Source: Planctomycetota bacterium
GTDB taxonomy: Bacteria; Planctomycetota; UBA1135
Direction of reading: 5' to 3'
NCBI GenBank assembly: GCA_004295085.1
Contig: SHNF01000006.1
Span: 93,818 to 157,817 of the forward strand
DNA length: 64,000 bases
In this document: piece by piece, positions 1 to 64,000 of the stretch
How positions within the stretch are numbered: the stretch's first letter is position 1
Layout of the letters: every line of letters begins with the position of its first letter
Notes under the pieces: generated by a model
What the model was told of the DNA's origin: nothing
What the model saw: the letters and a program-made list of their open reading frames with translations, nothing else
Databases searched by the model: none
Program-made: the position numbers and the translations under genes

Positions 1-2
1 TG

Positions 3-146
3 AAGATGGGCGGGCCCGCCACCTTCATCGTGCTGGACGGCGACCCCCTGGATCCCACGGCGCGCGTGCTGTACGTGGTGGATCGTGGCGAGGTGCGCTA
101 CGACCGCGCCAAGGCGCTGGCGAAGATGGAAGGAGCGGTCCGATGA
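3..146 (+). CDS. Amidohydrolase-family protein, C-terminal fragment (5' end outside window)
   Basis: The frame is open from the window edge and reads KMGGPATFIVLDGDPLDPTARVLYVVDRGEVRYDRAKALAKMEGAVR*. This is the typical C-terminal strand of amidohydrolase-fold enzymes. Its TGA overlaps the next ATG (ATGA at 143-146). Confidence 0.6.
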   Translation, partial: KMGGPATFIVLDGDPLDPTARVLYVVDRGEVRYDRAKALAKMEGAVR

Positions 147-1549
147 GCATGGGGCTGTCGCGCTGTCTGGTCCTGCTGTGCGCCGCGCTGGTCTTCGGCT
201 CCGCGCCGGCGCCGGCCCAGGAGGAGAAGCCGAAGGCGGCGCCGGAGAAGGCCGCCCAGGAGGAGCCCAAGGAGCCCGGCAAGGACGAGAAGGCTCCGGA
301 GAAGCCCGAGGAGAGCCCGTACCTGGCCGTGCTGGGCGGCGACGTGTACACGGTCAGCGACGAGGTGATCCCGGGCGGCACCGTCCTGATCAAGAAGGAC
401 CGCATCCTCAAGGTCGGCCGCGATGTGCGCCTGCCCGAGGGCGCGCGCACCCTGGACGCCAGCGGCATGCGCGTCTATCCCGGCCTGGTCGCGGTCAACG
501 CCAACGGCCTCATCGCCGGCGGCAACAAGGCCAGGGACTCCTTCGATCCGTTCACGCTCAACGTGGACCTGGGCCTGGCCGGCGGCCTCACCACGGCGCA
601 GGCGGGCAACGCCGCCGGCAAGCTCACGCGCGGCACGCTGGACGGCCACCTGCTGTCCCCGAGCGTCTGGATCAGCCTGACCTACTCGTCCACGGCGCCG
701 GCCACGCGGCGCAAGCTGCGCGAGGACCTGGACAAGGCGCGCGAGCTGCTGCGCCTCCAGCGCGACCACGAGACCGCCAAGTCGCTGGGCGAGACCGAGG
801 CCAAGCCGCCGTCGGAGGAAGGCGTCAACAAGGACTACGTCAAGCTGCTCAAGGGCGAGGCCATGGCGCGTTTCAACGCCGACAGCCTGGGGGCGCTGCT
901 GGCGGTGTGCGAGCTGCTGGAGGAGTACCCGATGCGGGCGGTGGTGTTCGGCGGGCAGGAGGCCTGGGCCTGCGCGCCGCGGCTGGGCCGCGCCGGAGCG
1001 CGCCTGGTGATCACGCCGCGCGACAAGGCCTGGGCCGACGAGCGCCTGAACCGGCCCAGCGGCTGGACCATCGAGAACGCGCGCCTCCTGCACGAGGCCG
1101 GGGTCGAGTTCGCGATCCTGCCGCAGGAGCAGTTCATCAGCACCGGCGGCATCACGGGCCGCGACCTGCTGACCCTGCCGCTGGAGGCGGCCTTCGCCAT
1201 CCGCGGCGGCCTGCCCCAGGCGGCGGCGCTGCGCGCCATCACCCTGGACGCCGCCAAGTGCCTGGGTCTGGAGGACCGCGTCGGCTCGATCGAGCCGGGC
1301 AAGGACGCCGACCTCATCATCACCGACGGCGACCTGTTCGACTACCGGTCCTTCGTGCAGTGGGCCGTGGTGAACGGGCGCGTGGCCTACGACAAGCAGA
1401 AGGCGCCATACTTCGCCCACATCCGGCCGCGGGCCGAGCCGCCCACGCCGGAGCAGCTCCTGGAGGAGATCCAGCGCGCCGCCGAGGCGCAGAAGCAGGC
1501 GCAGGAGCCGGCGCCGGAACCGCCGGCGCCGGACGAGCCGCCGTTCTGA
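143..1549 (+). CDS. Secreted amidohydrolase-fold protein (usual HxH metal site degenerate)
   Basis: Signal peptide MSMGLSRCLVLLCAALVFGSAPAPA followed by a Pro/Glu/Lys-rich linker. C-terminal GSIEPGKDADLIITDGDLF...VNGRVAY is an amidohydrolase signature. After PGLV, where HxH is expected, the sequence reads AVNANG. Confidence 0.7.
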   Translation: MSMGLSRCLVLLCAALVFGSAPAPAQEEKPKAAPEKAAQEEPKEPGKDEKAPEKPEESPYLAVLGGDVYTVSDEVIPGGTVLIKKDRILKVGRDVRLPEGARTLDASGMRVYPGLVAVNANGLIAGGNKARDSFDPFTLNVDLGLAGGLTTAQAGNAAGKLTRGTLDGHLLSPSVWISLTYSSTAPATRRKLREDLDKARELLRLQRDHETAKSLGETEAKPPSEEGVNKDYVKLLKGEAMARFNADSLGALLAVCELLEEYPMRAVVFGGQEAWACAPRLGRAGARLVITPRDKAWADERLNRPSGWTIENARLLHEAGVEFAILPQEQFISTGGITGRDLLTLPLEAAFAIRGGLPQAAALRAITLDAAKCLGLEDRVGSIEPGKDADLIITDGDLFDYRSFVQWAVVNGRVAYDKQKAPYFAHIRPRAEPPTPEQLLEEIQRAAEAQKQAQEPAPEPPAPDEPPF

Positions 1550-1607
1550 GATGGCGGCGGGCCCAGGCTAGGCAAGCGCGGCAGCAGCGGCATAATCGCC
1601 GGCCGCG

Positions 1608-2132
1608 GTGCAGTGCGAGGGATGCGTTCCCTCCGTGTCCGTGGCCCCCTTGCCGAATCCCGTTCTGAGCGAAGGCCGGAGAGCGCCGGCGTTCCGTCTC
1701 GTTGCCCACGACGGAAAGGAAGTCCGCCTGACCGAGCTGCGCGGGCGCTGGGTGGTGCTGTTCTTCTACCCGCGCCTGCAGCGTGTCAGCAGCGGCGGCA
1801 CCGCGTGCCTGTTCCAGGCGCGCATGGCCGAGTTCCGCCGGCGCAGCACCGCCGTGATCGGCATCGGCGTGGACGAAGTGGACACGCAGCGCGCCTTCGC
1901 CCGGGCCAACCAGATCGCCTTTCCGCTGCTGGCGGACCGCAACGCGCGCGTGGCGCGCCGCTACGGCGCATGGCGCGAGAAGAGCAGCAACGGCCAGGCC
2001 TACGTCGGGATCGTGCGCTCCACCTTCCTCATCGATCCCTCCGGACGCATCGAGCGCATCTTCGACAACCAGCGCATGAAGGGCCACGCCGACAAGGTGC
2101 TGCGGGCGCTGCGACAGGCCTGCCCGCGCTGA
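1608..2132 (+). CDS. Bcp/PrxQ-like thioredoxin-fold protein lacking the peroxidatic cysteine
   Basis: APAFRLVAHDGKEVRLTELRGRWVVLFFYP...IGIGVDEVDTQRAFA...FPLLADRN...VRSTFLIDPSGRIERIF aligns along its length with Bcp. The PxxxTxxC motif reads PRLQRVSS. The start codon is uncertain (a GTG a few codons downstream is possible). Confidence 0.7.
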   Translation: MQCEGCVPSVSVAPLPNPVLSEGRRAPAFRLVAHDGKEVRLTELRGRWVVLFFYPRLQRVSSGGTACLFQARMAEFRRRSTAVIGIGVDEVDTQRAFARANQIAFPLLADRNARVARRYGAWREKSSNGQAYVGIVRSTFLIDPSGRIERIFDNQRMKGHADKVLRALRQACPR

Positions 2133-2138
2133 TCCTCC

Positions 2139-3176
2139 ATGGGCAAGGACCTCCGCGCGCTGGTGCAGAAGATCGGCGGCGGCGCCTCGGGCAGCCTGCG
2201 CCGCAACCTGTCGCGCGAGGAGGCGCGCGCCGCGTTCGAATCGCTGCTGTCCGGCGACGGCACCGACGCCCAGGTGGCGGCCTTCTTCGCCGCCTTGCGC
2301 GCCAAGGGCGCCACGGCCGACGAGCTGACCGGCAGCACCGAGGCCGCGCGCGCGCGCCTGAGCTTCCCGGCCCTGCCCGCGCCGGCCGTGGTGCTCGGCA
2401 CCAGCCGCATGGGCAAGTTCCACACGCCGCCGCTGGGCCTGGCCGCGGCGGCGGCGGCGGCCGCCTGCGGGACGCCGGTGCTGGTGCTGGCCGCGCCCAG
2501 CGCCCGCGGCGCCGGCATCACGCTCGGCGACCTGTGGGTCCACATGGTCGGCTCACCATGCTCGGATCCCGGCAGCGCCGAACGCCTGCTGCAGCAGCGC
2601 GGGCTGGCCTGCTGGGAGCCCACGCTCGCCGACCCCGGCTGGCCGCGCCTGCTGCGCATCGAGGAGGAGATCGGCCTGCGCAGCCTGCCCGACATCGTCA
2701 TCAAGCTGCTCGCTCCCCCCGGCTGCCGCCTGATGGTGGCCGCCATGGCCGGACCGGTGCTCGGCACCGCGGGCGAGGCCCTGACCTCCCTCGGCTGCCG
2801 GGAAGGCGTCATCGTGCAGGGGATCGAGGGCTCCACCGATCCCTCGGTGCGCGTGCACACGCGCGGGCTGCTGATCGAAGGCGGCTCCACGTACCCGCTG
2901 CGCGTGGTGCCGGCCGACTTCGCGCTGGAGTGCGACGCGGAGCCGAGCTACCCGCACGAGGACCGCCTGGAGGCGGCGGTGGGAGCCACGCTCCAGGCCT
3001 TGCTCGGCATGCCCGGCCCGGTCACCTACGCCACGCTCCTCAGCGCGGCGCTGATGCTGCGCCTGTCCGGCCGGGCGCGCGACCTGGCCGCGGCCGTCGC
3101 CCTGGCCAAGGACGCCCTGGAGTCGGGCGCGGCGCAGCGGGTGCTGGACGGCGTCCGTGCCGCCGCCAGGCAGTAG
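2139..3176 (+). CDS. Anthranilate phosphoribosyltransferase (TrpD)-fold paralog with degenerate catalytic motifs
   Basis: N-terminal glycosyltransferase-family-3 helical domain (LSREEARAAFESLLSGDGTDAQVAAFFAALRAKGATADELTG). Where GTGGDG and KHGNR are expected, the sequence reads GTSRMG and LAAPSA. Confidence 0.5.
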   Translation: MGKDLRALVQKIGGGASGSLRRNLSREEARAAFESLLSGDGTDAQVAAFFAALRAKGATADELTGSTEAARARLSFPALPAPAVVLGTSRMGKFHTPPLGLAAAAAAAACGTPVLVLAAPSARGAGITLGDLWVHMVGSPCSDPGSAERLLQQRGLACWEPTLADPGWPRLLRIEEEIGLRSLPDIVIKLLAPPGCRLMVAAMAGPVLGTAGEALTSLGCREGVIVQGIEGSTDPSVRVHTRGLLIEGGSTYPLRVVPADFALECDAEPSYPHEDRLEAAVGATLQALLGMPGPVTYATLLSAALMLRLSGRARDLAAAVALAKDALESGAAQRVLDGVRAAARQ

Positions 3177-3258
3177 CCGCTGGGTAACAAGAGCGTTCCG
3201 CAGGGGTATTTAGCTGTCGCGGCATGGGAGTTGCCCACATGGCGCTCCACGCCTCGCA

Positions 3259-4260
3259 ATGCGGTCCCTCCCCACCTCGCTCATGCTCCTCGCCGCGCTG
3301 GCGGCCTGCGGCGGGGAGGACGGGACCCAGAGGCCCGAGCTGGCGGTAGCCCCGCCCCTGACCGGGATCGGCGACGCTTACGCCGCAGCCGAAACGGTGA
3401 AGCTGGCGGCCCCGCATCCCGAGGATGCGACCGGCCTGCACAATCTCTTCCACTTGAGCGAGCACGTCATCTCCGGCAGCGAGCCGCACGGAGATCCCGC
3501 GTTCCGCCACCTCGCCGGCCTGGGCGTGCGCACGATCCTGTCCGTGGATGGCATGACCCCGGACGCCGAAACCGCGGCCCGTTACGGCATCCAGTACGTG
3601 CACGTCCCGATCCAGTACAAGACCATCTCGCGCGACGAGCTGCTGCGGATCACCAAGACCTTCCGCGAGATGCCTGGTCCGTTCTACGTGCACTGCTTCC
3701 ACGGCAAGCACCGCGGTCCCGCGGCCGCGGCCATCGGCCGCCTGGTCCTGGACGGCACGTCGCGCGAGCAGGCCATTGCCGAGATGCGGCAGTGGTGCGG
3801 CACGTCGGCGAAGTACGGCGGGCTGTACGGCGTTGTGGCCACCGCCGCGATCCCGACCGCGGAGGAGACCCAGGCATACGACTTCGACTTCGCCAGCGCC
3901 AAGCCGCTCACCGGCTTCGCCGCGGCCATGGTGCGGATCTCGCGCCCGTATGACTTCCTGGAAGCGGCGGCGAAGCGCGGCTGGAGCGGCGACGAGGAGC
4001 AGCCGGACCTGGAGCCGGCCAACGAGGCCCGGATCCTGGCCGAAATGTTCCGCCGCACCCAGGAGCTGGTGGACACCGAGATGCGGCCCGAGGACTTCCA
4101 GAAGTGGATGGACCAGTCCGTGACGGAAAGCGCCCGGCTGGCGGCTGCGCTGGCCAAGGTCAAGGCCGGAGAGGCCGCGGGCCAGGAGGAAGCCACGGCG
4201 GCCTTCGCCGCCTTGAAGCAGCGCTGCGACTCCTGCCACGCCGTGTACCGCAACGACTGA
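3259..4260 (+). CDS. Lipoprotein: Cys-based phosphatase-like domain fused to a class II (cytochrome c'-like) haem domain
   Basis: Lipobox LLAALAAC. C(X)5R P-loop HCFHGKHRG in a DSP/PTP-like context. The C-terminal roughly 130 aa are helical and end in CDSCHAVYRND*, a CxxCH a few residues from the C-terminus as in cytochrome c'/c-556. Confidence 0.6.
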   Translation: MRSLPTSLMLLAALAACGGEDGTQRPELAVAPPLTGIGDAYAAAETVKLAAPHPEDATGLHNLFHLSEHVISGSEPHGDPAFRHLAGLGVRTILSVDGMTPDAETAARYGIQYVHVPIQYKTISRDELLRITKTFREMPGPFYVHCFHGKHRGPAAAAIGRLVLDGTSREQAIAEMRQWCGTSAKYGGLYGVVATAAIPTAEETQAYDFDFASAKPLTGFAAAMVRISRPYDFLEAAAKRGWSGDEEQPDLEPANEARILAEMFRRTQELVDTEMRPEDFQKWMDQSVTESARLAAALAKVKAGEAAGQEEATAAFAALKQRCDSCHAVYRND

Positions 4261-4407
4261 CGCCGTAAGGCATTATTTGGTAGGATCTTAGGGTCGTGGC
4301 CCGAATGCCCTGGCCGGCCCGGCCGGATTCTGGCCTAGGGGGGCCACTTGCCGGACACCCCTTCCGTCCCTAGCGTTCCCGGTTCCCTAGGCGCCGACAA
4401 CCCCTGC

Positions 4408-7119
4408 ATGCAGCTCGTCATCGCCGAGAAGCCCAGCGTGGCCGAGGACCTGACCCGGGTCCTCCCGGGGCCTTTCCACAAGCGGGAGGGCTATTGGGAG
4501 GGGCCGGAGCACGTGATGAGCTACGCCCTCGGCCACCTCCTGGAGCTGGCCCAGCCGGAGGACTACGACCCCGGCCTCAAGCGCTGGTCCCTGGAGCAGC
4601 TGCCCATCCTCCCGGGCAGCTTCCGGCGCAAGGCCCGCAGCGGCCAGACCCGCCACCTCCAGCTCCTCAAGAAGCTGGCGCAGCGGCCCGAGGTGGAGTC
4701 GGTGGTGAACGCCTGCGACGCCGCCCGGGAGGGTGAGCTGATCTTCCGCGAGATCGAGGAGTTCCTGGGCGTGCGCAAGCCGGTCTACCGGCTGTGGCTG
4801 CAATCCATGACCCCGGCCGCGATCCGCGAGGCCTTCGCCCGCCTCAAGCCGTCCGCGGCCTACGACGGCCTGGCCGATGCCGCCTACTCGCGCTCCGAGG
4901 CCGACTGGCTGATCGGCATGAACGCCACGCGCGCCATCACGCGCCGCCTCAAGGGCCGCAAGGAGAAGGGCGTGTGGTCGGCCGGGCGCGTGCAGACGCC
5001 CACGCTGGCGCTGCTGGTGCACCGCGAGCTCAAGGTGCTGGCGCACGTGGCCGTGCCCTACTGGCGCCTGCGCGGCGACTTCCAGGCCGCCGGCCACTCC
5101 TACGCCGGCCTGTACAAGAGCTCGCGCAGCGGCCGGGACGCCGAGAAGATCTGGGACCGGCACCAGGCCGAGGCGATCCGCGCCGCCTGCCTGGGCCGGC
5201 CTGCCGAGGTGGTCGAGCAGATCAGCGAGAGCACGCGCCCGGCTCCCGCGCTGCACTCGCTGACCTCGCTGCAGAAGGAGGCGAACTCGCGCTACGGCCT
5301 CAGCGCCAGCCGCACCCTGGGCGCGGCCCAGCGCCTGTACGAGCAGCACAAGGCGCTCACGTACCCGCGCACGGACAGCAACGCCCTGCCGTCGGACTAC
5401 CGCCCGCACGTGCAGCAGGTACTGGCGGTCCTGTCGCAGACCCACCCCGGCGACCTGTTCTCCGACACGGGACGCGCCGCGGCCATCCCCGAGGCGGCGC
5501 GCCAGCTGCGCACGGACGGCCTGCGCAACGAGGCGCGCGTGTTCGACGACGCCCGGGTCAGCGACCACTTCGCCGTGATCCCCACGGGGGTCCTGCCTGC
5601 GAGCCCGCTGGGCGGCGACGACGCCAAGGTGTTCGAGCTGGTGCTGCGCCGCTTCCTGGCCGCCTTCCTCCCGCCCAGCGTGTGGCAGAAGGTGGCGCGC
5701 GAGACCCGCATCCGGCCCGCCGGCGACAGCGCCACCGAGCCCACGCTGCACGTCTTCTATACCGAGTCCGACCGCCTGGTGCAGCCCGGCTGGCAGCTCG
5801 TGGACCGCCGCCCCGCGGCCTCCGAGCTGCTGGGCGATCTCGGCGTGCCTCCGGGCACCCCCGCCGCCGGCAGCACCAGGGAGGTGAAGATGGAGGAGGA
5901 CCTCACCCGCCCTCCCGCGCGCTACACCGAGGCCGGGCTGCTCAAGGCCATGGAGGAGGCCGGCGACATCGACCTGGACCAGCACGAGGAGATCGAGGAC
6001 GAGGAGGCCGTGGCCGCGCTCAAGCTGAAGGGGCTGGGCACTCCGGCCACGCGCGCCGACATCATCGAGGGCCTGATCGAGAAGGGCTACGTGCTGCGCA
6101 CCGGCAAGTCGCTGCGCCCGACCGCCAAGGGCATCATCCTGATCGACTTCCTGGAGCGCATCCGCGCCGAGAACCTGGCCAAGGCCGAGCTCACGGCCGA
6201 GATGGAGTTCCACCTGCTCCAGGTGGAGCGCGGCCAGCGCGAGCGCGCGTCCTACATGGGCGAGATCGAGTCCAGCGTGCGCGAGCTGGTCGAGAAGCTG
6301 CGCAACTTCGAATACGACGAGCTGTTCCAGGACGAGCAGCCGCTGGGCCGCTGTCCCGTGGACGGCGCGCCCGTGCGCGAGGGCCTGCGCGGCTACTCCT
6401 GCAAGAAGGAAGGCCACAGCTGGACCTTGTGGAAGGAGTTCCGCGGCCGCTACATCAACCGCCCGGTGGCCGAGAAGCTGCTGGCCGAGCGCGACAGCGG
6501 CCCGCTGGAGGGCTTCGTCAACCTGCGCGGCCAGCCCTACTCCGGGCGTCTCAAGCTCAGCAACGGCGATGCTCCCGCGCTCGAGTTCGAGCCGGTCAAG
6601 GACCTCCGGCTCAGCGACGAGGACGGCGCCGCGCCCGAGCCCGAGCTGGTCTCCTTCCCCGTGGATCCGGCACCCCTGGGACCCTGCCCCAAGTGCGGCA
6701 AGGGCCAGGTCGTCGAGACCGCCACGCACTACCAGTGCCGCCAGGAGGACGGCAAGAGCTGCGGCCTCACCATCCCGCGCGCCGTGTGCAAGCGCGAACT
6801 CAAGCGCGCCGACGTCGCTCCCTACTTCGATCCCGCCACCGGCAGCACCGACTGGATCGAGGACTTCATCTCGCGCAAGGGCCGCCCTTTCACCGCCAAG
6901 CTCGTCCGCAAGCCGAACGGCCGCCACGGCTTCGAGTTCAAACCCAGAGAAGGCAAGCCCATGCGGGGGCGGCGCAAGGCGGCCGCAGCCGAGACTCCGC
7001 CCGAGACCGCAGCTGCGGCCCCGGCTGCAACCAGCGCCGAAGCACCCGCCAAGACGGCGCGCAAGCCGCGCGCGCGCAAGAAATCCGCCAAGCCGCCGTC
7101 GCCCCCGGCGGAGTCATGA
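4408..7119 (+). CDS. topB: DNA topoisomerase III
   Basis: MQLVIAEKPSVAEDL Toprim start, CDAAREGELIFREI, and active-site tyrosine context LTYPRTDSNAL. C-terminal Cys-cluster zinc-finger-like segments, a GRPFTAKLVRKPNGRHGFEF topoisomerase C-terminal repeat, and a Lys/Ala/Pro basic tail. The start was chosen at the ATG giving the canonical N-terminus (the track ORF starts at 4348). Confidence 0.9.
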   Translation: MQLVIAEKPSVAEDLTRVLPGPFHKREGYWEGPEHVMSYALGHLLELAQPEDYDPGLKRWSLEQLPILPGSFRRKARSGQTRHLQLLKKLAQRPEVESVVNACDAAREGELIFREIEEFLGVRKPVYRLWLQSMTPAAIREAFARLKPSAAYDGLADAAYSRSEADWLIGMNATRAITRRLKGRKEKGVWSAGRVQTPTLALLVHRELKVLAHVAVPYWRLRGDFQAAGHSYAGLYKSSRSGRDAEKIWDRHQAEAIRAACLGRPAEVVEQISESTRPAPALHSLTSLQKEANSRYGLSASRTLGAAQRLYEQHKALTYPRTDSNALPSDYRPHVQQVLAVLSQTHPGDLFSDTGRAAAIPEAARQLRTDGLRNEARVFDDARVSDHFAVIPTGVLPASPLGGDDAKVFELVLRRFLAAFLPPSVWQKVARETRIRPAGDSATEPTLHVFYTESDRLVQPGWQLVDRRPAASELLGDLGVPPGTPAAGSTREVKMEEDLTRPPARYTEAGLLKAMEEAGDIDLDQHEEIEDEEAVAALKLKGLGTPATRADIIEGLIEKGYVLRTGKSLRPTAKGIILIDFLERIRAENLAKAELTAEMEFHLLQVERGQRERASYMGEIESSVRELVEKLRNFEYDELFQDEQPLGRCPVDGAPVREGLRGYSCKKEGHSWTLWKEFRGRYINRPVAEKLLAERDSGPLEGFVNLRGQPYSGRLKLSNGDAPALEFEPVKDLRLSDEDGAAPEPELVSFPVDPAPLGPCPKCGKGQVVETATHYQCRQEDGKSCGLTIPRAVCKRELKRADVAPYFDPATGSTDWIEDFISRKGRPFTAKLVRKPNGRHGFEFKPREGKPMRGRRKAAAAETPPETAAAAPAATSAEAPAKTARKPRARKKSAKPPSPPAES

Positions 7120-7529
7120 GCCTCCTTCCGGGTGCGGAGGAGCTGGTGGCCGCCGCCCGGGCCGCCGCCGCCGGCGCCTACGCTCCCTACAGCGACTTCC
7201 CGGTCGGCGCGGCGGTGCGCTGCGAGGACGGCCGCATCTACACCGGCGCCAACGTCGAGAACGCGAGCTACGGGCTCGGCATCTGCGCCGAGCGCGTCGC
7301 GGTCGCCGGCGCCGCGGCGCAGGGTCGCCGGCGCGTCGAAGCGGTCGCCGTCTGGACCGGCAGCGACCCGCCCTCCGCCCCCTGCGGCGCCTGCCGCCAG
7401 TTCCTGCTGGAGTTCTGCCCGCGCCCCGAGGACGTCTCCGTGCACCTCGCCGGCCCCGCCACGGTGCGCAGCTTCCACCTCAGCGACCTCCTCCCGCACC
7501 CGTTCCGCTTCCAGCGCAGCAAAGAATGA
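7116..7529 (+). CDS. cdd: Cytidine deaminase
   Basis: YAPYSDFPVGAAV...GANVENASYGLGICAERVA...PCGACRQFL carries the CAE and PCxxC zinc motifs. Its ATG overlaps the topB stop (ATGA at 7116-7119). Confidence 0.85.
   Translation: MSLLPGAEELVAAARAAAAGAYAPYSDFPVGAAVRCEDGRIYTGANVENASYGLGICAERVAVAGAAAQGRRRVEAVAVWTGSDPPSAPCGACRQFLLEFCPRPEDVSVHLAGPATVRSFHLSDLLPHPFRFQRSKE
7449..7508 (+). repeat. Direct repeat copy 1 (authentic 3' end of cdd)
   Basis: A 60-nt core matches 9224-9283 at 54/60 positions by hand alignment. Confidence 0.8.
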
Positions 7530-7652
7530 AGCCGGCCCTGGAGGCCCGCCTCCCTACGAGGCGAGTGGCCGGGGAGACGCTGCGACCGCCGGCTCGACGG
7601 GTCACCAGCGAGCTGCGTGCAGTCTCCGCGCGGCTCTGCCATCCGTTCCCGC

Positions 7653-8327
7653 TCATTCCCGGCGGCGGTGGTAGAAGCGCTTCACCTTGTCCCGGTTGCC
7701 GCACACGCTCATGTCGCACCAGCGGCGCGAGCGGTTCCTGCTGCGGTCGAGGAACAGCCAGTCGCAGGCATCCGCGGCGCACACGCGCAGGCGCTCGAGG
7801 TCGGCCGCCGAGGTGAGGAGCTCGTAGGCGGATTGCATGACGGGAAAGTGCAGGCGTTCGAGGTCGCCCGGCTCGCAGGCGAAGCTCGAGCCAAAGCGCG
7901 GCCGCCCGGGGACGAGCTCCAGATGCGCGAAGGCGCGCGCCAGGGACCGGTTCAAGGAGTGCAGCGGACCGGCAGGCGCGGGGCGGCCCCGGGCCAGGGC
8001 GGAGAAGAGCGCGAACAGCACCTCGCGCAACGACTGCATCTGCTGCAGTGCACGCTGGGCGGCGGCTGGCCGGCGCGCCGCGGCGCGGCGCAGGGCCCGG
8101 GCCTCGCCGGGGGAGAGCAGGCGCGACTGCTCGGCCCAGTCCACCAGGTCGGCATAGCTCTCGAGGTTGTCCCGGCGGGTGGCCAGCGGCCGCTCGTCGA
8201 GGGTGTTGACCAGGTCCAGGCAGGCCGCACCACCCGTGAGCTCGAACAGGAAGCCCTGCGGCGTGCGGCGGCCGCCCCGCTTGACCGGGGATTCGCCCGT
8301 CGGCATGCGCGCGGCGCCGGAGGCCAT
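7653..8327 (-). CDS. ABATE-domain / CGNR zinc-finger putative regulator
   Basis: N-terminal FLFELTGGAACLDLVNT (ABATE-like). The C-terminus has C-x2-C...RRWCDMSVCGNRDKVKRFY (CGNR zinc finger). The start was taken at the ATG at 8327; the TTG at 8348 or the ATG at 8306 are alternatives. Confidence 0.8.
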   Translation of the reverse strand: MASGAARMPTGESPVKRGGRRTPQGFLFELTGGAACLDLVNTLDERPLATRRDNLESYADLVDWAEQSRLLSPGEARALRRAAARRPAAAQRALQQMQSLREVLFALFSALARGRPAPAGPLHSLNRSLARAFAHLELVPGRPRFGSSFACEPGDLERLHFPVMQSAYELLTSAADLERLRVCAADACDWLFLDRSRNRSRRWCDMSVCGNRDKVKRFYHRRRE

Positions 8328-8348
8328 GCCGGCACCATAAACCAGCAA

Positions 8349-8511
8349 TGCAGACTTGACAAGTTAGTTTCAGTTGGTAACCTACTAATTCGATGACACT
8401 GGTTAGTATCCCGACGCTCCCGGTGACCCGGTCCAGGCGTGGCCGTGGCCCTGGAGGGCGCTCTTCGGTGGCGGTCCTGGTGGCTGACCGGTCCAGAAGG
8501 AGCATGACGCG
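8349..8511. promoter_or_regulatory. AT-rich divergent promoter/operator region between the CGNR regulator and the ABM gene
   Basis: A locally AT-rich stretch in a roughly 70% GC genome. It holds a TTGACA hexamer at 8356-8361 and a repeated GTTAGT motif (8363-8368, 8402-8407) with ACTAAT at 8385-8390 in the opposite sense. Confidence 0.35.
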
Positions 8512-8856
8512 ATGATCGCGAGAATCTGGCGTGGGATGGTCCCGTTGGAGAAGGCGGAGGGGTACGGCAAGTACCTTGCAGACTCCGATCGCGGCGTGCG
8601 GGACTACCGGAGAGTGCCCGGCAATCGCGGGGCCTGGCTCCTGCGGCGCGTGCAGGGCGACCGGGTGCATTTCCTGCTCATCTCGCTGTGGGACTCACGC
8701 GCGGCGATCGAGGGGTACGCCGGTCCGGACATCGAGCAGGCCCGCTACTTCGCATACGATCGGGAGTGTCTCCTGGAACCCGAGCCCCAAGTTGCGCACT
8801 ACGAGGTCCTGGTTGCACCCGCAGCCGGCGAAAGTTGCCGCCCGCTGCCCGCATGA
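8512..8856 (+). CDS. ABM-domain (antibiotic biosynthesis monooxygenase-like) protein
   Basis: A small ferredoxin-like-fold pattern: MIARIWRG...GYGKYL...HFLLISLWDSRAAIEGYAG. AGGAG lies 8 nt upstream of the ATG. Confidence 0.6.
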   Translation: MIARIWRGMVPLEKAEGYGKYLADSDRGVRDYRRVPGNRGAWLLRRVQGDRVHFLLISLWDSRAAIEGYAGPDIEQARYFAYDRECLLEPEPQVAHYEVLVAPAAGESCRPLPA

Positions 8857-9224
8857 ACCGCTCGGCACTCACCAGCATCGCCCCCGATGTCTTCCGGAAG
8901 CGCCTCCTCGTCGAGGGTTTCTTCGAGACTGAGATCACGGCCGAGACCCTGCGGGCGTACTTTCGGGACATCACGCAGGCACTCGGGCTCCGGACATACG
9001 GCGAGCCGATCATCCACCGGACCAGCGGCCAGGGCAAGCAGGCCAACGAAGGGTTCGACGCGTTCGTCCCGCTGATCGATTCGGGGATCTACATCGCGGT
9101 CTGGTTGCAGCCCCGCTTCCTGTCCACGATCCTCTACACATGTGGCCCGTTCGACGAGGAGCGCGCGGTGGCCCTGGTCCGGGACTGCTTCCGCCTGTCC
9201 CGGCACGAGGCGGCGATCTTCTAG
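8853..9224 (+). CDS. S-adenosylmethionine decarboxylase (SpeH/AdoMetDC)-related protein, divergent
   Basis: GFDAFVPLIDSGIYIAVWLQPRFLSTILYTCG aligns with the SpeH core [32 protein letters not shown]. Its ATG overlaps the upstream stop (ATGA at 8853-8856). Confidence 0.6.
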   Translation: MNRSALTSIAPDVFRKRLLVEGFFETEITAETLRAYFRDITQALGLRTYGEPIIHRTSGQGKQANEGFDAFVPLIDSGIYIAVWLQPRFLSTILYTCGPFDEERAVALVRDCFRLSRHEAAIF

Positions 9225-9283
9225 CCGGCCCCGCCGCGGCGCGCAGCTTCCGCCACAGCGACCTGCTCCCGCACCCCTTCCGC
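9224..9283 (+). pseudogene. Decayed duplicate of the cdd 3' end (direct repeat copy 2)
   Basis: Translates in frame to AGPAAARSFRHSDLLPHPFR, against the cdd C-terminus AGPATVRSFHLSDLLPHPFR. No upstream cdd body is present. It lies 43 nt before the tRNA. Confidence 0.75.
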
Positions 9284-9326
9284 AGCGGGCGCAAGTCCCG
9301 GAACCGCTCTATCCTATGGAGCGGAA

Positions 9327-9403
9327 GTCCCCGTAGCTCAGAAGGATAGAGCGGCGGTTTCCTAAACCGCAGGTCGCGCGTTCGACTCGCGCCGGGGACA
9401 CCA
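9327..9403 (+). tRNA. tRNA-Arg (anticodon CCT)
   Basis: Cloverleaf folded by hand. Acceptor stem GTCCCCG/CGGGGAC, D arm GCTC/GAGC, anticodon stem GCGGT/ACCGC with loop TTCCTAA, variable loop AGGTC, T arm GCGCG/CGCGC with loop TTCGACT. Discriminator A and an encoded CCA follow. Confidence 0.9.
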
Positions 9404-9429
9404 CCCAGGATCCAGTCCAGGAGAAGAAG

Positions 9430-9699
9430 ATGAAATCCATGAATCTCCACCCGTTCTCGTTGTTCGCCGGCGGCAGCCTGGCCGTGATCGCGCTCCTGGC
9501 CCTGGGCCAGGCCTCCGCGGCGCCCGCTCAGGGCGGGGCAGCGCCCGCTCCGAAGTGGGAGTACAAGGTCGTGGAAGACCTCACCGAGGGACAGGCCGCG
9601 AAGCTCGCGGCGGACGGCTGGGAATACGCCGGCTACCTGGGCAACAGCGTCAAGGGAGTCAGCAACGACGAGACGCTGTGGAAGCGTCCGGGCAAATGA
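9430..9699 (+). CDS. Small secreted DUF4177-like protein
   Basis: A signal peptide followed by a KWEYKVVEDL...DGWEYAGYL pattern. GGAGAAG lies upstream of the ATG. Confidence 0.55.
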   Translation: MKSMNLHPFSLFAGGSLAVIALLALGQASAAPAQGGAAPAPKWEYKVVEDLTEGQAAKLAADGWEYAGYLGNSVKGVSNDETLWKRPGK

Positions 9700-9721
9700 C
9701 TTGACCCGGCGTCCCGGCGGA

Positions 9722-10297
9722 TCACCGCGCCTTCCTGGACCGCTGCTTGCGCGCGCGCGCAGGCAGCGGAGCCTTGGCCGCCCTGGCGGAGCGGGTTGCG
9801 GCCCGCTTCGGCGCGCCCGCTCCCGGTCTGGCGGCGCCTGCGCGCGCGGCGGGGACGGCCGCCTGATAGCTGCGAATGTACTCTGCGGGGGTCACGCCGC
9901 GGATGGCATCGGCGATCACGTCGAGGGCGAGGTCCTCCAGCTTCTTGAAGCGGATGCAGCACTTGCCCATGTCGAGCTTCTTTCCGGTCTTGGCCCACTT
10001 CTGCCGGAAACTCCTCTCCTGCTGGCCCTCGCCGTAGCTCGGCATGAGATAGAGGGACAGGTAGTTCTTCTGCGAGGCCAGCGCGGCGAAGGGCAGCGGC
10101 TGGCGCGGGTCGCAGTGGTAGCCGGCGGGAAAGACGCGGTGCGGCACGTAGTAGCCGATCATGCCGTACTGCATGCCCTCCTCGAAGTCGTCGTCGAGGT
10201 TGTCGAGGATGAGCTTGCGCACGGCTTCGATGATGGCGCGCCGGTCGGCGGGCAGCTCGGACAGGTACTGCTGGACGCTGGTTGCCTTGCTTTGCAT
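9722..10297 (-). CDS. DUF1801 (YdhG-like) domain protein with basic C-terminal tail
   Basis: MQSKATSVQQYLSELPADRRAIIEAVRKLI...MQYGMIGYYV...GKCCIRFKKLEDL is typical of DUF1801. The tail is rich in Ala/Arg/Lys. Confidence 0.6.
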   Translation of the reverse strand: MQSKATSVQQYLSELPADRRAIIEAVRKLILDNLDDDFEEGMQYGMIGYYVPHRVFPAGYHCDPRQPLPFAALASQKNYLSLYLMPSYGEGQQERSFRQKWAKTGKKLDMGKCCIRFKKLEDLALDVIADAIRGVTPAEYIRSYQAAVPAARAGAARPGAGAPKRAATRSARAAKAPLPARARKQRSRKAR

Positions 10298-10348
10298 GGC
10301 GGGGCTTCCGGAGATTCTCCGGATTCTCGCTCGTCCTCGACCTCACCG

Positions 10349-11329
10349 CTACCTCCAATCGTCGATGAGATAGACGCCGGCCCGGTTGTAGCCCGGCTCG
10401 TCCGGCCTTTGCATCGCTATCCCCTGGAGATCGGTGCGGAAGCCGCGGCCGAGCATCCGGAGATAGGCCTCGTGGCGGGCCAGATTGACGCCGGCGACCA
10501 GGCGGCGCAGGCCTCCTTCGGCGGCCATCGATCCGCAGGCGTCGAGCAGGTGGTCGAAGTCCGCCGCCGCGGCCGGGCCCGGCCGCACCACTCCGAACTT
10601 GACGTAGCAGATCCCGCTCCCCGCTTCCGAGCCCGGCCCGCAATGACACACGGCCAGGCCCGCCAGTCGCCCAGCGTCTGCCCGGAGGAGGAGAGTGTCG
10701 CCAAGTCCCTGCTGCGCGACGGCGCGGATCTCCCGGCTGACGTCCAGCCCCGCGCTGGCCGCGCCGGTCACCTCACGGCAGGCGCGGAGCATCGGCTCAC
10801 GTTCGCTCTCCGGCAGATCCGAGAATCGGGTCCAGCGCGGCGTCGGTGCCGGCTGGCCGACCGCCGTGGTCATGACCGCGGTGAGGAAGCGGGGCCAGAA
10901 CCCGAACTTCTGGTACAGGCCGACGTGCTTCTGGCTGTGGGCGAAGGTGAAGAGGCCGGCGTGCTTCGTTCCCCAACGCTCGAAGCAGCCGAGAACGGGT
11001 TCCATCAGGCGCTTGCCCACTCCGCGGTCCCAGAAGTCGGGCCGGATCGAGAGCGGGCCGAAGAAACCCGTGCTGCCCCAGCTGGTGGCGAAGTTCGAGC
11101 CGACGAGCTCGCCGTCGATCTCGGCGCCAAAGGCGGCGGACGGGTCGGCCAGCCAGCGGGTCCGCACGTAGTCCGCGTCACCCATGAAGCTCAGCGGCTC
11201 CGGGAGGCCGAGGAATGTGCCGAATGCAAATCGCAGGATGCGGTCGGCGGCCGGCAGGTCACGTTCCTCCAGGGGGCGGACGGTGACTTCCGGCTGCGCG
11301 GCCTCCGCCGTTCGATTGCGCATTCCCAT
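10349..11329 (-). CDS. GNAT-family N-acetyltransferase with C-terminal extension
   Basis: VRPLEERDLPAADRI...PDFWDRGVGKRLME is the acetyl-CoA-binding motif A (R/Q-x-x-G-x-G/A). This is followed by a second domain of about 150 aa. Confidence 0.7.
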   Translation of the reverse strand: MGMRNRTAEAAQPEVTVRPLEERDLPAADRILRFAFGTFLGLPEPLSFMGDADYVRTRWLADPSAAFGAEIDGELVGSNFATSWGSTGFFGPLSIRPDFWDRGVGKRLMEPVLGCFERWGTKHAGLFTFAHSQKHVGLYQKFGFWPRFLTAVMTTAVGQPAPTPRWTRFSDLPESEREPMLRACREVTGAASAGLDVSREIRAVAQQGLGDTLLLRADAGRLAGLAVCHCGPGSEAGSGICYVKFGVVRPGPAAAADFDHLLDACGSMAAEGGLRRLVAGVNLARHEAYLRMLGRGFRTDLQGIAMQRPDEPGYNRAGVYLIDDWR

Positions 11330-11350
11330 CGCTGGTCCTCCGTAGCGGTA

Positions 11351-11980
11351 CTATCGGCGCCGGGGTCGGCCGCCGGTTTTGCCTCGAGATCGCTCGAGCC
11401 CTGCCCGCACCAGCGCGCGGATCGCCCAGCTCTTTACGGCCCGGGCGTCGCGCGGGCTCAGTTGCAGGACGTCGGTGGCGACCACCATCGACTCGGTGCC
11501 GAAGAAGTGCGCCAGGGCGGCCCGCAGCAGCTCGTAGGTCGAATCGTCGAAGCGGTGCCTGGCGGGCTGCAGCGCCGCCTCGATCAGCGCGCCGCGACGA
11601 TTCTGCCGCACCGGTATGCCATCCCGCTGGCGCGCCGGGAGCTCGAGCGATCGGGCCAGCATCATCCGGAGCTGGGGCTCGTTGGCCTGGACCATCGCGT
11701 GGAGCGCTTTCTCGGCCCGCTCGATCCGCTCCTCCGGATCGGTCGAGGGATCCTGGGCGAACAGCTCCTCCGGGGTCGGCACCGCTCCGTCGAGGGGCGC
11801 TTCGGCCATCAGGACCTCGCGGCTCGGGAAGTAGCGATAGGCCGTGGCCCGCGAGATCCGGGCCTCCTCGGCGACCTCGGCCACGGTCGGACACCGACCC
11901 GCCTTCATGAGCCGGGCCGCGGCGGACAGGAGATCCTTGCGGGTGCGATGCCGCTGATTGGCGCGCCAGGCTTCGCTCAT
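11351..11980 (-). CDS. TetR-family transcriptional regulator
   Basis: HTH segment RTRKDLLSAAARLMKAGRCPTVAEVAEEARISRATAYRYFPSRE. The start was chosen at MSEAWRANQ (the track ORF continues upstream in an implausible Pro/Ser/Arg-rich frame). Confidence 0.85.
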   Translation of the reverse strand: MSEAWRANQRHRTRKDLLSAAARLMKAGRCPTVAEVAEEARISRATAYRYFPSREVLMAEAPLDGAVPTPEELFAQDPSTDPEERIERAEKALHAMVQANEPQLRMMLARSLELPARQRDGIPVRQNRRGALIEAALQPARHRFDDSTYELLRAALAHFFGTESMVVATDVLQLSPRDARAVKSWAIRALVRAGLERSRGKTGGRPRRR

Positions 11981-11984
11981 GTCG

Positions 11985-12407
11985 TCACGCGGGAGGCAGC
12001 TGCCGGATGATCGCGGCGAGATCGACCCACACGCTCTCGCGCCCGATCTGGCCGTCGGGAGTGAACTGGAGCACGTGCAGCAGGCGGAACTCGAGAGGGC
12101 GGCCCTTGCCCTCGAGGCCGAAGGGCCGCCCCGGGGCGTTGCCCTTCCAGACGGACTCGTCCACCAGGAAGTCCTCGCCGTACAGCCGCTCGGTGCACAC
12201 GACCTTCCCGTCCGCCAGGTCGGCGAACATGGCCTGGTAGAAGCTGCGGGCGTTCTCGCGACCGCGGGTGGGGCCGCCCGGCCAGCCGACGATGTCATGC
12301 CTCGCCTCCGCGGACAGGGTCCGCAGCACCCCCTCCACGTCGTCCTTGGCCTCGTAGGCGAAGTGCTCGTCGATCGCGCGATCCATCTGCTCCCGGGAGA
12401 TTGCCAT
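11985..12407 (-). CDS. SnoaL-like / NTF2-fold protein (ester cyclase-like)
   Basis: MAISREQMDRAIDEHFAYEAKDDVEGVLRTL...FLVDESVWKG...VWVDLAAIIRQL. There is a 4-nt gap to tetR downstream. The upstream part of the track ORF is AT-rich and probably non-coding. Confidence 0.6.
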   Translation of the reverse strand: MAISREQMDRAIDEHFAYEAKDDVEGVLRTLSAEARHDIVGWPGGPTRGRENARSFYQAMFADLADGKVVCTERLYGEDFLVDESVWKGNAPGRPFGLEGKGRPLEFRLLHVLQFTPDGQIGRESVWVDLAAIIRQLPPA

Positions 12408-12441
12408 GCGTGCCTTTGTGATTGAGATTGAGTTCTTATTA

Positions 12442-12457
12442 TGAGACATGAGTCTCA
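12442..12457. promoter_or_regulatory. Perfect palindrome TGAGAC-ATGA-GTCTCA, candidate TetR operator upstream of the snoaL-tetR pair
   Basis: 6-bp arms with a 4-nt spacer, read directly. It sits in the AT-rich 12408-12470 leader, next to a tandem ATTGAG ATTGAG at 12421-12432. Confidence 0.5.
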
Positions 12458-12521
12458 CCATGTCAAGCACCCCGGGGCATAATTTGCGGCGGACTTCGAT
12501 CGCCCCGCAAAGGACCGACGG

Positions 12522-14060
12522 TCAGCCGGCGAGCAGCTTGCGCGCCTCCTCGCAGCCCGGCGCCGGGAAGCCGTAGTGGCTGGCCATGACGCGCGTGAGC
12601 GCGACCAGGTAGAGCGGCCGGTGGGCGGGGCGCGCGCTGGCGTGCTCCTCCTGGGCCGTGCGGAAGTACTTCTCCGCGTGCAGCGCGCCGTCCTCGCTGA
12701 CCGCGAATCCGAGCAGCAGCGCGAACAGGTCGTCGGACGAGTGCCCGAGCGCGTCGTAGCGGCGTGCCGCCTGGCAGGCGCCCTTCTGGTCGCCCGCGCG
12801 GACGCGAGCGTCGATCTCGCCCAGCAGCGCGCGCGGCTCCTCCAGCGCGCAGGGTTGCGCGTCGTGGTCGTGCGCGAGCGCGCCGACCGCGCCGGACTGG
12901 CCGGCCGTGTGGAAGGCGCCCGCGATCAGGCTGGCGCAGGCGTTCGCCGCGCTGCCGGCCCGGGCGATGTGCCGCCAGGCGTTCGCGGCGTCCGAGGCGT
13001 GCACGCCGACGGTGGCGCCGTGCACGCTGCCGGCCGGCCGGCCCGGACTGGCCTTCGCCTGGCCGGGATCGTGCAGCAGGAGACGCGTCGCAGCCAGCGA
13101 GAGCGCCGCGCCCACGTCCTCCGGATCGCAGCCTTCGGCGAGTGCCGCGGCCACGGCGCGGGCGGCGTCGGCGCGCGGGGCGGCGAAGACCGTGTCGGCG
13201 AGGCCTTCGATCCAGGCTTCGTCCGCCTTGCGGCTCCCACGCTCGCTGCGCTCGAGTCCGTGCTCCGCCATGAGCTCGGGAAGAAGCGCGCGTATCGCGT
13301 TCGGCGCCTGTCCGCGCTTGGCGCTCGCGCCGTCTTCGTCGATGCAGAAGCGCACGGGCATCCGCATCATCGTCACGGAATGCTCCGGACCGGTCAGCCG
13401 CAGCAGGTCGTAGGCGCGCCAGGCGAGGACGACGCGGTGCACGTTCATGTCGTCGCGGACGACGGTCTGCAACTCCTCGTAGGCGTGCAGGCGGTCGCCG
13501 GCGGCGCCGCGCGCCTCGAGGACGGCGAGGCTGCGCTCGGCGAGCGGCAGATCGCGCGCCCGGACGTTCTCGACGAGGCCGGGGCCTTCCGCAGCGTCCT
13601 CCACGGGTCCGAGCGGCCCGAGCGCGTCCTCGTGCGTGCGGCCGCTCTCCTGGAAGAAGCGCGCGTTGCGGTGCAGCACCTTGAGCACGGGCAAGGCTTC
13701 GTACGGCGCCGGCATCTGCGCGGCCATTTCGTAGCTCGGCATCAGCGCCATCAGGGCGTGATAGCCGTTGTAGTTCGTGCCGCCGTGGGCGCGCGCGTTC
13801 GCCAGGGCTCCGGCGGCGACGAGGTCCGCGAGCGGCGTGCCGCCGCGCAGCCTCTGGACCAGGAGCGGCAGGAGGTCGTCGGCCGGCGTCTCCTGCAGCA
13901 GGTCGACCAGCGGATCGAGCGCACCGAAGCGCAGCCGCTCCGGCCCGATCCTGGACAGCGTCTGCGCCAGTCCCAGGCGCTGCGCGAGGGCCAGGCTCAC
14001 CGCGGCCGAGCTCATGGTCCCCATCCGTCCCAGGAATGTCCGACGGCTCGAAGTCTTCAT
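12522..14060 (-). CDS. Tat-signal hypothetical protein
   Basis: MKTSSRRTFLGRMG twin-arginine motif, with GGAGG upstream of this ATG. Ordinary amino-acid composition over 512 aa; no motif I recognise. Confidence 0.6.
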   Translation of the reverse strand: MKTSSRRTFLGRMGTMSSAAVSLALAQRLGLAQTLSRIGPERLRFGALDPLVDLLQETPADDLLPLLVQRLRGGTPLADLVAAGALANARAHGGTNYNGYHALMALMPSYEMAAQMPAPYEALPVLKVLHRNARFFQESGRTHEDALGPLGPVEDAAEGPGLVENVRARDLPLAERSLAVLEARGAAGDRLHAYEELQTVVRDDMNVHRVVLAWRAYDLLRLTGPEHSVTMMRMPVRFCIDEDGASAKRGQAPNAIRALLPELMAEHGLERSERGSRKADEAWIEGLADTVFAAPRADAARAVAAALAEGCDPEDVGAALSLAATRLLLHDPGQAKASPGRPAGSVHGATVGVHASDAANAWRHIARAGSAANACASLIAGAFHTAGQSGAVGALAHDHDAQPCALEEPRALLGEIDARVRAGDQKGACQAARRYDALGHSSDDLFALLLGFAVSEDGALHAEKYFRTAQEEHASARPAHRPLYLVALTRVMASHYGFPAPGCEEARKLLAG

Positions 14061-14187
14061 GTCCGCCTCCGCGGCCTTGCGCCGCTCCGGTCCGACCAAG
14101 GAACAGCGAACATGCTAGCAGACAGGCAAGGCCTGGCGCCGGCGCGGGGCCTTGTCCCCCGGACGCCCGCGGTGGCATCCTGGTGGC

Positions 14188-14424
14188 GTGCAAAAGGCCA
14201 AGCTGGTCGTCATCGCGATCCTGTCGATCGTCGCGATCGTCGTCGTCCTGCAGAACCTGCAGACGGTCCAGGCGCGCTTCCTGTTCCTCACCATCAAGGC
14301 GCCTCAGGCCGTGCTGCTGTTCCTGACGCTGGCCCTTGGCTTCGCGCTCGGCGTGCTCACATGGTGGCTCGTTCGCAGCAAGCCATGGACGAGCGCAAGC
14401 GCTGCGGGTGAGAAACACCCGTAA
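14188..14424 (+). CDS. LapA/DUF1049-like small membrane protein
   Basis: KAKLVVIAILSIVAIVVVLQNLQTVQARFLFLTIKAPQAVLLFLTLALGFALGVLTWWL gives two TM helices with the LQN...V.. pattern. A GTG start is assumed (the track ORF starts at 14152). Confidence 0.55.
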   Translation: MQKAKLVVIAILSIVAIVVVLQNLQTVQARFLFLTIKAPQAVLLFLTLALGFALGVLTWWLVRSKPWTSASAAGEKHP

Positions 14425-14450
14425 CTTGGAGGATGGCGCGCCGCGCGGGA

Positions 14451-15182
14451 TCAGTGGATGCCGATGCGCAGGCCCGCGAACAGGTGCAGCGGACCGTTGG
14501 GGTCCCGCATCCACGGCATCTTGGTCTCCGGCGTGTAGAAGGCGTCCTGGTCGTTGCTGGTCGGGTTGGGACCCTTCTGGTCGTAGGGCGGGAGCTGCAG
14601 GTAGACCGCGTTGGAGATGAAGTCCTCGAAGTAGAACTGCGTGGTCAGCTCGGTGGTCATGGTCGGCATGACCTTGACGTGCACGTGCGTGGTGCGCCCC
14701 GGGTACCAGCCGGGGTAGATGGTGTCGAAGAGCACGAGGCCGTGGCTGTCCGCGATCTGGATGCCGCGCAGCCAGGTCTGGCCGGCGGTGCCCTGGCTGG
14801 CGAAGCCGGAGTAGGAACCCAGGGCGTCGTTGTGCCAGACGTCCACCACGGCGCCCGGGATGGGGCTGCAGTCGGCGACGCGCACCACCTGGTAGACGAG
14901 GGTCAGGGCCAGGCCCGGCTTGCCTTCGGTGATGTCGCGGCGCAGGAGGTCCAGGTCGAGGTAGAAAGGCCCCTGGATGTTGCTGGGCGTGCCGCGGCAC
15001 ATGCGGCGCAGGACCGGTGACCAGGGCGGCGCCAGGCCGGGATCGGACAGGAGGGCCGCGCCGGCGGGCGCGGCCGCCGGGGCGGCGGCGGCGCTCCGGG
15101 CCAGCAGCGCGCTCATGCCGGCGGCGCCGGCGCCCAGGACCCAGTTGCGGCGGTTGACGAGGCTGGAGGAGGGTTGCGTCAT
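14451..15182 (-). CDS. Intradiol ring-cleavage dioxygenase-family protein with Tat-like signal
   Basis: NRRNWVLGAGAAG signal, then TEGKPGLALTLVYQVV...GAVVDVWHNDALGSYSGF...YPGWYPGRTTHVHVKV, the characteristic dioxygenase core. Confidence 0.75.
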   Translation of the reverse strand: MTQPSSSLVNRRNWVLGAGAAGMSALLARSAAAAPAAAPAGAALLSDPGLAPPWSPVLRRMCRGTPSNIQGPFYLDLDLLRRDITEGKPGLALTLVYQVVRVADCSPIPGAVVDVWHNDALGSYSGFASQGTAGQTWLRGIQIADSHGLVLFDTIYPGWYPGRTTHVHVKVMPTMTTELTTQFYFEDFISNAVYLQLPPYDQKGPNPTSNDQDAFYTPETKMPWMRDPNGPLHLFAGLRIGIH

Positions 15183-15218
15183 GGTGGCGGCCAGGGTACG
15201 CCGATTCTGTGCTTGGAG

Positions 15219-15350
15219 ATGACGGCTGATTCGAATCGGCGGCCCGCGGACGACTGCTCCGCGGGCACGCTGGGCCACGCGTTGTTCGCGCCGTTCGTGC
15301 TGGTGTTCGACTACGGCGGCAACCGGGTGGCCTTCGTGCCCAAGGACTGA
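15219..15350 (+). pseudogene. Possible remnant of a retropepsin-like aspartic peptidase C-terminus
   Basis: A 43-codon frame ends ...LGHALFAPFVLVFDYGGNRVAFVPKD*, resembling the last strands of clan AA peptidases. No upstream catalytic part is present. It is wedged between two minus-strand genes. Confidence 0.3.
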
Positions 15351-17657
15351 TCAGGGCAGCAGCCGCACCGAGACCGAATTGCTCACGAACAGGTGGCCGC
15401 TGTTGGAGGCCAGGAACGCGAACAAGTAGTCGCGGTCCAGGAGTTCGGCCTTGATCTGCGAGCCGGCGGCGATGACCAGCGCGGCGAAGCTGCGGCCGGC
15501 GAAATTGAGGTTGCCGCTGAAGTTCTGCAGCTCCGGAAGTCCGCGCTGCGACAGCACGGTGGCGGCGTCGAAGGCCAGCGGCAGCACGGCGGCGTTGTAG
15601 GCCAGGCCGGGCGTCGGCCCGCTGCCGCCGGCCAGCAGGCTGTAGCGGGCGCCGCCGAAGGGCACGCCCGCTTCCAGGAGGAAGTCCACGCGCCCGCCGG
15701 CAGCGACCGAGATCTGCGTTGCGCTGGCACGCAGCGAGCTGGCGCTGGCGCGGGCGCGCACGACATCGGCCTCGGAGGGCTGGAGGCTGGAATACCACAG
15801 TTCGTCGCCGACCACGGTCGCGGCGACCTCCGAGGTCACCAGCGCGTGCATCACGCCCGGCAGCGGACCGGCGCTCGTGAAGTCGCCTTCCGCCGGCAGC
15901 ACGCCGTAGTGGATGCCCAGCGGCACGCCGGGAGCGCCCAGTGCATAGAGCAGGCGCGTGCCGCCGTCCACCGGAGCGGGGAACTGCTCGTCGTCGGCGC
16001 CGCTGAGATCGGCCAGCTTGACCGGCGGGAACCAGAAGGCCTCGGGGCTGAGGCGCTCGGCCCGCCACAGGTCGAAGCCGCCGTCGCGGGCGCTGTGGAA
16101 GTACAGCGTGAGCTCGTCGGCGCTCAGCCAGGGACCGCCGTCGTTGAGGTCGCTGTTGAGCTCGGCCACCGGCAGCGGGGCATCGAAGCGCAGCGCCGTG
16201 GACGTGCGCTGCGAGCGGTACAGGCGCTCGACGCCGGCGCCGGACTCGGTGCCGCTGAAGACCACGCGCAGCTCGTCGGCGGACACCCACAGGTCGGACC
16301 AGGCGAAGCCCGGAATATCCAGGCCGGGCACGTCCACCGCCGCGCCGAACGGGTCGCCGGCGCTGGCGCGCGTGGCCCGCATCACGCGCACGTGGTCGAG
16401 CCCGCGGTCGCTGAGCAGGTAGGCGGTGAGGCCGTCGGGCAGGAGGAAGGGCTGGCTGTCGCTGCGCCCGGCATTCAGGCCCGGAACCGGCTCGGGATTG
16501 TCGTAGGGGAGCTGGGCCGGAGGCGTGTAGCGCAGCTCCACGGGCGGCCACAGCGTGACCGGACGCACGCCGTCGTCCACGATCACGCGGATGCGGTCCA
16601 CACCCGGGACGGCGCCGGAGTTCAGCTCCACTTCGTAAGTGCCGTCCTGGTTGTCGATGACCTGGTACACGCTCGCCTGGCCCGAGGAGCGCGCGTCGTG
16701 CTGGATGGAGACGGTGGCGCCGCCGCTGCTGAGCGGGGTGGCGTCCACGTCGCTCAAATCCACCTTCAAGGTGACGATCTGTCCGCTGCCCGCAGGCAGC
16801 GCCGGTACGCTGGCCTGCACCTGCGACAGCAGGGCGTCGGGACGGTCGATCTGGCCGGCGCGCCACAGGTCGTAGCGCTGGCGCATCTCCACGATCGGCT
16901 CGGGTCCGCCGGCGCCGCGGTTGGGCAGGTTGATGTCCAGGTAGTAGTCGCCCTGGGCGCAGCCGCGGGTGGCGTCGCAGGGGCCGCGCGCGTCGCCCGG
17001 CCGCGACAGCAGGAAGTAGGCCACGTAGGCCGAGCGCGCCGCCGGCCAGGTGGTGACGCAGCCGCAGCGGTCCGGCTGGATCGTGTCGCAGGAGCAGCGG
17101 CCGTCGCCGCCTTGCGCCGCGGCGGCTTCCATGGCCGCCATCACTTTCTGCGACAGGTCCCCCGGCGTGCTGATCAAGGCCAGCTCCGCGTCCGTGACCA
17201 CGCTGGGGCAGGTCAGGACATTGCCCTGGATCGCGTAGACCAGCGTCCCGACCTGTCCGGTGACGCCGCCCGCCCAGGGACCGTCGTTGGTGCCGGTGAA
17301 GCTGACGGGCCGTCCGGCGAGGTCCACGATCCCATACTGGCGGCTCTGGAACAGCCCGTCCGAGGACAGCAGCACCAGGATCTCCTGCGGATCGTTGCCC
17401 AGCAGCAACTGGTCGTAGATCAGCATGCGGTTGGTGCCGACGCTGTCCACGAAGCTCTGCGCCGCCCCGCCGCCGACCTCCGGGATCAGGACCGGCGTCC
17501 ACACTTTCAGGTTGAAACCGGTCAGGCAGGTGGCCGAGGCGACGCACACCTCGCCGGTGGCCGTGTTCACCACCACGATGGACCAGGTGGCCCAGGCGGG
17601 CGCGACCAGCAGGAGCAGGGCCAGGAGCAGGGCGAGGGGGCGGGAGAAAGCGCGCAT
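15351..17657 (-). CDS. Secreted multidomain protein: N-terminal DUF1028 (Ntn-hydrolase-like), Ig-like and TolB/PD40-like repeats
   Basis: A signal peptide, then ATWSIVVVNTATGEVCVASATC (the DUF1028 T-x-S-I-V start). An Ig-like segment (GGATVSIQHD...TYEVELNSG) follows. Repeated ...ELWVSADELRVVFS... and ...PWLSADELTLYFHS... motifs resemble PD40 repeats. Confidence 0.6.
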   Translation of the reverse strand: MRAFSRPLALLLALLLLVAPAWATWSIVVVNTATGEVCVASATCLTGFNLKVWTPVLIPEVGGGAAQSFVDSVGTNRMLIYDQLLLGNDPQEILVLLSSDGLFQSRQYGIVDLAGRPVSFTGTNDGPWAGGVTGQVGTLVYAIQGNVLTCPSVVTDAELALISTPGDLSQKVMAAMEAAAAQGGDGRCSCDTIQPDRCGCVTTWPAARSAYVAYFLLSRPGDARGPCDATRGCAQGDYYLDINLPNRGAGGPEPIVEMRQRYDLWRAGQIDRPDALLSQVQASVPALPAGSGQIVTLKVDLSDVDATPLSSGGATVSIQHDARSSGQASVYQVIDNQDGTYEVELNSGAVPGVDRIRVIVDDGVRPVTLWPPVELRYTPPAQLPYDNPEPVPGLNAGRSDSQPFLLPDGLTAYLLSDRGLDHVRVMRATRASAGDPFGAAVDVPGLDIPGFAWSDLWVSADELRVVFSGTESGAGVERLYRSQRTSTALRFDAPLPVAELNSDLNDGGPWLSADELTLYFHSARDGGFDLWRAERLSPEAFWFPPVKLADLSGADDEQFPAPVDGGTRLLYALGAPGVPLGIHYGVLPAEGDFTSAGPLPGVMHALVTSEVAATVVGDELWYSSLQPSEADVVRARASASSLRASATQISVAAGGRVDFLLEAGVPFGGARYSLLAGGSGPTPGLAYNAAVLPLAFDAATVLSQRGLPELQNFSGNLNFAGRSFAALVIAAGSQIKAELLDRDYLFAFLASNSGHLFVSNSVSVRLLP

Positions 17658-17747
17658 GGAGGGTCAAGGGTACAGTGGATCCACCAGAGTATGCCCGGCC
17701 GCAAGAACCGGGTGGCCGCGCTGCGGCCCGCGCCTTAGCGTGCCGGC

Positions 17748-18680
17748 ATGATGCTCGCCACGACCGCTTGTCCTCTACCCGCCCGGCCCGCGCTGCCCGG
17801 CGCGGACTATGCGCGTGTGGAGCGCGCGCTGCGCTTCCTCGTGCGCGAGGCCGCGCGCCGGCCCAGCCTGGTGCAGGCGGCGCAGGCCGCCGGCCTGAGC
17901 GAGTTCCACTTCCAGAGGCTGTTCCGGCGCTGGGCCGGAGTGACGCCCAAGCAGTTCCTGCAGTTCCTCGGCGCCGCGCACGCCCGTCGCTGCCTGGAGC
18001 AATCGCGCAGCGTGCTGGACGCGACCTTCGCCGCCGGGCTCTCCAGTCCGGGCCGCCTGCACGACCTGATGATCCACGTGGACGCCGTCAGCCCCGGGGA
18101 ATTCCGCAGCGGCGGCGTCGGCCTGCGCATCCGCCACGGCGTGCACGCCACGCCGTTCGGCCAGTGCCTGCTCGCCCTCACGGAGCGCGGGCTGTGCTCC
18201 CTGGAGTTTGTGCCGGAAGGCGGCGCCGCCGCGGCGCTGCAGGACCTGGCGGCGCGCTGGCCCCGGGCCGCTCTGGAGCACGATCCCGGCCGCACCGCGC
18301 CGGTCGCGGCGCGTATCTTCCATCCCGAGGGTCCGCGCGGGCCGTTCTCGCTGCTGCTGCGCGGCACCAACTTCCAGATCAAGGTGTGGGAGGCGCTGCT
18401 GCGCGTCCCGCCCGGCCGCCTGATCAGCTACGGCGATCTGGCCCGGCGCCTGGGCGCTCCGGGCGCGGCGCGCGCGGTCGGCCAGGCGGTGGGAGGCAAC
18501 CCCATCGCGTACCTCATCCCCTGTCACCGCGTCATCCGCAGCCTGGGCATGTTCGGCGACTATCGCGGCGGCGCGCTGCGCAAGCGCGCCATCCTCGGCT
18601 GGGAGGCGGCGCGTGGCCCGGCCACGGTCCCTACAGACAGCGCAGGAAGGACACCAGATCCTGCTTCTCCGCCGTGCTGA
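17748..18680 (+). CDS. Ada-like bifunctional regulator: AraC-type HTH plus O6-methylguanine-DNA methyltransferase
   Basis: AGLSEFHFQRLFRRWAGVTPKQFLQ (AraC HTH). The C-terminal part reads TNFQIKVWEALLRVPPGRLISYGDLA...NPIAYLIPCHRVI, with the PCHR active site. Confidence 0.85.
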   Translation: MMLATTACPLPARPALPGADYARVERALRFLVREAARRPSLVQAAQAAGLSEFHFQRLFRRWAGVTPKQFLQFLGAAHARRCLEQSRSVLDATFAAGLSSPGRLHDLMIHVDAVSPGEFRSGGVGLRIRHGVHATPFGQCLLALTERGLCSLEFVPEGGAAAALQDLAARWPRAALEHDPGRTAPVAARIFHPEGPRGPFSLLLRGTNFQIKVWEALLRVPPGRLISYGDLARRLGAPGAARAVGQAVGGNPIAYLIPCHRVIRSLGMFGDYRGGALRKRAILGWEAARGPATVPTDSAGRTPDPASPPC

Positions 18681-20052
18681 GGCGGGTCTGCAGCACCAGG
18701 TTGAAGAACTCGACGGTGTCCTCCAGGGTCAGCAGGCGCCCGTCGTGCAGGTACGGCGGCGAGTCCTTGATGCCGCGCAGCGGGAAGGTCTTGATCGGCC
18801 CATCGGCCGCCGCCATGCGGCCGTTCACCAACTGGGGCTCGAAGAAGCGCTCCGTGCGCAGGTTGTGCATCAGGTTGTCCGTGTAGTACGGGGCCGGGTG
18901 GCAGCTCGAGCACTGCGCCTTGCCGAAGAACAGCGCCTCGCCGCGCCGCTCCGACTCGCTGGACTTGGCCGGATCCAGCCGGCCCATCACGTTCAGCTTG
19001 GGCGCCGGCGGGAAGTCGAGCAGCTCCTGGAACTCGGCCATGGCGTGCACCTGGCTGCCGCGCTCCAGCGGGCTGATGCCCTTCTTGGCCGCCAGCACCG
19101 GATCGCCGTCGAAGTAGGCCGCGCGCTGCTCGAACTCGGTGAAGTCCTCCACGCTCTTGAGCGCCCGCTGCGAGCCGAACAGGCGCTGGATGTTGACGCC
19201 GCGCAGCGAGGGCGTGTCGATGCGATGGCGGAACTCCTGCGGCCGGATGTCGCCCACCAGGTGGGTGGAGGCGTTGGTGTGGCCGTTGGCGTGGCAGTCG
19301 AAGCACGTGACGCCGGTGCTCGGCTTCTCCGAGCGTCGGTCGGCGGTGGCGTTGAACTGCTGCTGGGGGAAGGGCGTGAGCAGCAGGCGCAGGCCGTCCA
19401 GCTGCTTCGGATTGAGGACGCCGTTGAACAGCTCGTAGAAGTTGGCCAGAGTCACGAGCTGGCCCTTGGACGCGTCGCCCAGGTCCGGCCGCGTGGTCAG
19501 GAAGATGGGCGGCGGGAACTCGGGCAGCAGGTGGTCGGGCAGGTCGAACGACAGGTCGAAGCGGTTCAGGTCACGGTTGTCCTGGGCCGCGACGCGGTCG
19601 ATGTGGAACTGCGGGAACAGCATCCCGCCTTCGGCGTGGTTGGGGTGCGGCAACGGCAGGAAACCGGCCGGCCAGCCGCCGCGCGAGCGCAGCTCCTCGG
19701 GGGCGGCCGCAGCCAGCGCGTCCCAGGTCACCCCGGACTTGAGCCGCACGCGCACTCCGCCCTGCACCGGCTTGCCGCGCGCCATGGTGACGCCCTCCGC
19801 GGGCTGATCGCGCAGGTCGTAGCGCTCCTCCAGGAGCTTGCGGTGGCGCTGCTCCACCGCGGCGCGCTCCGCCTTCATCTGGTCGCGCTTGGCGGCGAAG
19901 TCCGGCTCGATGCTGGGGCTGAAGCTGGAAGGGGGAGCAGGTTCCTGGGGCTGCGACGCGCCCGCGGGCTGGTCCGAGGGTGAAACGGCCAGGCAGGCCA
20001 GGGTCAGGAAGCCCGCGGCTGCGGGCGACGCAACGGTGCGAAGGAGCCTCAT
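18631..20052 (-). CDS. Di-haem cytochrome c peroxidase family protein
   Basis: Two CxxCH motifs (CFDCH, CSSCH) and the C-terminal GIKDSPPYLHDGRLLTLEDTVEFF signature. Signal peptide from MRLLRTV. Convergent 50-nt overlap with the ada-like gene. Confidence 0.8.
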   Translation of the reverse strand: MRLLRTVASPAAAGFLTLACLAVSPSDQPAGASQPQEPAPPSSFSPSIEPDFAAKRDQMKAERAAVEQRHRKLLEERYDLRDQPAEGVTMARGKPVQGGVRVRLKSGVTWDALAAAAPEELRSRGGWPAGFLPLPHPNHAEGGMLFPQFHIDRVAAQDNRDLNRFDLSFDLPDHLLPEFPPPIFLTTRPDLGDASKGQLVTLANFYELFNGVLNPKQLDGLRLLLTPFPQQQFNATADRRSEKPSTGVTCFDCHANGHTNASTHLVGDIRPQEFRHRIDTPSLRGVNIQRLFGSQRALKSVEDFTEFEQRAAYFDGDPVLAAKKGISPLERGSQVHAMAEFQELLDFPPAPKLNVMGRLDPAKSSESERRGEALFFGKAQCSSCHPAPYYTDNLMHNLRTERFFEPQLVNGRMAAADGPIKTFPLRGIKDSPPYLHDGRLLTLEDTVEFFNLVLQTRLSTAEKQDLVSFLRCL

Positions 20053-20239
20053 GGCGTTCTCTCTCGGTGCGGGAAACCTCAGGGACGGCCCAGGCAAGGC
20101 CCAGGGATGGCCGGAGACAGATTGTTTTTGCCTCGCGGCTGCGACAAGTCTAGCCAGTCCGGACTATGGCCTTCATAGGCTCCGCTGATCACCCGGCGGC
20201 GGGCCCGGTTAGGATCAGCCGCGGCCGCAGCCACGTCCC

Positions 20240-21232
20240 ATGGCGGAATCCCGCAAGAAAGCAGCCAAGGCCCGCGCCCCGCGCCGGAAGCGCAAGGCCG
20301 CCGAGCCGGGATCGAAAGGCCTGGCGGCGTCCGAGCTCGCTGCCGGGGAGCGGCCCCGGGCGTTGTCCGAGCTGGCCCGACAAGTCGAGGAGGACGGAGG
20401 GAGCGTGCTGGGGGCCTTCCGCGAGCCCTTGGGCGGCCACTGGCAGCTGCTCGCAGGCCTGCCGATCGACAAGGTGTCTCCCACTCCGTACCAGCGCGAC
20501 CTGTCGCCGGCGCACATGGAGCGCCTGCAGAAGGCCATCGGGGGCCTGGAGCGCTTCCTCGACCCCATCATCGCCGTGCGCGGCCCCGACGGCGGGTACT
20601 GGACGCCGAACGGCAGCCACCGCACCGCTGCCATGAAGGCCCTGGGCGCGAAGTCCATCGTGGCGCTGCTGGTCACCGAGCCCGAGGTGTCCTTCCGCAT
20701 CCTGGCCCTCAACACGGAGAAGGCCCACAACCTGCGCGAGAAATCGCTCGAGGTCCTGCGCCTGGCCCAGGCGCTGGCGGAGCTGGACCCGCGCGCGGAG
20801 CAGGACTTCAGCCTGGAGTTCGAGGAGCCTTCCCTCCTCACCCTGGGCCTGTGCTACGAGCACAACGGCCGCTTCTCCGGCGGCGCCTACCACCCGGTCC
20901 TGAAGCGCACCGAAACCTTCCTGGAACAGAAGCTGCCGGCGGCGCTGGAACGGCGCCGCAAGCGCGCCGCGCTGCTGCAGGAACTGGACGAGGCCGTGGT
21001 CGCGGCGGTGAACGCGCTCAAGGAGCGCGGCTTCCAGAGCCCGTACCTCAAGGCCTTCGTGGTGGCCCGCATCAACCCGCTGCGCTTCGTGAAGCCGATC
21101 CGCGGCAAGGAAGCCAGGAAGCCCGACCCGGATGAGACGCTGGAGAAGATGCTGGCCGCGGCGCGCAAGTTCGACGCGGCCAAAGTGAAGGCCGGCCAGG
21201 TGGCCGCGGCCTCGGGTCCGCCGGAAGAGTGA
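20240..21232 (+). CDS. ParB/Srx N-terminal-domain protein (orphan, no parA)
   Basis: Basic N-terminal tail, then LLAGLPIDKVSPTPYQRDLSPAHMERL...DGGYWTPNGSHRTAAMKALG (ParB-like GxxR box). The C-terminal half is helical. Confidence 0.6.
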   Translation: MAESRKKAAKARAPRRKRKAAEPGSKGLAASELAAGERPRALSELARQVEEDGGSVLGAFREPLGGHWQLLAGLPIDKVSPTPYQRDLSPAHMERLQKAIGGLERFLDPIIAVRGPDGGYWTPNGSHRTAAMKALGAKSIVALLVTEPEVSFRILALNTEKAHNLREKSLEVLRLAQALAELDPRAEQDFSLEFEEPSLLTLGLCYEHNGRFSGGAYHPVLKRTETFLEQKLPAALERRRKRAALLQELDEAVVAAVNALKERGFQSPYLKAFVVARINPLRFVKPIRGKEARKPDPDETLEKMLAAARKFDAAKVKAGQVAAASGPPEE

Positions 21233-21240
21233 ACGCCAGC

Positions 21241-21434
21241 CCGGGATACTGGCCCCCTTCCGTGGGCCATCTCTGCAGATTCACGCACACATGGCTTTGT
21301 CTCAAAAGGCTTTGTCTATTGCAATTTTGTAAGAATCGGCAACCGGTCGGGCCCGGAGCCGGACGCGCGCGCAACCTCTCGGGTGACAAGGTCTTGAGCG
21401 CGGCGTGACCCACCCAAGGGGGCCAGTATCCCAG
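21241..21434. repeat. Inverted-repeat-bounded AT-rich element (MITE-like, structured RNA or protein-binding site)
   Basis: Perfect 17-bp arms GGGATACTGGCCCCCTT (21243-21259) and AAGGGGGCCAGTATCCC (21416-21432), extendable to about 26 bp with mismatches. The core contains a tandem GGCTTTGTCT (21293-21302, 21308-21317). Confidence 0.6.
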
Positions 21435-21479
21435 CCCGGCCCGCGCCCGCGGCGCCGCGGGCGCAGGCCGGCAGATGCG

Positions 21480-22850
21480 TCACATGATGGTGAACTGGAC
21501 TCCGTCGGAGGAGGCCAGGCCGCCGGGTTCCTGGTGCACGGTCTGCACGTAGAACTTGCGCCCGAGGTACGCGCTCTTGACCGGTAGCGCCAGCGGAATG
21601 ACTCCCGAGCGCGGAATCGGCTCGCGGCGCAGGATCTGGCCCGGATCGATGAGCAAGGTGATGCCCTGGTACGGCATGTTCGCCGGCCGCTCGCTCACGG
21701 CGTATTCGCCCGGCGCGCCGCCGGGGGAGCCGCTGATGGTCAGGCTGAACGCCTGATTGCCGAGCGTGGGCAGGCCGCCGGCATTGGGCTCGAGCTGCCA
21801 CGCGTACGTGTTCACGCCCGGCGTATCGATGCCGTAAGTCTTCGGGTTGGGATTCACGGCGATGCCGGCGAGCACTCCCCAGCCGGACGGCGGGCCTCCG
21901 GTCAAGGGACTGGCGGTGCCGCCGGGCTTGATCAGCCAGCAGCCGCTGCCGGCGCCGGCCGCCAGGTTACCGGTCACGGTTTCCATGGCCAGGGCGTTGA
22001 CCCCGGAGCCGGTGTTGTTCGGAATGGTGGTGGAGCTGCCCAGATCGAAGGGATTGCTCGGGTTCACCGGGAAGGCGTACAGGTCCGTGGTCGAGTTGCA
22101 GCCGGCGATCAGGCGGCTGTTGGCGTTGTCGTAGGCCAGGTTGAGCACTCCGCTCGGAAGGGTGCCCTCCCACACGCCGACGCCGCCGGCGGGCAGCGGA
22201 ACGGTGTGGATGCGCGCGTAGACGCCGGTCCAGTGGAAGCCCACGTAGGCCACGGTGCCGCTGGGGTGCACGGCCAGGGCATTGGTCGTCACGATCGCGG
22301 ACGGCAGGCCGGTGACCGGCACCGGTGTGACCACGCCGGTGGTCAGGTTCACGAGGCCGAGCGTCTCGTTGGCGAGGGGGCCGGCCTCCACTTCCTCGAC
22401 CGCGACCAGGACGTCGCCGTTGGGCAGGAGCGCGGCCTGTCCGACCTGGCACCAGCCCGTGGTGTTGGTGCCGAGGTTGTATTTGACGTCCTGCATGACG
22501 GCGGCGCCGGACAGGTGGATCAGGTGCAGGTCCAGGTCGTCGGGAGCGAGGTTGGTGGTCTCGCCCACGAGCAGCGCGCCGTCAGAGGGGCGCAGCAGCA
22601 CCGCGCTGGCGCCGACGCCACCGCTGCTGCCGGCTCCGGTGAGGTCCGGCCCCAGGCCCGTCACCACGGTGACGCTGGTCGGGGTACGCGGGTGGAAGTA
22701 GAAGAGCCCGCCGTCGCCGGTGTAGCCGGTGGGCACGTCCTTGAAATTGGAGGTGACGTACCAGCCGTCGGGCACCTGCGCCGCGAGCGCGGGAACAGGC
22801 AGCAAGACGCACGCCAGCACGGTCACGCTAGCGAGGACCGTCAAACGCAT
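21480..22850 (-). CDS. Secreted hypothetical protein (beta-rich)
   Basis: Strong AAGGAGGAAAACC Shine-Dalgarno before the ATG and signal peptide MRLTVLASVTVLACVLLPVPALA. Gly/Thr/Asn-rich beta-type composition; function not recognised. Confidence 0.6.
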   Translation of the reverse strand: MRLTVLASVTVLACVLLPVPALAAQVPDGWYVTSNFKDVPTGYTGDGGLFYFHPRTPTSVTVVTGLGPDLTGAGSSGGVGASAVLLRPSDGALLVGETTNLAPDDLDLHLIHLSGAAVMQDVKYNLGTNTTGWCQVGQAALLPNGDVLVAVEEVEAGPLANETLGLVNLTTGVVTPVPVTGLPSAIVTTNALAVHPSGTVAYVGFHWTGVYARIHTVPLPAGGVGVWEGTLPSGVLNLAYDNANSRLIAGCNSTTDLYAFPVNPSNPFDLGSSTTIPNNTGSGVNALAMETVTGNLAAGAGSGCWLIKPGGTASPLTGGPPSGWGVLAGIAVNPNPKTYGIDTPGVNTYAWQLEPNAGGLPTLGNQAFSLTISGSPGGAPGEYAVSERPANMPYQGITLLIDPGQILRREPIPRSGVIPLALPVKSAYLGRKFYVQTVHQEPGGLASSDGVQFTIM

Positions 22851-22953
22851 GGTTTTCCTCCTTTCGGGGAGCGCAGGCGGCGTCCGCAACGCGGTCCCGG
22901 CGCCGCTCCCGGGTCCGGCCATGCTAAACCTCAGGTCAAGCCGGGACGGGAGG

Positions 22954-23424
22954 TCAGCGGCAGACGACCCAGTCGCCGCGGAACTGGCCGGGCACGTCGG
23001 GATTGCTGTATGGGTCGCGGAACGCGCCGTTCAACTTCCCGGTCGGCGTCCGGCTGCCGTAGGGATAAAGGAGGGCTGTGAACGATCCCTGCCGCGCCAG
23101 GAAGTTGCCGCGGTAGTTTCCGTACACCAGGTAATCCGGCGTCGTGCCGACGCCGTCGTCGAGCGTGCCTTGGATGGTGCCCTCGATGCAGCTCAGGCAT
23201 GGCGACACCACGTCGGTGAGAGTGGCCCGCAACGCGAACACGGAATTGCCGTTGGCGTCGAACAGCCGGCCGTCGATGAAGCCGTCCGATGCCAGCGGGT
23301 GGGGCAGGTTCCAGGCCCCGTTCATGGCGCCGCGCGCGCACGGGCGCGCGGAGGAGCGCGCGGCGTCCGCCGGCAGCCCGAGAGCGAGGCAGGAGCACAG
23401 CAGCAGTACGAGGCGTTGCAACAT
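22954..23424 (-). CDS. Small secreted hypothetical protein
   Basis: Signal peptide MLQRLVLLLCSCLALGLPADA with GGAGGA upstream. Ordinary composition. Confidence 0.5.
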   Translation of the reverse strand: MLQRLVLLLCSCLALGLPADAARSSARPCARGAMNGAWNLPHPLASDGFIDGRLFDANGNSVFALRATLTDVVSPCLSCIEGTIQGTLDDGVGTTPDYLVYGNYRGNFLARQGSFTALLYPYGSRTPTGKLNGAFRDPYSNPDVPGQFRGDWVVCR

Positions 23425-23439
23425 GGGAATCCTCCGGAG

Positions 23440-23919
23440 TCATTTGCGCGCCATGCGGCGCAGCGGCTGGAGCGGGAACAGCGCCAGCAGATGCATCTGT
23501 CCGGGTACGGGGTCGCCGCTCAGCCAGGCCAGCCCCCCCTTGTCGATCGGGATGGCCTCGCCGTGGCCCTTGTCGCCGGCCGTCAGCCACGCGCACAGCT
23601 CGCCCAGCCACGGCTGATGGCCGACGAGGGCCACGCGCGCGCCGGACAGGCCGGCCAGCAGGCCGTCGGAAGGCGCCTCCGCCAGGCGCGGGTCCACGAC
23701 GGTCTGGCCGTCGAGCAGCGGCGCCAGGAGCTCGGCGGTCTGCACCGACCGCAGCAGCGGGCTGTGGCGGATGACGTCGAAGCGGACGTCCAGGCGCCGC
23801 AGTCCGCGCACCGCGGCCTTGAAGCGCTTGCGGCCCTTGCGCGTCAGGGCCCGGTCCGCGTCGGGTTGCTCCGGCGATGCGTCTTCGGCCGCGGCGTGGC
23901 GGATCAGGAACAGTTCCAT
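23440..23919 (-). CDS. sixA: Phosphohistidine phosphatase SixA
   Basis: MELFLIRHAAAE (RHG-type histidine phosphatase motif), ...RALTRKGRK..., ...VALVGHQPWL. About 159 aa, as for SixA. Confidence 0.8.
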   Translation of the reverse strand: MELFLIRHAAAEDASPEQPDADRALTRKGRKRFKAAVRGLRRLDVRFDVIRHSPLLRSVQTAELLAPLLDGQTVVDPRLAEAPSDGLLAGLSGARVALVGHQPWLGELCAWLTAGDKGHGEAIPIDKGGLAWLSGDPVPGQMHLLALFPLQPLRRMARK

Positions 23920-24776
23920 GCGTGCACCGACTCTTCCAGGAACGGAACGGTGTGCGTCCAGGCGCGCAATGCCGCGGCGCGGCGCCGCTCCAGCTCCTGC
24001 GCCAGCGCCTGCTCGTACGCGGCCAGCGCCGCCGCCTCCGGGCAGGAGCGCAGCAGGCGCACGGCCACGGCGGTGTCGTTGAAGTCGCCCATCGCCTCCT
24101 GCAGCTTCTTCAGCTCGCGGGGCCGCTTGCCCAGCCATTCCAGCGCGTAGCGCAGGCGGCGCAGCGCGCGGCGCAGGCCGTGCATGGCCTCCACTGCGTC
24201 GCGCTGGCGCAGGGCGCGCCGGCCGCGCCGCAGCACGCGGGCGCCGATGCGCGGCAGGAACGCCGCCGCGCTTGCCCTTGGCAGAGGTGGAAGGCCGGCC
24301 AGAGCCGCCAGCAGCCCGTCCAGGCGCGGCTCCTCCAGGGATGCCACGAGCCGGCGGCGCTCCTCGCCGTAGTGCTGCAGCAGCCACACCATGAACGGCT
24401 CCGGCGGCCCGCTCAGCAGCAGCACGTCGAGATCGCGCACCGCCGCCGCCTGCCGGCGCAGCCAGCGCAGGTCATCACGCAGGACGTGCATCCGGCCCAT
24501 CTGCAGCCACACGTCCAGGCGGCCGGCGGCGACCCGGACCTGATGCACTCCTTCCGGATCCTCCCCGCTGCGCGCCACGGCCAGGTGTGCGTGCAGGTGC
24601 TCGAGCCATGGCCGGCACGGAAGGCTGTCTCCGCGCCGGCGCGCGGTCGTCTTGGCGGCGGCGGGCGTCCTGGCGGGAGGAGCCGGAGCGGCGCGCGGCG
24701 GCGGCGCGGCGCCGGGTTCCGCGCGCGGGTGCAATAGCAAGGGCGTATCCATCGCGGACTCGGGTTTGGCAGCCAT
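23904..24776 (-). CDS. CHAD-domain protein
   Basis: VHQVRVAAGRLDVWL...LRRQAAAVRDLDVL...MHGLRRALRRLRYALEWL...LQEAMGDFND shows the repeated CHAD helices. 16-nt overlap with sixA. The start could be 24776 or 24752. Confidence 0.7.
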   Translation of the reverse strand: MAAKPESAMDTPLLLHPRAEPGAAPPPRAAPAPPARTPAAAKTTARRRGDSLPCRPWLEHLHAHLAVARSGEDPEGVHQVRVAAGRLDVWLQMGRMHVLRDDLRWLRRQAAAVRDLDVLLLSGPPEPFMVWLLQHYGEERRRLVASLEEPRLDGLLAALAGLPPLPRASAAAFLPRIGARVLRRGRRALRQRDAVEAMHGLRRALRRLRYALEWLGKRPRELKKLQEAMGDFNDTAVAVRLLRSCPEAAALAAYEQALAQELERRRAAALRAWTHTVPFLEESVHAWNCS

Positions 24777-24882
24777 TGTAGGGGGTTGTGGCCGCGAGCC
24801 AGGGCGCTGCAGGCAGCCATATGAAGATTGTGTGAAAGGCGCGCCCCCCGCGGGCCGCGCGGGGCGCGGATATCTTGCGTCG

Positions 24883-26961
24883 ATGCTGCAGCCGGCCGTC
24901 GCCGACCTGAAGGACCCCGGCTTGTACGGCAACCGCGAGCTGAGCCTGCTCGAGTTCAACCGGCGCGTGCTGGAGCAGGCCAAGGATCCCGCGACGCCGC
25001 TGCTGGAGCGCCTGCGCTTCCTGACCATCTGCAGCGCCAATCTGGACGAGTTCTTCGAGATCCGCGCCGCCGGCGTGCGCCAGCAGGCGGCGTATCACGT
25101 GGTGCCCAAGGGCGCGGACGGCCTGGCCCCCGAGCAGGTGCTGCGCGCGATCAGCGAGCTGGCGCACAAGCTGGTCGAGGAGCAGTACCGCACCCTGAAC
25201 GAGGTGCTGCTGCCCAGCATGGAGAAGGAGGGCATCCGGCTGCTCAAGCGGCGCCACTGGTCCACCCGGCAGCAGCGCTGGGTGCGCCGCTACTTCGACG
25301 AGCAGGTGCTGCCGGTGCTGACGCCGGTGGGGCTGGACCCGGCGCACCCGTTTCCACGCGTGCTGAACAAGAGCCTGAACTTCATCGTGTCGGTGGAGGG
25401 CACGGACGCCTTCGGCCGCGGCAGCGGCATCGCCGTGGTGCAGGTGCCGCGCTCGCTGCCGCGCGTGATCGCCCTGCCGCGCGAAGCCGCCGAGGCGCCG
25501 TACGACTTCGTGCTGCTCAGCTCGATCGTGCACGCCCACGTGGAGGAGCTGTTCCCGGGGATGGCGGCCACCGGCTGCTACCAGTTCCGCGTCACCCGCA
25601 ACAGCGACCTGTGGGTGGACGAGGAGGAAGTGGACGACCTGCTGCGCGCGCTCAAAGGCGAGCTGCCCAGCCGCCTGTACGGCGACGCCGTGCGCCTGGA
25701 GGTCGCGGACGACTGCCCGGAGGAGATGAACCAGTATCTCCTGGACAATTTCCAGCTGCAGCCCCAGGACCTGTACCAGGTGAACGGCCCGGTGAACGTC
25801 AACCGGCTGGCCGCGCTGTACGAGCTCACCGAGCGGCCGGACCTGAAGTATCCGCGCTTCGTCCAGGGCCTGCCCCGGCGCCTGGAGAAAAGCGCCGACC
25901 TGTTCGCGACGCTGCGCCGCGGCGACGTGCTGCTGCACCATCCGTTCCAGTCGTTCACGCCGGTGCTGGACCTGGTGCGCCAGGCGGCGGCAGATCCCGA
26001 CGTGCTGGCCATCAAGCAGACCCTGTACCGCACCGGCGTGGACTCGCCGGTGGTGGACGCCCTGCTGGAGGCGGCGCGCAACGGCAAGGAGGTGACGGCC
26101 GTGGTCGAGCTGCGCGCGCGCTTCGACGAGGCGGCCAACATCGACCTGGCGACGCGCCTGCAGGAGGCCGGCGCCAAGGTGGTGTACGGCATCGTCGGCT
26201 ACAAGGCCCACGCCAAGGCCCTCATGGTGGTGCGGCGCGAGGGCCGGCGCATGCGCCGTTACGTGCACCTGGGCACCGGCAACTACCACACCCGGACCAC
26301 ACGCGCCTACACCGACTTCAGCCTGCTCACCTGTGACCGCGACATCGGCGAGGACGTGCACAAGCTGTTCCAGCAGCTCACCGGCCTGGGCCGGATCGCG
26401 CGCATGAAGAAACTCCTGTACGCGCCGTTCACCCTGCGCAAGGCGCTGATCGCCAGCATCGACCGCGAGGCCGAGGCGGCCCGCTCCGGCAAGCCGGCGC
26501 GCATCCTGGCCAGGATGAACGCCCTGACCGAGCCCGGCATCATCCAGGCGCTGTACCGCGCTTCGCAGGCCGGGGTGCCGGTGGACCTGCTGGTGCGCGG
26601 CGTGTGCTGCCTGCGCCCCGGCATCCCCGGCGTGTCCGACAACATCCGCGTGCGCTCGATCGTGGGCCGCTTCCTGGAGCACAGCCGCGTGTTCTGCTTC
26701 CACAACGGCGGGCAGGACCTGGTGCTGTGCTCCTCGGCCGACTGGATGGAGCGTAACTTCTTCCGGCGCGTGGAGGTGTGCTTCCCGATCGAGGACGAGC
26801 GCCTGCGCGCGCGCGTCCTCAACGAGGGCTTGCACTTCTACCTGTCCGACAACGCCCAGACCTGGGTCATGCAGCCCGACGGCAGCTACAAGCGCCTGAA
26901 GCCGGGCGCGCAGAAGCGGCGCTGCACCCAGGAGCTGCTGCTCGAGAGCCTGGCCGGCTAG
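24883..26961 (+). CDS. ppk: Polyphosphate kinase 1
   Basis: YGNRELSLLEFNRRVLEQA...RLRFLTICSANLDEFFEIR, ...LLHHPFQSF..., ...GTGNYH..., and the C-terminal SSADWMERNFFRRVEV. Full-length PPK1 architecture. Confidence 0.92.
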   Translation: MLQPAVADLKDPGLYGNRELSLLEFNRRVLEQAKDPATPLLERLRFLTICSANLDEFFEIRAAGVRQQAAYHVVPKGADGLAPEQVLRAISELAHKLVEEQYRTLNEVLLPSMEKEGIRLLKRRHWSTRQQRWVRRYFDEQVLPVLTPVGLDPAHPFPRVLNKSLNFIVSVEGTDAFGRGSGIAVVQVPRSLPRVIALPREAAEAPYDFVLLSSIVHAHVEELFPGMAATGCYQFRVTRNSDLWVDEEEVDDLLRALKGELPSRLYGDAVRLEVADDCPEEMNQYLLDNFQLQPQDLYQVNGPVNVNRLAALYELTERPDLKYPRFVQGLPRRLEKSADLFATLRRGDVLLHHPFQSFTPVLDLVRQAAADPDVLAIKQTLYRTGVDSPVVDALLEAARNGKEVTAVVELRARFDEAANIDLATRLQEAGAKVVYGIVGYKAHAKALMVVRREGRRMRRYVHLGTGNYHTRTTRAYTDFSLLTCDRDIGEDVHKLFQQLTGLGRIARMKKLLYAPFTLRKALIASIDREAEAARSGKPARILARMNALTEPGIIQALYRASQAGVPVDLLVRGVCCLRPGIPGVSDNIRVRSIVGRFLEHSRVFCFHNGGQDLVLCSSADWMERNFFRRVEVCFPIEDERLRARVLNEGLHFYLSDNAQTWVMQPDGSYKRLKPGAQKRRCTQELLLESLAG

Positions 26962-26962
26962 C

Positions 26963-29002
26963 CTACAGCAGCTCGGCTTCCATCCGGCCGAAGGCCATGC
27001 GGATCGCGACGCGCAATACCACGCCGTCCTGGCCGGTCCAGATGTCCAGCTCGGCCGGCCCGTCCGGATTGGTGACCGTGGCGCGATAGCGCCGCGCCGC
27101 CACCGGGACGCCGGCGCGCTCCAGCTCGGCGTCCGGCTCGCGCCGCAGTTCCAGGCTGGCCGGCCGCGGCTTCCAGCCGCCCGATCCGAGCTCGATGCTG
27201 GCCAGGCTGCGGCTCTCGCCGGGCTGCAGGCCGGCACCCTGCAGGGTCAGGAAATCGGCGCTGAAGACCGCCGCCGTCACCACCGCGTCCGCCGGCAGCG
27301 GCAGGCGGACGGTCTCGGTTTCTCCGCCCTCACGTTGCATGCGGGCCACCACTGCGCCGTCCTCCAGCGCGTAGCGCGCCGCCGGCGCGTGTCCCTGGAG
27401 GCGGCGCCATGCGCCGCTGCGGAAGCGGAAATCGGGCCCGCCGTGCATCACCACCTGGTACGGCTGGTCCCAGCCGCCGCTGGGGTGCATGCGCGCCTGC
27501 GGGTGCCAGCCGCTCTCCGAGCGCGTGATCGCGAACTTCTCCACGCCGGCGTCGGCGCCGCCGAAGCGCAGCGCGTAGCGGCCGCTGTGCACCAGCTCGC
27601 CGGGGATCTCCAGCGCCATGTCCGCGACGTCCGCCGCGGCGCCCTGCACGCGCTGCTCGGCCTCCGCCCGCAGAGCCTCCAGGGCCGCGGCATCGAGCCA
27701 GCGGCCGCGCAGGAACACGCCGGCGATGTCGTGCGCGCGGCGCACGTCCGCCAGCGGGTCGCCGCGCACCAGCACCAGGTTGGCGGCCTTGCCGGGCGCC
27801 ACGCTGCCCAGCCGTTCGGCCACCCCGCACAGGCGCGCCGCGTGGATGGTGGCGGCACGCAGCGCGTCGGCTGGCGGAACGCCGGCCTGCTGCAACAGCT
27901 CCATCTCGCGGTGCAGGCTGAAGCCGGCGATCACGTTGGGGTTGGCGAGGTCGCTGCCGCACACCAGGGTCACGCCGGCCGCGTGCAGGTCGGCCGCCAG
28001 CGCCTGCATGTGCGGGAGCGCCGCGCGCACCACCGGGGCGAAGGCGCGGTAGCCGCCCTGCTCCCAGAAGGCGCGCAGGAACGGTGGCGCGTACTTCAGC
28101 AAGGGGTCCGGCTCCGCCGCGTCCAGCGCGGCGATGCCCTCCATGACCACCAGCGTGGGGCAGTGCACCATGCCGGCGGCGGCGATCTTGCGCAGCTCCG
28201 CCAGAAGCGTCGCGCGTGGCACGGCGGCGCGCTGCGCGAACAAGGAAAGGTCCTCCCACGGCCGGTCCGGGCTGTAGTGCACCTCCGCGCCGGCCAGCCG
28301 CCCCAGGAGCTTCTCCAGGCCCATGAGGTGCTCCGCGCCGTCCATGCGGGCCTCCAGCGCCTCATCCAGGGTCACCGTCTCCGGGATGTGGCCCACGGCC
28401 TTCAAGCCGAGAGCGTGCGCTTCCGCCACCACCGCGCGCCAGGTGTCGCGCTCCAGCTTGCTGTACACCTTGATGAAGTCCACGCCGGCGTGCGCGAGGC
28501 GGCGCACGGCCGCGCGACCTTCCTCGGGCGTGGCGCAGGCTTCCGAGAACGGCCACACCGGAGGCTTGCCGTCCACGATCGCGCCCGCGGCCACCATCTC
28601 CGGGCCCAGCCGCTCGCCGCGGTTCAGGGCGTCGCGCAGCGCCAGCGTCTGCTCGGTCGCGCCGCCCATCTCGCGCACACACAGCACGCCGTTGGCGAGC
28701 AGCAGGCGGCCGAAGACCTCCGCGTCGAGGTAGTGCACGTGGCAGTCGAACAGGCCCGGCATCAGGTACAGGCCCGTTCCGTCCACCTGCGCCATGCCCG
28801 GCGCCAGCTGCACCTCCGCGGCAGGGGCGATGCGCGCGATGCGCCCCTGCTCCAGCAGCACCGTGCGCTCCGGGAGCAGGGTCCCGGCTTCCACGTCCAC
28901 CACCGTCACGCCGACGACGGCGTGCGGCGCGGGCGCTTGCGGGTCTTGCGCCGGCGCCGTGGCGCAAAGCGCGAGGATGACCGAGGGGAGGTTCGGAGCC
29001 AT
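26963..29002 (-). CDS. Secreted amidohydrolase with extra C-terminal domain
   Basis: LYLMPGLFDCHVHY (HxH metal site), ...VGHIP..., ...LVCGSDL... and GSVAPGKAANLVLVRGDPL, followed by a roughly 230-aa C-terminal extension. Confidence 0.75.
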   Translation of the reverse strand: MAPNLPSVILALCATAPAQDPQAPAPHAVVGVTVVDVEAGTLLPERTVLLEQGRIARIAPAAEVQLAPGMAQVDGTGLYLMPGLFDCHVHYLDAEVFGRLLLANGVLCVREMGGATEQTLALRDALNRGERLGPEMVAAGAIVDGKPPVWPFSEACATPEEGRAAVRRLAHAGVDFIKVYSKLERDTWRAVVAEAHALGLKAVGHIPETVTLDEALEARMDGAEHLMGLEKLLGRLAGAEVHYSPDRPWEDLSLFAQRAAVPRATLLAELRKIAAAGMVHCPTLVVMEGIAALDAAEPDPLLKYAPPFLRAFWEQGGYRAFAPVVRAALPHMQALAADLHAAGVTLVCGSDLANPNVIAGFSLHREMELLQQAGVPPADALRAATIHAARLCGVAERLGSVAPGKAANLVLVRGDPLADVRRAHDIAGVFLRGRWLDAAALEALRAEAEQRVQGAAADVADMALEIPGELVHSGRYALRFGGADAGVEKFAITRSESGWHPQARMHPSGGWDQPYQVVMHGGPDFRFRSGAWRRLQGHAPAARYALEDGAVVARMQREGGETETVRLPLPADAVVTAAVFSADFLTLQGAGLQPGESRSLASIELGSGGWKPRPASLELRREPDAELERAGVPVAARRYRATVTNPDGPAELDIWTGQDGVVLRVAIRMAFGRMEAELL

Positions 29003-29053
29003 GGGAGGCTTCTTATCTATACTTCACCGCTCCTGCCGCTCCCACGGCAAACC

Positions 29054-30454
29054 ATGCTGCAAACCATGCTGCACCTGTTCCTGTGCCTCCCGGGCCTCAC
29101 GCTCGCGGCCGCGCAGGGTCCTGACGTGACCCTGACCGCCTTCCCCAAGGACCTGCAGCTCTACCCGCGTGATGCGGCTGGTCACGGCACGGCGCAGGTG
29201 GCGGGCAGCGTGGACACCCCCGGCTACTCCAGCGTGGAGCTGCGCGTGTACCGCGAAGGCGTCCGGTGGGATCTCCAGAGCCAGCCCTTGAGCTACGCCG
29301 GCGGCTCGGCGCCGTTCGCGTTCTCGGTCCCGGTTCCGGCCGAGCTCGCGGAATACGACTTCGAGCTGCACGCGGTCGCCGCCACCGCCTCTGCGCTGCT
29401 GGCCGCGGCGCAGGACGTGGTGGCCGGCGACGTGTTCCTGATCCAGGGCCAGAGCAACGCCGTGGCCGGTGACGGCTACGGCGAGAACCTGGCCAACGCC
29501 GCGCAGCGCCCGTGGATCCGCAGCTACGGCACGGCCAGCATCTGGGACTTCAAGGTGGTCAACGACGACGCCTGGGGCCGCGCCGACGGGGAGGACGGCA
29601 ATGTCCACTGCACCATCGGCCAGTGGGGCCTGCGCATGGCGCAGTTGCTGGTGGACCAGACCCAGGTGCCGGTCTGCGTGCTGAACGGCGCGGTCGGCGC
29701 CACCCCGATCAAGTACCACCTGCGCAACGACGCCGACCCGATGAACCCGGCCAGCAACTACGGGCGCCTCCTGTTCCGGGCCACGCGCTGCGGCGTGGCC
29801 GCCGCCGTGAAGGCCATCTTCTGGTACCAGGGCGAGTCCAACGGTGATGACTACCTGCCCTACGCCGCGAACTTCGCCGAGCTCTACGCCGACTGGCTCT
29901 CGGACTATCCCGCGGCGGAGAAGATCTACGTGTTCCAGGTCCACAACGGCTGCGGCGCGCCCAACCAGCGCCTGCGCGAGCTGCAGCGCCGCTTCGAGGA
30001 CCTGTACCCGCTCGTGGACGTGCTGAGCACCACCGCCGCGCCCGACCACGACGGCTGCCATTACCGCTACTCCGGCTACCGCGAGCTCGGCAACCGCGCG
30101 GCGCGGCTGGTGGCGCGCGATTTCTACGCCTCGCCGCTCACGCAGGACATCGACGCGCCCGACCTCGAGCGCGCCTACTACAGCAACACCCAGCGCGACG
30201 AGATCACGCTCGTGTTCCGCGATCCGGATGACACGCTCCGCTTCGAAGCGGGCGCGCAGGCGCGCTTCACGGTCGAGCCCGCGGGCGACGTCCGCAGCGG
30301 CACGGTGACCGGCCCGAACACGATCCGGCTGCGCCTCGACGGCCCCGCCACTGCCACCTCGATCTCCTACGACTACCCGGCGGGCAGCGCGGCCGGCATC
30401 GTCAACGCGCGCGGCGTGGGCGCGCTCACCTTCTTCCGCGCGCGCATTCAGTAG
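29054..30454 (+). CDS. SASA/SGNH-type carbohydrate esterase (sialate O-acetylesterase-like), paralog 1
   Basis: Signal peptide, then DVFLIQGQSNAVAG (GQSN nucleophile block), FWYQGESNGD, and ...DHDGCHYRYSGY.... Confidence 0.65.
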   Translation: MLQTMLHLFLCLPGLTLAAAQGPDVTLTAFPKDLQLYPRDAAGHGTAQVAGSVDTPGYSSVELRVYREGVRWDLQSQPLSYAGGSAPFAFSVPVPAELAEYDFELHAVAATASALLAAAQDVVAGDVFLIQGQSNAVAGDGYGENLANAAQRPWIRSYGTASIWDFKVVNDDAWGRADGEDGNVHCTIGQWGLRMAQLLVDQTQVPVCVLNGAVGATPIKYHLRNDADPMNPASNYGRLLFRATRCGVAAAVKAIFWYQGESNGDDYLPYAANFAELYADWLSDYPAAEKIYVFQVHNGCGAPNQRLRELQRRFEDLYPLVDVLSTTAAPDHDGCHYRYSGYRELGNRAARLVARDFYASPLTQDIDAPDLERAYYSNTQRDEITLVFRDPDDTLRFEAGAQARFTVEPAGDVRSGTVTGPNTIRLRLDGPATATSISYDYPAGSAAGIVNARGVGALTFFRARIQ

Positions 30455-30492
30455 GGTCGCAGTCGATGGGTCAGATGTAACCTGGGGAACGA

Positions 30493-31848
30493 ATGCTCAC
30501 CCTCCTCCTGCTGGCCCAGTCCGCGTCCCTGACTTCCTTTCCCAAGGACCTGCAGCTCTACCCGCGCGACGCCGCCGGCTTCGGCGCCGTCGAGGTCGCG
30601 GGCAGCGTGGACAGCCCCGGCTACCTCAGCGCCGACCTCTACGTCTACCGCGACGATGTCCTGTGGCACTCCGAGAGCCAGCCGCTGACCTACAGCGGCG
30701 GCTCGGCGCCCTTCGCGATGACGGTCAGCATCCCGGCCGAGCTGGCCGAGTACGACTTCGCGCTCTATGCCTTCGACGGCGCTTCCTCCGACCCCCTGGA
30801 CGCCGCGCAGGACGTCGTTGCCGGCGACGTCTACCTGGTCCAGGGCCAGAGCAACGCGGTGGCCGCCGACTGGGCGGCCGAGGATCTCGGCAACTCCTCG
30901 CAGCGGGAATGGATCCGCAGCTACGGCACCGCCAGCACCACGGGCTCCAGCGTGATCAACGACACCGACTGGGGGCTTGCGGAAGGCGAGCGCAGCAACC
31001 AGCACTGCACGATCGGGCAGTGGGGCCTGCGCATGGCACAACTGCTGGTGGACAAGGGCCAGATCCCGGTCTGCGTGCTGAACGGCGCCGTGAGCGGGAC
31101 CCCGATCACCTACCACTTGCGCAACGACGCCGACCCCATGAACGTGAACACCAACTACGGACGGCTGCTCTACCGCGCCGCCCAGGCCGGCGTTCAAGGC
31201 GCTGCGAAGGCGATCCTCTGGTACCAGGGCGAATCGGACGGAGACCGTTACGAGGCGTATTCGATCAACTTCGCCGATCTGTACGCGGACTGGCTCTCCG
31301 ACTATTCCGCCGTCGAGAAGGTCTACGTGTTCCAGATCCACAACGGCTGTGGCGCCCCCAGCCAGCGCCTGCGCGAGCTGCAGCGCCGGTTCGATGACCT
31401 CTACCCGCGGGTGGACGTGCTCAGCACCACCGAGGCGCCCGAGCACGACGGCTGCCATTACCGCTACAGCGGCTACCGGGAGCTCGGAGACCGCGCGGCG
31501 CTCGTCCTGGGGCGCGACTTCTACGCCTCTCCCGTCACGAAGAACATCGACGCACCGAACATCGACTACGCCTACTACAGCACCCCGCAGCAAGATGAGA
31601 TCACGCTGGTCTTCCGCGATCCGGACGACACCCTGATCTGGGAGCCGGGGGCGGAGGCGCGCTTTACCCTGAGACCGGTCGGCAGTGTCCTCGGCGGGGT
31701 AGTCTCCGGCAACAGCATTGTGCTCGATCTGGGCGGTCCTGCTACGGCCACCTCCATCTCCTACGACTACCCGGCGGGTGAGGCGGCCGGGATCGTCAAC
31801 GGCCGCGGCATCGGCGCGCTGACGTTCTACCGCGCGCGGATTCAGTAA
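30493..31848 (+). CDS. SASA/SGNH-type carbohydrate esterase, paralog 2 (tandem duplicate)
   Basis: Collinear with paralog 1 along its whole length, with the same GQSN and QGES blocks and an identical C-terminal RARIQ*. By eye roughly two-thirds or more of residues are identical. Confidence 0.65.
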   Translation: MLTLLLLAQSASLTSFPKDLQLYPRDAAGFGAVEVAGSVDSPGYLSADLYVYRDDVLWHSESQPLTYSGGSAPFAMTVSIPAELAEYDFALYAFDGASSDPLDAAQDVVAGDVYLVQGQSNAVAADWAAEDLGNSSQREWIRSYGTASTTGSSVINDTDWGLAEGERSNQHCTIGQWGLRMAQLLVDKGQIPVCVLNGAVSGTPITYHLRNDADPMNVNTNYGRLLYRAAQAGVQGAAKAILWYQGESDGDRYEAYSINFADLYADWLSDYSAVEKVYVFQIHNGCGAPSQRLRELQRRFDDLYPRVDVLSTTEAPEHDGCHYRYSGYRELGDRAALVLGRDFYASPVTKNIDAPNIDYAYYSTPQQDEITLVFRDPDDTLIWEPGAEARFTLRPVGSVLGGVVSGNSIVLDLGGPATATSISYDYPAGEAAGIVNGRGIGALTFYRARIQ

Positions 31849-31893
31849 GGGTCGGACTTGGCCAGGCGGTCGCCGCCTGGCCAAGTCCGACCC
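31849..31893. terminator. Bidirectional hairpin terminator between convergent genes
   Basis: A perfect 21-bp stem, GGGTCGGACTTGGCCAGGCGG / CCGCCTGGCCAAGTCCGACCC, around a 3-nt centre, followed by TATT. It begins 1 nt after the esterase stop and abuts the GH13 stop. Confidence 0.7.
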
Positions 31894-33737
31894 TATTCCT
31901 GCGACAGGATCAACGCCGTCCAGGGAGCGACGTCCAGTGCACCGCTTTGCGCCATGCCGTCCGCGGGCGCCAAGCCGGCATCCACCACGCTGCTACCGAA
32001 GCCGACGAAGTCCGGTGCATAGACCCTGGCATCGCCGTTGAAGCGCACCTGCCAATGCCCCGGTCGGGGCAGGCCGATCCGGTAGGCCACCAGCGGCTGG
32101 TCCGAAAAATTTGCCAGCACCACCACATCGTCGCGGGGACCTCCGGCGGTCCAGCGGTGGTAGGCGATGACGTCGTCCACTTCGTTGCGATGGTGCACCT
32201 CGATGGCGCCACCGCGCAGCCCAGCCGTGAATCCGGAAACATTCCGGCGCAGCGCCACCAGGTCGCAATAGAGCTGGAAGATCCCCGGATGCGCCGCAAG
32301 CTGGCTCCACTGGATCGGCCGCCGCTCGTCGAAGGGCTCCTGATCCAGGAACTCCTGCCCCTGGTAGATCATCGGGATCCCGGGCGCGGTGAACAGGAGA
32401 GCGGCGCCCAGGGTCGAGCGCTTGCGCGCCTCCCAGCCGTTTGGATCGGCAGGATCGATCTGCACCGTGAGCCGGTGCGCGCCGCAGCAGATCTCGTTGT
32501 GCGACTCGGTGTAGATCACGCGCTGCCGGGCGTCGCCGTTGTAAAGAGAAGCCAGTGCGTCAGACACGGCGGCCATGCTGGGCGTGTCGTGCGTCAGCGC
32601 GGTGCGCAACGGGCCCGCGAAATAGTGCCACTGGCTGTCGAAGCCGGCGCCACCGCTCTGGACGTCCAGAGTGAGGTCCGGATCGTTGCGCAGGTCCTCG
32701 GCGATGCTGAGCTTGCCCGGATAGAGGCGATGGAGCCCGGCGTTGGCCTGGCGCATGAGGCTCCATCCCTCCGGCAGATGGAGGCCATGGCCGTTGCTGG
32801 TGTACTCGATGTTGGAGGTCGAGTCCCAGCGGAAACCGTCCACGTGGTACTCGTCCAGCCACATCCGCAGGTTCTCGAAGATGAAGCGGCGGACCTGCGG
32901 CTCGCGGAAGTCGGGGCGCGGGCCGAAGGGTGAATCGATGCGCGCCGCGTCGTAGAAGAAGATGCCGCCGGGGTAGTCGCTGGTCCACCAGCCGTCGAAC
33001 TGGCTCAGGTGCAGGTCCCAGGGCCCCCAGTGGTTGTAGACGACGTCCAGCAGCACGCCCAGCCCGCGCGCATGGCATTCGCGCACGAACGCCTTGAATG
33101 CGTCGGGTCCGCCATAAGCCGCGTCTTCCACCGCGAACAGGTCGGCCGGCCCGTAGCCGCTGAAGTAGCGGCCGGGCGATTCGTTCACCGGCAGCACCTC
33201 GATCACGTTGGCGCCCAGCGCGGCGACGTGATCCAGCCTCTGGATCGCGTCCGCGAACGTCCCCGGCCCCGCCGGATCGGTGTCATGGAACGTGCCGATG
33301 TGCATCTCATAGACGACCAGCTCGTCACGCGGCGGCAGCGCGAACGCATCTCCGTTCCACGCGAACGCGTCCGGGTCGTACACCACGGAGTTGCCGGTGG
33401 CGTAATCCGAGCGGGTCACCCGCCGCGCCCGCGGGTCGCGCCGGCTGTAATCCGCTCCCCGGTGGCGGATGAGGTAGCGGTACTCATCCCCGGCCGCAGC
33501 GCCGGGAACGTCGGCCGACCACAGGCCGCCGCTCTCGGGAGCCAGGGGCGTCGCCGTGGCCGACCAGCCGTTGAAGTCGCCGGACACGTGCACCTGCCCC
33601 GCGTGCGGCGCCCACACGCGGAAGGTCACGCCGCCCGGGTAAGGGATGGAGCCCATCCCCGGCCGCTGGGACTGGGCATCCAGCGCCGGGCCCAGGAATG
33701 CCAGGCTGCTCGAGACTGCGAGGAGAATGCTGCGCAT
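31893..33737 (-). CDS. Secreted GH13 alpha-amylase-family enzyme with N-terminal CBM48
   Basis: CBM48-like VTFRVWAPHAGQVHVSGDFNGW. GH13 conserved regions DVVYNHWG, GFRWDS, SIAEDL and YTESHNE. Confidence 0.8.
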   Translation of the reverse strand: MRSILLAVSSSLAFLGPALDAQSQRPGMGSIPYPGGVTFRVWAPHAGQVHVSGDFNGWSATATPLAPESGGLWSADVPGAAAGDEYRYLIRHRGADYSRRDPRARRVTRSDYATGNSVVYDPDAFAWNGDAFALPPRDELVVYEMHIGTFHDTDPAGPGTFADAIQRLDHVAALGANVIEVLPVNESPGRYFSGYGPADLFAVEDAAYGGPDAFKAFVRECHARGLGVLLDVVYNHWGPWDLHLSQFDGWWTSDYPGGIFFYDAARIDSPFGPRPDFREPQVRRFIFENLRMWLDEYHVDGFRWDSTSNIEYTSNGHGLHLPEGWSLMRQANAGLHRLYPGKLSIAEDLRNDPDLTLDVQSGGAGFDSQWHYFAGPLRTALTHDTPSMAAVSDALASLYNGDARQRVIYTESHNEICCGAHRLTVQIDPADPNGWEARKRSTLGAALLFTAPGIPMIYQGQEFLDQEPFDERRPIQWSQLAAHPGIFQLYCDLVALRRNVSGFTAGLRGGAIEVHHRNEVDDVIAYHRWTAGGPRDDVVVLANFSDQPLVAYRIGLPRPGHWQVRFNGDARVYAPDFVGFGSSVVDAGLAPADGMAQSGALDVAPWTALILSQE

Positions 33738-33793
33738 GCCATCCGGTAGACGGGGGAAAGGACGACCGCGGCCGCACAATTCCGCGCACGGCT

Positions 33794-35290
33794 TCAGCGG
33801 AAGGACAGCTTGAAGCCGGCGCCGCGCACGTAGGCGGCTTCCTCCTCCAGGTCCGCGCGCGTGAGCGGGTGGGAGTCCAGCCAGCCGTCGGGGAAGCTCA
33901 GGCGCACGTCCTCGTCCTCGACCTGCATCTTCACGCGCGGGGCCGCGTCCGGGCTGCGGCTGCGGTTGAGGCGCACGGCCAGGCGCAGCAGCAGCGACAG
34001 GCGCAAGGCTGCGGGCACGCGCGCCGGACCCAGGAAGGGCACGCGCTCGGCGCCCAGCTTGCGGCGCTGGCCGAGCACGAGTGCCGCCAGCATCTCCTTG
34101 TCCTCGCGCGAGAAGCCGGGCATGTCCGAGCTCAGGATCAGGTAGGAGCTGTGCTTGTGGTAGCCGCTGTAGGCGATGGACAAGCCGATCTCGTGCAGGC
34201 GCGCCGCCCAGGACAGGAGATGCAGCAGCTCGTGGCCCTCCAGGCCCCAGTCGCCCGCCACCTGGCGCAGCAGGCCCAGGGCGGTGCGCTCGACCCGCGC
34301 CGCCTGTTCCAGGTCCACCTGGTAGCGCTGGCTCATGCGGCGGATGGTCTGGTCGCGCGCGTCCTCGTGCTGGATGCGCCCCAGCAGGTCATACAGGAGG
34401 CCTTCGCGCATGGCGCCGCTCGCGGCGGTCATCTGCTCGATCCTGAGGCTCAGGAAGAACGCGCGCAGGATGGCGACGCCGCCCGCGAACACAGGTTTGC
34501 GGTCCTCCGCCAGGCCGGCCAGGTCGAGCCTGCCGACCTGTCCGGCATCGATCAGCGCGCGGCGCAGGCGGTCCAGCGCCTTGGGCGTGATGCCCTCGCT
34601 GCTCCAGCCGTTGGCGCGCAGCACCTCGTCCACCGCCAGGATGGTGCCGGAGGAGCCGACCGCGCGCTCCCAGCCGAGCGCCTGATAGCGGCGCTGGATC
34701 GGCTCCAGCTCCAGCGCCGCCGCGATCTCGGCCTTGTCCAGGCGCGCGGCGGAGATCTCGCCGCCGGAGAAGAAGCGCAGGCTGTAATTGACGCAACCCA
34801 TGTACAAGCTGTCGGTCAGGAGGGTTTCCAGGCCCTCGCCCAGGATGCATTCGGAGCTGCCGCCGCCGATATCCACGACCAGGCGGCGGCCGTTGCCGTT
34901 GCTGAGGCTGTGGATCACGCCCAGGTAGATGAGGCGCGCCTCCTCGGTGCCGGGCAGGATCTCGATCGGATGCCCCAGGGCGCGGCGGGCGCGCCCCAGG
35001 AACGCCTGGGCGTTGCGGGCCTGGCGCAGCGCGCTGGTGCCGGCGGCACGCACGCTCCCCCTGGGCATGTCGCGCAGGCGCTGTCCGAAGCGCTCCAGGC
35101 AGGCCAGCGCCCGGTTCTGGGCCTCCTCGGTGATCTCGCGCCGCTGGTCCAGGCCCTCCGCCAGGGCCACACGCTCGCGCAGCCGATCCACGATGTGGAC
35201 CTGTCCTTGCACCACCCGCGCCACGACCATGTGAAAGCTGTTGCTGCCAAGATCCACGGCGGCGACGGCGTCCGGCAGTGTTTCGGGCAT
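33794..35290 (-). CDS. ppx: Exopolyphosphatase / guanosine pentaphosphate phosphohydrolase (Ppx/GppA family)
   Basis: AAVDLGSNSFHMVVARV...VRAAGTSALRQARN...DIGGGSSE are the ASKHA phosphate motifs. A C-terminal HD-like helical domain follows. Confidence 0.88.
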   Translation of the reverse strand: MPETLPDAVAAVDLGSNSFHMVVARVVQGQVHIVDRLRERVALAEGLDQRREITEEAQNRALACLERFGQRLRDMPRGSVRAAGTSALRQARNAQAFLGRARRALGHPIEILPGTEEARLIYLGVIHSLSNGNGRRLVVDIGGGSSECILGEGLETLLTDSLYMGCVNYSLRFFSGGEISAARLDKAEIAAALELEPIQRRYQALGWERAVGSSGTILAVDEVLRANGWSSEGITPKALDRLRRALIDAGQVGRLDLAGLAEDRKPVFAGGVAILRAFFLSLRIEQMTAASGAMREGLLYDLLGRIQHEDARDQTIRRMSQRYQVDLEQAARVERTALGLLRQVAGDWGLEGHELLHLLSWAARLHEIGLSIAYSGYHKHSSYLILSSDMPGFSREDKEMLAALVLGQRRKLGAERVPFLGPARVPAALRLSLLLRLAVRLNRSRSPDAAPRVKMQVEDEDVRLSFPDGWLDSHPLTRADLEEEAAYVRGAGFKLSFR

Positions 35291-35312
35291 GCGCGTCCCT
35301 TCTACCCGCACG

Positions 35313-36086
35313 ATGGCCACCTACGCAATCGGCGACATCCAGGGCTGCTTCACCACCTTGCAGCGCCTGCTGCAGCGGGCCGGAGTCACCGCTCAGGACC
35401 GGCTCTGGCTGGTCGGAGACCTGGTCAACCGCGGCCCGCACTCGCTGCAGGTGCTGCGCTGGGCGCGCTCTCTGCCGCGCCAGCACGTCCTCGTCCTCGG
35501 CAACCACGACCTGCGCCTCTTGGGCCGGGCCGAGGGACAGGTGCCGCCGGACGCCCGCGACACCCTGGACGAGGTCCTGGACGCCCCGGATCGCGACCTG
35601 CTCCTGTCGTGGCTGCGGGCACTCCCGTTCGTGCACCGGGAGCACGATCACCTGCTCGTGCACGCGGGCCTGCTGCCGGCATGGACGGCGCAGGAAGCGC
35701 TCGAGCAGGCACAGGCGGCGTCACAGGCCTTGCGCCGGGGCCAGGTCCCGGCCGCCGCCGAGATCCTGACCACCCTGCGCTTCTGCGATCCCGCCGGCTC
35801 CCCGCGGCGCGGCATCTCCGGGCCGCCCGAGAGCGCGCCGCCGGACGCCATCCCGTGGTTCGACCATCCGGCGCGCCGCAGCCGCGACGTCGCCGTGGTC
35901 TGCGGCCACTGGGCGGCGCTCGGCCTGCGCCTGCGGCCCGACCTGCTGGCGCTGGACACCGGCTGCGTGTGGGGCGGCCCCCTCACCGCCCTGCGCCTGG
36001 AGGATCGCGCCGTGTTCCAGGAGCCCAAGGCAGCGGAAGACGGCCCGGCGCCGCCCCGCTGCGGCGCGGCTACGGCTGCAAGGTGA
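35313..36086 (+). CDS. apaH: Bis(5'-nucleosyl)-tetraphosphatase, symmetrical (ApaH)
   Basis: MATYAIGDIQGCFTTLQRLL, WLVGDLVNRGP, GNHD, ...VHAGL..., ...GHWA... are the metallophosphoesterase motifs in ApaH order. Its start is only 22 nt from the divergent ppx start. Confidence 0.85.
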   Translation: MATYAIGDIQGCFTTLQRLLQRAGVTAQDRLWLVGDLVNRGPHSLQVLRWARSLPRQHVLVLGNHDLRLLGRAEGQVPPDARDTLDEVLDAPDRDLLLSWLRALPFVHREHDHLLVHAGLLPAWTAQEALEQAQAASQALRRGQVPAAAEILTTLRFCDPAGSPRRGISGPPESAPPDAIPWFDHPARRSRDVAVVCGHWAALGLRLRPDLLALDTGCVWGGPLTALRLEDRAVFQEPKAAEDGPAPPRCGAATAAR

Positions 36087-38241
36087 CCGCCAGCGCCTCG
36101 GAGATGCCGCGCAGCTTGCCGCCGCGGCTGGTGTAGAAGGCGATGTAGTAGCTGCGGCCGGCCAGCGCGGGCGCGGCCGGGATGGTCACGGCGGCAAAGG
36201 CGCGGCCCTGCGGCCCGAGGATCCCGCGGAAGCCGCTCCAGGAGGCGCTGGCGTCGTACACGGAATCGTGGAGCAGCGGCAGCGCTGTGCCCGGGAGCAG
36301 TGGGGTCACGTTGGGCAGCGTGCCGCTGGAAGCGTGCGCCTGGTAGTACACGAACGGGTCGTAAGCGTCTTCGAACACGACCGTGACGGTTTCGCCGAGC
36401 GTCGGCGTGCCCGTGATGCTCACGGCGCCCACGGCGGCGTCCAGGCGGCTGGACCAGGCCACGCACAACGGCTCGGACACGCCGTTGAAGCGGATGCGGC
36501 TGAGCCGCAGCGTGTGCATGCCGGTTTCCGCCGGGACGAACTTCAGGAGCTCGTACGGATTCATGGTGTTGGCGCTGGCCGCCGCCACCAGCCCGTGCGG
36601 GTCGAGCACCGCTGCGTCCAGGTCCATGTCCAGGAAATCGGTGCTGTAAGCGCTGTCGGCGCTGCTGAGCCACAGCGCGATGACGCGGGTCTCGTCGCCG
36701 GCGTAGGCCAGGAACGGCACGTCGTACACGTCGTTGCTGAACGACGCCGGCGTGAGCACGTCGCGCAGGAGCTGGCGGTCGCGCAGGACCGCGTCGGCCG
36801 CGGCCGCGTCCACGCCGCCGGCCCCGTCCTTCTCCGAGAGCAGGTCGTCGCCCTCCAGGTTCTCCCAGGCCGACACCATGAGCACGGCCTTCACCACTTC
36901 CGGGTGCGTCTTCAGCTGCGGCTCGCGCGTGGCCAGCAAGGTGGCGACGCCGCAGACCAGCGGGCTGGCCGAGGAGGTGCCACCGAAGCTGCTCTGGGTC
37001 CAGCCCGGTCCCAGGATCCCCGCGGTCGCGACGCCGTCCCCGGGGCTGGCCAGCTCGGGCTTCTCGTGGCCTTCCACCGGATCCCAGTACGAGGAGTACG
37101 ACGCCATGCGGTCGTCCTCCCAGACGCTGGTGTTGAAGTCGCTGAACGCCCCCGTGCTGATCATGTTGTAGCCGTTGCCGGGCGTGGTGGAGTAAGGCTC
37201 GCTGGTCTCGCCCTGGTTGCCGTTGGACTTGAACATCATCACGCCGAAGTTGCGGATGGTGTAGTCGAAGAAGCGGTCCAGGTAGGCGATGGAGCCGCGG
37301 TGGAAGTTCCACCACGAGCAGTTGCCGAAGCTGACGCCCTGCGCAATGGCCGCGCTCCACACCTGCGGCGCGTGCGCGTCGCCGTCGCCGGCGCCGCTGT
37401 AGAGCGCCGGAAGGTCGTGCGCAGCCGCCTGGAGATCGGGGTGGTCGAGGACGATGTTGCCGGCCACGCCGGTGGCGTGCGAATCCACCCCCAGGGTGGT
37501 GAGCAGGATGATGGGCGGCAGGTACGGGTTGGTGCGCACCACGTCGCCCACGTCGTTCACCAGGACCTTGACCGTGCTGCTGCCGCAGGTGATCCCGCGA
37601 TTCCACACCGTGGGCGTGCGCATGGCGCGCTGGGCGTGGTCCATCTCGGGCGCCCAGTGCGGGAAGCAGTAGTAGGCCATGTCCACGGCCGGATCGCCGG
37701 CCCACGCCGCCACCTCTCCGGCCGGCATGCGCGCGAACACGTTGGGCCAGGCGTCGGCGACGTAGAGCACTTCCATGCCGGCCCGGTCCAGCCGGCGCGC
37801 GAAGTCGGCGTTGACCTCGGCGCAGGCGGCCAGCGCGGCGGCGTGAGCGGCGCGGCGGGCATCCTCGCCGCTGGCGCCGGTCGCTTCCGCGGCGCGCAGT
37901 ACCGACGCCAGATCGGTGCGCGCGGAGGTGCGCAGCCAGAACACCACGTCCACGCCGACCTCAGGCGCGCGCGCGGCCAGCTGCGCGGCCAGGTCGGCCG
38001 AGATCCCGCGGCGGGAGTCCACAGTGCGCCGCTGCTCCTCCGTGCGCAGCGCCGCGGCGTCGGCGCTGCTGCCGTCCGCCAGCCAGCCGGCGGCGCGGAT
38101 GCGCCCGGTGGCCGGATCCAGGACCCGGCGCTCGCGCAGACTCTGCTGCTGCCGGCGCAAATCCCAGGATGCATCGGCCAGGATACGTGCCGGCTGCTGC
38201 GGCGCGGCCAGTGCGGTCAATACGACAAGAGTGGAGAGCAT
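36070..38241 (-). CDS. Secreted subtilisin-like (S8) serine peptidase with C-terminal beta domains
   Basis: Catalytic triad contexts VLVNDVGD, DSHATGVAGNI and GGTSSASPLVCGVATLL, preceded by an N-terminal signal and propeptide. Confidence 0.8.
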   Translation of the reverse strand: MLSTLVVLTALAAPQQPARILADASWDLRRQQQSLRERRVLDPATGRIRAAGWLADGSSADAAALRTEEQRRTVDSRRGISADLAAQLAARAPEVGVDVVFWLRTSARTDLASVLRAAEATGASGEDARRAAHAAALAACAEVNADFARRLDRAGMEVLYVADAWPNVFARMPAGEVAAWAGDPAVDMAYYCFPHWAPEMDHAQRAMRTPTVWNRGITCGSSTVKVLVNDVGDVVRTNPYLPPIILLTTLGVDSHATGVAGNIVLDHPDLQAAAHDLPALYSGAGDGDAHAPQVWSAAIAQGVSFGNCSWWNFHRGSIAYLDRFFDYTIRNFGVMMFKSNGNQGETSEPYSTTPGNGYNMISTGAFSDFNTSVWEDDRMASYSSYWDPVEGHEKPELASPGDGVATAGILGPGWTQSSFGGTSSASPLVCGVATLLATREPQLKTHPEVVKAVLMVSAWENLEGDDLLSEKDGAGGVDAAAADAVLRDRQLLRDVLTPASFSNDVYDVPFLAYAGDETRVIALWLSSADSAYSTDFLDMDLDAAVLDPHGLVAAASANTMNPYELLKFVPAETGMHTLRLSRIRFNGVSEPLCVAWSSRLDAAVGAVSITGTPTLGETVTVVFEDAYDPFVYYQAHASSGTLPNVTPLLPGTALPLLHDSVYDASASWSGFRGILGPQGRAFAAVTIPAAPALAGRSYYIAFYTSRGGKLRGISEALAVTLQP

Positions 38242-38311
38242 GGCGCGAGGTGGAATCTCAAGTGCTGGCAGGCGCTACCAGCCTAGCACCAGGACCGTCC
38301 ACCCCGCGTAC

Positions 38312-38911
38312 TCACATGTACGGATTGGTGCCCGCGGCGTGGTTGGTGGCGTCGTAGATCTCGCCGATCTCCGGCACGGCCTCGCGGATCGCCACCTCGA
38401 CTCCCTGGCGCATGGTGGCCATGGCCGAGCCGCAGCCCTGGCAGCCGCCTCCCATGTTGACGTAGAGGTCGTGACCCACGCTGTCCACGATCTCAACGAA
38501 GCCACCGTGGCTGCCCAGCGCCGGATTGAGCTGGCTGTCGATCACCTGTTGGGCCAGGTGGCGTACCCGGTCGGCCCCGAGCAGCGCCTGCTCAGCCCCG
38601 GCCTTGACCGCGGGAGCCCCGGCCTGCAGGTGGCTGCGCAGCGCCGCGCCGATCCTGCGCGCCGTGTCGCGCCAGTCGCCGGGAGCCTCGACCATGGTGA
38701 CCAGCAGCTCGCCGTGGGTGACCCGCACGCCCTTGACCCCGCCCACGTCCAGGACCGCCGCCACCACCGGCGCCCACTCCCGGGCGTACTCCGGGTCGCT
38801 GACGTACAAGGTGCCCGCGTACAGGGTGCGGTCCACTTGAAACACGCACTGGTCGGGCCGTTCCTGCGGCTGGGCGGTGATGTTGACAGGGGTGGCGGCG
38901 GTGTCCGGCAT
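38312..38911 (-). CDS. NifU/Nfu-like Fe-S cluster scaffold protein
   Basis: C-terminal NifU domain NPALGSHGGFVEIVDSVGHDLYVNMGGGCQGCGSAMATM (CxxC), with an N-terminal Nfu_N-like domain. Confidence 0.75.
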   Translation of the reverse strand: MPDTAATPVNITAQPQERPDQCVFQVDRTLYAGTLYVSDPEYAREWAPVVAAVLDVGGVKGVRVTHGELLVTMVEAPGDWRDTARRIGAALRSHLQAGAPAVKAGAEQALLGADRVRHLAQQVIDSQLNPALGSHGGFVEIVDSVGHDLYVNMGGGCQGCGSAMATMRQGVEVAIREAVPEIGEIYDATNHAAGTNPYM

Positions 38912-38946
38912 GGCTTCCTTGCATAGGATACCCGCCGGGCGAAGTT

Positions 38947-40050
38947 CTACTTCTTGGGCATCGCCGCCTCGACCCAGCGCATGAACGCGGCATGGAGCTG
39001 CTCCGGGGTCTCTCCCGAGCGCTCCAGCACCAGTTCACGCATCCGCGCCGCCCGCGCCGGCGCGTCGGCTCCGCCGAACTCCTCGCGCAGCTGCTCCAGC
39101 ACCGCCACCGTCACGCTGCGCCGGCTCTCCGCCAGCGGGGTCGCGCCGCGCTTGAACTTCGGATCCGCCGCCACGCCCCCATACGGCTCCAGCGGATCGA
39201 ACAGGAACTCGATCACGGCCCAGGCATACGCATAGTCGGCGCGGGCCCATTCCGACTCATTGCGCAGCAGCAACTGGTCCACCCGGCTCTTCGGCTCCAG
39301 CTCCTTCTCCTTGCGCATCTTCTGCACCGCCTGCTTGAGGATGCCGGGCCAGCTGGCCGGATGGTTGGAATAGTCGTTGCTGGCCGCGCCGATGCCGGCA
39401 AAGACCCCGTAGCCGTGCAAGGTGGAGGCCTGGGCCGCGCCCTGGTGCGATACCAGGCCGGTCGGCTTCTTCAGCGCGTGCCGCATGAGCATGCCGGCGA
39501 AGCCCTCCTCCAGGCATTCGGGCGGTTGGTTCCCGTACGGCGAGGTCAGGAAGCGCGCGGCGATGGCGCCGAGGTCGTGCACCACGCGCGTGGCCAGGTC
39601 GTCCTTGTGCAGGATCTGGCCGTTGATCCACACCGCCGGCGGGTTGGACCACAGCCCGGAGCCCGAGCGCACCACGCCTTGGACGAAATCGGCCCCGGGC
39701 GCGGGCACGTGGCGGCGCTGGCACTCGGCCACGAACAGCGGGAAGTACGCCTGCAGGCGCTCCTCTCCATGGAGCACCAGCACGCGCGCCACCTGGTCCT
39801 CCGGCAGAAGCGGCCCGCCGATCCACTCGGAGGCCATGGTCCAGGCCTTGCGCGCCGGCTCATCCACCTCCTTGAAGCCCTCGTCCTCGTCGCTCCAGAC
39901 CTCGAGGCCCGGCGCCCGGCCCAGCCAGGCCTTCCTGGCCCCGACCGCGGCGGCGAAGGCTTCCGGCGTGGCCGGTAGAGCCGGCGCCTGCGGGCATGCG
40001 GACACGGACAGGAACAGTGGAAGCGGCAGGATCAGCATGAGGTGGACCAT
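38947..40050 (-). CDS. Secreted hypothetical protein
   Basis: GGGAG Shine-Dalgarno and signal/lipobox-like MVHLMLILPLPLFLSVSAC. Ordinary composition; no catalytic motif recognised. Confidence 0.5.
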   Translation of the reverse strand: MVHLMLILPLPLFLSVSACPQAPALPATPEAFAAAVGARKAWLGRAPGLEVWSDEDEGFKEVDEPARKAWTMASEWIGGPLLPEDQVARVLVLHGEERLQAYFPLFVAECQRRHVPAPGADFVQGVVRSGSGLWSNPPAVWINGQILHKDDLATRVVHDLGAIAARFLTSPYGNQPPECLEEGFAGMLMRHALKKPTGLVSHQGAAQASTLHGYGVFAGIGAASNDYSNHPASWPGILKQAVQKMRKEKELEPKSRVDQLLLRNESEWARADYAYAWAVIEFLFDPLEPYGGVAADPKFKRGATPLAESRRSVTVAVLEQLREEFGGADAPARAARMRELVLERSGETPEQLHAAFMRWVEAAMPKK

Positions 40051-40139
40051 CTCCCTACGGATTGAGTCCCCGCGGCAACGGGCTTTCGTCACGAATTATT
40101 CCGTAAGACTGCGCAGCGTTAGGATTTCCGGCCCATTCC

Positions 40140-41399
40140 ATGGCGGCGGAAACCTCGTTCCAGGCGGGTCGGCGCGGGACCGACGCCCGCGGCGACTGCT
40201 GGCTCGGGTTCACACCGGCGGCCGGCGGCGGGATCGAGTTGGTGTTCCGGAGCAAGCTGGAGGCGCTGTACGGCGAGCGCACGCGCCGGCTGCTGCTGGG
40301 TCTGCTGGAGGAAGCCGGCGTCCGCCACGGCCGGCTGCAGGTGGAGGACCAGGGCGCGTATCCCTTCGTGCTGCGGGCGCGGGTGGAGGCGCTGCTGCGC
40401 CAGGTCCCCGGGCTGGCCGGCCTCCGGGTCGAGCCGGAGCCGGAGTGGGCGCCACGGGGCCCGGTGCAACGGCAGCGGCGCCGCCGCAGCCGGCTGTACC
40501 TCCCGGGCAACGAGCCGAAGTACATGGTGAGCGCTGCCCTGCACCGGCCGGATGCGGTGATCCTGGACCTGGAGGACTCCGTGGCGCCGCCGGCCAAGGC
40601 CGACGCGCGCGCCCTGGTAAGGCACGCGCTCTACGGCGTGGACTGGGGCGCCAGCGAGCGCATGCTGCGCGTCAATCAAGGTGAGGCCGGGCTGGAGGAC
40701 GTCGCGGCGCTGCGCGACACTCCCCTGCACCTGATCTTGATCCCGAAGGTGGAGAGCGCGGAGCAGGTGGCGGCCGTGGACCGCGCGCTGGACGGCACCG
40801 ACATCCTGCTCATGCCGATCCTGGAGTCCGCGCTCGGCATCGAGAACGCGCGCGAGATCGCACGCGCCTCGCCCCGCAACGTCGCGCTCACGCTGGGCCT
40901 CGAGGACCTGACCGCCGACTTCGGCATCGCCAGGACGCGTGAAGGCCACGAGACCTTGTGGGCGCGCTCGGCCGTGATCCTGGCCGCCAAGGCCTGCGGC
41001 CTGCAGGCCATCGACTCGGTATTCGGCGACGTCGGCGACGAGGAGGGCCTGCGCCGGAGCGTGCGCGAGGCCAAGGCGCTCGGCTTCGAGGGCAAGGGCT
41101 GCGTGCACCCGCGCCAGATCCGCGTCGTGCACGCGGAGTTCGCGCCGACGCGCGCGGAGACGGAGCGCGCCTGCCGCATCGCCTACGCCTTCGAGCAGGC
41201 GCAGGCCGCCGGCCTGGGCGTGGTGAGCCTGGGCAGCCGGATGATCGACCCTCCGGTGGTGCAGCGCGCGCTGCGCGTGGTGCGCGAGGCCACGGAGGCG
41301 GGTCTCCTGCGCGGCGACTGGCGCGCCGCCCTGACGGCGGAGGCCGCGGCGCCGCGTCCGGCGGCCGGCGAGGGCGGCGGCGACGGCGCCATCGGCTGA
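40140..41399 (+). CDS. citE: Citrate lyase gamma (acyl carrier, CitD-like) fused to beta subunit (CitE, citryl-CoA lyase)
   Basis: The first roughly 95 aa (IELVFRSKLEALYGE...LQVEDQGAYPFVLRARVEALL) align with CitD. The rest is HpcH/CitE-like (RSRLYLPGNEPKYM...DAVILDLEDSV...LMPILESALGIENA...GLEDL...GKGCVHPRQI). Confidence 0.75.
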   Translation: MAAETSFQAGRRGTDARGDCWLGFTPAAGGGIELVFRSKLEALYGERTRRLLLGLLEEAGVRHGRLQVEDQGAYPFVLRARVEALLRQVPGLAGLRVEPEPEWAPRGPVQRQRRRRSRLYLPGNEPKYMVSAALHRPDAVILDLEDSVAPPAKADARALVRHALYGVDWGASERMLRVNQGEAGLEDVAALRDTPLHLILIPKVESAEQVAAVDRALDGTDILLMPILESALGIENAREIARASPRNVALTLGLEDLTADFGIARTREGHETLWARSAVILAAKACGLQAIDSVFGDVGDEEGLRRSVREAKALGFEGKGCVHPRQIRVVHAEFAPTRAETERACRIAYAFEQAQAAGLGVVSLGSRMIDPPVVQRALRVVREATEAGLLRGDWRAALTAEAAAPRPAAGEGGGDGAIG

Positions 41400-41557
41400 G
41401 CGCTTTCGTACACGCTGAGCGCAGTCGCACCCTCGCCAGGAAACGCGGCCGGAAGGCCTCCGGGAACGCAAGTTGCTGTGACTGTGGCCGCGACGGGGGA
41501 TACCTTGCGGTAGGAAGGAATGACGCTCCGTTCCCTGGAAGTTCGTAATAACATCGG

Positions 41558-44500
41558 ATGAGGCTTCTTCCGGCTCTGTTCCGTGGTTCGGCGCTGCTCC
41601 TGTCAGCCCTGGGAGCCGCGGGCTGCAGCGGCGGCGGTTCTGACGATGGAGGCGGCGTCGGGCAGTTCAAGGCCCTGAACACCAACGTGGAGGACGGCGT
41701 CGCCTGGGAGCTGAACCGGCCGATCCGGATCGAGTTCAACCACCGCCTGGATCCGGCCTCCGTGTCCTTCGGCTCGGTGCTCATCCGTCCCCTGGACAAC
41801 GCCATCCTGGGGCACCCGGTGACCGGCAGCTTCGAGCTGGAGCCCGGCAGCGGCGATCGCGTCCTGATTTTCCGGCCCTCCTGCCCCACCAACCAGGACA
41901 ACGACAACGGCGGCTTCGTGCCGGGCGGATACCGCTACGAGCTCACCTTGCCCACCCAGGAGGACTTCGCCGGCACCGTCCTGCGCGACGTCTCCGGACG
42001 GCCGCTCAGCGTGGGGCTCACGCGCCGCTTCCGCACGCCCATCCCGCCGGGCGAGCCCTTGTTCCTGGATCCTTTGCCCACGCCCCCGCGCTTCGTCAGC
42101 GTGGACTGGCCGCAGGGCCTGAACCTGTTCACCGCGCCGGACCCGCTGCTCCGCATCGCCATCGACCAGCCGGTTGACGGAGGCAGCGACAACCTCAACA
42201 CCGACAACGTGTTCGTGCTGTATTCGGACGGCGAGATCGGCCAGTCCGGACAGAACGACTTCCCGGACGAGAACCGCGTGCCCGGCATCCTCGTCCTCGG
42301 CGCCAACTGCACTTCCGTGGGCGCCGAGCTGCTGTTCCAGGTCTCGGGGCTGCTGCCGCCGCATCGCCGGCTGCGGCTGGTCATGGAGAACACGTTCCGC
42401 GATCTCGCCGGCCAGACCAACCTGGCGCGCGTGAACTGGTCTCCGGATCACGAGACGCCCAGCCTCGCGCAGCTCTACCGGGATCCGACCTGGCAGGAGA
42501 GCGAGCTGGCGGTGGACGAATTCCGCGACAGCTTCGACTCGGCGCTTTACGTGGCCGGCGCCGAGGAACTGACGCTGCCTCCCGCTGCGGTGGCCGACGG
42601 CGAGGTCACGGCCGGTTTCGACTTCCCCGGGCGCTTCGTGACCGAGGACGCCGATGTCCTGGTGCAGTCCGGCAGCTCCCTGGAGATCTTCACCGACGGG
42701 AGCACGCTCTTCGCCGACAGCCTCGGCAACACCTTCACGGTCCAGAACGGCGTCCTGTACGTGGACGACTTCAAGATCGAGCCCGGCGCCACCTTGCGCG
42801 GCCGCGGCCGGAGTCCCCTGGTCATCTACGCCACCGGCGACGTCACCATCGACGGGGTCCTGGATGCGAGCGGCAACCACAGCCACTGGCCCACCAGCCT
42901 GGACTCGCCGCAGTTCCCCGAAGGCGGGGCCCTGGGCGAGTGCGGCGGCGGCCAGGGCGGCGATGCCTCGCAGATCACCTCCGCGGAGACCCCACGCGGC
43001 GAAGCCGGAGACGGGCCGTTCGGCCTGCTGCTTTCCGGCGGCGGCGGCGGCGAGGGCGGCTTCCAGCAGGCCGAGTTCCGCGACCAGAAGCCGGCAGTCG
43101 TCGGGACCCTCTTCGACCAGAGGTACAAGGACGCACGCATCATCGCCGGCGGCGGCGCGGGCGGCACCTTCACCATGCTGGTGAACCCGTCCATCACCTG
43201 GACGCGCTGGACCGGATTCGAAGACCCCGGCACCTTCGATGACGCCGGCCCGGACCACAAGGAGGAGGAGCACCCCGGTTTCGACCCGCTGGCGGTGCGC
43301 GGCGGCGAAGACGGCATGCGCGGCAGCTCCTTCGAGTCGCGCGGGCCGTACCAGCCCGGCTGGCCCGAAGGTGTCTACGGCATGGAGGACGAGAGCGTGG
43401 ACACCATCGCCTACGACGGCTCCACCACCGATCCGCCCGGCGGCGACAGCTTCCTGTGGCAGAGCATCTGGATCGATCCGACCACCATGAGCGAGGACCA
43501 GCTCTTCGGTGATCCATCCGCCGGACCGGACGCCGGCATCACCAACCGCACGATCTTCAGCTTCGACCCGGCACAGCCCGAAGCGAGCACGCGCGAAGAT
43601 TTCTGGGGCCGGCGCGTCAACCCGGACGGCACGGTGACGGTCGGCGAGCTGCTGGCGCCCTGGGCCGGCTATGGCGGCGGCGCCAGCGGCGACATCGAAG
43701 TCCTCAAGCGCACCGACCCGGTCAGCGGCACGCTCCGGCCCATCACCGACCTGTTCCCGGACGTTCCCTTCCGCACCAACTCGGTCTCTCCGCCCGGCTG
43801 GTACTACAAGGGCGCGCCCGGCGGCGGCGGGGGAGGCCAGCTGCTGATCCTCGCCATCGGCACGGTGAAGATCGGCGCCATCGGGCTCATCAAGGCCAAC
43901 GGCGGCATCGGCCACGGCGGCGAGTCGGACATCTACACGTACAGCCAGGTTTCCGGCTCCGGCGGCGGCTCCGGCGGCCACATCGTCGTCCACAGCGCCA
44001 CCGAGATCGACCTCTCGGCCATTGACGTGGGCACGGCCAACAACGCCAGCCAGGTGGCCGACCTGACGCCCAAGGACGTGGTGCAGGCCATCGGCGGGCG
44101 CCGCGGCTGGTCCATGGCCGGCATCTGCAGCATCTCCAACACTCCGACCTGCGAGTGCGACTGCGACGGCAACGGCGACTACATGATCGGCCGCGGCGGC
44201 GCCGGCGGCCCCGGGCTCATCACCTGGCACGTGCCCGAGCCGCTCGAAAACATCCGCTGGCACTCGCGTTCCGACGACGGGATCCTCGACTACATCACCA
44301 CGGACAGCGGCGCCCTGGATCCCGTGGCCCTGGAAACGGTGCTGGACCTGTACTCGGCCCCGCACCCGTACGCGCTGATCCCGTTCTTCTCCTCCACTTC
44401 GCAGGCGCAGAGCGTGTGGATCGACACCGGGCTGGCCGGCCTGCGCCGCGACCCGGAGGGCCAGGGCCTGTCCCCGGACTGGGACAACCCCTTGCTGCAG

Positions 44501-45106
44501 TTCCAGGGCGTGGACGCGCAAGGCAACGTGCTGCGCAGCAACGGCCGCGTGACGCCGCTCGGCAACGTCGCCAGCGGCAGCTCCGGCGCCGTCGGCTTCG
44601 GCGCCTTCGAGCTCAGCATCCCGGCGGCCTCCAGCTACTTCGGCGCCAGCTTCCTGCGCACTCCGGAAGCGCTCATCGGCTACGACGTCGCCCCGCGCGC
44701 CGAGGTGCAGAACAGCCCCGGCTTCGAGATCGTGGCCGCCACCTATGACCGGGGCGCGGACACCATGCTGCTGAGCACGCGCAACAGCGACGGACCCATG
44801 ACCTTCTCCGTCGGCGCCACCTGGGCGGTGCGCGCCAAGTTCTTCCGGATCGAGACCTCCGGCCTGCGCGACGCGCTCCCCAACTCGACCAACCTCGTCA
44901 TCGAATTCCAGGGCGCCGATGACCCGGCGGATCCCGCGACCATTCTGCCCGGCCCCAGCGCCTGGACCGCGGACCTCGGGCTCCTGCTGGGCAAGCGCTT
45001 CGTGCGCTGGCGCATGACGTTCGACATCGACAATCAGGATCAAGGCGTCGACCTCAACAACCCGCGCCCCAGCGTGGACTACATCAAGATCCCGTTCGTC
45101 TGGTAG
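41558..45106 (+). CDS. Giant lipoprotein with N-terminal SbsA-type Ig-like domain and glycine-rich beta-helix-like segments
   Basis: Lipobox LSALGAAGCSGG. The Ig-like N-terminus reads PIRIEFNHRLDPASVSFGSVLIRP...LIFRPS. Repeated Gly runs (GGGGGEGG, GGGAGG, GAPGGGGGGQLLILAIG, SGSGGGSGGHIVVHS). 1182 aa of ordinary coding composition. Confidence 0.65.
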   Translation: MRLLPALFRGSALLLSALGAAGCSGGGSDDGGGVGQFKALNTNVEDGVAWELNRPIRIEFNHRLDPASVSFGSVLIRPLDNAILGHPVTGSFELEPGSGDRVLIFRPSCPTNQDNDNGGFVPGGYRYELTLPTQEDFAGTVLRDVSGRPLSVGLTRRFRTPIPPGEPLFLDPLPTPPRFVSVDWPQGLNLFTAPDPLLRIAIDQPVDGGSDNLNTDNVFVLYSDGEIGQSGQNDFPDENRVPGILVLGANCTSVGAELLFQVSGLLPPHRRLRLVMENTFRDLAGQTNLARVNWSPDHETPSLAQLYRDPTWQESELAVDEFRDSFDSALYVAGAEELTLPPAAVADGEVTAGFDFPGRFVTEDADVLVQSGSSLEIFTDGSTLFADSLGNTFTVQNGVLYVDDFKIEPGATLRGRGRSPLVIYATGDVTIDGVLDASGNHSHWPTSLDSPQFPEGGALGECGGGQGGDASQITSAETPRGEAGDGPFGLLLSGGGGGEGGFQQAEFRDQKPAVVGTLFDQRYKDARIIAGGGAGGTFTMLVNPSITWTRWTGFEDPGTFDDAGPDHKEEEHPGFDPLAVRGGEDGMRGSSFESRGPYQPGWPEGVYGMEDESVDTIAYDGSTTDPPGGDSFLWQSIWIDPTTMSEDQLFGDPSAGPDAGITNRTIFSFDPAQPEASTREDFWGRRVNPDGTVTVGELLAPWAGYGGGASGDIEVLKRTDPVSGTLRPITDLFPDVPFRTNSVSPPGWYYKGAPGGGGGGQLLILAIGTVKIGAIGLIKANGGIGHGGESDIYTYSQVSGSGGGSGGHIVVHSATEIDLSAIDVGTANNASQVADLTPKDVVQAIGGRRGWSMAGICSISNTPTCECDCDGNGDYMIGRGGAGGPGLITWHVPEPLENIRWHSRSDDGILDYITTDSGALDPVALETVLDLYSAPHPYALIPFFSSTSQAQSVWIDTGLAGLRRDPEGQGLSPDWDNPLLQFQGVDAQGNVLRSNGRVTPLGNVASGSSGAVGFGAFELSIPAASSYFGASFLRTPEALIGYDVAPRAEVQNSPGFEIVAATYDRGADTMLLSTRNSDGPMTFSVGATWAVRAKFFRIETSGLRDALPNSTNLVIEFQGADDPADPATILPGPSAWTADLGLLLGKRFVRWRMTFDIDNQDQGVDLNNPRPSVDYIKIPFVW

Positions 45107-45389
45107 CTCCCGGTTTTCGCGCGCGCGGCAGACCTGCGGCCAGAACGCTGCCCGCGCAGCGCCAGTTCAGCTGTAAGTCCATGCCGGAAAATGGGATCCA
45201 CACGGCCGCGTGACCGCCACCCGCGCGCCTCCCATCCGGCTTGCATCCTGAGCCCTGAGCGCTAAGGTGGACATTGCTTCGCGCCCGCTCATTCCCGTAT
45301 CCCGCTCGACGCGCTCCGCTTCTTCGTGTGCGTGTGGCCTCCGAGAAGACTTTCGTTCATTCCTCCAGACCTTCCCTGGGACAAGGACC

Positions 45390-46007
45390 ATGACACCCCT
45401 GGACGAGGACCCTCAGCCGCCGGACGCGGCGCACACCCCCAAGGTCAACGCCGCGCAGCAGTGGGCGGAGGCGCGCTCGGCGTTCCAGGCCTTTGGCGCA
45501 TTGCCCCCGGACCAGCGTCCACGTCACGCGGGTCTCCTCCTGCAGCCCATGGCGGCGTGGATCCTCGAGGGGATCCAGCAGGCTTCACGCCGCTACTACC
45601 TGCTCGTGCCCGGCGAGGCCGCATTCGCCCGCCTGTTCGCGCAGCTGACCAGTCTCGAACAATTGCCGGACCAGTCGGAGGACTTCCTGGCCTGGATCGA
45701 GACGCGCCTGCTCCGCGACCTCGGCGCGCTGATCCAGGAAGCTCAGCACGCGCCCGGCAGCGCCTCCGAGCCGCCTCCCGCCCTGATCGAGCGCTTCAAC
45801 CGCCTGCCGTTCCGGTGGCGCGCGCTGCTCTACCTCTTCCTGGTGGAGCGCCAGAGCCTGCCCGACCTCGCGCAGCAGCTCCAGCTGCCGCAGCTCGCGG
45901 CCGCACGTGCCGTGCGCCGCGCCTGGCACAAGGTCGCCGGCCCCGATCCTCCTCCAAGCCTCCCTTCCGCCTGGCAGCGTCCCGACGCGCTGCCGGAGGA
46001 TCCGTGA
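45390..46007 (+). CDS. Highly divergent sigma-70/ECF-like protein
   Basis: Region-4-like LPFRWRALLYLFLVERQSLPDLAQQLQLPQLAAARAVRRAWHKV and region-2-like EDFLAWIETRLLRDLGALIQE. The start was taken at MTPLDED. Confidence 0.45.
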   Translation: MTPLDEDPQPPDAAHTPKVNAAQQWAEARSAFQAFGALPPDQRPRHAGLLLQPMAAWILEGIQQASRRYYLLVPGEAAFARLFAQLTSLEQLPDQSEDFLAWIETRLLRDLGALIQEAQHAPGSASEPPPALIERFNRLPFRWRALLYLFLVERQSLPDLAQQLQLPQLAAARAVRRAWHKVAGPDPPPSLPSAWQRPDALPEDP

Positions 46008-46825
46008 CCTCGTCCCTGGCGACTCCGGCCATCTCCTATCGCCTGCTCCGCCGCGCCGTCGGAGCCTACGGCGACGAAGTCCTCGCCCATCTCGGCTCCC
46101 TGTTCCTGCGCGCCGCGGTCCTGGCGCGGATGCACATCCGCGACGGCAACATCTACGAGCCGGACCCCAGCCTGATCGAGCCGGACGCACAGCGCCTCCG
46201 CGTGCGCCTGCGCTCCCTGTGGCGGGAGGCGCTCGAGCTTCCAGCCGGTGCCGGCTCCGTCTTCCGCGAGCTGCAGCACGCCGAACTCTCCCCATCCGCC
46301 GCCTCCGGTCGCCTCGACTGGAACGACGCCCTGAGTATGGCGCGCATGTCCGTCGCCCTGCGCCCCAACGACCCACACGCCCGCATCGCCCTCTTCATCA
46401 ACCTCTTCCGAAACAGCAACTTGCGCGAAGCGGCAGCTCAGTTGTCCGCCATCCGTATGCCGGAACAGTATGGTCCTGTACTGCACGCACGCGTCCTTTG
46501 GAATCGCGCGGGACCCGTGGAATATGAAGGCGATACCAAGAGTGCAGTAGCGTTGCTTCGACGCTGCCTGGAACTTGATCCGACGAATCCGTCCTACCGC
46601 AGAGACTACCTGGCCTATGCGTTGGCTTCCGGACACGAGGAAACCGCCCTACGTGCGCTGTCATGTGTGAGGTCTGTATCCGGTCCGCATGTGATCACTG
46701 AAGACGTGAAGAGCTTTCTCCAGCGCGAGCAAGCGCCGGTCACCCGGATGCTGGGTCGCAATCAAGATCTGATGCGCTCTCTGAATCGTGCGCTGGACCG
46801 CCGACCCGCGGCGGCAATGATCTGA
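46004..46825 (+). CDS. TPR-like helical-repeat protein, translationally coupled to the sigma-like gene
   Basis: A GTG start overlaps the sigma-like stop (GTGA at 46004-46007). The C-terminal ALLRRCLELDPTNPSYRRDYLAYALASGHEETALRAL is TPR-like. No TM segment seen. Confidence 0.5.
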   Translation: MTSSLATPAISYRLLRRAVGAYGDEVLAHLGSLFLRAAVLARMHIRDGNIYEPDPSLIEPDAQRLRVRLRSLWREALELPAGAGSVFRELQHAELSPSAASGRLDWNDALSMARMSVALRPNDPHARIALFINLFRNSNLREAAAQLSAIRMPEQYGPVLHARVLWNRAGPVEYEGDTKSAVALLRRCLELDPTNPSYRRDYLAYALASGHEETALRALSCVRSVSGPHVITEDVKSFLQREQAPVTRMLGRNQDLMRSLNRALDRRPAAAMI

Positions 46826-47038
46826 ATGAGAGACCACCTGAGCTGCTCAAGCTACATCGCAGCTCGGTTTATCTCAATTCTGTTGGCTATCTTGATCTGC
46901 CTCACTATCTGTGTACAGCCATTAGTCGCGAGCGGGGGGTCCGGAAATGGAGGCAATGGTGGCACAAACGGCACATCTTCAAGCACCATTCGCCCGGCGG
47001 GTCATGAGACACCTGTAACCAGTGGCGGGGGCGGCTAG
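46826..47038 (+). CDS. 70-aa mini-protein: hydrophobic N-terminal helix plus Gly/Asn/Ser/Thr-rich tail
   Basis: The ATG directly abuts the upstream TGA (TGAATG). Sequence: MRDHLSCSSYIAARFISILLAILICLTICVQPLVASGGSGNGGNGGTNGTSSSTIRPAGHETPVTSGGGG. It lies at the GC minimum of the window. Confidence 0.4.
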   Translation: MRDHLSCSSYIAARFISILLAILICLTICVQPLVASGGSGNGGNGGTNGTSSSTIRPAGHETPVTSGGGG

Positions 47039-47164
47039 CATGCGACCGTCTCGTTGTTGGTACACGTCCAATCGCGTACTGAATAATGAATGCGATGCGG
47101 CCGGCAAGCCATCGGCGCCCGAACACCTCAACTCCTTAGCACTGTCACCTAAGAGGCCTTGAGG

Positions 47165-50100
47165 GTGCGCAGAACGACACTTGCGGGATTGCTGGTTGCC
47201 GTGATGGCTGTAGGATTGGTGTATCTATTCGTTTCGGTGGCGCACGATGATAATCAGCGAATACGGCAGGACGAGATCATCCCGTTGGACAGAGAGGCCT
47301 TGTCTTCGCTTAATGACCGAACCAGTCACAAAGAGGTTGCTGGCGGGGACACGAAGTCGATCGAGGAAGCACTTGTCGTGCCCTCTTCTCCAGTTGAAAC
47401 TGGCAGAGACGTGGTCACGACGGATTGGCAGCTTTTCGTCATCGATCCTGCAGGTATGCCAGTTGAGGCTGCGATGGAAGTGTGGCCCATAACACAAGAG
47501 CTGATTCAGGTGCTAGAACAAGATGCCGCTGTGGATGCAGAGATTATCAGGCATGTGATTGATGAAATGATTCTGAAAGCGGATGCTGGAAGGGTTGACT
47601 TTTCGGAGGCGGTGAGTTCGGGTGAATACTTTGTCGTCGTCAAGGCTGAAGGCTTCGCGACTGTAGGCCAATTTCTTGAGGTTCCTCTCTCGGAGGAGAA
47701 GAAGCGCTGCGTCATGCAACCAACAAAACCTTTGACAGTCAAAGTCGAAGATGCAGGAGGAAGCCCAATAACGAACGTAGCAGTAGTCTTTGTTAACAAC
47801 AATCTTGATCCTGGTTTTCCAGCCCGTCCATGGCGGGAGCGGTTGGAACGGCGGTTCTTCCGTGAGAAGCTGTACACAGGGGGCGATGGGATCGCAAGTC
47901 TTGCGTGGCCTCTTGAGGAGGCAATGACCGTAACAACGGCAGGCAATACCCAGTTCTCCCGAGCGTTGCTGTATGAGGCCGTGATCGGAAGCGAGAATCG
48001 TCTCGTGGTGTATCCCTCGTTTTCAGTACATGGCACAGTTCTGGCGGAGAGTGGAGACCCGGTCCCATACGCATCGGTCGCCTTGTTCGCGGCTGACGCG
48101 GACGGACAGCGAATCGGTCAAGGAGAAGCGGTTGCCGACGCGGACGGTACATACGTCATTGCGGACGGGAGCACCAGAGCAACGGCTCTGCGATGTCAAG
48201 CCTGGGCTGATGGATACGTGCCACAGCAGCGCATGGTCATCCGGCCGCAAGCGGGAGATGAGCTTCGCCTTGACTTCGTTCTTCGGAAGGGTGTGGCGGT
48301 CGAGTGCCTGCTTCAGGATCCAAATGGGTCATCTCTCGACGGAATACGCGTGCGCTTCGAGCGTGGAGAATCGGACTGGTTGCCCGGCCGGTACGAGAGT
48401 GATGTTAGCGGCAAATTCACGAGCGCGCCGAATCTCGTGCCGGCAACGCGGTACCTGATGCTCTGGTTGAGCGGTGACGTATGGCTCGAGAAGGTGCCGG
48501 TGGAAGTGCCGGCGGAGGAGCCGTATGCGGTGCGGGTGGTGGTGCCGCCGATGGCACGTATCCGCAAGGTTGTCGTGGAGGGCGGTCCGGAGTCCGATGT
48601 CGAGGTGGAGTTCTACTCCAGGGCCGGGATCTCCTGGGACTGGTTCCGCTGGGACGCTGCGCAGCCAAGCCCCTGGGTGCCCGCCGGCCCGGGTGTGCTG
48701 CGGGCGACGCTTCCGTCGGGACAGGTCCTGAGCTCGTCGCTGGACCTCGCCTCCGGTTGGAACGAGGAGATCCGGCTGGGTGCGGCCAAGGCGCGCCTGT
48801 CGTTCGAGCTGCCGCGGATGGACGGCATCGAGGAGTGGGAGGTGTCGCTCGAGCCCGAGCTGGGCGGAACGCCGTTGGTGCGGGCGCAGCGCCCCGGACG
48901 GCACAGTGTCACGGTCGCGGAGGGCTCCTATTATCTGAAGGCTGCCGCGGGAGGCAGCGAGCGGCTGTACCTGGGACCGTTCCGCGTGCCCGCGGAAGGC
49001 CTCGATCTCGGAACTCTCCTCCCGGAAGCCTTGTGCGCGGTTTCCGGCCGCGTGCTGGATGAGGAAGGGCGCCCGTGGCCCGGGATGCTGGTCAAGGCGG
49101 TGCGCGCCGACGGGATGGTGACGCCCGAGGTCTATACGGACAAGGCGGGAAAGTACGCGCTCACCGATCTGTCTGCGGGCAGGTACCGCGTGTGCATCCG
49201 GCCGTGGCAGTCCTGTCTCATCCGCTATCCGGACGTGGAGACCTGGATCATGCTGTCACCCGGCGAGACCAGGGCGGGCGTGGACTTCTCCATGGCGGCG
49301 GAAGGCAAGCTCCAGGGAGAGCTGCGCCCGGCGCCTGAGCGCTTGTGGAACGCGTTCCGCCTTGCGCACGGGCACGTGGAGGTGATGATCGTTTCCGCAC
49401 GCGGAGCCTTTGTCCTGGGGGTGCCGCAGGTGCGGGAAACGGTCGGCGCGTTCAGCACCGGGCGCAACGAGTACCTCCTGGTTGCCGAGGAAGTGGATGC
49501 GGAGGCAACCAGTGTGCTGCTCGATCGAGGAGCGGTGCACAGCAAGGAGGTGCGATTCGTGGATCCTGCCGGGCAGCCGCTGGGCATGCTGAGATGCCGC
49601 ATGGAGATGAACGGACAGCTGCTGCCGGAGGAGGTGTATACGGACGGAGATGGGAAGGCGCGGCTGGGCGTCGGCGGCAGCGGAGATCCCGTGGTGGTGG
49701 TGGACGGCGCCGGTGTTGCGGGTGAGCGCGTGCCGTTCGCGAGCCTTCCGGAGCGCGGCGAGTACCGCGTCGCGGTCGCCGGCCAGAAAACCCTGGTGAA
49801 GCTGACCGATCGCACCGGTCTCCCGCTCCCGGGCGCGTCGTTGTCCTGTGCGCAGGCCGGCGTCCTGGGAGTGACCGACGGCAGGGGGGAATGCGTGCTG
49901 CACGGTCTGCGCCAGGATTCAGTCTTGCGTGCGGAGAAGGCGGGCTTCTGGGCGGCGGAGACACGGTTGCAGGCGAGCAACGTGCTGGTCCTGCGCCGCC
50001 CGTCGGCGCGCCTGGAGGTGCATGTGCCCGCGGGACTGGCCGCGGAGCGCGTGGCAGTGGAGCCGGAATTCGACCTCGGTTACGCGTGGTCGCCGGAAAT

Positions 50101-50269
50101 GGCCGCGGTGGCCGGCGAATCCGGGCTGTGGGCCGCCGATGGACTTCCGGAAGGCAGCTACCAGGTGAGCGCCTGGAACGCGCGCGGCGAGATCGTCACT
50201 GCGCCAGCGGGTGTGGAATGCGGTCCCGGAGCACCTGTGCGGCTGCGCCTGCTCCCGAAGCAGCCATAG
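47165..50269 (+). CDS. N-terminally membrane-anchored giant protein with multiple CarboxypepD_reg-like beta-sandwich repeats
   Basis: TM helix TLAGLLVAVMAVGLVYLFVSV. Repeats include VHGTVLAESGDPVPYASVALFAADADGQRIGQGEAVADADGTYVI and VSGRVLDEEGRPWPGMLVKAVRADG...TDKAGKYALTDLSAGRYRV. The GTG at 47165 has AAGAGG 8 nt upstream (the track starts at the TTG at 47159). Confidence 0.65.
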   Translation: MRRTTLAGLLVAVMAVGLVYLFVSVAHDDNQRIRQDEIIPLDREALSSLNDRTSHKEVAGGDTKSIEEALVVPSSPVETGRDVVTTDWQLFVIDPAGMPVEAAMEVWPITQELIQVLEQDAAVDAEIIRHVIDEMILKADAGRVDFSEAVSSGEYFVVVKAEGFATVGQFLEVPLSEEKKRCVMQPTKPLTVKVEDAGGSPITNVAVVFVNNNLDPGFPARPWRERLERRFFREKLYTGGDGIASLAWPLEEAMTVTTAGNTQFSRALLYEAVIGSENRLVVYPSFSVHGTVLAESGDPVPYASVALFAADADGQRIGQGEAVADADGTYVIADGSTRATALRCQAWADGYVPQQRMVIRPQAGDELRLDFVLRKGVAVECLLQDPNGSSLDGIRVRFERGESDWLPGRYESDVSGKFTSAPNLVPATRYLMLWLSGDVWLEKVPVEVPAEEPYAVRVVVPPMARIRKVVVEGGPESDVEVEFYSRAGISWDWFRWDAAQPSPWVPAGPGVLRATLPSGQVLSSSLDLASGWNEEIRLGAAKARLSFELPRMDGIEEWEVSLEPELGGTPLVRAQRPGRHSVTVAEGSYYLKAAAGGSERLYLGPFRVPAEGLDLGTLLPEALCAVSGRVLDEEGRPWPGMLVKAVRADGMVTPEVYTDKAGKYALTDLSAGRYRVCIRPWQSCLIRYPDVETWIMLSPGETRAGVDFSMAAEGKLQGELRPAPERLWNAFRLAHGHVEVMIVSARGAFVLGVPQVRETVGAFSTGRNEYLLVAEEVDAEATSVLLDRGAVHSKEVRFVDPAGQPLGMLRCRMEMNGQLLPEEVYTDGDGKARLGVGGSGDPVVVVDGAGVAGERVPFASLPERGEYRVAVAGQKTLVKLTDRTGLPLPGASLSCAQAGVLGVTDGRGECVLHGLRQDSVLRAEKAGFWAAETRLQASNVLVLRRPSARLEVHVPAGLAAERVAVEPEFDLGYAWSPEMAAVAGESGLWAADGLPEGSYQVSAWNARGEIVTAPAGVECGPGAPVRLRLLPKQP

Positions 50270-50293
50270 CGTCGCCCGCGCGGATGCGGTGCT

Positions 50294-51211
50294 CTAGTCG
50301 CAATGGATGCCTGAACCGTCCTTGCAGGTGCCGGAGGGCAGATAAACCACCTGTGTCCTGCCGGTCGGTGTCCAGATCCAGGTGTAGTTCATGGAGTTCG
50401 GATCCCAGACCAGGGTTTCACACCATTCCTCCTGCTTGATCTCCAGGATCTTGTTGCGCAAGCATACCTCACCGGAGCAGTTGTTCGGCAGGTCACTTGC
50501 ACCGATGACCTCCTTGATGTGCTTGCTCTTGGTGACTTTCAGCTTGCCGCCAAGCGTGGCCTCGACGTGAAACCCGAGACTCCTCAGCAGCCCGGCAGTC
50601 TCGCCGGTGACGCTGCCCTCGATCTCCTTTTCGGTGATCACCTCTTCGTCGATGGTCGTGCTCCCGAGCGACTTCCCGCCGATGTAGGCGGTGCAGCCCA
50701 ATGCCGGGGCGTCGTTCTCATTGACGCCATCGCCGAAATGGCCCGTGCAGTCCAATTCTCGCTGCCCATTCGCAGCGAGACGCCATTCACATTCATGCAG
50801 GCCGCTCGGGGTGGGTAGCAGGGACCCGAGGCCCACGATCCCGGAGAAGCGGTTCAAGCGGGTGTCGTAGTGGTCCGTGCTGTCGGCTCTCAGGCACCCA
50901 CAGCCCGCTTCCGTTTGATACTGGATGATGTGCATCGGGTAGTTCGGATGATCGATGAGCACTTCGAATCGAGTGCCCTTCGGGTAGTATCCGCGCCGGG
51001 CGCCGGAAGGAGCCGCAAACCTGGCGACGCCATCCCCATCCGTGAAGCGCGTATCGCCGGTTTCAGCGATGTAGATGCACGCCCCACCGATGGGGGCGAG
51101 GGTCGTATCGTCGCGGACCAGGAACTGGAGGTTGACGGTGTCGGCGAACGTCTGCGCCGGAAGCGCCGTGGAAGCCGCAGCCAGCACGAGAATTGCGATC
51201 AGGGTGCGCAT
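50294..51211 (-). CDS. Secreted Cys-rich hypothetical protein
   Basis: Signal peptide MRTLIAILVLAAASTALPAQT. An N-terminal beta-sandwich-like segment (LQFLVRDDTTLAPIGGACIYIAETGDTRFTDGDGVARF) and more than 10 Cys residues. GC is lower (about 53-60% on sampled lines) than the window average. Confidence 0.55.
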   Translation of the reverse strand: MRTLIAILVLAAASTALPAQTFADTVNLQFLVRDDTTLAPIGGACIYIAETGDTRFTDGDGVARFAAPSGARRGYYPKGTRFEVLIDHPNYPMHIIQYQTEAGCGCLRADSTDHYDTRLNRFSGIVGLGSLLPTPSGLHECEWRLAANGQRELDCTGHFGDGVNENDAPALGCTAYIGGKSLGSTTIDEEVITEKEIEGSVTGETAGLLRSLGFHVEATLGGKLKVTKSKHIKEVIGASDLPNNCSGEVCLRNKILEIKQEEWCETLVWDPNSMNYTWIWTPTGRTQVVYLPSGTCKDGSGIHCD

Positions 51212-51511
51212 GCTCTTGGCCTCGTGTGCAACGCGTGAGGGAGGTGAAGCGCCGGGACAATGCCCTGGCGCTCCACTCGACGAAGGACTCCCTTCCAGGC
51301 TGTCGCAGCATCGCCGGAAGCTCGAGGAGCACCGAGCTCCTCACGGGGACCGTAGCACCTTGCCCGAACCCATGTTGGAATAATCCGATGGAGCTTTCTT
51401 CCTCCTGCTTGCGCCCGAACGCGCGCTCCGCCGGACCGGAGCGGCCGGCCGAGCGCACGCGGCTTCCGATATGCCGGAGGCTGCGGCGTCACTAGAATCG
51501 CGCCGCAGGTC

Positions 51512-53086
51512 ATGGCGCAGTCACGGGCGTCCGCGAGCGCGAGCCGGCGCAACACCGCCGGACGCGAGATCCCGGCCGAGATCAACGGCCGGGCGGTGAT
51601 CCCGTTCGAGGGGGTGGGTGCGCGCCGGCCGCAAGGGCGCAAGGCCGCGCCGCCGATCCGAAGCTGCGCCGACTATCCGGAAGACGGGAACAAGGTCGTT
51701 GCAAGCTTGAAGGAAGCGTTGCGGCGCGCGGGGCTGCGCGACGGCATGACGCTCAGCACGCACCATCACTTCCGCAACGGCGACCTGGTGGGGAACATGC
51801 TGTTCCTGGCGGCCGCCGAGCTGGGCGTCAAGGACCTGCGCTGGTTCCCCAGCGCCTCCTTTCCCTGCCACGCGCCGCTGATCCCGCTGCTCGACAGCGG
51901 CGTCATCCACCACATCGAGGGCTCGATGAACGGGCCGCTCGGCGACTACTGCTCGCAAGGGAAGATGCGGGGGCTCGGGGTGCTGCGCAGCCATGGCGGG
52001 CGCTGGCAGGCCATCCAGGACGGAGAAGTGCATATCGACATTGCGGTGCTGGCGGCGCCGACGGCCGATTCCTTCGGCAATGCCACCGGCGACCGCGGGC
52101 CGAGCGCCTGCGGGCTGCTGGGCTTCGGCCTGGCCGACTCGCTCTACGCCGACCACGTGATCGTGGTCACCGACAACCTGGTGCCCTTTCCCTGCCTCCC
52201 CTGGCAGATCCAGGGCAACAACGTGGACCAGGTGGTGGTCGTGGACCAGGTCGGCATCCCGGAGAAGATCGTGAGCGGCACCACCGTGGTCACGAAGTCG
52301 CCGGACCGCCTGCTCATCGCCGAGCACGTGGCGCGCTTCGTGCGCGACGCCGGCATCCTGCGCCCGGGATGGTCGTTCCAGTCCGGCGCGGGCGGGATCC
52401 CGCTGGCCTTCGGCAACTTCGTGCGCGACATGATGATGGAGTCGGGAATCAAGGCGCGCTTCATCCGCGGCGGCAGCAACCTGTACCTGGTGAAGATGCT
52501 GGAAGAGGGACTGACCGACTACATCCTGGACGGGCAGACCTTCGACCTCGAGGGCGTGCGCAGCATGCGCGAGAACCCGGGGCACCAGGACACCAGCCCC
52601 TTCACCTCCTACAACTACCACGGCAAGGGCAACTTCGCCTCGCTGGTGGACGTGGTTCTGCTCGGCGCAACCGAGGTGGACACCGACTTCAACGCCAACG
52701 TGGTCACGCACAGCGACGGCCGCCTCCTGCACGGCATCGGCGGCTGGCAGAACTGCCTGTTCGGCAAGTGCACCGTGCTGGCGCTGCCGAGCGTCCGCGA
52801 CCGCATCCCCGTGATCGTGGATCGCGTCACCACCCTGTGCGGCCCCGGCGAGCTGGTCGACGTCGTCGCCACTGAGCACGGCCTCTGCATCAACCCGCGC
52901 CGCGGCGACCTGCTGGAGGCGGCGCGCAACACCGACGTGCCGATCCTGGACATCCACGAGCTCAAGCGCAAGGTGGACCGGCTCTGCGGGGGCCCGCCGG
53001 ACAAGCCCAGGCTCGGCGACGAGTTCGTGGCGGCCATCCAGTGGGTGGACGGCACCACCATCGACGGTGTCCGCCGCGTGCTCTAG
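51512..53086 (+). CDS. citF: Citrate lyase alpha subunit (citrate CoA-transferase)
   Basis: GREIPAEINGRAVIPFEG..., LKEALRRAGLRDGMTLSTHHHFRNGD, ...VLRSHGGR..., ...FQSGAGGI... and ...VTHSDGRLLHGIGG... are collinear with CitF. Confidence 0.85.
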   Translation: MAQSRASASASRRNTAGREIPAEINGRAVIPFEGVGARRPQGRKAAPPIRSCADYPEDGNKVVASLKEALRRAGLRDGMTLSTHHHFRNGDLVGNMLFLAAAELGVKDLRWFPSASFPCHAPLIPLLDSGVIHHIEGSMNGPLGDYCSQGKMRGLGVLRSHGGRWQAIQDGEVHIDIAVLAAPTADSFGNATGDRGPSACGLLGFGLADSLYADHVIVVTDNLVPFPCLPWQIQGNNVDQVVVVDQVGIPEKIVSGTTVVTKSPDRLLIAEHVARFVRDAGILRPGWSFQSGAGGIPLAFGNFVRDMMMESGIKARFIRGGSNLYLVKMLEEGLTDYILDGQTFDLEGVRSMRENPGHQDTSPFTSYNYHGKGNFASLVDVVLLGATEVDTDFNANVVTHSDGRLLHGIGGWQNCLFGKCTVLALPSVRDRIPVIVDRVTTLCGPGELVDVVATEHGLCINPRRGDLLEAARNTDVPILDIHELKRKVDRLCGGPPDKPRLGDEFVAAIQWVDGTTIDGVRRVL

Positions 53087-54330
53087 CCACCCAAGCTGGA
53101 ATTGCCCTCCGCCGGTCCTGCGTGGCCAAGGGCTTCCCCTTTCTTCATCAGCGCCTCGCGCGTGGCAGCGGTCCGCTCGGCCACGATCACGTGCGCTCGA
53201 GCGAAAGCGCGCAGCCGGAGCTCTTGAAGCTCCTTGTCCTCCTTCTGTTCGCCTCGCGCAATGCTCTCGCGGAGCGACTTTTCCTCGGCGGCATACCGCT
53301 CCAACTGCTCGCGGCCCTGCGCCTTGGCCCGGGCCACCGCCGTGTTGTAGGCCTGAACCGCCTGGTCGTTCCGCTGGGCTTGCGCCAAGGCATCGCCCAG
53401 CAGTTCCCAGTAGGCGTGGGCCGGCTGCGCACAGCCTGGGCAAGGTGCCTGGCCCGTCTCGGTACACGCCGAGCAAGGCTGGACAAACTTGCGCCTGCCC
53501 TGACAAAGGGGGCAAGTCACTTCGCCGCTGGTGCAGTTCGCACAGTCGATCGTTCCCTTGCGCTTGCACTGCTTGCATGGCTCGGAAGTCGTCTGAGTGA
53601 ATATGGGTATCGTCCTGCCGGAGCCCCCGCAGTCCCTGCACCCCACTTTCCCGGTGCCCTGGCATGGGCTGCAATCCGACCTGCCGCGGACGTTGCAGTT
53701 GTGACACTGGATCTCTTTCTTGCCCTGCGCATCACAGCGCGCGCAAGGCACGGCACCCTTACCATCGCACACTCCACAGGTGGAAGCCGACGGCAGGACA
53801 CCGGCCGCGGGTCCCTTTAGCTGCCCACTCGACGCGCAGTAGTCGCAGGGCCCGGAAATGCGTCCGTTGCCCTTGCACGCTGCACACTGCGTGCTGCCGA
53901 CGCGGTCGCAGCGCACGCACGGTACGAGTGCATCTCCCTTGCACGAGAGGCATTGGTTCGCATTGTGCGTGTTTTCGATCATCTGTCCGAAGGGGCCGCA
54001 AACGTGGCACATCCGATAGCCTCGTTTCGGCGATCCGAGAAAATAGATCCCGCTGCGGGATTGCTTCGCTTTCATGTCCTCGTAGATGAGCTCAAGGAGC
54101 ACATCGTCGACAAGCCTGTCCGTGGATCGAAACCAGGTCTCTGCGCCACAGTACGGGCAATCCAGCCTTCCCTTGCCGTCGCATTCCCGGCATGCCGTCG
54201 ACGCCTTGCCGTCGCCTTCGCATCTCGGACAAGGGAAGGTCTCCAGCTGCTCAGCAGTGAGCAACCCGGGAGAATCGGCTCCTTGCTGGAAAACCGGCGA
54301 GCAACCCAGGAACAACGCAGTGAGAATCAT
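53083..54330 (-). CDS. Lipoprotein with an array of 18 CxxC (DnaJ-type CxxCxGxG-like) motifs and a coiled-coil/TPR-like tail
   Basis: Lipobox MILTALFLGCS. Motifs include CPRCEGDG, CRECDGKG, CAACKGNG, CGVCDGKG, CSPCQGTG and CRDCGGSG, 18 CxxC in total. The C-terminal roughly 110 aa are helical and rich in Ala/Glu/Arg/Lys. Confidence 0.65.
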   Translation of the reverse strand: MILTALFLGCSPVFQQGADSPGLLTAEQLETFPCPRCEGDGKASTACRECDGKGRLDCPYCGAETWFRSTDRLVDDVLLELIYEDMKAKQSRSGIYFLGSPKRGYRMCHVCGPFGQMIENTHNANQCLSCKGDALVPCVRCDRVGSTQCAACKGNGRISGPCDYCASSGQLKGPAAGVLPSASTCGVCDGKGAVPCARCDAQGKKEIQCHNCNVRGRSDCSPCQGTGKVGCRDCGGSGRTIPIFTQTTSEPCKQCKRKGTIDCANCTSGEVTCPLCQGRRKFVQPCSACTETGQAPCPGCAQPAHAYWELLGDALAQAQRNDQAVQAYNTAVARAKAQGREQLERYAAEEKSLRESIARGEQKEDKELQELRLRAFARAHVIVAERTAATREALMKKGEALGHAGPAEGNSSLGG

Positions 54331-54562
54331 GGCAGTGTTCTTGCCATTCTAACACCCTTGGGTCGTGCAGGGTTGCCAACCTGGCGGATCCAGAAGAGTG
54401 ATCTGCGGATCCGGTCTCAGAACGGCGGTGGCCGATCGGATTCGTTCATCGCACAACCAAAGTGCATAAGCACGATAGTTTACAATCGGACTCACAAAGG
54501 CAGGCCTGAGGCGAACTTGCGGCAGGCAGCCAATGACTTCCGAGGCGATACTCTCAGGCCCA

Positions 54563-56245
54563 ATGAAACAACTCGGCTGGCTCTTGCTCGCTGTGCTTCC
54601 AGGTTGCGTCGCCGGCAGCCTGAACGAGCGGGCCTTCTATCCGCAGGCCGAGTTCCGGCTGGTGCCGGAAGACCTGAATCTCGAGGCCGAGGCCTTCGTG
54701 GTGCCCGTGGAGGGCGCGCTGCTGCACGCCTGGCGCTTCCGCGCGCCGGAGAGCGGCGGCGATGTCCTGGTGGTCTGCGGCGGCAACTCGGACAACAAGG
54801 AGCTGTTCCTGCCGCTGGCGCGCGGCGTGGTGGACGCGGGGCTGGACGTGGTGCTCTTCGACGCCCGCGGCTTCGGACTGAGCACCGGCGAGCCGGACCT
54901 GTGGTCGCTGGTGCCGGACGGCGCTGCGGTGCTGCAGCGAGTGTGCGCCGATCCGGCCACGCGCCACGTCGCCGTCTTCGGCGTCTCCCTCGGCTCGCCG
55001 GTGGCCCTGGCGGTGGCGGACCGCATGGCGGAGCGGATCGACGCCGTGGTGGTCGAGAGTCTGCTCGTGCCGCGGCACGCGCTCGCGCAGGAGATCGGCG
55101 GCTTCGCGGCCTTCCTGACCGGCTGGGCCGTGATCCCGGCCGGCTTCGACGTTGCGGACCATGCGCGCGAGCTGGAGCAGCCGGTCCTCTTCGTGCACGG
55201 CGCCGAGGACGAGCTGACGGAGCTGGAGCCGGCGGCGCAGGTCTTCGCCGCCGCGCGCACCGCGCGGGCTCCGCGCGCCATCTGGATCGCGGCGGACGCC
55301 GGACACGCGCCCGGCATCGCCGGGTTGTACGGGGGGGAGTACCTGGCGCAACTGATGCGCTTCCTGGAAGCCGCGCTGCGCGGCGCTCCCGACCACGCGC
55401 GGGTCGAAGTCGACTGGAACGCGCCGCAGGAGAGCGCGGTGGTCGAGCTCGGTCCCGACGCCGTCGCGCACACGCCGGTCGAGATCACCCTGGTCCGCGA
55501 GCTCGCCGGGCCGCTGAGCGCGCGCGTGTTCGCCGACCCCGGGCACGCCACGGCTGTCCCTTTCCCGGGCGCCGGCGCGGTCATCGGCGCCTTTGGCAAC
55601 GTGCCCGCCGGCGAGGTGGCGAAGCGCGCCGACGGCGGCTGGGAGCGCGCGGCTCCGGAGCTGGAAGCGGAGCGCGCCTGCCTGGCGCTGGAGGAATGGG
55701 CCTACGAGCGGCTCGGCTACGGCAAGCTGCTGCGCGTCGGCGACGTGCGCGTTTTCTACCGCTTCGGGGAGGAGCCGGCGCCGGAGCAGCTGGCCGCCGC
55801 CTGCGCGGAGGCGCGCGCGCGCCTGGAGGAGACGGAAGAGGGCGGGCTGCCACCCGACGTTCAGATGGCGCGGGCCGAGCTCTGGCGCGCGCTGGCCCGC
55901 CGCTGCGTCGAGCTCGGCGACGAGTCCGGCGCCGGTGCCGCGATCGAGCGGGCACTCGCCCTGTTCCCCGCCGATCCCTTCGCGGCCGTGCGCTACGGCG
56001 ATGCCAGCTGGCAGCTCGGCGTCCGGATGGACGATCTCGCCGCCGACGTGGAGGCGGTGGCCGGGCTCATCAGAGACGCCGACCGCCGCGCCGAGCTGCA
56101 GCGGATGGCGGAAGGTTGGCGCGAGGTCCAGCAGGAGCGCGACCTCTGGCTGGAGGACTGGCTGGCGCGCCAGCGCGCCGAGCGCGACCGGCTGGCCACC
56201 GCGGCGGGAGCCTCAGTCTCCGAAGCGGAAGGTCGTCCGCAGTAG
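54563..56245 (+). CDS. Lipoprotein alpha/beta-hydrolase with C-terminal helical domain
   Basis: Lipobox LLLAVLPGC, GxSxG nucleophile elbow GVSLGS, ...FVHGAEDE..., ...DAGHA..., then a roughly 250-aa helical extension. Confidence 0.7.
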   Translation: MKQLGWLLLAVLPGCVAGSLNERAFYPQAEFRLVPEDLNLEAEAFVVPVEGALLHAWRFRAPESGGDVLVVCGGNSDNKELFLPLARGVVDAGLDVVLFDARGFGLSTGEPDLWSLVPDGAAVLQRVCADPATRHVAVFGVSLGSPVALAVADRMAERIDAVVVESLLVPRHALAQEIGGFAAFLTGWAVIPAGFDVADHARELEQPVLFVHGAEDELTELEPAAQVFAAARTARAPRAIWIAADAGHAPGIAGLYGGEYLAQLMRFLEAALRGAPDHARVEVDWNAPQESAVVELGPDAVAHTPVEITLVRELAGPLSARVFADPGHATAVPFPGAGAVIGAFGNVPAGEVAKRADGGWERAAPELEAERACLALEEWAYERLGYGKLLRVGDVRVFYRFGEEPAPEQLAAACAEARARLEETEEGGLPPDVQMARAELWRALARRCVELGDESGAGAAIERALALFPADPFAAVRYGDASWQLGVRMDDLAADVEAVAGLIRDADRRAELQRMAEGWREVQQERDLWLEDWLARQRAERDRLATAAGASVSEAEGRPQ

Positions 56246-56923
56246 TTCGAGCGCGCGTCCGGTTTCGGCACTCTGGCCGGGGTAGGGCGGCTGCGGTACG
56301 CCCAACTGGACGAGCAGGGGCTCGATGTGTGTCTGCCCTGCCGGCTCGAAGGTGCTCTGGATCATCAGCAGCCAGCCGCTTCCGCTCTGCTCGAAGCCGT
56401 ACACCTCCTGGACCATCTCGGCCTCCCAGCCGTGAAGGCCGCCGATGTGCTGGTCGAAGGCGCGGCCAGTGAGCGTCCGCCCGCCCAGTGTGATCGCCGA
56501 CTCGCGGACGTTGCGCGCGCCGGAGCCCTCCGCGGCCTGGACGTAGCGCTCGACCACCTCGGCCGGCTCCTCCGCGTGGCGCTGCAGGTGGATCATCGTG
56601 GTCTGGCCGGTGACCGAGCACCATCCCTCGCGGCTGCCGAGCGCGCCCAGGAAGGCGAACTCGCGCGGGTACTCGAAGGCGAAGGCGCCGGAGACGCGCA
56701 GCATCCGGGTAGGAAGCGCCTCGAGCAGGTAGGTCGGCCCCTCCGGCCGCGGCCGGAGCGCGTGCCCTTCCTCGAGCTCGATCACCTCCTCGCCGATCGT
56801 CAGCCTGAAGCGGAGCGGAGGCTCTGCGGTCGTGGCTTCAGGAGCAGGGTCCTGGAGCACCAGGAAGGGCGCGAGAGCCAGCAGTCGCAGGACCTGCATG
56901 ATGGCATGCAAACGACGCGCCAT
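56213..56923 (-). CDS. Secreted hypothetical protein
   Basis: Signal-like MQVLRLLALAPFLVLQ. Ordinary composition. Convergent 33-nt overlap with the hydrolase gene. Confidence 0.45.
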   Translation of the reverse strand: MARRLHAIMQVLRLLALAPFLVLQDPAPEATTAEPPLRFRLTIGEEVIELEEGHALRPRPEGPTYLLEALPTRMLRVSGAFAFEYPREFAFLGALGSREGWCSVTGQTTMIHLQRHAEEPAEVVERYVQAAEGSGARNVRESAITLGGRTLTGRAFDQHIGGLHGWEAEMVQEVYGFEQSGSGWLLMIQSTFEPAGQTHIEPLLVQLGVPQPPYPGQSAETGRALELLRTTFRFGD

Positions 56924-57003
56924 GCCCTTGTTTGGCGGAACTCCGCCAGGTCAGGTACAGGCTGAGCCGCGGATAGCCTTCGGGCGGATTGCCGACCATG
57001 ACA

Positions 57004-58272
57004 TCAGCCTTCCTTGCGCATACGGCCGGCTTCCTTCTTCACCTGCGCCATCAGCTTGCCGATCAGCTGGTCGCGGCGCTCGTACAGACGGTAGCCTTCG
57101 GGCGGGCGCAGATAGCCGCGCGCCTCCGGGTGTCGCTGGAACAGCTTCTTCTCGCCCAGCTCGGCGGCCAGGCGCTCGAAGCGGGCGCGCTTGTCGAGCA
57201 GCGCCTTCACCACGAACGGCATCACGACCGAGTAATCGGCGTGCATGCTCTCGGTGGTCCGCCGGTAGTGGTCCTTGTCCACCTTGCCCCAGGTGACGGC
57301 CTCGGCCGGCGGGCAGCTGCTGAGTGAGCCGTCGTGCACCGGCGCGGTCGTGATCTGGACGTCGTAGAGGTAGCCGGAGATGTCGCGGAAGCCGAAGACC
57401 TGGCTGAGGGCGGGCTCCGGCTGCAGGTTGAAGTTCTTGGGCACGCCGCCGCCGAGGATCAAGGTGCCGAGCGCCTTGGTCTCGCTCTCGAACAGACCCC
57501 AGCGGTGGTAGGCGCAGGACTCGAAGACCTCAAGGTTCAGGTCCAGCTCGAAGGCAAAAGGGTCGCCGGCGGCCTCGCGCAGGGCCCACAGGCGCACCGA
57601 GTTCAGGAAGATCGAGCCGTCGGCGGGCGCGCCGACGAACACCGGGATCGCTTTGCGCGCGCACAGCGCCATCAGCCCCTCGCGCACGCCGCGCTCCTGC
57701 TCCAGTTGCGCGTAGTGGCGCCCCAGCAGGTGGCGGAACTCGGTGCCGCTCATCTTGCGCTGGAACTCAGGAAGGCGCAGAAGCCGGCGAATGAACTTGT
57801 CCTGCTCCAGCAGCAGGTCCTCGGGAAAGCCGATGTCCGTCACCCGGATGACGGCTTCGTCGCGCAAGGCGCCGTCGTCGCCGTGGATCGGCACTTCCCG
57901 GAAGGCCTCCGCCGGCTTCTCGCTGAGCGCGCGGTGACCGTCGTGATAGCAGACCGCGTCGGTGGTGCTGAGCAGCATGAACCAGCCGGTGTCGAGCAGC
58001 GGGTTCAGCCAGGCGTAGTGCTGCCCGGAGACGGTGACCGGCCCGGAGACGGCCAGGGTCATGGGCAGCCCCTTGCCGACGGCCTCGTCCAGCAGGGTCC
58101 AGACGCGCCGCAGGTAGGCCCCGCCGAAGGCCGGCAGGCTGTCGCGGAAGAGCTGCTCGAGCTCGTCCGCCGCGGTCACCGGGCGGTTCACCAGCGCCGG
58201 CTGGCGATGGAAGCCGCGACCCTCGGGCCGCTCGTGGCCGCCGGAGCGCTGATCCTGCCGCGTGGGAGCCAT
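57004..58272 (-). CDS. Deoxyhypusine synthase-family (DHS-like) protein
   Basis: ...MTLAVSGPV..., ...LSTTDAVCYHD..., ...ILGGGVPKNF... and ...EAVTWGKV... are collinear with the deoxyhypusine/homospermidine synthase-like family. Confidence 0.7.
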   Translation of the reverse strand: MAPTRQDQRSGGHERPEGRGFHRQPALVNRPVTAADELEQLFRDSLPAFGGAYLRRVWTLLDEAVGKGLPMTLAVSGPVTVSGQHYAWLNPLLDTGWFMLLSTTDAVCYHDGHRALSEKPAEAFREVPIHGDDGALRDEAVIRVTDIGFPEDLLLEQDKFIRRLLRLPEFQRKMSGTEFRHLLGRHYAQLEQERGVREGLMALCARKAIPVFVGAPADGSIFLNSVRLWALREAAGDPFAFELDLNLEVFESCAYHRWGLFESETKALGTLILGGGVPKNFNLQPEPALSQVFGFRDISGYLYDVQITTAPVHDGSLSSCPPAEAVTWGKVDKDHYRRTTESMHADYSVVMPFVVKALLDKRARFERLAAELGEKKLFQRHPEARGYLRPPEGYRLYERRDQLIGKLMAQVKKEAGRMRKEG

Positions 58273-58304
58273 GGGGCCGGGGATTGTAGGCCCGGCGCCG
58301 CGGG

Positions 58305-60122
58305 CTACACGCGGAAGCGCCCGCGCGGGCGGCGGCGCAGCGCTGCGGCGCTCTCGGGCGCGTGCGCGCGGAGCTGAGCACGCTGCAGGCGCCGCGCGCG
58401 CTCGCCCTTGGGCACGAACAGGGGCTTCAGATCGGGGCCCAGCCCGGTGTAGTACATCGCCGTCGCCAGGGTGGTCGGCGTCGGCATGAAATCCTGCACC
58501 TGCTGCAGCCGGTAGCGGCGCTCCTCCAGCCAGTCCGCCTGGCTATCCATCTTCTCCGGCGTCGAGCCCGGATGGCTGCTGATGAAATAGGGGATCAGGT
58601 ACTGCTCCTTCCCGGCCTGCTTCGACTCCGCCTCGAAGGAGAGGCGGAACTGCTCGTACTCCTCGATCGGCGGCTTCTTCATCAGCCGCAGCACTTCCGG
58701 ATCCGTGTGCTCGGGCGCCACGCTGAGCTGGCCGCCGACGTGGTGCGCCGCCAGCTCGCGGATGTACTCGGGCGAACGGTTGGCGAGGTCGTAGCGCACC
58801 CCCGAGGCCACGAAGACCTTCTTGATGCCTTCCTTGCGGCGCAGCCGGCGCAGGAGGTCGATCTGCGGCGCGTGGTCCGTGTCGAGCAGCTTGCAGACCT
58901 TCGGCCAGACGCAGGAGCTGCGCTTGCAGATCTTCTCCACCTCGGGCTTGCTGCAGGCCATCCGGTACATGTTGGCGGTGGGCCCGCCGAGGTCGCTGAT
59001 GACGCCGGTGAAGCCCGGCAGCTTCTGGATCTGCTCGACCTCGCGCAGCACCGACTCCGGGCTGCGCGACACCACCTTGCGTCCCTGGTGCAGCGTGATG
59101 GCGCAAAACGTGCAGCCGCCGAAGCAGCCGCGCGTGTTGGCCATGCTGAAGCGGATCATCTCCCAGGCCGGGATGCCCTCGCGGTAGTCCGGGTGCGGCA
59201 TCCGGGTGTAGGGGAGCTCGTGCACGCGGTCGAACTGCGCCGTGCTCATGGGCTCGGCCGGCGGGTAGATCCAGACCGCGCGCTCGCCATGGCGCTGGAC
59301 GAGGAGGGGCGAGTTGAGCGGGTTCGACTCCTTCTCGATCAGGAGCGCAGCCCGCATGAACGCGGCCTTGTCGGCGCTGACCTCCTCGAAGGAAGGCAGC
59401 TCGATGTGCGGCACCGGCAGGGCCGTGGCCGAAGGCTTCACGACCGCTGTGCCGCGGATGCCGTCCAGGGTCGGGTGCAGACACTTCGGATCCGCTCCGG
59501 CGCGCACCCAGCCGTGGATCCGCCGCGCGATCTCCTCGGTCGTGCCTTCCCCGTTGCCGTGCACCAGGATGTCGGCCTTGGCGTCCAGCAGCCAGCTCTT
59601 GCGCAGCTTGTCCGACCAGTAGTCGTAGTGGGCGAAGCGGCGCAGCGAGGCTTCGACGCCGCCGATCACGAGCGGCAGGCCCGGAAAGGCCTCGCGCACG
59701 CGGTTGGCGTACACCAGGACCGCCCGGTCGGGGCGCAGGCCGCCCTTGCCTCCCGGCGAGTACATGTCGAAGTTGCGGAAGCGCCGCCGCGCCGTGTAGT
59801 TGCTGACCATGGAGTCCATGGCTCCGGCGGTGATGCCGGCGAACAGGCGCGGGCGCCCGAACTCCCGGAAGGGATCGGCGGACTGCCAGTCCGGCTGGGC
59901 CAGGATGCTGACGCGATGACCCTCGGCCTCCAGGATCCGTCCCAGCATGGCCATGCCGAAGCTCGGGTGGTCGATGTAGGCGTCGCCGGTCACCAGCAGG
60001 ACGTCGATCGCGTCCCAACCACGCGCCGCCATGTCAGCCCGGGATACCGGCAGGAACAGCCTGCGATCGGCGGCCGGCGGCGGCGGGGAGACCTTGCGTT
60101 GCGACGGCATGGCGGGGCTCAA
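58305..60122 (-). CDS. ygiQ: YgiQ-family (UPF0313) radical SAM protein
   Basis: The N-terminus [36 protein letters not shown] matches the YgiQ N-terminal domain. The radical-SAM cluster region reads [12 protein letters not shown]. Confidence 0.8.
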
Positions 60123-60132
60123 CCCCGCGATT

Positions 60133-61308
60133 CTACGGCAGGAAGCTCTTGGGGTCCTTGAGCTTCTTCGGCAGGTATTCCTCGATCACGAAGTTGAGGC
60201 CCCACTTGGCGAAGGCCTGCTGCTCGGCGCGCACGCCCATCTTCATCAACTGCTGCAGCGCCTTGATCCAGCGCGGCTGGGCCTGGAAGAACGGGTCGTT
60301 CTTGATGGCGTCCTTGGCGCGCTTGACGTCCACGTCCAGCAGCGGGTGGGTGGCGTCCTGCAGGCCGAAATCCAGGATGTCCTGCGGGGTCACGCCCAGG
60401 AAGGTGGCGGTGGGCACGCAGAAGCGCGCGTTGACGTGCGCCGCCAGGCCGGAGCCCACCTTGAGCGTGCGGTAGATGTTGCAGATGCCGTAGGGGTCGC
60501 AGTCCACGAACGCGTACACCGGGAGCCGGAGCTGGTCGGCGACGCGGCGCACGAAGCGGCGCGTGGCGCGCGTGGGCACGCCGCCGGTCTCCACCAGGAT
60601 GCAGTTGGCGGTGCGCCACCAGCGGTGGTGGTTGAGGCGCTGGAACATGCCGCCGGTCTCGATGGCCAGCACGAAGCGGGCGCTGGTCTCCAGCCCCAGG
60701 TGGTCCACCGACGCCGGAATGGTGTAGGCGCCCGAGCCCATGCTGGCGCAGTCGGTGCGCAGCAGCTCGCCGGTCTCGGGATCGCGGTCGATGACGACCA
60801 GCGGTCCCACCACCGAGCCGCCGTGCTCCTCCGGGATGAAGCGCAGCTGCTCGCGGGTGACGTCGTGCAGCGCGAACATGCCCTCGATGTCGTCCAGCAC
60901 CGTGTCGGACTCGCGCTGCTCGTTGAACTTGGCCTCGGCCCAGTTCTTGGACACGTAATAGGCTTCCCGCTTGGTGGCGATGTCGTCCTTGGACACCATG
61001 TCCTTGGCCAGGGCCATGAGGCGCAGGGTCTGGGCGAAGGTCTTGACCGAGTTCACGTCCAGGGTGCGGGTCTTCTCGGCCTCGCCCATCTCGAAGAAGC
61101 CGACCTCGCGGTCGTAGGTCACGTTCTTGAGGTTGCGCTGCGGCATGGTCAGGCGCGGCAGCCGGCTCCTCTGGATGGTGTCGTAGACCCCGCGCGCCAC
61201 GGTCTCGATCTTGTCCAGCGCCACCTTGGCCAGCTGCGCGCTGTTCAGGTCCACCTTGGCTCCGCTGCCGCGCTTGCGGCCAGCCGCGTCGTCCTTGCGT
61301 GCCGCCAT
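60133..61308 (-). CDS. top6A: Type IIB DNA topoisomerase VI subunit A (Spo11/Top6A)
   Basis: Catalytic tyrosine context TKREAYYVS. The Toprim motifs are [10 protein letters not shown] (Glu) and AFVDCDPYG (DxD). Confidence 0.85.
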
Positions 61309-61309
61309 G

Positions 61310-62932
61310 TCAGACGCTCCGGCTCTTCTCCATGACCCCGCGCAGCTTCTCCACCGCCTCGTCGCGCTGGTCGCTGCTCAGGCCGAGGATCTCCTGCAGG
61401 CCGATGCCGACGTGCGGGAGGTACTTGTCGATGTAGCCGCGCTTCTGGTACTCGCTGGCGATGCGCCGGCCCTTGCGCACGTACGCGCCGAGCTTGCGCC
61501 CGGCGTCCATGAGGCCCAGGCGCAGCTCGCGGAGGATCTCCGGGTAGCCGGCGATCGCCTCCTTGGACTCGCTCGTGAACGGCACCCACACGCTGGCCAT
61601 GTGCACCAGCAGCAGCGCCGGGCCGACCGGCAGCGCGCCGCGCGGCTGCGCCAGTCCGTAGTTGCGCCAGCTCACGCCGATCACGGCCTTGGTGACGGCG
61701 CAGGCCGACTGCTGGTACAGCAGGGGCACGCGGTTGGCGAAGCGCAGCAGCCGCACCGGCTCGTCCGCGGCCGCGAGCAGCTCGTCGCTGTCGGCGGCCG
61801 GCTTCTTCTTCCTGCGCGCCAGGATGCGCCCGGTGGCCTCCTCCAGCTCCAGCTCGGGGCCGCCGGGCTTGCCCCAGGCGATGCCGACCTCGATCTGGAA
61901 GGGGTTGCCGCGGTACACGGCGGGCGGGCGCGTGCTCACCGCGTAGAACTCGGCGTCCACCTCCTTCTTCAGCCCTTCCAGGATCCGCTCCTCGCCGATG
62001 GGGGAGATGCAGTCCGTGGGCGGCGCGCTGATCTTGACCTGCTGGATGGCGCGGTACAGCTGGTCCGCCTCCTCGCGCGCGATGCGCGTCGGATAGCTGC
62101 GCTCGCCCAGCTTGGCGGCGCGGATGATCTCGTCGGCGACCTTGGAGCCGACCCGGCAGAACTCCTCCTGCAGGAAGCCGCTGAGCGTGCGGCTGCGCGT
62201 GTCGTGCAGCATCTTGATGAGCTGGCCCAGCTCCACGCCGTAGGGGTGCGGCCGGATCTCCGTCGAAGGCCGGGGAAGCTGGGTCGTGGCCCGCTCGAAC
62301 AGCCTGGTCTCGCCTTCTGGCGTCACGTACTCGATGCGGCAGTGGGGGTTGGCCACCGCGGTCTGCTTCAAGTAGTCGTCCACCGAGCGCGGGCCCTTCT
62401 GGTAGGTGCCTTCGAGCTCGATCTCGACGCGCGTGCCCTGCGGCTTGTTCCACTCCTGGACCTGGTCGCTGTCCACCGCCGTGATCGGGCGGTTCTTGGT
62501 CAGGTCCATGTGGATCTCCATGCGGTGGGCCGGCCCCTTGCGCGTCTTGCTCACGATGCGCAGGCCCTTGCCGGTGGTCATCTGCCCGTACATGCCGGCC
62601 GCGCTGATGCCGATGCCCTGCTGCCCGCGCGCCTGGCGCAGCCGGTGGAACTTGGAGCCGTACAGCAGCTGGCCGAAGATCCGCGGGATCTGATCCTTGA
62701 CGATGCCGGGGCCGTTGTCCTCCACGGCGATGCGGAAGCGGTCCTCCGCGAGCTGCTGGACCTCCACCCGGAGGTCGGGCGCGATCCCGGCTTCCTCGCA
62801 CGCGTCCAGCGAGTTGTCCACGGCCTCCTTGATGGCGGTGAGCAGGGCCTTGCGCGGATTGTCGAAGCCCAGCAGGTGGCGGTTCTTGGCGAAGAACTCG
62901 GAGACCGAGATCTCCTTCTGCTGCCGCCCCAT
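61310..62932 (-). CDS. top6B: Type IIB DNA topoisomerase VI subunit B (GHKL ATPase)
   Basis: Bergerat-fold boxes EAVDNSLDA, EDNGPGI and GQQGIGIS, plus a transducer domain. Its stop lies 1 nt before the top6A start. An alternative GTG start lies at 62965. Confidence 0.85.
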   Translation of the reverse strand: MGRQQKEISVSEFFAKNRHLLGFDNPRKALLTAIKEAVDNSLDACEEAGIAPDLRVEVQQLAEDRFRIAVEDNGPGIVKDQIPRIFGQLLYGSKFHRLRQARGQQGIGISAAGMYGQMTTGKGLRIVSKTRKGPAHRMEIHMDLTKNRPITAVDSDQVQEWNKPQGTRVEIELEGTYQKGPRSVDDYLKQTAVANPHCRIEYVTPEGETRLFERATTQLPRPSTEIRPHPYGVELGQLIKMLHDTRSRTLSGFLQEEFCRVGSKVADEIIRAAKLGERSYPTRIAREEADQLYRAIQQVKISAPPTDCISPIGEERILEGLKKEVDAEFYAVSTRPPAVYRGNPFQIEVGIAWGKPGGPELELEEATGRILARRKKKPAADSDELLAAADEPVRLLRFANRVPLLYQQSACAVTKAVIGVSWRNYGLAQPRGALPVGPALLLVHMASVWVPFTSESKEAIAGYPEILRELRLGLMDAGRKLGAYVRKGRRIASEYQKRGYIDKYLPHVGIGLQEILGLSSDQRDEAVEKLRGVMEKSRSV

Positions 62933-63082
62933 CTCTTCGGCGGTGAGTGCTCTGGTTGCGGCCACGTCGTGTTCGCAGGGAAACGGAAGCGGCGAATCTT
63001 CCCGTCCTGGCCCGGGAAATGCCAGCGCACGGCCCGCTAAACTGCGCCGGATGGCGCGTGCCCGGCACAAGGGGACAGGACC

Positions 63083-64000
63083 GTGACCGTGGTGCTTGCG
63101 GCCCTGTGCGCCGTGTTCCCGGCCGCGTGGCTCGCCGCCGGGCAGGATCCCGAGGTCCCGCCGGCGGCGCTGGAGCCGGTCCGGGAGCCGGCGGCGGAGC
63201 CTGCGTCCGAGGCTGCGCCGCAGGAGCTGGCGCCGGTGGTGCGCTACCGCCTGGACGTGGCGCTGACGCCGGACGCGGACGAGGTGTACCGCGTGATCCG
63301 CGGCAGCTCGACCGTCACCTGGCGCAACCCCACCGGCGCGGCCACGGCCGAGTTGTACTGGCACGTCTACAACAACGCCTGGGCCGGGCGCGACTCGCTG
63401 TGGCTGCGCGAGGCGCGCCGCCTGGGCGACGAACGGCTGCCCCGGGCCTGGGGCGGCACCGAGATCACGCGCGTGCGCCGCCGCTCCGACACGGACGCGG
63501 CCGAGGGGGTGGACCTGCCCTGGACCTTCGTGCCGCATCCGGACGCGCCCGGCGACCGCACGGTGCTGCAGGTGCTGCTGCCCGAGGCGGTGCCGCCGGG
63601 CGGAACGGTGACGGTGGAGATGGGGTTCGTGGCCACGCTCCCGCCCGCGTTCCGGCGCAGCGGCGTGGGCGGCGATTACGTGCACGCCGCCCAGTGGTTC
63701 CCCAAGCTGGGGGTGTTCGAGGAGCGCGACGGCGTCGCGGCCTGGAACTGCGAGCCGTACCACCTTCTGACCGAGTTCTACTCCGACTTCGGCGACTACG
63801 AGCTGACCCTGGTGCTGCCCAATCGCTACAAGGGGCGGATCGCCGCCTCCGGCAGCATGGTGGGCGATCCCGTGGAGACGCGCGAGGGCGACGTCACCTA
63901 CCACTTCGCCGCGCAGCGCGTGCACGACTTCGCCTGGACCGTGGACGCGGACTTCCTGGTGGAGCGCCGGCCGTTCCTGCCGGCGGAGGTCGCGGAGCGC
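63083..64000 (+). CDS. Secreted M1-family metallopeptidase-like protein, N-terminal part (3' end outside window)
   Basis: The frame is open to the window end from the GTG at 63083, with signal VTVVLAALCAVFPAAWLAAG. ...WFPKLGVFE...WNCEPYHLLTEFYSDFGDYELTLVLP...HDFAW resembles the N-terminal beta domain of M1 peptidases. The HEXXH site would lie beyond the window. Confidence 0.45.
   Translation, partial: MTVVLAALCAVFPAAWLAAGQDPEVPPAALEPVREPAAEPASEAAPQELAPVVRYRLDVALTPDADEVYRVIRGSSTVTWRNPTGAATAELYWHVYNNAWAGRDSLWLREARRLGDERLPRAWGGTEITRVRRRSDTDAAEGVDLPWTFVPHPDAPGDRTVLQVLLPEAVPPGGTVTVEMGFVATLPPAFRRSGVGGDYVHAAQWFPKLGVFEERDGVAAWNCEPYHLLTEFYSDFGDYELTLVLPNRYKGRIAASGSMVGDPVETREGDVTYHFAAQRVHDFAWTVDADFLVERRPFLPAEVAER

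Follow-up and report, generated by a model that had tools for sequence, protein, structure and literature searches.

How did three genes come to lie between cdd, the gene of a cytidine deaminase, and a gene for tRNA-Arg(CCT), with a copy of the 3' end of cdd on either side of them? The question arises at one locus of the 64-kb stretch of DNA analysed here, called the window throughout. The first-pass annotation had proposed that cdd was ancestrally followed by tRNA-Arg, that a cassette integrated into the 3' end of cdd while supplying a replacement 3' end, and that its recombinase has since been lost. We find a genuine insertion scar at the end of cdd, of a fairly ordinary sort, the mechanism of which is not proven.

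The repeat is the starting point. A repeat search of the window aligns 7446-7518 with 9221-9293 at a spacing of 1775; 62 of the 73 nt are identical (85%), and the best local alignment confines the core to 63 nt with 56 identities. The segment originally pointed out, 7449-7508 recurring at 9224-9283, matches at 54 of 60 positions exactly as described, and the full repeat is slightly longer. One point needs correcting: cdd runs to 7529, and the similarity is clear through 7508 and weaker (6/10) across 7509-7518. Compared with every site on the two strands of the 64-kb window, the query 60-mer has 18.2 +/- 3.8 matching positions on average, and the runner-up site reaches 36/60. Using an empirical, composition-specific match rate the binomial probability of at least 54 matches in 60 is about 8e-17 after multiplication by 128,000 positions, i.e., the repeat remains significant after compositional correction. 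The copies differ at seven scattered positions, and the longest exact blocks that they share measure 12, 11 and 11 nt. The second copy still translates in the cdd frame, as LAGPAAARSFRHSDLLPHPFR. The surroundings were also described correctly: the distance from 9283 to the start of the tRNA at 9327 (ARAGORN, Rfam) is 43 nt, the TAG stop of the AdoMetDC-like gene occupies 9222-9224 such that copy 2 abuts or overlaps it, and exactly three genes lie between the copies.

Table 1. Features of the cdd/tRNA-Arg locus in window coordinates
Feature	Coordinates	Strand	Basis or remark
topA (DNA topoisomerase I)	4348..7119	+	Pfam Topoisom_bac 1e-94, Toprim_Crpt
cdd, tetrameric-type cytidine deaminase, 137 aa, intact	7116..7529	+	TIGR01354, NF004064, Pfam dCMP_cyt_deam_1
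Copy 1 of repeat	7446..7518	+	in frame within cdd, codons 111-134; clear core 7446-7508, 7509-7518 weaker
Inserted block, ~1702 nt	7519..9220	.	no counterpart in L007 or L008
ABATE + CGNR zinc-finger putative transcription regulator	7653..8348	-	Pfam ABATE 3e-21, zf-CGNR 6e-20
Divergent intergenic region, AT-richer	8349..8511	.	sigma-70-like promoter match and GTTAGT/ACTAAT motifs
ABM-like (HmoA-like) small protein, 114 aa	8512..8856	+	Pfam ABM 8e-4, 19.9 bits
AdoMetDC-fold protein, 123 aa	8853..9224	+	Pfam AdoMet_dc 24.6 bits; predicted structure
Copy 2 of repeat	9221..9293	+	non-coding relic of native cdd 3' end at ancestral position
Native tail/spacer	9294..9326	+	CTATGG box 9314-9319; hairpin 9304-9324
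tRNA-Arg(CCT)	9327..9403	+	ARAGORN (CCT anticodon); Rfam RF00005 65.7 bits vs cut-off 29

The ancestral state can be read directly from relatives. A Planctomycetota contig, L007, has topA-cdd followed after a 16-nt gap by tRNA-Arg(CCT), without the cassette; this is the uninterrupted junction which the first-pass annotation had predicted. Its cdd is 76% identical to that of the window, and the upstream synteny is conserved: L007 is collinear with the window from 661 to 7507, topA included, and then jumps to 9314-9402, a stretch of leader and tRNA that is 89% identical in the two. In L008 and L009, with cdd genes 70% identical to ours, a 24-nt gap separates cdd from a decayed tRNA-Arg; topA is the synteny anchor common to the window, L007 and L008. 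Thus, the ancestral layout was topA-cdd, a short spacer and tRNA-Arg(CCT). Since the relatives have cdd and then tRNA-Arg without the cassette, the cassette interrupts the ancestral junction. On the side of copy 1, L007 cdd aligns through 7507 and L008 cdd through 7517. On the other side L008 467-607 aligns continuously with window 9259-9399, and this continuity of 3' end, spacer and tRNA identifies copy 2 as the native side. The native tail and spacer align with the cdd tail and spacer of L008 (p = 0.008). The CTATGG box is kept in L007, in L008 and in 26 metagenome tRNA loci; together with the hairpin it probably represents the -10 region of the tRNA promoter and the leader. Very probably, then, a block of about 1.70 kb entered the end of cdd, with the outcome that 63-73 bp of the 3' end of the gene now flank it on either side.

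The age of the event is bounded by the same comparison. Copy 1 and copy 2 agree at 56/63 positions, whereas either copy agrees with the orthologous stretches of L007 and L008 at only 38-42/63. This dates the duplication to after the divergence from L007 and L008. When the seven differences between the copies are polarised with L007 and L008 as references, about three derived changes fall on each copy, and the incoming copy cannot be identified from them. The cassette is identical in all same-species contigs (14-16), among which neither a presence/absence polymorphism nor an excision product was seen, and assemblies made independently from at least six sequencing runs agree in the repeat-cassette structure with 100% identity. 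A cdd scan of genome contigs for closer relatives returned only matches of at most 58% identity from unrelated phyla, a pattern scan of metagenomes for the cdd-3'/tRNA junction gave 0 matches, and none of the 26 loci found by scanning for CTATGG plus the tRNA 5' end has cdd, topA or cassette homologues.

Neither neighbour was broken by the insertion. The cdd start overlaps the topA stop (ATGA), and the deaminase scores 135.4 bits with TIGR01354 (cut-off 113.65), 137 bits with NF004064 and 4.6e-17 with Pfam dCMP_cyt_deam_1, covering positions 2-123 of the 126 in the TIGR01354 profile. Intact after the insertion, the gene owes its last three codons (SKE) and a new stop to the insert. The entry point lies about 10 nt upstream of the cdd stop codon; the left junction of the block can be placed only within ~7509-7525. 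Besides its three genes, the block brings the last three cdd codons with their stop (SKE*) and 123 nt of spacer. The notion of a supplied replacement 3' end holds to this extent and no further, as copy 1 remains homologous to orthologous cdd up to ~7517, and its tail FQR resembles FER of L008 at 8/9 nt. Copy 2 is a dead cdd 3' fragment that still runs on into the native tail, the CTATGG box and the tRNA.

Beyond the repeat the two sides share nothing. The tails past 7518 and 9293 do not align (p = 0.88), and the local alignment score of 7519-7700 against 9294-9460 lies under the shuffle mean (p = 0.85). A decayed tRNA copy following copy 1, as expected if the repeat reached through spacer and tRNA, was rejected on these two values. 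No part of tRNA-Arg is duplicated; the tRNA 3' half has no repeat in the whole 64 kb, for which reason integration of an island at that end of the tRNA was likewise rejected for the window.

The inserted genes form a compact unit in which the regulator is divergent from the ABM-like and AdoMetDC-fold genes. The regulator, for which gene callers place the start at 8327 (224 aa), exceeds the thresholds for ABATE (76.7 bits) and zf-CGNR (71.3 bits); the ABATE/CGNR family has been described (PMC2954205). In the region upstream of it a promoter scan finds the sigma-70-like match TTGTCA-17-TATGGT on the minus strand; that this region serves as an operator is a guess. The ABM-like protein stays below the Pfam ABM cut-off of 23.1 bits. 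It has more than 1000 homologues with up to 86% identity, some of which carry a precomputed PF03992 match and are named HmoA-like in their sources. Its gene overlaps the next by 4 nt. The product of this third gene is also slightly under the Pfam AdoMet_dc cut-off (25) and has no PDB match by sequence. Its model (pLDDT 85.5) retrieves by Foldseek the AdoMetDC proenzyme of T. maritima (E 4e-7, TM 0.76, rmsd 1.7 A, 16% identity); the predicted structure has the AdoMetDC fold. D76-S77-G78 are invariant in the family and may correspond to the Glu-Ser site at which class-1 enzymes cleave themselves to form the pyruvoyl group. A family alignment over all 123 aa shows that the protein is full length, its C-terminus ...HEAAIF and its stop being at the native position. 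The GC3 of the cassette genes (0.80-0.92) gives no compositional anomaly relative to the host (0.88 +/- 0.06), and overall GC is just slightly lower over 8350-9250. On these values we rejected the idea that the cassette stands out as foreign by composition.

Is this a mobile element? The CGNR regulator is 40% identical to its counterpart in another genome (L015), where the three-gene combination is found again at an unrelated locus, and in L013 the ABM/AdoMetDC pair occurs, again overlapping by 4 nt. The recurrence of the trio and of the pair indicates that the block is a transferable functional module. The first-pass annotation had advised a search for it at other loci or on mobile elements. 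In the loci read, the cassette homologues are situated among ordinary accessory genes with no adjacent integrases, and IMG/VR viral contigs contain no member of the AdoMetDC-like family. On other contigs, the homologues of these genes have no cdd-like DNA next to them. Eight 20-nt pattern matches in IMG/VR, considered as a viral attP, are chance matches without cdd homology. The domain assignments of genes reveal no recombinase or excisionase in the insert or within ~6 kb on either side; all three insert genes carry other assignments. The insert has no inverted repeats at its ends and no transposase domain. A tblastn search with the L008 integrase, which covers that recombinase type alone, gave no match in the 64-kb window. 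Hence the recombinase said to have been lost has left nothing to show its former presence. Yet L008 and L009 carry at the same cdd/tRNA-Arg locus a Phage_integrase gene (8e-19), an HTH_17 gene, metal-efflux cargo and an extra tRNA-Arg. This tyrosine-integrase island indicates that integrative elements use the site in this clade, albeit in L008 the island is joined at the tRNA and not inside cdd. As for cdd itself as an integration site, we found nothing relevant in the literature. The reading as an integration scar is thus partly supported, by the interrupted junction and by the integrase element in L008; the recombinase route is unproven, and exact identity between the repeats does not exceed 12 nt.

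We tentatively place first a Campbell-type integration at an attachment site in the cdd 3' end, with a recombinase that was lost or acted in trans. A small circular DNA with a cdd-3'-like attachment segment would have integrated via a single crossover catalysed by a tyrosine recombinase, which would later have decayed or would be encoded elsewhere. The result would be an islet without recombinase, resembling a cis-mobilizable element (CIME). After immobilisation the two att copies would have drifted to 89% identity; their uninterrupted identity of at most 12 nt would be too little for easy RecA-mediated loss, and the cassette would have become fixed. By analogy, the length of the repeat (63-73 bp) and its origin in the 3' end of a housekeeping gene that still functions match what integrases leave as att duplications, e.g., that of e14 at icd/icdC. 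A crossover core of 7-8 bp possibly has room in any of the exact blocks of 11-12 nt; drift after immobilisation is also conceivable. It is awkward for integration at an att site that the insert is free of debris and stops exactly at the native stop of the AdoMetDC-fold gene, to which the decay of a larger element is hard to fit. Also against it count the lack of a recombinase in the insert and within ~6 kb, exact identity of no more than 12 nt, host-like GC3, cassette homologues elsewhere without cdd-like flanks or integrases, an L008 element joined at the tRNA, and a cassette identical in all same-species contigs.

The same anatomy would be produced by a duplicative illegitimate insertion without a dedicated recombinase, which we rank second and consider rather unlikely. 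The target-site duplication on both flanks would have been identical at birth and have diverged since. It could have arisen from a staggered double-strand break with nicks ~73 nt apart, fill-in and ligation to a linear foreign fragment. Alternatively, a replication template switch near 7518 could have copied ~1.7 kb of foreign DNA with re-entry 73 nt upstream. Such a process needs no lost recombinase, and none is present; copies from one template are expected to be by far each other's closest, as they are. It further agrees with a compact insert of host-like composition without debris, with the replacement of only about three cdd codons, which any insert may achieve by chance, with a mere 1-3 nt of possible microhomology at the right junction (CT.G), and with cassette homologues outside a mobile-element context. 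On the other hand, target duplications of ~70 bp far exceed those of known bacterial transposition, and few are documented from illegitimate insertion in bacteria. The exact end of the fragment at a stop codon is left unexplained, and the position beside a tRNA which hosts an integrase island in a relative becomes a coincidence. It is also slightly odd that the functional copy has about three derived non-synonymous changes, as many as the neutral one, but the stretch is poorly conserved.

It is improbable that the block came by recombination with DNA of a sibling strain or species, copy 1 being the donor and copy 2 the recipient allele. Here, a circle carrying a cdd 3' segment by chance would have undergone homologous Campbell integration, or homology-facilitated illegitimate recombination would have used cdd as its anchor, the other end being joined to a point upstream of where the anchor ends. 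The 11% divergence of the copies would then be an allelic difference from the start, the similarity of FQR in copy 1 to FER in L008 would be accounted for, and a recombinase would be unnecessary. But the donor must already have had the cassette beside cdd, which just moves the question back. Moreover, 63-73 nt are short for RecA-dependent integration, and no such donor arrangement appeared among the matches, or their contexts, of searches in 5.8 billion proteins. Quite improbable is a variant of site-specific integration in which the cdd 3' end is a true attachment site in the clade for minimal cassettes without recombinase, moved in trans by the integrases of adjacent, L008-like tRNA-Arg islands. 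If true, it would be a two-tier hotspot, i.e., the end of a housekeeping gene and a neighbouring tRNA served by one recombination machinery.

Very improbable is a cassette that was ancestral between cdd and tRNA and was lost from L007 and L008 by precise deletion between the direct repeats. Recombination of the repeats would indeed restore the exact cdd-tRNA junction, and just two relatives are on hand. Yet a duplication event is still required in addition to two independent precise losses, the greater mutual similarity of the copies dates the duplication after the splits, and only the copy-2 side has sequence to which the spacer and CTATGG box of L007 and L008 can be aligned. Finally, chance similarity or an assembly artefact can practically be dismissed: the DNA is GC-rich (70%), which raises chance matches, and the sequences are from metagenome assemblies, but the best background score is 36/60 as compared with 54/60 here (corrected P ~1e-16), the structure recurs unchanged across the sequencing runs, and the copies share no k-mer above 12 that could mislead an assembler.

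What does the locus mean? It is a clean, datable case in which a small module of a regulator plus enzymes joined a bacterial chromosome and left both neighbours undisturbed. The reading frame of cdd still works, the tRNA retains the upstream DNA that belongs to it, and the cdd relic serves as a marker by which the event can be dated as younger than the divergence from the closest relatives known. Should a recombinase have been at work, integrative elements, which have received little study in this phylum, would gain cdd as a new target among protein genes. Otherwise, the locus would be a rare documented case in bacteria of ~70 bp of target DNA duplicated by illegitimate insertion. Either outcome is incremental and not surprising.

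How does the cdd insert compare with known systems? Target-site duplications known from bacteria are ~2-15 bp long. The cdd insert lies, as a transposon does, between direct copies of target DNA; unlike transposons and insertion sequences it has a duplication of ~70 bp, no terminal inverted repeats and no transposase. In tRNA-associated genomic islands and actinomycete integrative elements, the att identity segments span tens to ~100 bp. The cdd insert resembles them in its location at a tRNA locus and in the typical length of its repeat, and a tyrosine-integrase island sits at the same tRNA-Arg in L008 and L009; the repeat, however, is cdd coding sequence upstream of the tRNA and not the tRNA 3' end. 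CIMEs are decayed remnants of ICEs or IMEs and are also devoid of transfer genes. They retain attL and attR while integration genes are absent (PMC5704250). Their att sites belong to a recognisable ICE or IME family and are recombinable by its integrase, whereas for the cdd insert no cognate integrase or sister element is known and the repeats, at 89% identity, lack a perfect core. The cryptic prophage e14 in the 3' end of icd of E. coli leaves the pseudogene fragment icdC (PMC13626634). It is ~15 kb long, has its own integrase and still excises; the cdd insert has 1.7 kb with three accessory genes, no recombinase and no excision seen, and, unlike e14, replaces only about three codons. In both, the insert sits in the 3' end of a housekeeping gene which stays complete, and a non-coding C-terminal fragment with few substitutions remains at the far end as a direct repeat. 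Copy 2 at cdd is the counterpart of icdC beside e14.

The 3' end of cdd exists twice. Within the window (G+C content 70%) a repeat search detects a 73-nt direct repeat at 7446-7518 and 9221-9293 with 85% identity and a spacing of 1775 nt. The first-pass annotation had counted 54 matches over 60 nt by hand; recomputation gives the same number. When this 60-mer is moved along both strands of the window, the mean is 18.2 matches (sd 3.8) and the next-best position has 36; the binomial probability of at least 54/60, using the empirical match rate and corrected for 128,000 positions by multiplication, comes to about 8e-17. The repeat holds. The second copy begins where the preceding gene has its TAG stop codon (9222-9224), can still be read in the cdd frame as LAGPAAARSFRHSDLLPHPFR, and lies 43 nt before tRNA-Arg(CCT). 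Exactly three genes are located between the copies, one on the minus and two on the plus strand. Thus, the duplication had been described correctly in each detail. The parent gene scores 135.4 bits against TIGR01354 (tetrameric cytidine deaminase), above the curated cut-off of 113.65. Elsewhere, the interval 29125-31850 contains further direct repeats spaced by ~1.4 kb, of 300 nt (75%), 122 nt (83%) and 43 nt (88%), which probably mark tandem paralogous genes.

Features of the cdd/tRNA-Arg locus (window positions unless a contig is named)
Feature	Position	Strand	Remarks
cdd	7116-7529	+	4-nt overlap with topA stop; tetrameric cytidine deaminase profile
ABATE + CGNR zinc-finger regulator	7653-8327/8348	-	76.7 and 71.3 bits
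ABM-like protein, 114 aa	8512-8856	+	score under Pfam threshold
AdoMetDC-fold protein, 123 aa	8853-9224	+	score slightly under AdoMet_dc threshold
CTATGG box	9314-9319; L007 8425-8431; L008 520-526		also L101-L126, many unrelated metagenome contigs
tRNA-Arg(CCT)	9327-9403		
Genes downstream of tRNA	9404-12400		small accessory genes: 89-aa secreted protein, DUF1801, GNAT, TetR, SnoaL

The window belongs to a Planctomycetota MAG. In a collection of 5.8 billion proteins, cdd identity exceeds 65% in only two lineages, both Planctomycetota. In contig L007 cdd is 76% identical, the gene order ahead of it (AhpC - glycosyltransferase - ... - topA - cdd) is the same as in the window, tRNA-Arg(CCT) follows 16 nt past the cdd stop, and the cassette is absent. 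In contigs L008/L009 (70% identical) 24 nt separate cdd from a full-length but degenerate tRNA-Arg. The uninterrupted junction therefore does exist in relatives, and the earlier reconstruction, with cdd originally next to tRNA-Arg and its 3' end later the site of an insertion, is correct. By blastn, L007 is collinear with the window over 661-7507 and picks up again at 9314-9402; L008 123-500 corresponds to 7140-7517 and L008 467-607 to 9259-9399. From these break points the cdd end of L008 matches both copies, and the continuation into spacer and tRNA is found only at copy 2. The tail of copy 2 can be aligned with tail and spacer of L008 (p = 0.008 against shuffles); sequence 3' of copy 1 has no aligning counterpart beyond copy 2. 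From these alignments we conclude that cdd followed by tRNA-Arg was the native order, that copy 2 is native DNA together with its tail, CTATGG box and tRNA, and that the insert comprises ~7519-9220 (~1702 nt), its left junction falling somewhere within about 7509-7525. The replacement 3' end proposed earlier amounts to no more than the three final cdd codons and the stop (SKE*), which the insert supplies.

The best local alignment of the copies has 56 of 63 nt identical, each copy against the orthologous L007 and L008 stretches only 38-42 of 63; the duplication is therefore younger than the splits from L007 and L008. About three of the seven differences are derived in each copy, which does not reveal the incoming one. 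All same-species contigs, drawn from six or more sequencing runs, show 100% identity throughout the cassette and both copies, and include no cassette-free allele. The longest uninterrupted identity between the copies is 12 nt, so we infer that homologous recombination is by now unlikely to remove the cassette.

The cdd/tRNA-Arg junction has been used elsewhere. Beyond the degenerate tRNA-Arg of L008/L009 (region L008:534-2346, also L009) the minus strand carries a gene for a tyrosine recombinase (Phage_integrase 8e-19), a further tRNA-Arg(CCT), which is intact, and an HTH_17 gene, as well as metal-efflux genes for a P-type ATPase and an RND pump. Integrase, extra tRNA and cargo thus denote an integrative element at the same junction, joined at the tRNA and not within cdd. 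The cdd-side native tRNA-Arg(CCT) is intact to the anticodon loop, degenerate beyond and not called by ARAGORN; it looks as if the element damaged its target and supplied its own replacement copy. Synteny of the window with L007 stops at the tRNA (9404-12400 versus L007 8516-10463), past which L007 has a sulfatase. The downstream flank of the tRNA is variable, too. An att repeat for this side of the tRNA was not found in the window.

The tRNA leader (9304-9324) forms a 9-bp hairpin, CCGCTCTAT-CCT-ATGGAGCGG, and is a 16/19 inverted copy of the D-arm region (9336-9354); L008 has a weaker version. Leader and tRNA fold into an alternative structure (z = -3.0) which would compete with the cloverleaf. 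The CTATGG box occurs in front of tRNA genes beginning GTCCCCGTAGCTCAG, 3-15 nt from their mature 5' end, often with a TTGC motif ~17-18 nt upstream, and probably represents the -10 element of the tRNA promoter. The L007 box directly follows the cdd stop codon TAA. In sample ERR6015535 (contigs L003, L143) the assembly is broken at the tRNA, with the AdoMetDC-fold gene on one side and the 89-aa gene on the other. We do not read this as polymorphism; the tRNA probably is common to other organisms of that metagenome.

As to the cassette genes, ABATE/CGNR proteins have been suggested to regulate transcription and to be induced by stress (PMC2954205). The divergent intergenic region 8349-8511 is AT-richer, with TTGACA-17-TAACCT on the plus and TTGTCA-17-TATGGT on the minus strand; its GTTAGT/ACTAAT/GTTAGT motifs are a possible operator for the CGNR regulator. 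The predicted structure of the 123-aa protein (pLDDT 85.5) superposes on the Thermotoga maritima AdoMetDC proenzyme with TM 0.76 and rmsd 1.7 A; by this model the label AdoMetDC-like is apt at the level of the fold. A sequence search found no PDB relative of the family. Conservation is striking: members from Acidobacteriota, Gammaproteobacteria and Myxococcota share 68-81% identity and an invariant D76-S77-G78. The genes of the family often adjoin ABM-like, CGNR or class-I methyltransferase genes. All members have 123 aa and end in ...H(E/Q)AAIF; nothing is therefore missing from the window gene, and its native stop codon is exactly where the insert stops.

Is the cassette mobile? In favor, the three families are together at an unrelated locus (L015) in different order, and L013 has the ABM-like/AdoMetDC-fold pair with the same 4-nt overlap. 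Against it, the nearest homologues of each gene are often solitary amid ordinary small accessory genes, no cdd-like DNA is beside them, IMG/VR contains no member of the AdoMetDC-fold family, the three genes have a GC3 (0.80-0.92) inside the host range (0.88 +/- 0.06), and the insert ends lack terminal inverted repeats. Nor is there a recombinase gene in the insert or in the ~6 kb to either side, or a relative of the L008 integrase anywhere in the window.

The insert is bounded by a ~70-bp direct duplication of a housekeeping gene's 3' end which leaves the gene intact. Att identity segments typically have such a length, whereas transposon target duplications are far shorter. Because of this anatomy, the repeat length and the L008 island, our first, albeit tentative, choice is a Campbell-type integration at the cdd 3' end that a recombinase would have catalysed. 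The main rival, somewhat doubtful, is a duplicative illegitimate insertion via a staggered break with fill-in or template switch: it requires no vanished recombinase and directly accounts for a debris-free insert and for copies which are each other's closest relatives, but the duplication would have to be unusually long. Recombination with sibling-strain DNA is improbable, an ancestral cassette lost by the relatives highly so, and chance or artefact can practically be dismissed. An insert end exactly at a stop codon stays odd whichever model is chosen. The proposed scar of an integrative element that lost its recombinase is plausible but unproven: anatomy and the L008 island speak for it, the missing recombinase gene against it.

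The same anatomy is known from e14, which sits in icd and has icdC as the leftover fragment (PMC13626634). It is likewise that of CIMEs, which retain attL and attR and have lost the integration genes (PMC5704250). The cdd insertion adds a new example, from a phylum that has been poorly sampled, to a known type of structure.

Follow-up and report, generated by a model that had tools for sequence, protein, structure and literature searches.

Why the two genes of a DNA topoisomerase VI (topo VI) should lie tightly packed with a gene for a YgiQ-family radical SAM protein and a gene of the deoxyhypusine synthase (DHS) family in a Planctomycetota genome is the question raised by this locus. The four genes could be a functional unit, a block that was acquired together, or neighbours with independent roles. 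The window, a 64,000-nucleotide stretch of contig SHNF01000006.1 (positions below are those of the window), contains the following features:

61310-62965, minus strand: top6B, DNA topoisomerase VI subunit B, 551 aa from a GTG at 62965 (NF003218, PF02518, PF09239)
60133-61308, minus strand: top6A, DNA topoisomerase VI subunit A, 391 aa (PF04406, PF20768, PF21180)
58305-60122, minus strand: ygiQ, YgiQ-family radical SAM protein, 605 aa from a TTG (TIGR03904, PF08497, PF04055, PF11842)
57004-58272, minus strand: DHS-family gene, closest to bacterial SpeY, 422 aa (PF01916)
56213-56923, minus strand: Hyp236, a hypothetical ORF of 236 aa, from the gene call on identical contigs
62966-63088, no strand: intergenic region between top6B and the divergent M1-peptidase-like gene, the presumed promoter region (direct reading)
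63089-64000, plus strand: 5' part of the M1-peptidase-like gene, divergent to top6B, with a 781-aa product and a faint PF01433 match on identical contigs
51512-53086, plus strand: citF, citrate lyase alpha subunit (PF04223, 423 bits), the synteny anchor at the opposite end of the neighbourhood

The ORF listing and direct reading of the junctions reproduced exactly the four co-directional minus-strand genes with gaps of 1, 10 and 32 nt given in the initial annotation, and profile searches and alignments confirmed its gene identities and motif claims. The top6B/top6A junction reads TGA-C-ATG (1 nt), the top6A/ygiQ junction consists of TAG, 10 nt and TTG (a gap of 22 nt if the ATG of ygiQ is used), and the ygiQ/DHS junction consists of TAG, 32 nt and ATG. 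The ygiQ start according to NCBI and other gene calls is the ATG at 60110 (601 aa), and gene callers on identical contigs start top6B at the ATG at 62932 (540 aa). We favour the GTG start of top6B, because similarity to M. mazei Top6B already sets in before this first ATG. The identical four-gene arrangement was found on at least eight contigs, and the three that were displayed stem from separate runs (ERR3230152, SRR8466247 and ERR6015539), so the arrangement is not an assembly artefact. On the same strand, 80 nt downstream of the DHS gene, lies Hyp236, which is possibly the last gene of the transcription unit; it has no Pfam or NCBIfam match, and in the fetched loci no homologs were found except on identical contigs.

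Judged from the sequence, transcription of the genes as a single unit is plausible in the window's species, given the gaps of 1-32 nt and the lack of a terminator-like site on the coding strand. The scan that found none on this strand within the cluster is uninformative in a planctomycete of 70% GC; its two terminator-like matches both lie on the non-coding strand and are fewer than in shuffled sequences. A search for sigma-70-like sites in the presumed promoter region gave no match, which says little for Planctomycetota. The very tight spacing and the missing internal terminator-like site speak for a true functional operon of four genes, in which YgiQ and the DHS homolog would be tied mechanistically to topo VI, for instance by modifying a DNA-associated factor or by supplying polyamines locally. 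Dense co-directional packing is ordinary in bacterial genomes and by itself not beyond chance.

Top6B scored 656 bits against NF003218 (cutoff 274) and 519 bits against TIGR01052 (cutoff 381) and matched PDB 2q2e_B with E=5e-159, with the N-box (EAVDNSLDA), G1 (DNGPGI), G2 (GQQGIGIS) and the switch Lys (in SESKEAI) conserved. It lacks the C-terminal domain of the M. mazei type and has, relative to M. mazei, an insert of 34 aa (residues 367-400) in the transducer region, a probable counterpart of the helical bundle described in Pirellula staleyi. Top6A passed every Pfam domain cutoff (PF04406, 53 bits; PF21180, 185 bits) and matched the M. jannaschii structure 1d3y_A with E=2e-106 (359 bits). 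In the alignment to 1d3y the catalytic Tyr Y118 (M. jannaschii Y103) and R114 are conserved, and the Toprim motifs read AIETGG (E217) and DCDPYG (D269 and D271). Against the NCBIfam equivalogs, which we take to be built for archaeal subgroups, Top6A stayed below the cutoff in six of six models (best NF003337, 442.9 bits versus 675). The topo VI holoenzyme is an A2B2 tetramer, and the top6B-top6A pair is kept in nearly all of the 77 species-representative top6A loci. Identity of Top6A to the other species representatives is 57-81%, and to the close relative L001 it is 92%. As its domains and motifs indicate, top6BA is a complete PVC-type topo VI of a kind already described. The presence of such enzymes in PVC bacteria has been published, with the explanation that they stand in for a topo IV that these bacteria lack (PMC11302465), and we agree with the earlier statement that topo VI is sporadic in bacteria. 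Topo VI genes are also present in MAGs of Latescibacterota and Gemmatimonadota, phyla that the 2024 survey does not name.

If the four genes form a module, their association should recur. On the top6 side, 55 of the 77 loci were informative, with at least 4 kb downstream of top6A; ygiQ lay within 10 kb of top6A in two of them (L008 and L023), a count that may be too low where, as in the MAG PNC 17 described below, ygiQ lies beyond the 10-kb flanks, and a DHS gene near top6A was found in 0/55. On the DHS side, neither ygiQ nor top6 was found at any of 80 metagenome loci with 62-73% identity, nor at L003 and L005. Absence of recurrence, named beforehand as the outcome that would count against the top6-ygiQ-DHS association, was essentially what we found.

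Relatives that keep the gene order have 0, 1, 2 or about 10 unrelated genes (up to ~13 kb) between top6A and ygiQ. In L008, the two are 1.8 kb apart with one 484-aa ORF between them; L001 has two spacer genes, of 162 and 233 aa; and in PNC 17 (L007 and L165, one contig) a spacer of ~13 kb contains a 10-gene T2SS/pilus-like cluster. Hyp236 was also considered as a relocated copy of the 233-aa or the 162-aa spacer gene of L001, and this was rejected for lack of similarity. Since the spacer varies among relatives that keep the order, the window is best seen as a compacted version of an inherited neighbourhood. Proximity of top6 and ygiQ, 0-13 kb apart, is seen in a few lineages, which belong to two distinct branches of an NJ tree of Top6A, and in E. 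coli ygiQ follows parC on one strand with two genes in between (parC-plsC-ftsP-ygiQ); both observations speak for a mechanistic link. They are outweighed by the minimal recurrence, by the T2SS/pilus-like cluster that separates top6A from ygiQ in PNC 17, by the lack of any topoisomerase near ygiQ in L166, L167 (Lignipirellula) and L168 (Acidiferrobacterales), and by the fact that topo VI functions without YgiQ- or DHS-type partners in archaea and in vitro. We consider a functional operon centred on topo VI very improbable, and the link of top6 with ygiQ or the DHS-like gene suggested by the initial annotation found no support. The close packing of top6BA, ygiQ and the DHS gene is peculiar to one lineage and does not mark a conserved functional module. 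A recurrent link between YgiQ and type II topoisomerases in general was likewise tried and rejected, no topoisomerase lying within 10 kb of ygiQ in L166-L168.

A narrower association is visible between ygiQ and the DHS gene. In the window, in L001/L002 and in PNC 17 (L165), the DHS gene comes directly after ygiQ, 11-42 nt away, while the top6A-ygiQ spacer differs greatly. The DHS proteins of these three species-level lineages are 67-86% identical, and a pair common to all three has persisted for some time. These observations, together with the lack of a firm function for either protein here, are what would be seen if ygiQ and the DHS-family gene were a two-gene functional pair in the clade, with top6BA a mere neighbour; the radical-SAM enzyme could, for example, act on a polyamine or aminobutylated product of the DHS homolog, or on the protein that the DHS homolog targets. 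The 80 DHS loci without ygiQ, and L003 and L005, argue against such a pair, as does the occurrence of ygiQ without a DHS gene in L008, L023, L166, L167, L168 and E. coli. Moreover, the pair occurs in three closely related genomes, and shared ancestry therefore explains the adjacency. We regard the functional pair as unlikely. The more specific proposal of a real two-enzyme pathway, in which YgiQ would act on a polyamine or aminobutylated substrate supplied by a divergent SpeY-like enzyme, is in our estimate quite unlikely; if true, it would give the widespread YgiQ family its first clue to a function.

The YgiQ protein itself matched TIGR03904 over its full length (783 bits, cutoff 462), with PF08497 (400 bits), PF04055 (51 bits) and PF11842 (41 bits), and contains the motif CFGGCTFC (Cx3Cx2C) at residue 333. 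A protein 100% identical to it (P0121) is named YgiQ family protein in a Planctomycetota MAG. Our search of the literature on YgiQ, UPF0313 and DUF3362 found no functional assignment, and the statement that YgiQ (UPF0313) has no established function still stands.

The product of the DHS-family gene matched PF01916 with 122.6 bits (cutoff 27), and K330 in EAVTWGKV, the catalytic Lys, aligns to the WGK of the archaeal DHS 7cmc. The best NCBIfam model was NF001980, "homospermidine biosynthesis protein", with 180.7 bits versus 450 (E=4e-53). Against NF002699 the protein reached 75.2 bits (cutoff 500), and against the deoxyhypusine synthase models NF002006 (the best of these) and TIGR00321 it reached 88.6 bits versus 434 and 72 versus 304, respectively. 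The product of the DHS homolog is uncertain, because the protein falls below every equivalog cutoff and its gene lacks neighbours of the speY type. tblastn with E. coli SpeA and SpeB, the only two probes used, gave no match in the window or in ~170 loci, although partner genes may be located in another part of the genome. Clustering of the neighbourhoods of ~85 DHS loci, which is noisy from spurious high-GC ORFs, found no neighbour in more than 20 loci. In ~13 loci, a gene for a dTDP-sugar-isomerase-like cupin lies upstream of the DHS gene. The DHS-family protein has relatives at 68% identity or above in more than 120 Planctomycetota clusters, and stand-alone DHS/SpeY-like genes form a large, highly conserved Planctomycetota clade outside all curated equivalogs. 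The earlier description of bacterial DHS-like proteins as poorly characterised is out of date, since such homologs now go by the name SpeY, an enzyme that joins two agmatine molecules to give G44G, a precursor of homospermidine (PMC13625781). In P. staleyi, the main polyamine is sym-homospermidine (PMC3035237).

Acquisition of the four genes together as a horizontally transferred block, the other origin proposed for the cluster, draws on the view that bacterial topo VI (PMC11302465) and bacterial DHS homologs (PMC13625781) both derive ultimately from archaea. The composition of the locus argues against it: the four genes have a GC content of 0.68-0.70 and a GC3 of 0.93-0.97, the same as the flanking citF and a hydrolase gene, and the GC content of the window is uniform at the cluster, so nothing points to recent co-transfer. 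Near the cluster there is neither a tRNA gene nor another known RNA family, and the sole tRNA of the window is at 9327. The flanking genes are syntenic in relatives, with an M1-peptidase-like homolog upstream of top6B in ~31 top6 loci and citF downstream of ygiQ or the DHS gene in L001, L008 and L165; citF also lies near the DHS gene in L107, L108, L122 and L157. Each of the four genes is widespread in Planctomycetota, with abundant relatives of 60-90% identity in different contexts, which indicates that they are old, separate residents inherited vertically. We consider arrival as one block extremely improbable, and the suggestion of co-transfer does not fit these data.

In our view, the cluster consists with high probability of three units with independent functions that were brought side by side by compaction in one high-GC Planctomycetota lineage. 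The first unit, top6B-top6A, encodes an ATP-dependent type IIB topo VI of the PVC type, most likely a decatenase and relaxase that replaces topo IV. The second, ygiQ, contributes a widespread radical-SAM enzyme, and the third, the DHS-family gene, would specify an NAD-dependent aminobutyl transferase related to SpeY that most likely makes a homospermidine precursor. In the ancestor of this small clade, the genes would have been arranged as M1-peptidase(-) / top6B-top6A ... ygiQ-DHS ... citF(-), and top6A would have been separated from ygiQ by other genes. Loss of these spacer genes in the window's species, which we favour over insertion elsewhere, would have brought the four (perhaps five) genes to abut, and a promoter upstream of top6B probably reads them as one transcript.

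The finding is ordinary overall and matters little beyond the locus, which is one more example of the described PVC-type bacterial topo VI, a presumed stand-in for topo IV. Its neighbours, ygiQ and the DHS-family gene, do not make up a conserved accessory module. The lesson is a negative one, in that a DNA-related role should not be given to YgiQ or the DHS homolog here through guilt by association.

Comparison with known systems places each unit separately. With SpeY, the DHS-family protein shares the DS fold (PF01916) and the conserved catalytic Lys; its nearest curated model is the bacterial NF001980 and not an archaeal or eukaryotic DHS model, and the host phylum has species with sym-homospermidine as the main polyamine. 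It differs in having extra residues at both termini (422 aa versus a 350-position profile), and whereas characterised speY genes usually cluster with genes for arginine decarboxylase or agmatinase, the DHS gene here is without such neighbours (~85 loci). The YgiQ protein has the Radical_SAM_N, radical SAM core and DUF3362 architecture of YgiQ/UPF0313 (E. coli YgiQ, b4469), but at ~600 aa, with a short C-terminal DUF3362 match, it is shorter than most relatives in the family (650-750 aa). The topoisomerase resembles most closely the PVC/Pirellulales-type topo VI (PMC11302465), with which it shares adjacent top6B and top6A genes, a B subunit with GHKL, H2TH-region and transducer, an A subunit with WHD, Toprim and all catalytic residues, and the absence of a C-terminal Ig domain of the M. 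mazei type. Its Top6A is closest to the Methanococcales enzyme (1d3y), which corresponds to one of the two bacterial clusters in that study (PMC11302465). The differences lie in the host, which is an uncultured high-GC Planctomycetota lineage, and in the unusual presence of ygiQ and the DHS gene downstream.

The genes top6B, top6A, ygiQ and a gene of the deoxyhypusine synthase (DHS) family (the DS gene) are packed in one row on the minus strand. Their coordinates, taken from the ORF listing and from gene calls on identical contigs, are presented together with those of a fifth ORF in the row and of the single RNA gene found anywhere in the window.

Genes of the cluster and the RNA gene of the window
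61310-62965, minus strand, top6B
60133-61308, minus strand, top6A
58305-60122, minus strand, ygiQ
57004-58272, minus strand, DS family gene
56213-56923, minus strand, hypothetical ORF of 236 aa, fifth in the row
9327-9403, plus strand, tRNA-Arg(CCT)

Direct reading of the junctions gave TGA-C-ATG (1 nt) between top6B and top6A, TAG, 10 nt and TTG between top6A and ygiQ, TAG, 32 nt and ATG between ygiQ and the DS gene, and, after the DS gene, 80 nt up to the fifth ORF, in agreement with the coordinates and gaps initially annotated for the four genes. For top6B, the start codon at 62965 is GTG, and gene callers chose the first ATG (62932) on identical contigs, yielding 540 aa; since homology to Methanosarcina mazei Top6B begins upstream of that ATG, the GTG is favoured. 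The ygiQ start annotated elsewhere is the ATG at 60110 (601 aa), which would widen the top6A-ygiQ gap to 22 nt. The five-gene arrangement recurs on at least eight contigs, three of which come from separate sequencing runs, ruling out mis-assembly. No terminator-like sites were found on the coding strand of the cluster; together with the short gaps, this makes it likely that the cluster is co-transcribed, starting upstream of top6B. Co-transcription alone would not imply a shared function.

All four gene identities were confirmed with Pfam and NCBIfam profiles, and the catalytic residues proposed by the initial annotation were present in alignments to solved structures; its description of the cluster proved accurate. 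Top6A contains all three expected Pfam domains but does not reach the cutoffs set for the archaeal-subgroup equivalogs; it retains the catalytic Tyr (Y118, within a ten-residue motif), the Toprim Glu in AIETGG, and DCDPYG. Top6B exceeds two equivalog cutoffs (NF003218, 656 bits versus 274) and retains boxes N, G1 and G2 as well as the switch Lys. It differs from M. mazei Top6B in lacking the C-terminal domain and in carrying 34 extra residues within the transducer region (residues 367-400, window 61766-61867). This insert is probably the counterpart of the helical bundle, specific to PVC bacteria, that PMC11302465 describes for Pirellula staleyi Top6B. Together, top6B and top6A code for a complete type IIB topoisomerase. 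Topo VI is known from at least 17 bacterial families, several of them Planctomycetota, and is thought to be the decatenase of its PVC bearers, since these have gyrase and lack topo IV (PMC11302465); by analogy, the enzyme of the window probably fills the same role. YgiQ scores 783 bits with TIGR03904 (cutoff 462) and carries CFGGCTFC; an identical protein is among those annotated for a Planctomycetota MAG at NCBI, and no functional assignment was found in the searchable literature.

The initial annotation proposed a functional link or co-transfer of topo VI, YgiQ and the DHS-like protein. A survey restricted to one genome per species yielded 77 top6A loci, mostly from Planctomycetota, nearly all with top6B immediately upstream. 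Among them are pairs from Latescibacterota and Gemmatimonadota MAGs (Top6A 57-60% identical; loci L062-L078, e.g. OZ244619.1, OZ242318.1, OZ244235.1 and JAYOYH010000016.1), complete chromosomes included; neither phylum is named among the 17 families of PMC11302465. At L049 (top6A 10079-11161) and L061 (10001-11092), top6B was undetected within 10 kb upstream. L061 has a multihaem cytochrome ORF upstream of top6A, whose frame is apparently split in two, and is the second top6A copy of MAG OFTM77, the other (L054) having a normal top6B.

Of the 55 top6A loci with at least 4 kb of downstream sequence, two (L008 and L023) had ygiQ nearby, 1.8 kb from top6A, and none had the DS gene. From the DS side, neither ygiQ nor top6 was found near the gene in any of 80 metagenome loci (DS 62-73% identical) or at two NCBI MAG loci, and no neighbour was conserved in more than 20 of 85 DS-clade loci. 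In Escherichia coli K-12, parC (topo IV subunit A), plsC, ftsP and ygiQ share one strand (NC_000913.3, 3158927-3165973), and ygiQ, two genes downstream of parC, resembles the top6A-ygiQ order of the window. We treated this proximity as a coincidence because it was not repeated in three distant ygiQ contexts (a 1-Mb MAG contig, Lignipirellula cremea and an Acidiferrobacterales MAG), where no topoisomerase or DS gene occurred within 10 kb of ygiQ. The initial annotation had regarded non-recurrence of ygiQ and DHS-like genes beside top6 as counting against its proposal, and this is essentially what was found; the functional link is unsupported.

A few close relatives keep the gene order, not the packing. 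L001 (Top6A 92% and DS 86% identical) reads top6B-top6A-[162 aa]-[233 aa]-ygiQ-DS. In PNC 17, the MAG of a close relative, top6A and ygiQ lie 13 kb apart on one contig, with a ten-gene secretin/T2SS-E/T2SS-F/pseudopilin cluster between them, the DS gene directly after ygiQ and citF further on; the space filled there is empty in the window. Two relatives carry such a ten-gene cluster immediately upstream of ygiQ (L165, 1054-9931; L164, 988-9906). The ygiQ-DS adjacency in three related lineages would fit a functional pair, which is a weak possibility, as the two genes are apart in all other loci surveyed. L008 has one 484-aa ORF between top6A and ygiQ, then citF, and lacks the DS gene. Near the DS gene, citF occurs in four otherwise unrelated loci. 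In a neighbour-joining tree of Top6A, the window and L001 form one branch, and L008 and L023 another, nested branch.

Upstream of top6B, about 31 of the 77 top6 loci keep a divergent M1-peptidase-like gene. In the window it occupies 63089-64000 (plus strand; 781 aa on identical contigs), and in the loci that keep it (within L007-L080) it precedes top6B by about 1 kb; nothing downstream of top6A is nearly as well conserved. The simplest reading of the cluster is an inherited neighbourhood, M1-peptidase/top6BA...ygiQ-(DS)...citF, that would have been repeatedly remodelled, leaving no spacer genes between top6A and ygiQ in the species of the window.

The cluster bears no mark of recent acquisition. 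The named relatives of all its proteins are Planctomycetota MAGs, and its four genes (GC 0.68-0.70, GC3 0.93-0.97) match citF and the neighbouring hydrolase gene in composition, leaving co-transfer unsupported. GC is about 0.70 over most of the window and falls to 0.52-0.61 at 46500-48500, across an intergenic stretch and the 5' third of a gene for a 1036-aa CarboxypepD_reg/Big_1 repeat protein (47159-50269, plus strand). Between citF and the hydrolase gene lies a gene (53083-54330, minus strand) for a 415-aa protein rich in CxxC pairs, whose matches to the DnaJ zinc-finger domain and anti-TRAP are weak and which has no confident family; no homolog was found in related loci.

The large DS/SpeY-like clade counts over 120 Planctomycetota clusters with identities of 68% or higher, the gene standing alone (window, L003, L005, L083-L162); a dTDP-sugar-isomerase-like cupin gene lies divergently upstream of it in about 13 loci. 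[quoted passage not shown] No arginine decarboxylase or agmatinase (speA/speB-like) gene was found beside the DS gene in any locus examined. The DS protein passes PF01916, and its best curated model is the bacterial 'homospermidine biosynthesis protein' NF001980 (181 bits versus a cutoff of 450), with lower scores for the deoxyhypusine synthase models. It falls under all NCBIfam equivalog cutoffs, which, with the missing decarboxylase and agmatinase neighbours, weakens a SpeY assignment. A role in the homospermidine pathway is our best guess. The protein is nevertheless nearest to the SpeY family, with which it shares the catalytic Lys, kept in EAVTWGKV in the structure alignment, and the components of the cluster are all of known kinds: a PVC-type topo VI, a YgiQ family protein and a member of the DS/SpeY superfamily.
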